DNA of 24,000 nucleotides from Blastococcus xanthinilyticus (GTDB lineage: Bacteria; Actinomycetota; Actinomycetes; Mycobacteriales; Geodermatophilaceae), in assembly GCF_008124835.1 (NCBI RefSeq), contig NZ_VNHW01000007.1:82172-106171 (forward strand), in the 5' to 3' direction. A program made the translations under genes and the position numbers. Of this stretch, positions 1 through 24,000 are shown in pieces. Every line of letters starts with the position of its first letter. The stretch's first letter is position 1. The notes beneath the pieces were generated by a model. The model did no database searches and was not told the origin of the DNA. It saw nothing but the letters and a program-made list of their open reading frames with translations.

Positions 1-1
1 C

Positions 2-88
2 ATCGGTGACGCCCCGATCGAGGAGTTCGACCAGGAGCCGGCCACCCCGCCGGCGAACGCCATCCCGGACGAGGAGGCCGTCAACTAG
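2..88 (+). CDS. 3' end of an unidentified CDS entering from upstream of the window (last 28 codons, ...IPDEEAVN*)
   Basis: The frame is open from position 2 to TAG at 86-88. Almost every codon ends in G/C, as in the well-supported genes here. A very strong hairpin follows 30 nt downstream. The fragment is too short for a family call. Confidence 0.4.
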   Translation: MGDAPIEEFDQEPATPPANAIPDEEAVN

Positions 89-117
89 GCACGGACGCTC
101 CCACGGGAGCTGTACCA

Positions 118-161
118 CCGGCGGGCCGCCGGTCTCCTCCGGGAGACCGGCGGCCCGTCGG
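118..161 (+). terminator. Strong GC-rich stem-loop downstream of the truncated CDS (putative terminator)
   Basis: GGGCCGCCGGTCTCC (123-137) pairs perfectly with GGAGACCGGCGGCCC (142-156) around a TCCG loop. The stem extends by further pairs out to 118/161. A T-richer tract (cccttattacttc) lies about 15 nt downstream, not directly adjacent, so this is not a textbook U-tail terminator. Confidence 0.55.
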
Positions 162-264
162 CGGTTCCTGCCCTTATTACTTCGAGGCCGAAGTGTGTGC
201 GGTGTTGATCTCCGGGTAGATGTCCGCGAGAGCGCGCTCCCGCGCGCGGTCGAGGAGGGCAGCC

Positions 265-1254
265 ATGGTCAGCGGGCCGGTACGCGAGGCACGGACGATC
301 CGCCGGGCGGTCGTCACCGGAGGAGCCGGGTTCCTGGGCTCCCACCTGTGCGAGCAGCTGCTCGAGCGGGGGGTGGAGGTGGTGTGCCTCGACAACTTCC
401 TCACCGGCTCGCCGGAGAACGTGCTGCACCTGATGGAGCACCCCGGCTTCCGGCTGGTCCGCTGCGACGTCACCGACTACGTGCACATCCCTGGCCCGGT
501 CGACCTCGTCCTGCACTTCGCCTCGCCGGCCAGCCCCATCGACTACCTGAAGATGCCGATCGAGACCCTCAAGGTCGGCAGCCTGGGCACCCTGCACACG
601 CTCGGCCTGGCCCACGAGAAGGGCGCTCGGTACGTGCTGGCCTCCACGTCGGAGGTCTACGGCGACCCCCTACAGCACCCGCAGACCGAGGAGTACTGGG
701 GCAACGTCAACCCGGTCGGCCCGCGCGGGGTCTACGACGAGGCCAAGCGGTTCAGCGAGGCCATGACCACCGCCTACCGGACGTCGAAGGGCACCGACAC
801 CGGCATCGTGCGGATCTTCAACACCTACGGGCCGCGGATGCGCGCCGACGACGGCCGCGCGATCCCCGCCTTCGTGAGCCAGGCGCTGGAGGGCCGGCCG
901 CTGACCGTCGCCGGCGACGGGTCGCAGACCCGCTCCATCTGCTACGTCGACGACACCGTCGCCGGCATCCTCGCGATGGCGTTCAGCGACCAGCCCGGGC
1001 CGGTGAACATCGGCAACCCCGACGAGCTGTCGATGCTCCGGCTGGCCGAGTGGATCGTCGAGCTGACCGGCTCCGACTCCCCCATCGACTACATCGACCT
1101 CCCGGTCGACGACCCGAAGGTCCGCCGTCCCGACACCACGCGGGCGGAGGAACTGCTGGGCTGGCGGCCGCAGGTGGCCTCCGAGGAAGGCCTGCGCCGC
1201 ACCGTCGCGTGGTTCGCCGCCCAGCGGGAGAGCGTCGCGAGCCAGGCCGTCTGA
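265..1254 (+). CDS. UDP-glucuronate decarboxylase / UDP-xylose synthase-type extended SDR (NAD-dependent epimerase/dehydratase family)
   Basis: The N-terminal Rossmann motif is [21 protein letters not shown]...YDEAKR carries the catalytic S/YxxxK. FNTYGPRM, the DGSQTRSFCYVDD-like segment ([13 protein letters not shown]) and the overall length are typical of UXS enzymes. I chose ATG at 265 because GAGGAGGG lies 6-12 nt upstream. The ORF track start at 220 would add 15 Arg/Ala-rich codons. Confidence 0.88.
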
Positions 1255-1372
1255 CGCTACGTCGCCAATCATGCGACTAGAGTCACCCCGAAGAGACGCG
1301 GGACACCTCTAACCTGGAGGAGCGGGACCGGGGGGAGCCGCCCCTGACCCGAGTCGATCTCAGAGAGCGAGC

Positions 1373-3004
1373 ATGGGCCGCCACGCCGAAATCACTGCAC
1401 GGCGCCGTCCGGTGCCCACCCTCCTCGTCGCCGTCGGCATCGCCCTGGTGCTCGCCGCCGGAGGCCTCGTCTGGTGGCTGGCCGGGAGCGGTGGGTGCGA
1501 CGAGCGCGTGACCGTCGACGTCACGGTGGCCCCCGAGCTGGGCGAGCTGACCGAGCAGGTCCTGGCCGACGAGATCGTCGTCGAGGACCGCCTCTGCGTC
1601 GACACCGCCGTCGCCACCCAGCAGCCGCTGCAGACCGTCGGTGACCTCTCCGTCCTAGAGCCCGACGCGCTGCCCGACGTCTGGGTGCCCGACTCCTCGC
1701 TCTGGCGGGCCCGCGCCGCGGAAGCCCCCCTCGAGGTCGTCGGCAGCATGGGCGCCTCGCCGGTGGTCCTGGGCACCAGCAGCGATGCCGTGGCGGAGCT
1801 GGGCTGGGCCGAGGAGCCGCCCGGCTGGGGCGAGGCCCTGTCCGGCGGGCAGCCGTTGGCCGTGCCCGACCTGGCCACCAGCGCCGAGGCGCTGGCCGCC
1901 CTGACCGCCGTGTCCACCGCGCTCGGCGGGGGCGAGGAGGCGGGCAACGCCGTCGTCCAGGCCGTGCTCGCCGCGCAGCGGGGGCCGGCACTGTCCGCCG
2001 CCGACGGGCTGGCCGCCGGCCGGGACGGCGGAGCGGACGCGCCGCTGGTGCCGGTCAGCGAGCAGGAGATCTACGCGCTCAACCAGGCCGGCGAGGACTC
2101 CTCGCTGGTCGCCGTCTACCCCGAGCAGGGCAGCCCGGTGCTGGACTACCCGGTGCTCCGCGTCGGGACGCCCGAGGGCGACCAGGCCGAGGCGGTGGCC
2201 GCGGTCGTCGAGGCGCTCACCTCCGACGCCGCCCGCACCGCCGCACTGGAGGCCGGCTTCCGGGACGCCGACGGCACCGCTCCCCCCGAGGCGGAGGCCG
2301 CCGGCATCAGGGCCGCGGCACCCACGACCCTCGAGCTGGACCCGGCCGGGGTGCAGGCGCTGGTGGCACAGCTGAGCAGCCTGGCCGACCCCTCCCGCAT
2401 CCTGACGGTGTTCGACGTCTCGACCTCCATGGAGGCGCCCGTCGGGGACGGCACGCGGGCGACCCTGGCCCGCGACGCGGCGAAGGCGACGCTGTCGCTG
2501 GTGCCCGGCGACTTCGCCCTCGGCCTGTGGGCGTTCGCCTACCAGCTGGACGGCGAGCAGGACTGGTCCGAGCTGGTGCCGATCCGCGAGCTGGACTCCG
2601 TCGTCGACGACACCACCCAGCGCCAGCTCCTCGACGCCCAGCTGGACACCATCCCCGACCTGCTGACCCCCGGCGGCACCGGGCTGTACGACACCACGCT
2701 GGCCGCCGTGCGGGCGGCCCGGGAGAACTACGACCCGACCGCGGTCAACAGCGTCCTGATGGTCACCGACGGCACCAACGAGGACGACGCGGAAGGCATC
2801 TCGCTGGAGAACCTGCTCATCACGCTCTCCGCCGAGGCCGACCCCGACCGGCCGGTCAAGGTCATCGGTGTCGCGCTCGGTCCGGACGCCGACATCAGCG
2901 CCCTGGAGCAGATCGCCGAGGAGACCGGCGGGGAGGCGTACTCCGCCGTCGACGAGAACGACCTGCAGACGGTGCTCTTCGACGCCCTCCGCCAGCGCGG
3001 CTGA
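1373..3004 (+). CDS. Membrane-anchored protein with an extracytoplasmic solute-binding-like domain fused to a C-terminal von Willebrand factor type A (vWA) domain
   Basis: An N-terminal basic stretch is followed by a hydrophobic helix (RRRPVPTLLVAVGIALVLAAGGLVWWL). The central region resembles type 2 periplasmic binding folds (VWVPDSSLW, SPVVLGTS). The C-terminal vWA domain has a MIDAS DxSxS motif (FDVSTSME) and the downstream LMVTDGTNED motif. Confidence 0.82.
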   Translation: MGRHAEITARRRPVPTLLVAVGIALVLAAGGLVWWLAGSGGCDERVTVDVTVAPELGELTEQVLADEIVVEDRLCVDTAVATQQPLQTVGDLSVLEPDALPDVWVPDSSLWRARAAEAPLEVVGSMGASPVVLGTSSDAVAELGWAEEPPGWGEALSGGQPLAVPDLATSAEALAALTAVSTALGGGEEAGNAVVQAVLAAQRGPALSAADGLAAGRDGGADAPLVPVSEQEIYALNQAGEDSSLVAVYPEQGSPVLDYPVLRVGTPEGDQAEAVAAVVEALTSDAARTAALEAGFRDADGTAPPEAEAAGIRAAAPTTLELDPAGVQALVAQLSSLADPSRILTVFDVSTSMEAPVGDGTRATLARDAAKATLSLVPGDFALGLWAFAYQLDGEQDWSELVPIRELDSVVDDTTQRQLLDAQLDTIPDLLTPGGTGLYDTTLAAVRAARENYDPTAVNSVLMVTDGTNEDDAEGISLENLLITLSAEADPDRPVKVIGVALGPDADISALEQIAEETGGEAYSAVDENDLQTVLFDALRQRG

Positions 3005-3012
3005 GAGGGTGC

Positions 3013-3076
3013 ACATTGCGATCCTCCGGATCGCACCGCGGGCTGTGACATTGCGATCCTCCGGATCGCACCGCGG
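3013..3076. repeat. Two perfect tandem copies of a 29-bp unit (ACATTGCGATCCTCCGGATCGCACCGCGG), period 35 bp. Each copy holds an 8-bp-stem hairpin. Likely bidirectional terminators between convergent genes.
   Basis: Copy 1 spans 3013-3041 and copy 2 spans 3048-3076, and they are identical. In each, TGCGATCC / GGATCGCA flank a TCC loop. The repeat lies between the stop of the + strand vWA gene (3004) and the stop of the - strand GT9 gene (3119). Confidence 0.8.
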
Positions 3077-3118
3077 CCATGAGCCGTTCCCCGGGCGCCT
3101 GGAGCCGCTGCGTCAGGC

Positions 3119-4096
3119 CTACGCGGACCCCTCCGGGGCCCACTCGGCCTGACCGTGCACCTGCTCCTCCACCGCCTGGATCACCTCGTCGACAGTGATC
3201 GCCGCCAGCGCCGGGTCCAGCTCGGTGCCCCAGGGATCGCCGGTGCCGTTCCCGTGCCAGAGCACCCGGTGCAGCGGCCCGTGCTCCGCGGGGCGGTGCG
3301 GAGGGCCCCACAGCAGCGGGGACACCGGGCCGAAGAGCACCACCGACGGCCGCCGGTAGGCCGTGGCCAGGTGCGCGACGCCGGTGTCCCCGCACACCAC
3401 CAGGCGTGCGGCGGCGACCACGGCGGCCAGCTCCAGGGACGTCGTCCGGCCGGCCAGCACCGCGGACTCCCCCAGCCCGGCCTGCCCGGCCACCGACCGC
3501 GCCAGCTCCACCTCCGCCGGGCCGCCGGTGATCCGCACGTCGAGCCCGGCGGCGGCCAGGTACCGGGCGACGGCGGCGAACCGCTCCGCCGGCCAGCGCC
3601 GCCCGGGGAACGCCGCGCCCGGGTGGACCACCGCGACGTCGCGCACCGGCGGCGGCACGGGCGGGACGGCGAGATCGAGCTCGTCGGGGTCGGCCGCCAC
3701 GCCCAGCCCCTCGGAGACCAGCCGGCACCAGCGGCGCACCTCGTGCTCGTCCGGGTACCAGGTCGGGCCGGGGTAGCCGGGGCTGGCGAAGGTGAGCAGC
3801 CGCCGCGGGTGCAGGTCGGCCACGACCACGTGCGAGGCCGGGCCCTTGCCGTGCAGGTCGACCGCGAGCTCCGGCGGCGGGCCGGCCCAGTCCAGCGGCT
3901 CGAGCTCCCGGGCGGGCAGCACCTCGTCCACCGCGTCGATCAGCTCGGCGAGGGGGCGCAGCGGCTCCGTCGTCGCCAGCACCAGGCGGTGGTCGGGCAC
4001 GGCCCGCCGCACCGCGCGGATCGCCGGCACTCCGGTGAGCAGGTCGCCCAGGCCGAGCGGACGCAGCACCACCGCCGCCGGCGTGCCGCCACTCAC
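3119..4096 (-). CDS. Glycosyltransferase family 9 (ADP-heptose-dependent heptosyltransferase-like), copy A
   Basis: The N-terminus VVLRPLGLGDLLTGVPAIRAVRRAVPDHRLVL matches the GT9 hallmark (R..alGDvl...P..r.Lr...P). The C-terminal donor-binding motif is CGDTGVAHLATAYRRPSVVLFGP (compare DTGpmHLAaAlg.P.v.lFGP). It has a GTG start at 4096, 22 nt after the hldE stop. Confidence 0.85.
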   Translation of the reverse strand: MSGGTPAAVVLRPLGLGDLLTGVPAIRAVRRAVPDHRLVLATTEPLRPLAELIDAVDEVLPARELEPLDWAGPPPELAVDLHGKGPASHVVVADLHPRRLLTFASPGYPGPTWYPDEHEVRRWCRLVSEGLGVAADPDELDLAVPPVPPPVRDVAVVHPGAAFPGRRWPAERFAAVARYLAAAGLDVRITGGPAEVELARSVAGQAGLGESAVLAGRTTSLELAAVVAAARLVVCGDTGVAHLATAYRRPSVVLFGPVSPLLWGPPHRPAEHGPLHRVLWHGNGTGDPWGTELDPALAAITVDEVIQAVEEQVHGQAEWAPEGSA

Positions 4097-4118
4097 GATG
4101 GTGATGCCGCTGCCGGCG

Positions 4119-5528
4119 TCACACGCGGGAGCGCTCGACCAGCGCGGTGGTCGAGTGGCCGTCCAGGTAGGGCAGCACGACCGCCTGGCCTCCCCAGGAG
4201 CGCAGCACCTCGGCCTCGGGCAGGTCGGCGCCGGCGTAGTCGCCGCCCTTGGCCCACACGTCGGGCCGCAGCCGCTCGAGCACCTGTGCGGGGGTGTCCT
4301 CGCCGAAGACGACGACCGCGTCGACGAACTCCAGCGCCTCCAGCACCCGCGCCCGGTCGGTCGCGGTGACCAGCGGCCGGGACGGGCCCTTGAGCCGGCG
4401 CACCGACTCGTCGGAGTTGATGCACACGATCAGGCAGTCACCCAGCCCGCGGGCCGCCCGCAGCGTGGCCACGTGCCCCGGGTGCAGCAGGTCGAAGCAG
4501 CCCCCGGTGGCGACGACGGTGCCGCCGGCGGCGCGCACCCGGGCGAGGACGGCGTCGGCACCCGGTTTGGCGACGACGTTCGCCTCGTCCGGCTCGGCCG
4601 CGTCCCACGCCGTCGCGCCGCCACGGGCCACGAACGCCGACGCGAAGGCCACGGCGGCGGCCACGGCCTCGCCGGTCACTGCCCCGTCGGCCAGGGCGAG
4701 CGCCGCGGCGGCGGCGAAGGAGTCGCCGGCGCCGCACGGGTCGCCGCCGGTCACCGCGACGGCGGGGACGACCATCGGCGCCCCGGAGCCGTAGGACAGC
4801 AGCGCGCCCCGGGAGCCGATCGTGACCGCGACCGCACCGACACCCCAGTGCCGGATCAGCGCCTCCGCGCGGGCGCCGACGGCCGCCAGGCCGGTGCCCT
4901 CGGCGACCACCCCGGCGGCGGCGGCCACGCGGGCGGCCTCCGCCCCGTTCGGCGTGACCAGCCGGGCGGTCGGCACCGGGTCCGCGCCCCGCGGGTGCGG
5001 GTCCCAGACGACCGGGCCGCGGGCGGCCGCCAGCGCCGTGCGCACGGCCGGATCGGCCGTGGTGCCACGGCCGTAGTCGGCGACCAGCACCGCGGCCGCG
5101 TCGCGGATCGCCGCGGCCGCCTCGGCCGGCAGGTCGCCGAGCTCCGCCACGGGCGCGCCGCTGTCGAGCCGGGCGACCGAGTGGTCGCCCACCCGCACCC
5201 GCTGCTTGACGGCGGTGCCACCCGTCGCCGGGATCTCGATCAGCCGGACCCGGCCGGCGAGCAGGGCGCGCAGCCGGCCGGCGCCCTCGTCGGTGTCCAG
5301 GGGCGCGACGAGCACCACCTCGCGGGAGCCGGCCGCCGCCGCGATCACCGCGGCCAGCGCGGCACCGCCCGGCCGCTCCCGCCGCTCGATGTCCTCCACC
5401 ACCGGCACCGGCGCGTCGGGGGTCAGCCGGGACGCGGAGCCCACCAGGTCGACGTCGAGCAGCGCGTCGCCGACGACGACCAGCGGCCGGGTGGCGGCGC
5501 TCCCGCGCGCCGGACGACGGGCGGTCAC
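4119..5528 (-). CDS. hldE: Bifunctional D-beta-D-heptose 7-phosphate kinase / D-beta-D-heptose 1-phosphate adenylyltransferase
   Basis: The N-terminal pfkB/ribokinase-like domain reads LVVVGDALLDVDL...GGAALAA...GAGDSFAAAAALAL. The C-terminal cytidylyltransferase-like domain reads VVATGGCFDLLHPGHVATLRAARGLGDCLIVCINSDESVRRLKGPSRP. I chose the GTG start at 5528 because it overlaps the gmhA TGA stop (GTGA). The longer 637-aa ORF would run through gmhA in another frame. Confidence 0.9.
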   Translation of the reverse strand: MTARRPARGSAATRPLVVVGDALLDVDLVGSASRLTPDAPVPVVEDIERRERPGGAALAAVIAAAAGSREVVLVAPLDTDEGAGRLRALLAGRVRLIEIPATGGTAVKQRVRVGDHSVARLDSGAPVAELGDLPAEAAAAIRDAAAVLVADYGRGTTADPAVRTALAAARGPVVWDPHPRGADPVPTARLVTPNGAEAARVAAAAGVVAEGTGLAAVGARAEALIRHWGVGAVAVTIGSRGALLSYGSGAPMVVPAVAVTGGDPCGAGDSFAAAAALALADGAVTGEAVAAAVAFASAFVARGGATAWDAAEPDEANVVAKPGADAVLARVRAAGGTVVATGGCFDLLHPGHVATLRAARGLGDCLIVCINSDESVRRLKGPSRPLVTATDRARVLEALEFVDAVVVFGEDTPAQVLERLRPDVWAKGGDYAGADLPEAEVLRSWGGQAVVLPYLDGHSTTALVERSRV

Positions 5529-6223
5529 TTCGCCGCCTCCAGCGAGGGGCCGGAGGGCACCCGCGGGGGCTCGGCGAGCACGGCGGCGTCGAAGGCGGCG
5601 CAGACCAGGTGCAGCGCGACCAGGTGGCACTCCTGCACGGTCGCCGTCCACGGCGAGTCGATGCACACCGCCTCGTCGGCCGCGGCGGCCAGCGGGTTCG
5701 GCGCCGGCCCGGTGACGGCCAGCACGGTGATGCCGCACTCGCGGGCTCGCCGGGCGGCGGCGACGGCGTTGGGCGAGCGACCCGACGTCGACAGCAGGAT
5801 CAGCACGTCGCCGGGCCGGCCGTGGGCCTCCACCTGGCGGGCGAACAGCTCGTCGGCCGGGTAGTCGTTGGCGATCGCGGTGAGCGACGAGGTCTCCGCG
5901 GTGAGGCAGATGGCGGAGAACGGCGGCCGGTCCGCGCGGTAGCGGCCCACCAGCTCGGCGGTGAGGTGCTGGGCCTGGGCGGCGCTGCCCCCGTTGCCGG
6001 CGGCGAGCAGCCGCCCGCGGGACCCACCGCACAGCACGTCGGCCAGCAGCCGGCCCCAGCGGTCGAGCACGGGCACCTGCGCCTCGACCGAGCGCAGCGC
6101 GCTGGTCAGGGAGGCGACGTGGTCGGCGCCGGTCAGGTGCGTGCAGGTGTCGGGGGACACGACCTCGGCGGCGGTGTCCGGGGCCGCACTCATCGGTGCA
6201 CCGCTCATCGGCAGGCTGGTCAT
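5525..6223 (-). CDS. gmhA: D-sedoheptulose 7-phosphate isomerase (SIS domain)
   Basis: LLAAGNGGSAAQAQHLTAELVGRY, TAIANDY and GDVLILLSTSGRSPNAVAAARRARECGITVLAVTG are the canonical GmhA/SIS motifs. ATG at 6223 overlaps the upstream TGA (ATGA). Internal Met codons 5 and 10 residues downstream are possible alternative starts. Confidence 0.9.
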   Translation of the reverse strand: MTSLPMSGAPMSAAPDTAAEVVSPDTCTHLTGADHVASLTSALRSVEAQVPVLDRWGRLLADVLCGGSRGRLLAAGNGGSAAQAQHLTAELVGRYRADRPPFSAICLTAETSSLTAIANDYPADELFARQVEAHGRPGDVLILLSTSGRSPNAVAAARRARECGITVLAVTGPAPNPLAAAADEAVCIDSPWTATVQECHLVALHLVCAAFDAAVLAEPPRVPSGPSLEAAK

Positions 6224-7464
6224 CGGGCGACCTCCACGGGACGACGGCGGGTGAGCACCTGCCGGTAGACGGTTTCGGTGTCGGCCACGACCCGGGCCCA
6301 GCGGTAGCGGGCTCGGGCCCGCTTCACGCCGGCGGCGCCGTAGGCGGCGCGCCGGTCGTCGTCGGCGAGCAGCGCGGCGAGGACCGCGCCCAGCCGCTCG
6401 GGGTCCCGCGGCGGCACCAGGTCACCGGTGACGCCGTCGGCGACGGTGTCCTGCAGCCCGCCGACGGCGGTGGAGACCACCGCCCGCCCGCAGGCCATGG
6501 CCTCCAGCGGGGTGATGCCGAACGGCTCGTACCAGGGCACCGCGAGGACGACGTCGGCCGAGCGCACCCAGGCCGGCACGTCCGCGCGCGCCACCGAGCC
6601 GGCGAAGACCAGCCGGTCGGCCACCCCCGCATCGGCGGCGATGGCCCGCAGCCGGCAGACCTCCGGGTCGGTGTCGATCGCGTCCACCGCGGGGCCGCCG
6701 ACGACCACCAGCTCGGCGTCCGGCACCGCACGCAGCGCCCGCACCGCGTCGTCCTGGCCCTTGCGCTCGACCAGCCGGCCCAGCACCAGCAGCCGCTTCC
6801 GGTCGCTGCGCGGGGCGACCGGCCCGCGCGGGGTGAACACCGCGGTGTCGACGCCGCAGGGCACGATCGAGACCCGGTCCCTGGGCAGACCGAGGCGGCG
6901 CAGCTCGAAGACCTCGTCGGAGCAGGTGGCCACCACGTGGCTCACGTCGCGGCACAGCCCGCGCTCGAGGTCGATCCGCTCGGCCGGGGAGGTGTCGGCA
7001 TCGCCCTGGTGGCGGCGCTTGACCGAGCCGAGGGCGTGGAAGGTCTGCAGCACCGGGACGGGCGCGAGCAGGCTGGCCGAGGCCTCGACCGACGCCAGGC
7101 CGCTCATCCAGAAGTGCGCGTGCACCACGTCGGGGGGCTGCGCGGCCCACCCGTGCCGGAGCACCCGCGCGAACGCCGGCATGTGCTGCAGCAGCTCGTC
7201 CTTGGGCAGCGCCTCGGCCGGACCGGCGGGAACGTGGGCGACGTCGTACCCGTCCTCGGTGGTCACCCGGTCCGGCAGCGCGGCGTCGTCCCGGCGGGTG
7301 TGCACCGTGACCTCGTGGCCGCGGGCGGCGAGCCCGGCGGCCAGGGCCGCGACGTGCACGTTCTGGCCGCCGGCGTCCACGCCGCCGATCGCGGCGAGCG
7401 GGCTGGCGTGCTCGCTGACCAGGTCGATCCGGAGCGGGTACGTGCCCAGCTGGTCGGTCCTCAT
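6220..7464 (-). CDS. GT-B fold glycosyltransferase, family 4 (GT4 / Glycos_transf_1)
   Basis: The N-terminus reads LVSEHASPLAAIGGVDAGGQNVHVAALAAGLAARGH, which is the GT4 N-domain signature. The C-terminal segment PWYEPFGITPLEAMACGRAVVSTAVGGLQDTV carries the EX7E motif. ATG at 7464 overlaps the upstream stop (ATGA). Confidence 0.85.
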   Translation of the reverse strand: MRTDQLGTYPLRIDLVSEHASPLAAIGGVDAGGQNVHVAALAAGLAARGHEVTVHTRRDDAALPDRVTTEDGYDVAHVPAGPAEALPKDELLQHMPAFARVLRHGWAAQPPDVVHAHFWMSGLASVEASASLLAPVPVLQTFHALGSVKRRHQGDADTSPAERIDLERGLCRDVSHVVATCSDEVFELRRLGLPRDRVSIVPCGVDTAVFTPRGPVAPRSDRKRLLVLGRLVERKGQDDAVRALRAVPDAELVVVGGPAVDAIDTDPEVCRLRAIAADAGVADRLVFAGSVARADVPAWVRSADVVLAVPWYEPFGITPLEAMACGRAVVSTAVGGLQDTVADGVTGDLVPPRDPERLGAVLAALLADDDRRAAYGAAGVKRARARYRWARVVADTETVYRQVLTRRRPVEVAR

Positions 7465-8441
7465 CGGGTCACCTCCTCGAGGAGCGCATCCCAGTCGCGC
7501 AGGAAGCGGTCCAGTCCGTAGCGCTCGAGGGCGGCGGCGCGGGCAGCCTTGCCGGCGATCCGCGCGGCCTCCTCGTCGTGCAGGAACTCGCGCACCGCGG
7601 CCCAGAGCCGGTCGGGGCGGGTGGAGACCACGCCGGCCTCGGCGGGCACCGCCTCGACCGCCTCGGTGGTGGCCAGCCCGACCACCGGCAGGCCCAGGTG
7701 CATCGCCTCCAGGAGCGACAGGCCCAGCGAGGTCCAGCGCACCGGGTGCACGTACACGCGGCGGCGGGCCAGCTCCGTGTGCATCGCCGCCTGCGGGGGG
7801 TCGTCGTGCAGCGCGACGCGGTCGGGGTCCAGGCCGTAGGCCTCGTGCAGGCCGGTCAGCCCCATGCCGAACACGTCGACCGGCGCGATCCGCGCGAGCC
7901 CCGGCAGCAGGTCCGCGCCGACCGTGCGGCCCCGGCGCACCGGCTCGTTGGTGACGACCGCGGCGCGGGCCAGCTCGCCGGTGTACCGATCCCCCGGGTC
8001 GACGATGCCGTGCTCGATGACCGTCGTCGGGGCGCGGCCGTTGTCGTAGAACAGCTCGTTGAAGAAGGTGACGTGCGCGATCGGGATGTCGTCCCGGTCG
8101 GCCATCGGGTGCCGGGTGTGCGGAACCGGTCCGTCACCGGGCTCGAGCCCCGGCGCGTTGTGCTCCAGGAACACCGCGGGCAGGTCGCGTCCGGGCTCGC
8201 GACCGAGCCACTCGCGGACCAGCTCGAGGTCGCGCCGGCGCTGCAGCACGACGACGTCGGGCGGGTCGGCGCGCAGCTGCTCGGGGGTCACCTCGCGGGC
8301 CGACGCGGGCCAGTCCCAGGTGCGGGCGCGGCCCAGGCCGTCGGCGTCCCGGGCCGGGGTCACCGGCAGGAGGTACTCGTGCCGCCCCTGGACGAACGCC
8401 GTCGTCCAGGAGCCGTGCACGTGCCAGACCAGGATCTTCAC
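7461..8441 (-). CDS. GT-B fold glycosyltransferase (Glycos_transf_1-like), 326 aa
   Basis: The C-terminal segment HPVRWTSLGLSLLEAMHLGLPVVGLATTEAVEAV resembles the GT1/GT4 donor-binding EX7E region. The protein starts VKILVWHVHGSW. GTG at 8441 is preceded by GGGGAGAAC and overlaps the upstream TGA (GTGA). The 489-aa ORF in the track extends through the upstream GT9 gene and is Arg/Gly junk there. Confidence 0.72.
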   Translation of the reverse strand: MKILVWHVHGSWTTAFVQGRHEYLLPVTPARDADGLGRARTWDWPASAREVTPEQLRADPPDVVVLQRRRDLELVREWLGREPGRDLPAVFLEHNAPGLEPGDGPVPHTRHPMADRDDIPIAHVTFFNELFYDNGRAPTTVIEHGIVDPGDRYTGELARAAVVTNEPVRRGRTVGADLLPGLARIAPVDVFGMGLTGLHEAYGLDPDRVALHDDPPQAAMHTELARRRVYVHPVRWTSLGLSLLEAMHLGLPVVGLATTEAVEAVPAEAGVVSTRPDRLWAAVREFLHDEEAARIAGKAARAAALERYGLDRFLRDWDALLEEVTR

Positions 8442-9529
8442 GTTCTCCCCTGAGAGCTGGTCGCCGCCTCTCGGGCTGCGGCAGGGATGCGGAGAACGGC
8501 CGGCTGCTGGACCGCGCTGGTGAGCTTCTCGACCGCGGCGACGACGTCCTGCGCCGTCACCGAGGTCAGGCAGGGGTGGCCGGGCACGGGGCACTCCCGG
8601 GCCCGGGTGTCGCGGCAGGGTGCGGACTGGTCGCCCAGCAGCACGCTGGGGACGCCGTACGGCGCCCAGCGGACGGCGGGCACCACCGGGGAGAACAGCG
8701 ACACGACCGGCGTGCCGACGGCGGCGGCCAGGTGCGCCGGGCCGGTGTTGCCGACGACGACGGCCACGGCGCCGTCGAGCAGCGCGGCCATCTCCGGCAG
8801 CGAGGTCTCCCCACCGAGGTCCACGCCCCGGGTGCCGGCCACGGCCGCGGTCAGCGCCCGCTCCCCCGGGCCACCGGTGACCAGGACGCGGTGGCCGGCG
8901 TCGGCCAGCGCCTCGACCGCCTCGGCGCACCGCTGCGCCGGCCAGGTGCGCGCGGGCACGGACGCCCCGGGGTGCAGGACGACATAGCCGGGCTCGGTGG
9001 CGGCCGGGTGCGCGACCGGGGGCAGGGGCCGGCGCACCGCGAGCCGGCCGTCGTCACCGGCCGGCGGCTCGAACCCCGCGGCCCGGGCCAGCGAGAGCGC
9101 GCGCTCGGGCTCGGGCAGGTCGTCCTCGACGCGGTGCCGGACGTCGAGCAGCGTGCCGGGGTAGTCGACGCTGATGGCCGAGATCCGGGGCACCCCCGCG
9201 GTGCGCAGCACCAGCGCCAGGGGCAGCGGCGACTGGTGGAACGACGTGGAGATCACCGCCTCGTCGGGCGCGAGGGCCCGCACCCGGTCGGTGAGGGCGG
9301 CGAGGTCGTCGGCGTCGACCGGCGGCGGGTCCCCGAGGATCCACGGGCAGGACCAGGTCCACACCTCGTCGACCCCGGGCAGCAGCGCCGCCGCCGCGGC
9401 GCCGGCCGGGCCGGCGAGGAGGACGACCCGGTCCGCGCCGTGCGCGACGGCGCGGAGCAGCGGGCCCTGCAGCAGCACGTCGCCGGCGTTGTCGAGCCGG
9501 GCGACCAGCACGGTGCGTGGCGTCACCAC
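8438..9529 (-). CDS. Glycosyltransferase family 9 (heptosyltransferase-like), copy B
   Basis: VLVARLDNAGDVLLQGPLLRAVAHGADRVVLL is the GT9 N-motif and VVGNTGPAHLAAAVGTPVVSLFSPV is the GT9 C-motif. The Cys/His segment APCRDTRARECPVPGHPCL is of the kind seen near the C-terminus of many GT9 members. Two adjacent GTG codons sit at 9529 and 9526, and the second gives a GTGA overlap with the upstream stop. Confidence 0.85.
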   Translation of the reverse strand: MVTPRTVLVARLDNAGDVLLQGPLLRAVAHGADRVVLLAGPAGAAAAALLPGVDEVWTWSCPWILGDPPPVDADDLAALTDRVRALAPDEAVISTSFHQSPLPLALVLRTAGVPRISAISVDYPGTLLDVRHRVEDDLPEPERALSLARAAGFEPPAGDDGRLAVRRPLPPVAHPAATEPGYVVLHPGASVPARTWPAQRCAEAVEALADAGHRVLVTGGPGERALTAAVAGTRGVDLGGETSLPEMAALLDGAVAVVVGNTGPAHLAAAVGTPVVSLFSPVVPAVRWAPYGVPSVLLGDQSAPCRDTRARECPVPGHPCLTSVTAQDVVAAVEKLTSAVQQPAVLRIPAAAREAATSSQGRT

Positions 9530-11025
9530 TCACCCGCCAGCACGTCGCCGACCGCGGCGGTCAGCGTCGCCGCCACGCGGGGCGCGGCGTCGACCTCGGA
9601 GTTCCGCGTCACCGGTGTGGGCACCATGATCGCGGTCGCGCCGGCCGCCGCGGCGGCGTCGACGTCGGCAGCGATGTCACCGATGACCACGCAGCGCGCC
9701 GGCTCCACGCCGAGCCCGGCGCAGGCGGCGGTGACCATGCCCGGCGCGGGCTTCCGGCAGTCGCAGGCGTCGTCGGGGCCGTGCGGGCAGAACTGGACGG
9801 TGTCGAAGGGGCCGAGCAGCTCGTCGAGCCGCTTCATGCAGGCGTGCACCTGCTCGGTCGTGATCAGGCCGCGGGCGACGCCGGACTGGTTGCTCACCAC
9901 GCCGACCCGCACCCCGCGGGCGCGCAGCGCGTCGAGCGCCTCCTTCGCGCCGTCGACCGGGCGCACCCAGTCGGGGTCGCCGTTGTAGGGGAAGTCGTGC
10001 ACCAGGGTGCCGTCGCGGTCGAAGAGCACGAGATCGGGCAGCCCCCGCCAGCGGCGGACGCCCACGTGCTGCACCACTCCGCGCAGCCAGTGCCAGGTGG
10101 CCAGCGGCGGGATGAGCGCACTGGTGGCGAGCATGGTCGTGACCTCGGCGCGGTCGCGCGGGCCGGGCGCGATCCGCCGCCAGGCGAACTCGGCGGTGCC
10201 TGCCGCCCAGGTGGCGGCCGCGAGCGCCGCGGCCCCCGGTCGGCGGGCGAGGGCCAGGCCGAGGGCGGCCAGCGCCGCGGCGGTGACGGCGGTGTGCTGC
10301 GGCCGGCGGCCGAGCGGGGCGGCGGCGCGGTGCGGCGCCCGCCAGTCGGGGCCGTGCAGCCGCCGCATGAGGACGTCGTCGGCGTTGCCGGCCTGCACCC
10401 GGACGCTGGTCCAGCGGCCGGTGGGGCGCACCGGGTGGGTGATCCAGCGCTCGCCGCGGACCAGCCGGGCGCCGGTGTCCATGATCCGCAGCGCGAGGTC
10501 GGAGTCCTCGCGGAAGGCGCGCGGGAAGCGCTCGTCGAAGCCGCCGACCGCGGCCAGCGCGCTGCGGCGGTAGGCGAGGTCGGCGGTGATCCAGCTGGAG
10601 GTGGCCAGCCCCGCGGTGCCGCGTTCCCAGTCGGTGGGCCGCCGGTCCTCGGGCAGCGGCACCCGCACCCGGCCCTGGCTGCCGGCGACGTCCGGGCCGA
10701 GGTCGGCGAGGTCCTGCTCCAGCCGCTCGTACCAGTCGGGGTCGGGAACCACGTCGTCGTCGAGGAAGGCGATCCACTCGGTGCGGGCGGTGCGCCAGCC
10801 CAGGTTGCGGGCGCGCGCGGGCCCGCCGCCGCCGGTGCGCACCACGCGGACCGGGGGCAGGCCGGGACGGTCGGGGCGCAGCGGCTCACCCGTGGGCCGG
10901 TCGTCGACGAGGACCAGCTCGGCGGGGCGCGGGCCCGGGGCCGCGGCGAGCGCGTCGAGCAGGACGTCGAGCGAGGGACGCCCGATCGTCGGCACCACGA
11001 CGGAGCACTGCGCGAGCATGATCAC
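9523..11025 (-). CDS. gmhB: Fusion protein with an N-terminal GT2 glycosyltransferase domain, a central hydrophobic linker and a C-terminal D-glycero-D-manno-heptose 1,7-bisphosphate phosphatase (HAD, GmhB-type)
   Basis: GT2 domain: SVVVPTIGRPSLDVLLDAL...ELVLVDDRP...WIAFLDDDVVP (DxD). Linker: hydrophobic runs AVTAAALAALGLALA, AAALAAATWAAGTAEFAW and MLATSALIPPLATW. GmhB domain (last ~169 aa, about 9526-10035): LFDRDGTL, GVVSNQSGVARG, the Zn-loop FCPHGPDDACDCRKPAPGM, and VVIGD. The start is either GTG at 11025 or ATG at 11019 (AGGACGG upstream). Confidence 0.85.
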   Translation of the reverse strand: MIMLAQCSVVVPTIGRPSLDVLLDALAAAPGPRPAELVLVDDRPTGEPLRPDRPGLPPVRVVRTGGGGPARARNLGWRTARTEWIAFLDDDVVPDPDWYERLEQDLADLGPDVAGSQGRVRVPLPEDRRPTDWERGTAGLATSSWITADLAYRRSALAAVGGFDERFPRAFREDSDLALRIMDTGARLVRGERWITHPVRPTGRWTSVRVQAGNADDVLMRRLHGPDWRAPHRAAAPLGRRPQHTAVTAAALAALGLALARRPGAAALAAATWAAGTAEFAWRRIAPGPRDRAEVTTMLATSALIPPLATWHWLRGVVQHVGVRRWRGLPDLVLFDRDGTLVHDFPYNGDPDWVRPVDGAKEALDALRARGVRVGVVSNQSGVARGLITTEQVHACMKRLDELLGPFDTVQFCPHGPDDACDCRKPAPGMVTAACAGLGVEPARCVVIGDIAADVDAAAAAGATAIMVPTPVTRNSEVDAAPRVAATLTAAVGDVLAGEW

Positions 11026-11084
11026 CGTCCTGCCCGTTCTCCTGCGGCCGAAACACTACGGGCTTGAAGTGTCCGGCGTCGCAG

Positions 11085-11143
11085 TCGATGGACGTGCCGG
11101 GAACGGCCGCCGGGCTGCGCGCGCCCGGGTCCCGGTCCATCGA
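11085..11143 (-). other. Long imperfect three-segment stem-loop (about 20 bp paired) between scoB and the heptose operon
   Basis: TCGATGGA (11085-11092) pairs with TCCATCGA (11136-11143). CCGGGA (11097-11102) pairs with TCCCGG (11130-11135). CCGGGC (11110-11115) pairs with GCCCGG (11123-11128). All pairings were read directly from the sequence. Whether it acts as a terminator, processing site or leader is unknown. Confidence 0.45.
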
Positions 11144-11179
11144 TGGGAGCCGCGACCGGGTGGAGGGCATGCGTGGCAG

Positions 11180-11215
11180 GTCGGTCTCTGCCCACTGCTG
11201 TGGGCAGCGACCGAC
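11180..11215 (-). terminator. Stem-loop about 50 nt downstream of the scoB stop (putative terminator/attenuator)
   Basis: GTCGGTC-T-CTGCCCAC (11180-11195), loop TGCT, then GTGGGCAG-C-GACCGAC (11200-11215). That is 15 bp with one mismatch. There is no obvious U-tract, which is common in high-GC actinobacteria. Confidence 0.5.
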
Positions 11216-11264
11216 GCTCGCCGGAGAACGTCAGCGGCCGGACGAGTTCAGCGGCCGAAGGAGG

Positions 11265-11942
11265 TCAGGCGTCGGCCGGCACCAGGACGGCGACGTCGTC
11301 GGCGAAGGTCAGCGGCGCGCCGGTGCGCCGCTGCAGCTCCTCCCGGTCGAGCCCGGCCACCATGTCCACCACCACGAACCCGTCCGGCCCGACGTCGATG
11401 ACCGCGAGCTCGGTGTAGATCCGGTGCACCACGCGGGCGGCGGTGAGCGGGTAGGTGCACTCCGGCAGCAGCTTGTGCCGGCCGTCCGGGGTGGTGTGCA
11501 TCATCAGCACCAGCACCCGCTTGGCCCCGACGGCGAGGTCCATGGCGCCCCCGACGGCCGGCGGCAGGTTCGAGTCGTCGGTGGCCCAGTTCGCGAGGTC
11601 GCCCTGCTGCGACACCTGGAAGGCGCCCAGCACGGTGACGTCGATGTGTCCGCCGCGCATCATCATGAACGAGTCGGTGTGGTGGAAGTACGAGCCGCCG
11701 GTGAGCAGCGTGACCGGCTGCTTCCCCGCGTTGATCAGCTCCCAGTCCACCTCGTCGGGTGCCGGCGCCGGGCCCATGCCGAGGATGCCGTTCTCGCTGT
11801 GGAAGATGATCTCCTTGTCGGCGGCGACGACGTCGCCGACCAGCGTGGGCATGCCGATGCCGAGGTTCACGTAGGCGCCGTCGGGGATGTCCCGTGCCAC
11901 CCGGGCGGCCATCTGGGTGTGCGACAGCTGAGGACCGCTCAC
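11265..11942 (-). CDS. scoB: Class I CoA-transferase subunit B (3-oxoacid CoA-transferase B-type)
   Basis: IARRVARDIPDGAYVNLGIGMPT-like N-terminus (MAARVARDIPDGAYVNLGIGMPT). FHSENGILGMGP contains the catalytic-Glu SENG motif. GTG at 11942 overlaps the scoA TGA (GTGA). Confidence 0.88.
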   Translation of the reverse strand: MSGPQLSHTQMAARVARDIPDGAYVNLGIGMPTLVGDVVAADKEIIFHSENGILGMGPAPAPDEVDWELINAGKQPVTLLTGGSYFHHTDSFMMMRGGHIDVTVLGAFQVSQQGDLANWATDDSNLPPAVGGAMDLAVGAKRVLVLMMHTTPDGRHKLLPECTYPLTAARVVHRIYTELAVIDVGPDGFVVVDMVAGLDREELQRRTGAPLTFADDVAVLVPADA

Positions 11943-12604
11943 TCCGCCACCTCCACGACGCGGTCGACGAAGATGCCCGGGGTCACGACCGCCTCGGGGT
12001 CGAGGTCGCCCAGCTCCACGAACCCGCGCACCTGCACGACGGTGGTCGTGGCGGCGGTGGCCATGGTCGGGCCGAAGTTCCGGGCCGCCTTGTTGTAGAC
12101 CAGGTTGCCCCAGCGGTCGGCGTGCAGCGCCTTGACCAGGGCCATGTCCCCGCCGAGGGGTTCCTCGAAGACGTGCCGCCGTCCGGCGATCATCCGCACC
12201 TCCTTGCCGCGGGAGAGCAGCGAGTCGGCGCCGGCGGGGGTGAAGAAGCCACCCAGCCCGGCCCCGGCCGCCCGCATGCGCTCGCTCAGCGTGCCCTGGG
12301 GGACGAGCTCGAGCTCGATGTTGCCGGCCCGGTAGAACTCCTCGAACCAGATCGACCCGGCCGACCGCGGGTACGAGCAGATGATCTTCCGGACCCGGTG
12401 CTCCCGGATGAGCGCGGCGACGTCGGTCTCACCGGCGCCGGCGTTGTTGGTGACGATGGTCAGGTCGCGCGCGCCCTGCTCGAGGACGGCGTGCACCAGC
12501 TCCACCGGGACGCCGGCCGCGCCGAAGCCGCCGACCAGGACGGTCGAGCCGTCCGCCAGCCCCTCGACCGCCTCGGCGAGGGACGCCACCCGCTTGTCGA
12601 TCAC
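11939..12604 (-). CDS. scoA: Class I CoA-transferase subunit A (3-oxoacid CoA-transferase A-type)
   Basis: SLAEAVEGLADGSTVLVGGFGAAGVPVELVHAV, ELELVPQGTLSERMRAAGAGLGGFFTP and DRWGNLVY are typical of subunit A of succinyl-CoA:3-oxoacid / 3-oxoadipate CoA-transferases. Confidence 0.88.
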   Translation of the reverse strand: MIDKRVASLAEAVEGLADGSTVLVGGFGAAGVPVELVHAVLEQGARDLTIVTNNAGAGETDVAALIREHRVRKIICSYPRSAGSIWFEEFYRAGNIELELVPQGTLSERMRAAGAGLGGFFTPAGADSLLSRGKEVRMIAGRRHVFEEPLGGDMALVKALHADRWGNLVYNKAARNFGPTMATAATTTVVQVRGFVELGDLDPEAVVTPGIFVDRVVEVAE

Positions 12605-12670
12605 TGCGCCTCCGGACGTCGTCCCGCCGCCGCGCGGGCAGCCGCTCGCGACGGTGTCCGCCGCGTCCGG

Positions 12671-14365
12671 TCAGCCACGGTCGGGCCCCTCGCCCCTCCC
12701 GTGCGCCGTCGACCCGGAGGCCCCGGTGCCGTCGCGCGGTGCGGACCCGGTGCCGTCCTGGGGCGCCGTGGAGACCGCGCCGCCCACCGGCGCCGCCGAC
12801 TCGGCCCCGGGCGATCCCTCGGGCTCCGCGGTCATCCCGGCGGCCGCGAGGTCCTCATCGCCCGGCGTGGCCGGGCGGCTGCGCCCGCGACGCTTACGGA
12901 TGCCCGACACCACGCTGATGAGGATCACCAGCGCCATGAGGGCGAAGATGGTCCCGGACATGGGCCGGGTGAAGAAGGTCGAGAACTCGCCGCCGGAGAG
13001 CAGCATCGATCGGCGGAAATTGGTCTCGAGGATCGAGCCGAGGACGAAGGCGAGCACCAGCGGGCCCGGCTCGAACCCGGTCTTCTTCATCAGCCAGCCG
13101 ATGACGCCGAAGATCAGCACGACCCACATGTCGAACGAGTCGTTGTTGACCGAGAAGACGCCGGCCATCGTGACCATCAGCGCGAAGGCGGCGAGGATCC
13201 CGGACCGCACCCGCAGGAGCTGCACGAACACCCCGACCAGCGGGATGTTCAGCGCCAGCAGCATCAGGTTGCCGATGTACATCGAGGCGATGACGCCCCA
13301 GAAGATCTCGGGCTCCTGGGAGATCAGCTGCGGGCCCGGGGTGATGCCCTGGACCAGCAGTGCGCCGAAGATCAGCGCCAGCACCACGTTCGCCGGGATG
13401 CCGAGGGTGAGCAGCGGGATGAACGCCGAGGTCGACGAGGCGTTGTTCGCCGTCTCGGGCCCGGCGACGCCCTCGATGGCGCCCTTGCCGAACCGGGTCG
13501 GGTCCTTCGCCCGCCGCTTCTCCGTCGCGTAGGAGGCCAGCGAGGAGATGACCCCACCGCCACCGGGCAGCACGCCGATGAAGAAGCCCATCACCGAGCC
13601 GCGTGCGATGGCGCCCGAGGAGTCGCGGAAGTCCTTGCGGCTCGGCCAGATGTTCTTCAGCTTGGTCTTGACCGCCTGGGCCTTCTCGGTCTTCTCGACG
13701 TTGTAGAGGATCTCGCCGACGCCGAACAGCCCCATGGCCACCGCGACGAAGTCGAACCCGTCGAACAGCGCGATCTGCCCGAAGGTGAACCGGGTGGTCC
13801 CGGTGATGTCGTCCTGGCCGACGGTGGCCAGGAACAGGCCCAGGGCCGCCATGCAGAGGCTCTTCACCGGGTGCCGGGTGCCCAGGTAGGTCACCAGCAG
13901 GATGCCGAGAGCGGTGAGCGCCACGTACTCCTGGGAGCCGAACTCGACGGCCAGGTCGGCCAGCGGCGGCGCCAGCAGGGTCAGCCCGATCACGGCGACG
14001 GTGCCGCCGATGAACGAGCCCACCGCGGCGATACCCAGGGCCGGGCCGGCCCGGCCCTGCTTGGCCATCTGGTAGCCGTCGAAGGTGGTGACCACCGACG
14101 CGGCCTCGCCGGGCAACTGCAGCAGCACCGAGGTGATCGTGCCGCCGTACATCGACCCGTAGTAGATGCCGGCCAGCAGGATGACCGCGGTGACCGGCTC
14201 GATCGAGTAGGTCAGCGGCAGCAGCAGGGCGATCGTCGCCGTCGGGCCCAGCCCGGGGAGGACGCCGATGACGGTGCCGATGAGCACGCCGATGAAGACG
14301 TAGAGCAGGTTGGTCGGGTCGAGGGCGACACCGAAGCCCTGACCGATCCCGTCGAGGATGCCCAC
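12671..14365 (-). CDS. tctA: Tripartite tricarboxylate transporter large permease TctA, with a ~75-aa low-complexity C-terminal tail
   Basis: The N-terminus VGILDGIGQGFGVALDPTNLLYVFIGVLIGTVIGVLPGLGP is the canonical TctA start, and the protein is polytopic and hydrophobic throughout. I chose GTG at 14365, 1 nt after the tctB stop. The track's 594-aa form begins with a Cys/Arg-rich non-native extension overlapping tctB. Confidence 0.9.
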   Translation of the reverse strand: MGILDGIGQGFGVALDPTNLLYVFIGVLIGTVIGVLPGLGPTATIALLLPLTYSIEPVTAVILLAGIYYGSMYGGTITSVLLQLPGEAASVVTTFDGYQMAKQGRAGPALGIAAVGSFIGGTVAVIGLTLLAPPLADLAVEFGSQEYVALTALGILLVTYLGTRHPVKSLCMAALGLFLATVGQDDITGTTRFTFGQIALFDGFDFVAVAMGLFGVGEILYNVEKTEKAQAVKTKLKNIWPSRKDFRDSSGAIARGSVMGFFIGVLPGGGGVISSLASYATEKRRAKDPTRFGKGAIEGVAGPETANNASSTSAFIPLLTLGIPANVVLALIFGALLVQGITPGPQLISQEPEIFWGVIASMYIGNLMLLALNIPLVGVFVQLLRVRSGILAAFALMVTMAGVFSVNNDSFDMWVVLIFGVIGWLMKKTGFEPGPLVLAFVLGSILETNFRRSMLLSGGEFSTFFTRPMSGTIFALMALVILISVVSGIRKRRGRSRPATPGDEDLAAAGMTAEPEGSPGAESAAPVGGAVSTAPQDGTGSAPRDGTGASGSTAHGRGEGPDRG

Positions 14366-14366
14366 G

Positions 14367-14819
14367 TCAGCGCCCCGTTCCCGCGAAGAGGATGCCGTCG
14401 GGGAACGGCACGGCCAGCGCCACCTCGAACAGCACGTAGAACAACAGTGCCCCACCGACCGCCAGCGGGACCGCCAGGCGCCACGGCTCCTTGGCGAACA
14501 GCCGCAGCCAGAACAACAGCATGAGCATGGCCGGGACGACGAAGCCGATGATCTCGAACAGCACGATGAAGACCGCGAGACCCGCCAGCCCGCCCACGAT
14601 GCCCAGGGCGCTCCGGGTCCACGGCTCGTAGTCGGCCGGGTCGTCGATGAACAGCAGCAGGACCGCGGTCAGGGTCAACAGGCAGGCGACCAGGAACGGC
14701 CAGAGCCCCGAGCCGGGGGCGCTCAGCTCACCGAGCCCGAGCTCGTACGAGCCGTACATCGCGGCGAGGCCGAGCACCAGCATGACCGCGGGGGCCAGCC
14801 GGTACAGGTGCTTGGACAT
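14367..14819 (-). CDS. tctB: Tripartite tricarboxylate transporter small permease TctB
   Basis: It is a 150-aa protein with four hydrophobic helices, and it has the GLWPF motif region typical of TctB. It sits between tctC and tctA. GAGAGGG lies upstream of the ATG. Confidence 0.8.
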   Translation of the reverse strand: MSKHLYRLAPAVMLVLGLAAMYGSYELGLGELSAPGSGLWPFLVACLLTLTAVLLLFIDDPADYEPWTRSALGIVGGLAGLAVFIVLFEIIGFVVPAMLMLLFWLRLFAKEPWRLAVPLAVGGALLFYVLFEVALAVPFPDGILFAGTGR

Positions 14820-14857
14820 CGGACCCTCTCAGGACGAGGCGGGACGGGGAGGACCGG

Positions 14858-14895
14858 CGTCGTGGGCCCGGCCGCTTCCGGCCGGGCCCACGACG
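14858..14895 (-). other. Perfect 16-bp GC-rich stem-loop between tctC (stop 14900) and tctB (start 14819)
   Basis: CGTCGTGGGCCCGGCC (14858-14873), loop GCTTCC, GGCCGGGCCCACGACG (14880-14895). I verified the arms base by base as exact reverse complements. There is no U-tract. Confidence 0.7.
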
Positions 14896-14899
14896 GGGC

Positions 14900-15898
14900 T
14901 CACTCCTGGAGGATCGGACCGTACGCCTCGACGATCTCGTCGATGCGCTGGGCGAACGCCTCGGAGCCGATGAACTCGTCGGGCACGTAGTCCTCGCCGA
15001 GCTGCTCGCGGACGGCGTCCTTCTGCAGGCAGGTGTCGACGGTCTCCTCGAGCGTGGAGACGACGTTGTCCGGCACGCCGGCCGGGGCGGCCAGACCGAA
15101 GACCGAGACGCTGCTGGTCAGCTCCTCGAAGCCGGACTCGGCCAGCGTCGGGGCGTCGATGTAGTCGACCGGCTCGGCCGGGCTGACCGCGAGCGGCACG
15201 AAGCTGCCGGCCTCGATGTTGGTCAGCACGTCCTGCGAGGAGTTGATGAAGATGGCGTCGACGTTGCCACCGAGGATCGCCGTCGTCATCTCGGCGTTGC
15301 CGGTGAAGGGCACCGCGGTGACCTCGACGTCGTACTCCTCGGCCAGCCGCCGCAGCTCCATCGCCTGGGAGGTGGTGGTGCCGGGGACGCCCACGTTCAG
15401 CTCACCCGGGTTCTCCTCGGCGTAGGAGAAGAACTCCTCTGCGCTGGCGAACTGCGAGTCCTCGCCGACGATGAGCGCCGACGGGATCTGGGTGACCGCG
15501 GCGATCGGGACGTAGTCCTCGTTGGTGTAGCCGACGTCGTCCTGCAGCGGATTGGTCGCCGAGGCGGGGACCGCGATCAGCGAGAGGCTGTAGCCGTCGT
15601 TCCCGCCGGCGAGCATGGCCTGCATGCCGACCGAGCCGGACGCGCCCTCGCGGTTCTCCACCACGACGGTCTGGCCGAGCTCCTCCTCGATGCAGGTGCC
15701 GATGGTGCGCGCCGCGAGGTCGGTGGGCCCGCCGGCGGCGTAGGGGACGATGAGGCTGATGTCCTCGGTGGGGTACTCGGCGGCGGCCTCGCCGCCCTCG
15801 CCCCCGGCCTCGGTGTCGGTCGCGTCGTCGCCGCAGGCGGCGAGGACGAGGACGGATGCCGCCAGGATGGCGGGCGCGGTGGCGCGGAAACGTCGCAT
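14900..15898 (-). CDS. tctC: TctC/Bug-family tripartite tricarboxylate transporter substrate-binding lipoprotein, paralog 1
   Basis: The signal peptide has a lipobox (LVLAAC-G). Conserved Bug-family segments are present: IVPYAAGGPTDLAART, VVVENREGASG, AVPFTGNAEMTTAILGGNVDA. GGAGGAA lies 5 nt upstream of the ATG at 15898. Confidence 0.9.
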   Translation of the reverse strand: MRRFRATAPAILAASVLVLAACGDDATDTEAGGEGGEAAAEYPTEDISLIVPYAAGGPTDLAARTIGTCIEEELGQTVVVENREGASGSVGMQAMLAGGNDGYSLSLIAVPASATNPLQDDVGYTNEDYVPIAAVTQIPSALIVGEDSQFASAEEFFSYAEENPGELNVGVPGTTTSQAMELRRLAEEYDVEVTAVPFTGNAEMTTAILGGNVDAIFINSSQDVLTNIEAGSFVPLAVSPAEPVDYIDAPTLAESGFEELTSSVSVFGLAAPAGVPDNVVSTLEETVDTCLQKDAVREQLGEDYVPDEFIGSEAFAQRIDEIVEAYGPILQE

Positions 15899-15941
15899 GG
15901 TTCCTCCGGGGTGGTGCGGATCGGTACGGATCGGGCGCAGG

Positions 15942-16919
15942 TCAGCCGAGGATCGGCTCGTACGCCTGCTGGGTGTCGTCGAGGACCGAGCCGAGCTCGT
16001 CGGCGCCGGCGAACTCCTCGCGCACGTACTGCTCGCCGATCGTCTGGCGGACCTCGTCCTGGCCCAGGCAGGTCTGCAGGGTGTCCTCGAGCGTCGTGAC
16101 GACCTCGTCGGGCAGCCCGGCGGGGCCGGCCAGGCCGAAGGTGGAGCCGGACAGGGTCAGGCTCTCGTAGCCCAGCTCGGCGAAGGTCGGGGTGTCGGGC
16201 AGCCAGGACAGCCGCTCCTCCGACGAGGCGACCAGCGGCTGGAAGGCGCCGGCGTCGATGTTCTCCACGACGTCGGCGGAGGCATTGATGAGGACGGCGT
16301 CGACGTTGCCGCCGAGGATCGCCGTGGTCATCTCCGCGTTGCCGTTGAACGGCACGGCGGTGACCTGGACGTCGTACTCGTCGGCGAGCCGCTGCAGCTC
16401 GATCCCCTGCGGGGTGGAGGCGCCGGGCACGCCGACGGTGAGCGTGCCGGGCTCGGCCTCGGCGGCCTCGAAGAAGTCCTCGGCGGAGGTGAACCGCGAG
16501 CCCTCCCCGACCGCGAGGACCGACGGCACCTCGGACATGACGCCGATCGGGGTGAAGTCGTCCTTGGTGTAGTCGAGGTCGTTGGCCAGCGGGGTGAGGA
16601 CGGTGGTGCCGGCCGTGACCAGCGACAGGGTGTACCCGTCGGGCTCGGCGCCGGCCAGCTCCGTCATGGCGAGGGCCCCCGAACCGCCCTCCATGTTCTC
16701 GACCACGACCGGCTGGCCGAGCTCCTCCTCGATGCAGGCGCCGACGGTGCGGGTGGTCAGGTCGGTGGGGCCACCGGCGCCGTAGGGCACCAGCATCCGG
16801 ATGTCCTCGGTCGGGTAGGACGCCGCGGCCTCCTCGGAGGTGCCCGCCTCGTCGTCGCCGCCGCACGCGGCGAGCAGACCCAGCAGGAGGACGCTGCCGA
16901 GGGCAGATGGAGTGCGCAT
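15942..16919 (-). CDS. tctC: TctC/Bug-family substrate-binding lipoprotein, paralog 2
   Basis: The lipobox is LGLLAAC-G. LVPYGAGGPTDLTTRT, VVVENMEGGSG and AVPFNGNAEMTTAILGGNVDA are collinear with paralog 1 (roughly 55-60% identity by eye). I chose ATG at 16919 (GGGGGAA upstream). The track's start at 16985 adds 22 non-signal-peptide residues. Confidence 0.88.
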   Translation of the reverse strand: MRTPSALGSVLLLGLLAACGGDDEAGTSEEAAASYPTEDIRMLVPYGAGGPTDLTTRTVGACIEEELGQPVVVENMEGGSGALAMTELAGAEPDGYTLSLVTAGTTVLTPLANDLDYTKDDFTPIGVMSEVPSVLAVGEGSRFTSAEDFFEAAEAEPGTLTVGVPGASTPQGIELQRLADEYDVQVTAVPFNGNAEMTTAILGGNVDAVLINASADVVENIDAGAFQPLVASSEERLSWLPDTPTFAELGYESLTLSGSTFGLAGPAGLPDEVVTTLEDTLQTCLGQDEVRQTIGEQYVREEFAGADELGSVLDDTQQAYEPILG

Positions 16920-17005
16920 GTGGTTCCCCCAGGAGGTCGGCCGGCGGCGAACGCAGAGGTCAACGGTGACCCGGCCCACGGTCATGTAAGCACAGCACGC
17001 GGGCC

Positions 17006-17023
17006 GCCGACCGGCCGGTCGGC
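17006..17023. promoter_or_regulatory. Perfect 18-bp palindrome GCCGACCGGCCGGTCGGC between the ThDP-enzyme gene and tctC paralog 2 (operator or hairpin)
   Basis: The sequence equals its own reverse complement, checked base by base. It lies 17 nt after the stop of the upstream gene and about 85 nt before the tctC2 start. Confidence 0.5.
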
Positions 17024-17039
17024 AACGATCCGGACTCGA

Positions 17040-18599
17040 TCAGGAGCCCGGCAGGACGACGTCGATCAGGTGCGGACCGGGCTCGGCCAGCGCCCTCCGG
17101 AACTGGTCGGCGAGCTCCTCCGCGGTCCGTGCGCGGGTCGCCGGGACGCCCATGCCGGACGCCATCGCGGCGAAGTCCAGCTCGGGCCGCCCGAGCTCCA
17201 GCAGGTCCCTCGACCGGGGGCCGGACGCGGCCGCGCCGACGTTGGCCAGCTCGCCCTCCAGGATCCGGTAGGAGCGGTTGCTGAACACCAGCGTGGTGAC
17301 GTCGAGCTGCTCGCGGGCCTGGGTCCACAGCGCGCTGATGGTGTACATGGCGCTGCCGTCGCCCTCGAGGCAGACGACCGGGCGGTCCGGGCAGGCCACC
17401 GCGGCCCCGGTCGCCACCGGCAGGCCCTGCCCGATCGCGCCTCCGGTGAGGGTGAGCCAGTCGTGCGCCGGGGCGCCGGCGGTCGGGCCGGGCAGCTGGC
17501 GGGTGGAGGTCACCCCCTCGTCGACCACGATCGCGCCCTCGGGCAGCAGCGCGCCCAGCAGCCGGCCGATCGCGTCGAGGGTCAGCTCGCCGGTGGGCAG
17601 CTCCGGCCGGGCGGCGGCCTGCAGGGGAGCCTCCGCCGGGGCGCCGACGAGCTCGGCGAGCTGCTCCAGCGCGGCGGGCAGGTCGTCGGCGACCGTCCCC
17701 AGCTCGTGCACCTCGCAGCCCTCGGGCACCAGGCTGCTGGGCTGGTCGGGGTAGGCGAAGAACGACACCGGCGCCTGCGCGCCGACCAGCACGAGGTGCC
17801 GTACGCCGGCCAGCCGCCGGGCGGCCTGGTCGGCGGCGCGGGGCAGCCGCTCGACGGCCGGCCGGCCCGCGCCGCGCTCGAGCCGGGCGGGGAAGGTCTC
17901 GCAGTACAGCGGCGCCCCGATGGCGGCGGCCACCCGGGCGGCGGCGACCAGGCCCCGGGTGCGGGTGGCCCCCGCGCCGACGAGCAGCGCGCACGGCTCC
18001 CCGGAGGTGAGGACGGCGGCGATCGCGGCGACGGCGTCCGCGGGCACGGCGGCCGGGGCCTCGACCGGCCGCGGTGCGGCGACCGCGGCGCCGACCGACC
18101 AGGAGGTGTCGGCGGGCAGGATCAGCGTGGCGATCCGGCCGGGGGACGTGCGGGCCGCCGCGACGGCGTCCGCGGCGTCGGCACCCACGTCGGCGGCGCC
18201 GGCCGACCGCCGCAGCCAGCCGGACACCGTGCCGGCGAGGGCGTCGATGTCGGACTCCAGGGGCGAGTCGTAGGCCTTGTGGTAGCCGGCGTGGTCGCCC
18301 ACCACCGTGACCACCGGCGTCCGGGCGCGCCGGGCGTTGTGCAGGTTGGCCAGCCCGTTGGCCAGCCCCGGGCCCAGGTGCAGCAGGACCGAGGCCGGGC
18401 GGTCGGTCATCCGCCCGTAGCCGTCGGCGGCGCCGGTGGCCACGCCCTCGAACAGGCAGAGCACGCCGCGCATCTCCGGCACGTGGTCGAGCGCGGCGAC
18501 GAAGTGCATCTCCGACGTGCCGGGGTTGCTGAAGCAGACGTCGACCCCGCCGTCCACCAGCGTGCGGATGAGGGCCTGGGCACCGTTCACGTCTGACAC
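17040..18599 (-). CDS. Thiamine diphosphate-dependent enzyme of the acetolactate synthase large-subunit family (IlvX-like, no adjacent small subunit)
   Basis: The N-terminus GAQALIRTLVDGGVDVCFSNPGTSEMHFVAALD is the Pyr domain. GDGSAMYTISALWTQAREQLDVTTLVFSNRSY is the ThDP-binding GDG...N motif of the PP domain. At 519 aa the size is as expected for this family. Confidence 0.88.
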   Translation of the reverse strand: MSDVNGAQALIRTLVDGGVDVCFSNPGTSEMHFVAALDHVPEMRGVLCLFEGVATGAADGYGRMTDRPASVLLHLGPGLANGLANLHNARRARTPVVTVVGDHAGYHKAYDSPLESDIDALAGTVSGWLRRSAGAADVGADAADAVAAARTSPGRIATLILPADTSWSVGAAVAAPRPVEAPAAVPADAVAAIAAVLTSGEPCALLVGAGATRTRGLVAAARVAAAIGAPLYCETFPARLERGAGRPAVERLPRAADQAARRLAGVRHLVLVGAQAPVSFFAYPDQPSSLVPEGCEVHELGTVADDLPAALEQLAELVGAPAEAPLQAAARPELPTGELTLDAIGRLLGALLPEGAIVVDEGVTSTRQLPGPTAGAPAHDWLTLTGGAIGQGLPVATGAAVACPDRPVVCLEGDGSAMYTISALWTQAREQLDVTTLVFSNRSYRILEGELANVGAAASGPRSRDLLELGRPELDFAAMASGMGVPATRARTAEELADQFRRALAEPGPHLIDVVLPGS

Positions 18600-18614
18600 G
18601 CAGGGACCGTAACG

Positions 18615-18635
18615 CGGGCCGCACCGCGCGGCCCG
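18615..18635 (-). other. Short GC hairpin in the 42-nt gap between marR and the ThDP-enzyme gene
   Basis: CGGGCCGC (18615-18622), loop ACCGC, GCGGCCCG (18628-18635). Confidence 0.4.
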
Positions 18636-18641
18636 GCGGTG

Positions 18642-19142
18642 TCAGTGCCGGCTACGGGTGGCGGCGGAGACCCGGGCCAGGGCGTCGGTGACGACGGCGG
18701 CGTCGTCGCCGAGCAGGGTGAGCAGGTGCGCCACGAGCTCGTCGTGGGTCTCCCGGGCCGCCGTCACCCGCTCGAGGCCGGCCGGGGTGAGCCGGGCGTG
18801 CAGCAGCCGCCGGTCCCCCGCGCCGCGCTCCCGCAGCACCAGCCCCTGGGCCACCAGGCGGTTGATCGTGCTGGTGACCCCGGGCCGCGAGAGCCCGACG
18901 GCCTCGGCGACCTCGCCCATGGAGGCCCGCTGGCCGGGGGCGTCGGCGATCCGGCGGAGGGCCTCGAACCCGGTGAGGGAGAGGTCGTGGTGGCGGTGGA
19001 GCGCCGAGTCGACCCGGCGGGTGATGCGGTCGTGCACCTGGACGATGCGCAACCACGTCTCCGCGGGCCGGGGAGCGACTCCGGGAAGAGCGGCGGCGTC
19101 CCGGGGGACACCGCGCGCGAGCGCGTCCTCGGACAGTGGCAC
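18642..19142 (-). CDS. MarR-family transcriptional regulator
   Basis: The winged helix-turn-helix core reads LSLTGFEALRRIADAPGQRASMGEVAEAVGLSRPGVTSTINRLVAQGLVLRERGAGDRRLLHARLTPAG. It has a GTG start at 19142. Confidence 0.9.
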   Translation of the reverse strand: MPLSEDALARGVPRDAAALPGVAPRPAETWLRIVQVHDRITRRVDSALHRHHDLSLTGFEALRRIADAPGQRASMGEVAEAVGLSRPGVTSTINRLVAQGLVLRERGAGDRRLLHARLTPAGLERVTAARETHDELVAHLLTLLGDDAAVVTDALARVSAATRSRH

Positions 19143-19180
19143 CCGGTCATCGTCCCCGGATCAGGGGCCGGTGAAACCGC

Positions 19181-20236
19181 TCAGCCGGTGCGGATCGGCG
19201 TGCCGTCGCGGCGGCCGCCGTGCTGCTGCGTCACGACCGAGACCAGGCCCGCGACGGTGGCCAGCAGCGCGGCCGCGGCGGCGATCAGCGAGGCGAGCGC
19301 GAAGCCGCCGCTCGGGGTCCCGATCGGGCCGGAGGCGGCGGCGACCTGGAGGCCCACCCCGGTGCTCACCGCGGAGTCCGCGCCCACGAGGTCGAGTGTC
19401 GCCGGGCCGGAGGCCAGACGCTCGGGGATGCGGACCTCGACGCGCACCGCGCCCTCGCCGTCGGCCGTGGCGCTGGCCAGCACCGCGTCGCTGCCGCGCA
19501 GGACGACGTCGACCCGTTCCCCGGGGATGAAGCCGGCCCCGCGGAGGGTGACCGTGCCGCCCGCGCGGACCTGGGCCGCGAGCTCACCGGCCCGGGTCAT
19601 CGGGATGCCCACCGGCTCCCCCGTCCGGGACGACGTCGACCCCGTGCTCGTGGGAGCCGTGCCGCCGGCGCCGGCGGGCGTCGTCGTCGGGGTGCCACCG
19701 GGCGCGGTGCCCGGCGTCGTGCCCGGCAGGGTGCCGGGCACGGGGGCCGGCGTGCCCGAGGGGGCGGCGCGGGTGCCCGTGGACGGCGACGAGCCCGGGG
19801 CGGTCGGCTCGATGGTCGCGGTGGGCGGGGCGGGCGGGGGCGGCGGAGGGGAGAGCGCGAGCTCGCAGTCCTCGACCGTCGGCCGGGTGAGCGTGTAGTC
19901 CGCGAGCTCGTCGACGTAGGCGACGCCGGATCCGTCCTGCGCGGTGAACTCCAGCCACGGATCGATGGTCTCGCCGGGCGCGACGTCGGCGGTGCGGAGC
20001 ACGGCGCTCCCCCGCGCCACGAGGACGGCGTCGTCCTCGCCCGCCGGCCGGCGGGTGGTGGCCAGGCGCACGGTGTAGGGGACGGTGCCGGCGGCGACCT
20101 CGACCACGATCCCACCGGGGTGGCAGCTGGGGCCGTGGGTGACCCGGGCGTCGGGCCGCGTCGGGTCGTCGACGGCCCGCGCCGGCACGGCCGCTGCGAC
20201 GGCGGCGGCGAGGAACAGGGCCAGGAGACCGGCCAC
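19181..20236 (-). CDS. Uncharacterised secreted protein with a signal peptide, an N-terminal domain, a Pro/Thr/Gly-rich linker, an Ig-like domain and a C-terminal transmembrane anchor
   Basis: The cleavable-looking signal is LLALFLAAAVAAAVPARA-VDD. The linker reads SPPPPPPAPPTATIEPTAPGSSPSTGT...TPGTAPGGTPTTTP. The second domain, GTVTLRGAGFIPGERVDVVLRG...GAVRVEVRIP, is beta-rich. The C-terminus is FALASLIAAAAALLATVAGLVSVV followed by basic residues, and there is no LPXTG motif. I did not recognise a family. The start is uncertain (see findings). Confidence 0.7.
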   Translation of the reverse strand: MAGLLALFLAAAVAAAVPARAVDDPTRPDARVTHGPSCHPGGIVVEVAAGTVPYTVRLATTRRPAGEDDAVLVARGSAVLRTADVAPGETIDPWLEFTAQDGSGVAYVDELADYTLTRPTVEDCELALSPPPPPPAPPTATIEPTAPGSSPSTGTRAAPSGTPAPVPGTLPGTTPGTAPGGTPTTTPAGAGGTAPTSTGSTSSRTGEPVGIPMTRAGELAAQVRAGGTVTLRGAGFIPGERVDVVLRGSDAVLASATADGEGAVRVEVRIPERLASGPATLDLVGADSAVSTGVGLQVAAASGPIGTPSGGFALASLIAAAAALLATVAGLVSVVTQQHGGRRDGTPIRTG

Positions 20237-20525
20237 GGCACCGGCGGATCGGGCGCTCCGTGCCCCGCGCTCCGACGTCGTCCACGTCGGCGCGGCGGTC
20301 CGCTCCCACCTGCTGGTCAGCCCGAGCTCCCTTTTCGATGCGCCTGAGTTCCAGATGATGCAGGATGTGACGCTTCGTTGCTACCCCGTTACGAGCGTGT
20401 CGCGCGTGTCGTGCGGCGTGTCGCGGATTCGTTCGCCGCCCGGCCGGTCGGCCGTCACCGGGCCGTCACCTAGCCCCCGGCCGCCCCGTCCCTGGAGGTG
20501 AGAGCGGGGTCACTACGGTGACCGC

Positions 20526-21818
20526 GTGGACGAGGTGGGCGTGGGCCGACGACGGCAGAACGAGGTCTACCGGGCGGGGGTCTTCGGGCGCTCCCCCCGC
20601 GTGCCGGTGGGCATCCGGCGGTTGCAGGAGCGCGCGAAGCGGGTCCTCGACGCCCGCGCCTACGCCTACGTGGCCGGCGGCGCCGGCGACGAGGTCACGC
20701 AGCGGGCCAACCGCGCCGCGTTCGACCGGTGGGCCGTCGTCCCCCGCGTGCTGCGCGACGCGAGCGCCCGCGACACGTCGGTCGAGCTGTTCGGCCGCCG
20801 GCTGCCCGCGCCGGTGCTGCTCGGTCCGGTCGGCGCGCTGGAGCTGGTGCACCCCGAGGCCGACGCCGCCGTCGCCCGCGCGGCCGCCGCCACCGGCGTC
20901 CCCATGGTTTTCTCCAACCAGGCCTCGGTCCCGATGGAGGAGTGCGCGGCGGCGATGGGCGGCTCGCCGCGGTGGTTCCAGCTGTACTGGTCGACCTCCG
21001 ACGAGCTGGTCGAGAGCCTGATCGGGCGGGCGGAGGCCGCGGGGTGCGAAGCGCTCGTCGTCACCCTCGACACCACGATGCTCGGCTGGCGGCCGCGCGA
21101 CCTGGACCTCGGCCACCTGCCCTTCGCGCTGGGCAAGGGCATCGCGCAGTACACCTCCGACCCGGTGTTCCGCCGGCTGGTGGAGGAGCGGGCGGCCGCT
21201 ACGACCTCCCCACCCACCCCCGCTCCGCCACAGCCCCGCCCCACCCCGGCGGCGGTCAGGGCGCTGGTGACGATGGCCCGGGCGTGGCCCGGCTCGTTCC
21301 GCGACAACCTGCGCTCGCCGCTGCCCCGGGCCGCCGTCGAGACGTTCCTGTCCATCTACTCCCGGCCCTCGATCAGCTGGACCGATCTGGCCTGGCTGCG
21401 CTCGCGCACGAAGCTGCCGATCCTGCTGAAGGGCGTGCTGCACCCCGACGACGCCCGGCGGGCCCTGGACGAGGGCATGGACGGCGTCGTGGTCAGCACC
21501 CACGGCGGCCGGCAGGTGGACCGCTCGATCGCCGCGCTCGACGCGCTGCCCGACGTGGTCGCGGCGGTCGGTGACCGCGCGCCGGTGCTGCTCGACAGCG
21601 GGATCCGCTCCGGCGCGGACGTCTTCACCGCGGTGGCGCTGGGTGCCCGGGCGGTGCTGCTGGGCCGCCCCTTCGCCTGGGGGCTGGCCCTGGCCGGCGA
21701 GGAGGGGGTGCGCCAGGTGATCGGCGACGTCGTCGGCGAGTTCGACCTGACCCTCGGGCTGACCGGGCACACCGCGGTCGACCAGCTGAGCCCGGAGATC
21801 CTGCGCCGCGTCGCCTAG
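20526..21818 (+). CDS. FMN-dependent alpha-hydroxy-acid oxidase family, lactate 2-monooxygenase-like
   Basis: [85 protein letters not shown] and GRPFAWGLA are collinear with lactate monooxygenase/glycolate oxidase family motifs. The first in-frame start after the upstream stop is GTG at 20526. Confidence 0.88.
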
Positions 21819-21888
21819 GACGTCCCGCACCGGCACGTCCGGGTCGACCTGGGGCTTTCCGCGCCGAGGTCCGATGGAGGGTCCGACG

Positions 21889-21982
21889 CCGCCCGGGACA
21901 CCCCGGGCAGGGGTTGACGGTCGGGTGTGGCGGGGGTCACAGTGGTGTCCGGGCGGGGGTAGCCGGCAACGAGTGGCTACCC
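21889..21982. other. Two adjacent strong stem-loops in the 250-bp convergent intergenic region (bidirectional terminator or small structured RNA)
   Basis: CCGCCCGGGACACC (21889-21902) pairs with GGTGTCCGGGCGG (21944-21956) with a one-base bulge. An alternative local hairpin is GCCCGGG-ACAC-CCCGGGC (21891-21908). It is immediately followed by GGGTAGCC (21957-21964), a 10-nt loop and GGCTACCC (21975-21982). Confidence 0.4.
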
Positions 21983-22069
21983 ACTGCTGGGTAGACCGAC
22001 CAACGCGGCCAGACCGTCAGGACCGGCCCCCCGCCCCCCACTCCTCCACCCCGTCGCGGACCCGTGCGG

Positions 22070-24000
<1,931 letters not shown>

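Follow-up and report, generated by a model that had tools for sequence, protein, structure and literature searches.

The seven tightly coupled genes that run from position 11025 to position 3119 on the minus strand of the window (the whole stretch analysed, 24,000 nucleotides of contig NZ_VNHW01000007.1 from Blastococcus xanthinilyticus) are almost certainly a reduced Geodermatophilaceae form, by orthology, of the actinobacterial cwg ('cell wall glycan') operon. Our overall reading, to which we give a probability of roughly 60%, is that this cwg-type operon makes ADP-heptose and assembles it with other sugars into an envelope-directed glycan. A sequence-only reading had ranked the locus as the likeliest candidate in the window for a previously undescribed system, but the orthologous 12-gene operon of Streptomyces coelicolor (sco6179-6190) was described in 2002 (Hong, Paget & Buttner 2002; Tran et al. 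2019, PMC6767563); it is a mapped sigma-E target and is induced by vancomycin via sigma-E (PMC6767563). The gene content proposed in that reading stands, its novelty does not, and a UDP-xylose synthase (UXS) gene and an upstream motif common to that gene and the operon had been overlooked.

The cwg operon was recognised in a Streptomyces locus (L085) by the published sigma-E promoter (sequence from PMC6767563), found with 1 mismatch and at the right distance, 148 nt ahead of the first gene; the locus also holds the published sco6178 promoter. Its twelve co-directional genes encode, in order, an SDR, a carbamoyltransferase, GT2, HAD, GT9, GT4-like, GT4, SIS, PfkB+CTP_transf, GT9, GT2 and GT2 proteins, and a polysaccharide deacetylase gene of the NodB/PgdA type lies divergent to them. 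Nine of these proteins match the window at 52-68% identity (Table 1), which gives orthologues of 9 of the 12 cwg genes with the order from cwgC to cwgJ identical. The two loci share a donor logic of GmhA, HldE, GmhB and a UXS-like cwgA, and both are without linked export genes. Unlike cwg, the Blastococcus locus has cwgC and cwgD as a single fused protein, its cwgA orthologue lies about 2 kb off, convergent and behind a vWA gene, and the window lacks cwgB (a NodU-like carbamoyltransferase), the GT2 genes cwgK and cwgL, and the deacetylase gene that is divergent in Streptomyces. The cwg-type sigma-E promoter is not conserved at the Blastococcus operon, where a 20-nt element conserved across the family, CTTCAAGCCCGTAGTGTTTC, is found instead.

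Table 1. Features of the cwg-type locus in the window, with identity to the Streptomyces orthologues in L085
Feature	Position	Strand	Evidence or context	cwg orthologue (identity)
Related motif ACTTCGAGGCCGAAGTGT	179..196	+	24 nt upstream of UXS start codon	
UDP-glucuronate decarboxylase (UDP-xylose synthase, SDR)	220..1254	+	Human UXS1 structures, E 1.7e-100	cwgA (65%)
Membrane-anchored vWA protein	1373-3004		Between UXS and operon in most Geodermatophilaceae loci	
GT9a, GT9 heptosyltransferase-like	3119..4096	-	PF01075, 94.6 bits vs 22	cwgJ (52%)
HldE, bifunctional heptose-7-phosphate kinase / heptose-1-phosphate adenylyltransferase	4119..5528	-	PfkB + CTP_transf_like	cwgI (59%)
GmhA, sedoheptulose-7-phosphate isomerase	5525..6223	-	SIS_2, NCBIfam	cwgH (68%)
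GT4 retaining glycosyltransferase	6220..7464	-	Glyco_transf_4 + Glycos_transf_1	cwgG (57%)
GT4-like GT-B glycosyltransferase, family-specific N-terminal domain	7461..8441	-	Glycos_transf_1 (C-terminal), 40.5 vs 26.4	cwgF (66%)
GT9b, GT9 family glycosyltransferase	8438..9529	-	PF01075 (Glyco_transf_9), 95.6 bits vs 22	cwgE (66%)
Fused GT2 glycosyltransferase + GmhB-type HAD phosphatase	9523..11025	-	Pfam, NCBIfam, PDB, motifs	cwgC (60%) + cwgD (61%)
Invariant 20-nt element CTTCAAGCCCGTAGTGTTTC, candidate operator or promoter	11050..11069	-	Precedes the first gene of the operon by ~30 nt	

GC3 frame analysis backs all seven open reading frames as genuine genes, and at five of the six junctions the start codon overlaps the preceding stop by 4 nt. 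The hldE start at 5528 shares a GTGA with the gmhA stop; a longer open reading frame at 4119-6032 was rejected as a high-GC artefact. The GT4-like gene starts at 8441 and its 326-aa product is 100% identical to one Blastococcus xanthinilyticus protein, while at 9526 the GT9b gene may overlap the stop of the gene before it by a GTGA. The fusion gene likely starts at the ATG at 11019, which is kept in the alignment of Geodermatophilaceae upstream regions. The GC content of the operon resembles that of its flanks, and a consensus scan, weak in DNA of 77% GC, found no promoter or terminator matches inside it. The window as a whole is without PKS, NRPS, lipid A, Kdo, flippase and polymerase genes, as the sequence-only reading had stated. 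Hydropathy gave no clear transmembrane segment in any of the seven proteins. Only three helices rich in alanine, within the GT2 part of the fusion, come into question.

Domain calls were made with Pfam and NCBIfam, with bit scores judged against curated cut-offs, and together with the GC3 frames they bear out the seven co-directional genes with GmhA, HldE and a GmhB domain, and the two GT9, GT2, GT4 and further GT-B enzymes, of the sequence-only reading. The C-terminal HAD part of the fusion has heptose 1,7-bisphosphate 7-phosphatase as its best NCBIfam match (E 7.7e-36) and D,D-heptose 1,7-bisphosphate phosphatases as its nearest solved structures (4pnh, E 5.9e-23). Direct reading finds the GmhB motifs DRDGT, SNQSG, CPHx6CxCRKP and GDxxxD, and the domain has the GmhB-specific zinc loop. 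The best NCBIfam phosphoheptose isomerase models match GmhA at E 1.8e-46 and 3.8e-43, both under their curated cut-offs. HldE matches its own model (PRK11316) at E 2.4e-79, exceeds the cut-off of the rfaE domain II model (185.8 vs 181.5) and resembles the solved Burkholderia HldC (5x9q, E 4.7e-35) and HldA (4e84, E 1.1e-15). GmhA, GmhB and the kinase domain of HldE each score under the NCBIfam curated equivalog cut-offs; these scores, and the lack of conservation of the cwg sigma-E promoter type, count against the main reading. On these homologies the operon enzymes very probably synthesise ADP-heptose.

The same isomerase, kinase and nucleotidyltransferase domains make up the actinobacterial NDP-heptose synthetases characterised by Tang et al. 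(2022, Sci China Life Sci 65:1014; summarised in PMC11573728), which are published as tridomain enzymes with a GmhA-HldE fusion. In Blastococcus, unlike these, GmhA and HldE are separate genes with a GTGA overlap, although in-frame GmhA-HldE fusions occur within the same cluster context at two other loci (L034 and L062). At the 'STTR5' site, the hallmark of NTP-promiscuous enzymes, most Geodermatophilaceae instead read YLDGHSTT (His, not Arg), and the Arg is retained in Streptomyces and several other lineages.

Among the glycosyltransferases, the GT2 region of the fusion (Glycos_transf_2, 66 bits vs a cut-off of 23) occupies the N-terminal ~330 aa and includes three predicted long helices, which an AF2 model places at 238-317 with block pLDDT of ~71-95. 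GT9a retains the canonical GD and DTG motifs and matches WaaC and WaaF structures at E 1e-11 to 1e-12. GT9b has NTG in place of the DTG of GT9a and E. coli WaaC, and this NTG is invariant across 85 orthologues with the single exception of an NSG. PDB matches of the GT9 proteins were limited to WaaC, WaaF and one Veillonella GT9, and both proteins fall far under the HepI, HepII and HepIII equivalog cut-offs. The locus resembles the Gram-negative LPS inner-core machinery (WaaC, WaaF, WaaQ) in its four-step ADP-heptose pathway, its GT9 fold and the catalytic GD and DTG motifs of GT9a. The host lineage is, on textbook knowledge, without outer-membrane LPS. Unlike that machinery, the locus has no HldD, lipid A or Kdo genes, and its GT9s align to WaaC and WaaF by their C-terminal donor domains only. 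For the GT4-like enzyme, a PDB profile search gave matches to SPS, TarM and BshA that were confined to their donor-binding domain. The GT4 resembles most closely enzymes acting on sugar phosphates: its nearest PDB entries are 6kih (2.7e-56), a sucrose-phosphate synthase, and MshA (3c48, 2.4e-45), and it scores 208.6 against the cut-off of 462.5 for the MshA NCBIfam model.

The UXS gene is convergent to the operon, with the vWA gene in between, and in 12 of 21 distant loci it lies beside the cluster. The element CTTCAAGCCCGTAGTGTTTC is near-invariant (at most 1-2 substitutions) in every one of the 52 Geodermatophilaceae upstream regions that could be aligned, amid DNA that is otherwise unalignable. 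It occurs once in the window, has no Rfam match and gives no significant RNA fold (z -1.25). The only other window match to the operon motif at up to 3 mismatches (chance expectation 0.00) is ACTTCGAGGCCGAAGTGT, part of a palindrome, ACACTTCG-N4-CGAAGTGT, that precedes UXS in many Geodermatophilaceae loci. The two transcription units have a candidate operator-like motif in common, and the UXS gene is probably co-regulated with the operon.

Conservation of the block is wide and vertical. It is present in at least 58 Geodermatophilaceae loci at ~75-94% identity, and also in Nocardia, Amycolatopsis, Nocardioides, Actinomadura and Streptomyces. Of 21 loci from other orders, at least 14 have the whole block, at 48-74% identity. 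The statement of the sequence-only reading that Gram-positive heptose use is confined to a few niches is outdated, because actinobacterially conserved NDP-heptose synthetases are published (Tang et al. 2022, cited in PMC11573728); hundreds of actinobacterial species carry the block.

In the proposed pathway, GmhA would isomerise sedoheptulose 7-phosphate, the HldE kinase domain would yield heptose 1,7-bisphosphate and the GmhB domain would remove its 7-phosphate. Because the HldD epimerase is absent, the D,D-heptose form would be used. UDP-xylose would come from the unlinked, probably co-regulated cwgA orthologue. Five glycosyltransferases (two GT9, two retaining GT4-type and one inverting GT2) may next assemble, on the cytoplasmic side, a short heteroglycan, with both GT9s predicted to use heptose donors, GT9a in canonical form and GT9b with an altered sugar-binding motif. 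The operon product is probably a heptose-containing oligosaccharide, predicted to comprise one or two heptoses, a hexose or HexNAc, and probably xylose. It would be made on an acceptor associated with the membrane, and its export would fall to machinery whose genes lie elsewhere; the chances are about even that its destination is an envelope component, either a wall-linked glycan or a glycolipid. To our knowledge, neither heptose nor xylose occurs in the wall polymers described for S. coelicolor (a Kdn teichulosonic acid and a diglycosyl-phosphate polymer). In every lineage examined the cluster is without a linked priming phosphoglycosyltransferase, flippase, ABC exporter, polymerase or LCP ligase. 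These two points, with the lack of clear transmembrane segments, count against the main reading.

A cytoplasmic product would fit equally well because the nearest solved relatives of the GT4 use soluble sugar-phosphate acceptors. It is nonetheless unlikely overall that the product is a soluble glycoside or oligosaccharide that is never exported and could serve as a storage oligosaccharide or stress metabolite. In that case a sugar phosphate, possibly a heptose phosphate, would be glycosylated by the SPS/MshA-like GT4, followed by extension and dephosphorylation as in the sucrose, mycothiol and glucosylglycerate pathways. The GT4 has Lys and Arg aligned to CgMshA Lys78 and Arg154, presumably the acceptor-phosphate ligands, but Phe and Ala at MshA Tyr110 and Thr134, which we take to be further phosphate ligands. 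The presence of a fused HAD phosphatase in the operon speaks for this reading, but its HAD domain has the zinc loop specific to GmhB, and the ADP-heptose pathway itself requires it. The absence of linked export, priming and ligation genes in any lineage and the lack of clear transmembrane segments also suit a soluble product, as does the activation of S. coelicolor cwgA by salt (PMC13011467). Against this, five glycosyltransferases (seven in Streptomyces) are many for a compatible solute, and the Streptomyces operon belongs to an envelope-stress regulon and lies beside the deacetylase gene.

Direct protein heptosylation by the GT9s, as by the autotransporter heptosyltransferases AAH and TibC, with the other glycosyltransferases extending the glycan, is improbable. 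ADP-heptose is known to serve as a donor in protein glycosylation (PMC11573728), and a membrane-anchored vWA protein is encoded between UXS and the operon in most Geodermatophilaceae loci, but PDB searches at E <= 0.01 found TibC for neither GT9, the vWA gene is missing from the cluster outside Geodermatophilaceae, and direct reading of its sequence finds no repeat or Ser/Thr-rich acceptor region. Least probable is a specialised-metabolite cluster for a heptose-bearing natural product such as septacidin or hygromycin B: ADP-heptose feeds septacidin biosynthesis in Streptomyces (PMC9978623) and the carbamoyltransferase and extra SDR genes of the cluster in other taxa look like tailoring enzymes, but the flanks (CoA transferase, TctABC, TPP enzyme, MarR, FMN dehydrogenase, PBP and vWA protein) hold no scaffold-forming enzymes, the collinear block, with its family-wide identity and presence in several orders, has a housekeeping pattern, and cwgG (SCO6185) is constitutively expressed and ranks with the S. 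coelicolor genes of most stable expression (PMC4630627).

The analysis adds the lack of a linked exporter, primer or ligase in any lineage examined, along with the identity of the nearby SDR as cwgA orthologue and UDP-xylose synthase, the motif common to its gene and the operon, the NTG of GT9b and the likeness of the GT4 to enzymes acting on sugar phosphates.

The heptose operon belongs to a kind of locus that is already known, through the Streptomyces coelicolor "cell wall glycan" (cwg) operon, sco6179-6190, from 2002 and through actinobacterial NDP-heptose synthetases from 2022 (Tang et al.). The sequence-only reading had put it forward as a previously undescribed system, a view that gives way to orthology and collinearity with cwg at 52-68% identity. 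Streptomyces loci were obtained via the protein database, and one of these (L085) holds exactly twelve co-directional genes in the order SDR, carbamoyltransferase, GT2, HAD, GT9, GT4-like, GT4, SIS, PfkB+CTP_transf, GT9, GT2, GT2, with a divergent polysaccharide deacetylase gene. The presence of two published promoter sequences confirms L085 as cwg: the cwg sigma-E promoter CGCAACCTGGTCCCCGTTTTCGT-CGTCTT, with one mismatch and its end 148 nt before the first gene (published as 147 bp; PMC6767563), and the sco6178 promoter, on the other strand with two mismatches. When the L085 proteins were compared against the window, cwgC to cwgJ matched in unchanged order. The carbamoyltransferase gene cwgB and the terminal GT2 genes cwgK and cwgL have no tblastn match across the 24-kb window and could lie elsewhere in the Blastococcus genome, while the cwg deacetylase has no counterpart in the window. 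The operon thus falls short of the full gene content of the twelve-gene cwg and represents, in reduced form, an operon family that is known but uncharacterised; what is new is its distinct reduced architecture and its different regulation.

A published transcriptome table lists SCO6180-6188 as cwgB to cwgJ, with cwgH as a phosphoheptose isomerase and cwgI as a bifunctional synthase/transferase (PMC5839063). That the S. coelicolor product is a cell wall glycan was still worded as a prediction in 2019 and 2026 (PMC6767563, PMC13011467), the latter calling cwg a sigma-E-controlled cell-wall-biosynthesis locus with the product unnamed, and no open-access paper combining heptose with cwg terms was found. 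A decayed cwg-type cluster occurs in Streptomyces sp. 378 (L075, 7390-13500), which keeps intact copies of GT9b, the GT4-like gene and GT9a, but of HldE only two short pieces, oppositely oriented, and of UXS a fragment, with GmhA and GT4 absent; this copy was dropped as a cwg representative, and L081 and L085 were taken instead. In S. coelicolor-clade loci (L084/L085, 17131-18801), a stretch of ~640 bp between cwgI and cwgJ was merged by one gene caller into a 555-aa product with no Pfam match and left uncalled by another; the same position is filled by a 225-aa short-chain SDR in other orders.

A scan of one genome per species gave 326 stretches encoding relatives of GT9b, the NTG-type GT9 of the operon, and 80 loci were kept for comparison. 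The seven-gene block is whole and collinear in 58 Geodermatophilaceae loci (Blastococcus, Geodermatophilus, Modestobacter and Trujillonella; identity about 75-94%) and complete in at least 14 of 21 distant loci (Nocardia, Amycolatopsis, Nonomuraea, Actinomadura, Nocardioides, Spirillospora, Actinocrinis, Motilibacter and Actinomycetospora; identity 48-74%). This conservation is vertical and spans families and orders, and the synteny across Actinomycetota to which the earlier reading had pointed as a check is borne out by this collinearity. The UXS gene accompanies the cluster in 12 of the 21 distant loci. Clusters of the distant lineages additionally hold a NodU-type carbamoyltransferase and a short-chain SDR, and those of Nocardia a UDP-glucose dehydrogenase and an aldehyde dehydrogenase as well; no recurrent membrane transporter or ligase was found among them. 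On its upstream side the operon boundary is marked by a CoA-transferase/Tct/TPP block, of which at least the CoA-transferase and TctA genes occur in only 12 of the 58 related loci. The block itself has the appearance of a catabolic or transport island that was inserted.

The window has a GC content of 70-80%, and GC3 frame analysis placed all real genes of 3119-11025 on the minus strand. Each of the domains named by the sequence-only reading for these seven co-directional genes was recovered with Pfam and NCBIfam, and two gene starts were reassigned: HldE begins at a GTGA overlapping the gmhA stop, and the fifth transferase (GT4-like) at 8441, giving a 326-aa protein with 100% identity to a Blastococcus xanthinilyticus entry. 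Five of the six gene junctions are 4-nt start/stop overlaps, so the seven genes form a single tightly coupled operon, the remaining junction being a 22-nt gap; a consensus scan, weak at such GC, matched no internal promoters or terminators. A 637-aa ORF (4119-6032) was rejected as a GmhA-HldE fusion because its two parts occupy different reading frames, as was a 627-aa "fusion" in a further related locus (L080). In-frame GmhA-HldE fusions do occur in the same cluster context in a Trujillonella (L034) and in a Propionibacteriales MAG (L062), and tridomain GmhA-HldE proteins have been reported as functional NDP-heptose synthetases (PMC11573728).

Features of the window, with cwg orthologues and their identity to the L085 proteins
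Feature	Coordinates	Strand	Description	cwg orthologue (identity)
Related motif	179-196	+	24 nt upstream of UXS gene	
UXS	220-1254	+	SDR	cwgA (65%)
vWA	1373-3004	+	543 aa	
Repeats	3013-3076		Two copies of ACATTGCGATCCTCCGGATCGCACCGCGG	
GT9a	3119-4096	-	Second GT9 (Pfam, NCBIfam)	cwgJ (52%)
HldE	start 5528	-	Bifunctional, PfkB + cytidylyltransferase-like (Pfam, NCBIfam)	cwgI (59%)
HldE C-terminus	4119-4200	-	Nucleotide-specificity motif	
GmhA	5525-6223	-	GmhA/SIS (Pfam, NCBIfam)	cwgH (68%)
GT4	6220-7464	-	GT4 (Pfam, NCBIfam)	cwgG (57%)
GT4-like	7461-8441	-	GT-B enzyme, Glycos_transf_1 C-terminal domain (Pfam, NCBIfam)	cwgF (66%)
GT9b	8438-9529	-	GT9 (Pfam, NCBIfam)	cwgE (66%)
Fusion	9523-11025	-	GT2 domain fused to GmhB-type HAD phosphatase (Pfam, NCBIfam)	cwgC, GT2 part (60%); cwgD, GmhB part (61%)
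CTTCAAGCCCGTAGTGTTTC	11050-11069	-	20-nt element, 24-35 nt before start codon in nearly all loci	
Island	11265-18599	-	CoA-transferase A/B, TctA/TctB, two TctC, TPP enzyme; upstream of operon	
MarR regulator gene	18642-19142		Follows island	
ORF	19181-20236	-	351 aa; coding-like GC3; no Pfam match at E <= 0.001	

The earlier calls of GmhA, HldE and GmhB agree with the best NCBIfam models, the family motifs and the closest structures. The motifs are readable in translation for GmhB (DRDGT, SNQSG, CPHx6CxCRKP and GDxxxD), HldE (GAGD and HPGH) and GmhA (GNGGS and STSG), and the closest solved structures are those of the expected enzymes (GmhB 4pnh, HldC 5x9q and HldA 4e84). Among the pathway domains, only the HldE nucleotidyltransferase (rfaE domain II, TIGR02199) clears its own NCBIfam equivalog cut-off, with 185.8 bits against 181.5; it carries the HxGH and STT motifs and matched HldC 5x9q at E 4.7e-35. 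For the others the expected models are the best matches at scores below cut-off, namely GmhA (158 vs 276 and 147 vs 209), the HldE kinase (rfaE domain I, 122 vs 345) and GmhB (123 vs 178). The nucleotide-specificity motif of HldE reads YLDGHSTT, and (F/L)XXGRSTT is a hallmark of NTP-promiscuous enzymes (PMC11573728). At the fifth position of this motif Geodermatophilaceae typically have His, Nocardia and Amycolatopsis have Tyr, and Streptomyces and several others have Arg, so that heptose may be activated with different nucleotides in different lineages; the window HldE would probably prefer ADP.

Both GT9 proteins match Glyco_transf_9 (94.6 and 95.6 bits against a Pfam gathering score of 22), and neither reaches the equivalog level of the LPS heptosyltransferases (best 76.8 vs 185.3 for HepI and 62.4 vs 170.2 for HepIII); nor does the window offer a Kdo2-lipid A acceptor context, as it holds no lipid A or Kdo genes. 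Both WaaC motifs are kept in GT9a, GD at the N-terminal and DTG at the C-terminal end, with alignment offsets that agree with the WaaC numbering of the catalytic Asp (D13) and the DTG Asp (D261). GT9b keeps GD, but the DTG of GT9a and E. coli WaaC is replaced in it by NTG (residues ~258-270); among 85 orthologues, which come from several orders, the sole departure from NTG is one NSG. The substitution suggests a systematic difference in donor-sugar binding, by which the sugar bound by GT9b may be another one, or heptose may be bound in another way. The nearest solved relatives of the GT4 are MshA and 6kih (deposited as Tll1590), which we take to be the Thermosynechococcus sucrose-phosphate synthase; on that identification, both act on soluble sugar phosphates. 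At four phosphate-ligand positions of MshA, the window GT4 keeps Lys and Arg and has Phe and Ala in place of Tyr and Thr. The Ex7E motif of the GT4 and the DDD motif of the GT2 are readable in the translations. The cwgF-like protein belongs to the retaining transferases of GT4 type and has an N-terminal domain specific to its family; its profile match against the PDB is limited to the GT4 donor domain. An AF2 model of the GT2 part of the fusion (41-sequence alignment; mean pLDDT 66.9, catalytic half <50) has three long alanine-rich helices at residues 238-317 (block pLDDT ~71-95); Foldseek against the PDB aligned only its generic N-terminal nucleotide-binding half (TM 0.23-0.33), which is uninformative on the acceptor. 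A hydropathy scan of the seven operon proteins gave no convincing transmembrane segments.

The UXS and vWA genes lie downstream of the operon and convergent to it. Human UDP-glucuronate decarboxylase (UXS1) structures matched the full-length SDR (residues 27-339) at E 1.7e-100, which identifies it as a UDP-xylose synthase; the next-best family matched only at 6e-37, and the heptose epimerase HldD was rejected for this gene (58 bits vs a cut-off of 275). In most Geodermatophilaceae the vWA gene separates UXS from the operon, and in other orders it is not in the cluster; its protein begins with a membrane anchor, matches vWA weakly in its C-terminal part, and is 48-77% conserved, below the neighbouring genes. 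Between vWA and the convergent GT9a, the ~29-bp segment ACATTGCGATCCTCCGGATCGCACCGCGG occurs twice, 35 bp apart, each copy containing the 19-nt palindrome TGCGATCCTCCGGATCGCA (8-bp stem, 3-nt loop; 2 copies in the window vs 0.03 expected), which may form terminator hairpins or a protein-binding site. At the other end of the window, the MarR gene is followed by an ORF without a family match, an FMN dehydrogenase and a PASTA-containing penicillin-binding protein. No gene in the window resembles a natural-product scaffold enzyme, a lipid A or Kdo enzyme, a flippase, a polymerase, a priming transferase or a ligase, and inspection of the flanks agrees with the earlier listing of lipid A/Kdo, flippase, polymerase and natural-product genes as missing.

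The regulation of the operon also differs from that of cwg. While cwg has a sigma-E-type promoter (AAC ... CGTCT), the window operon has no conserved one and carries a different invariant element instead; a single loose match to AAC-N(14-18)-CGT, at -225 upstream of the operon, is not conserved in related loci and was rejected. The element, CTTCAAGCCCGTAGTGTTTC, is essentially invariant in all 52 of the 52 alignable Geodermatophilaceae upstream regions, amid otherwise unalignable DNA, and is absent from the loci of other orders. Its sole other match in the window at <=3 mismatches (0.00 expected by chance) is the motif upstream of UXS, part of a palindrome, ACACTTCG-N4-CGAAGTGT, that recurs upstream of UXS in many related genomes. 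The two sites look like a shared candidate operator, and a motif common to both units suggests one regulator for the two and speaks for UDP-xylose supply and the heptose operon being functionally linked. A leader RNA or riboswitch was rejected, with no Rfam match and a non-significant fold z-score of -1.25, and the conserved element is more likely a DNA site.

The most likely output of the operon would be ADP-D,D-heptose, which together with UDP-xylose and other UDP/GDP sugars would be built into a short heteroglycan on the cytoplasmic side. The envelope is the favoured destination, at about even odds, because the Streptomyces orthologue belongs to an envelope-stress regulon and adjoins a NodB/PgdA-type deacetylase gene. 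A serious though unlikely rival is a cytoplasmic glycoside built on a sugar phosphate, in keeping with the resemblance of the GT4 to MshA and to the presumed sucrose-phosphate synthase, and with export and priming genes being linked to the cluster in none of the loci examined. Protein heptosylation by the operon enzymes is improbable, as the window GT9s show no closer sequence kinship to the AAH/TibC autotransporter heptosyltransferases than to LPS GT9s and neither retrieved a TibC chain in a PDB search at E <= 0.01. A natural-product role of the kind found in septacidin or hygromycin B clusters is more improbable still, given flanks that encode primary-metabolism and transport genes, no co-located scaffold genes, and a distribution that is vertical across families and orders and not patchy or strain-specific. 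With a probability of roughly 0.45, the product of the cwg-type operon is a glycoconjugate of new structure that contains heptose and xylose, is common to many Actinomycetota and would have been missed by classical cell-wall chemistry; it could be a conserved "core" glycan or glycolipid of the envelope, or a heptoside built in the cytoplasm on a sugar phosphate.

The cwg operon has served for two decades as an envelope-stress reporter in Streptomyces. The present comparison connects it explicitly with the ADP-heptose pathway and with a UDP-xylose synthase, finds that an eight-gene minimal core (the seven operon genes and UXS) survives in Geodermatophilaceae, and flags both the NTG variant of GT9b and the lack of linked export or priming genes. 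The chemistry of the product can now be targeted via heptose and xylose, and the minimal cluster is compact enough to be rebuilt in a heterologous host. Should the reading as a new glycoconjugate prove true, the two GT9s would become the first characterised heptosyltransferases that act outside LPS and autotransporter glycosylation, and GT9b might take another donor. Many non-pathogenic Gram-positive soil bacteria would be predicted makers of ADP-heptose, an innate immune agonist, and under the same reading abundant soil actinobacteria would also be producers of this ALPK1 agonist.
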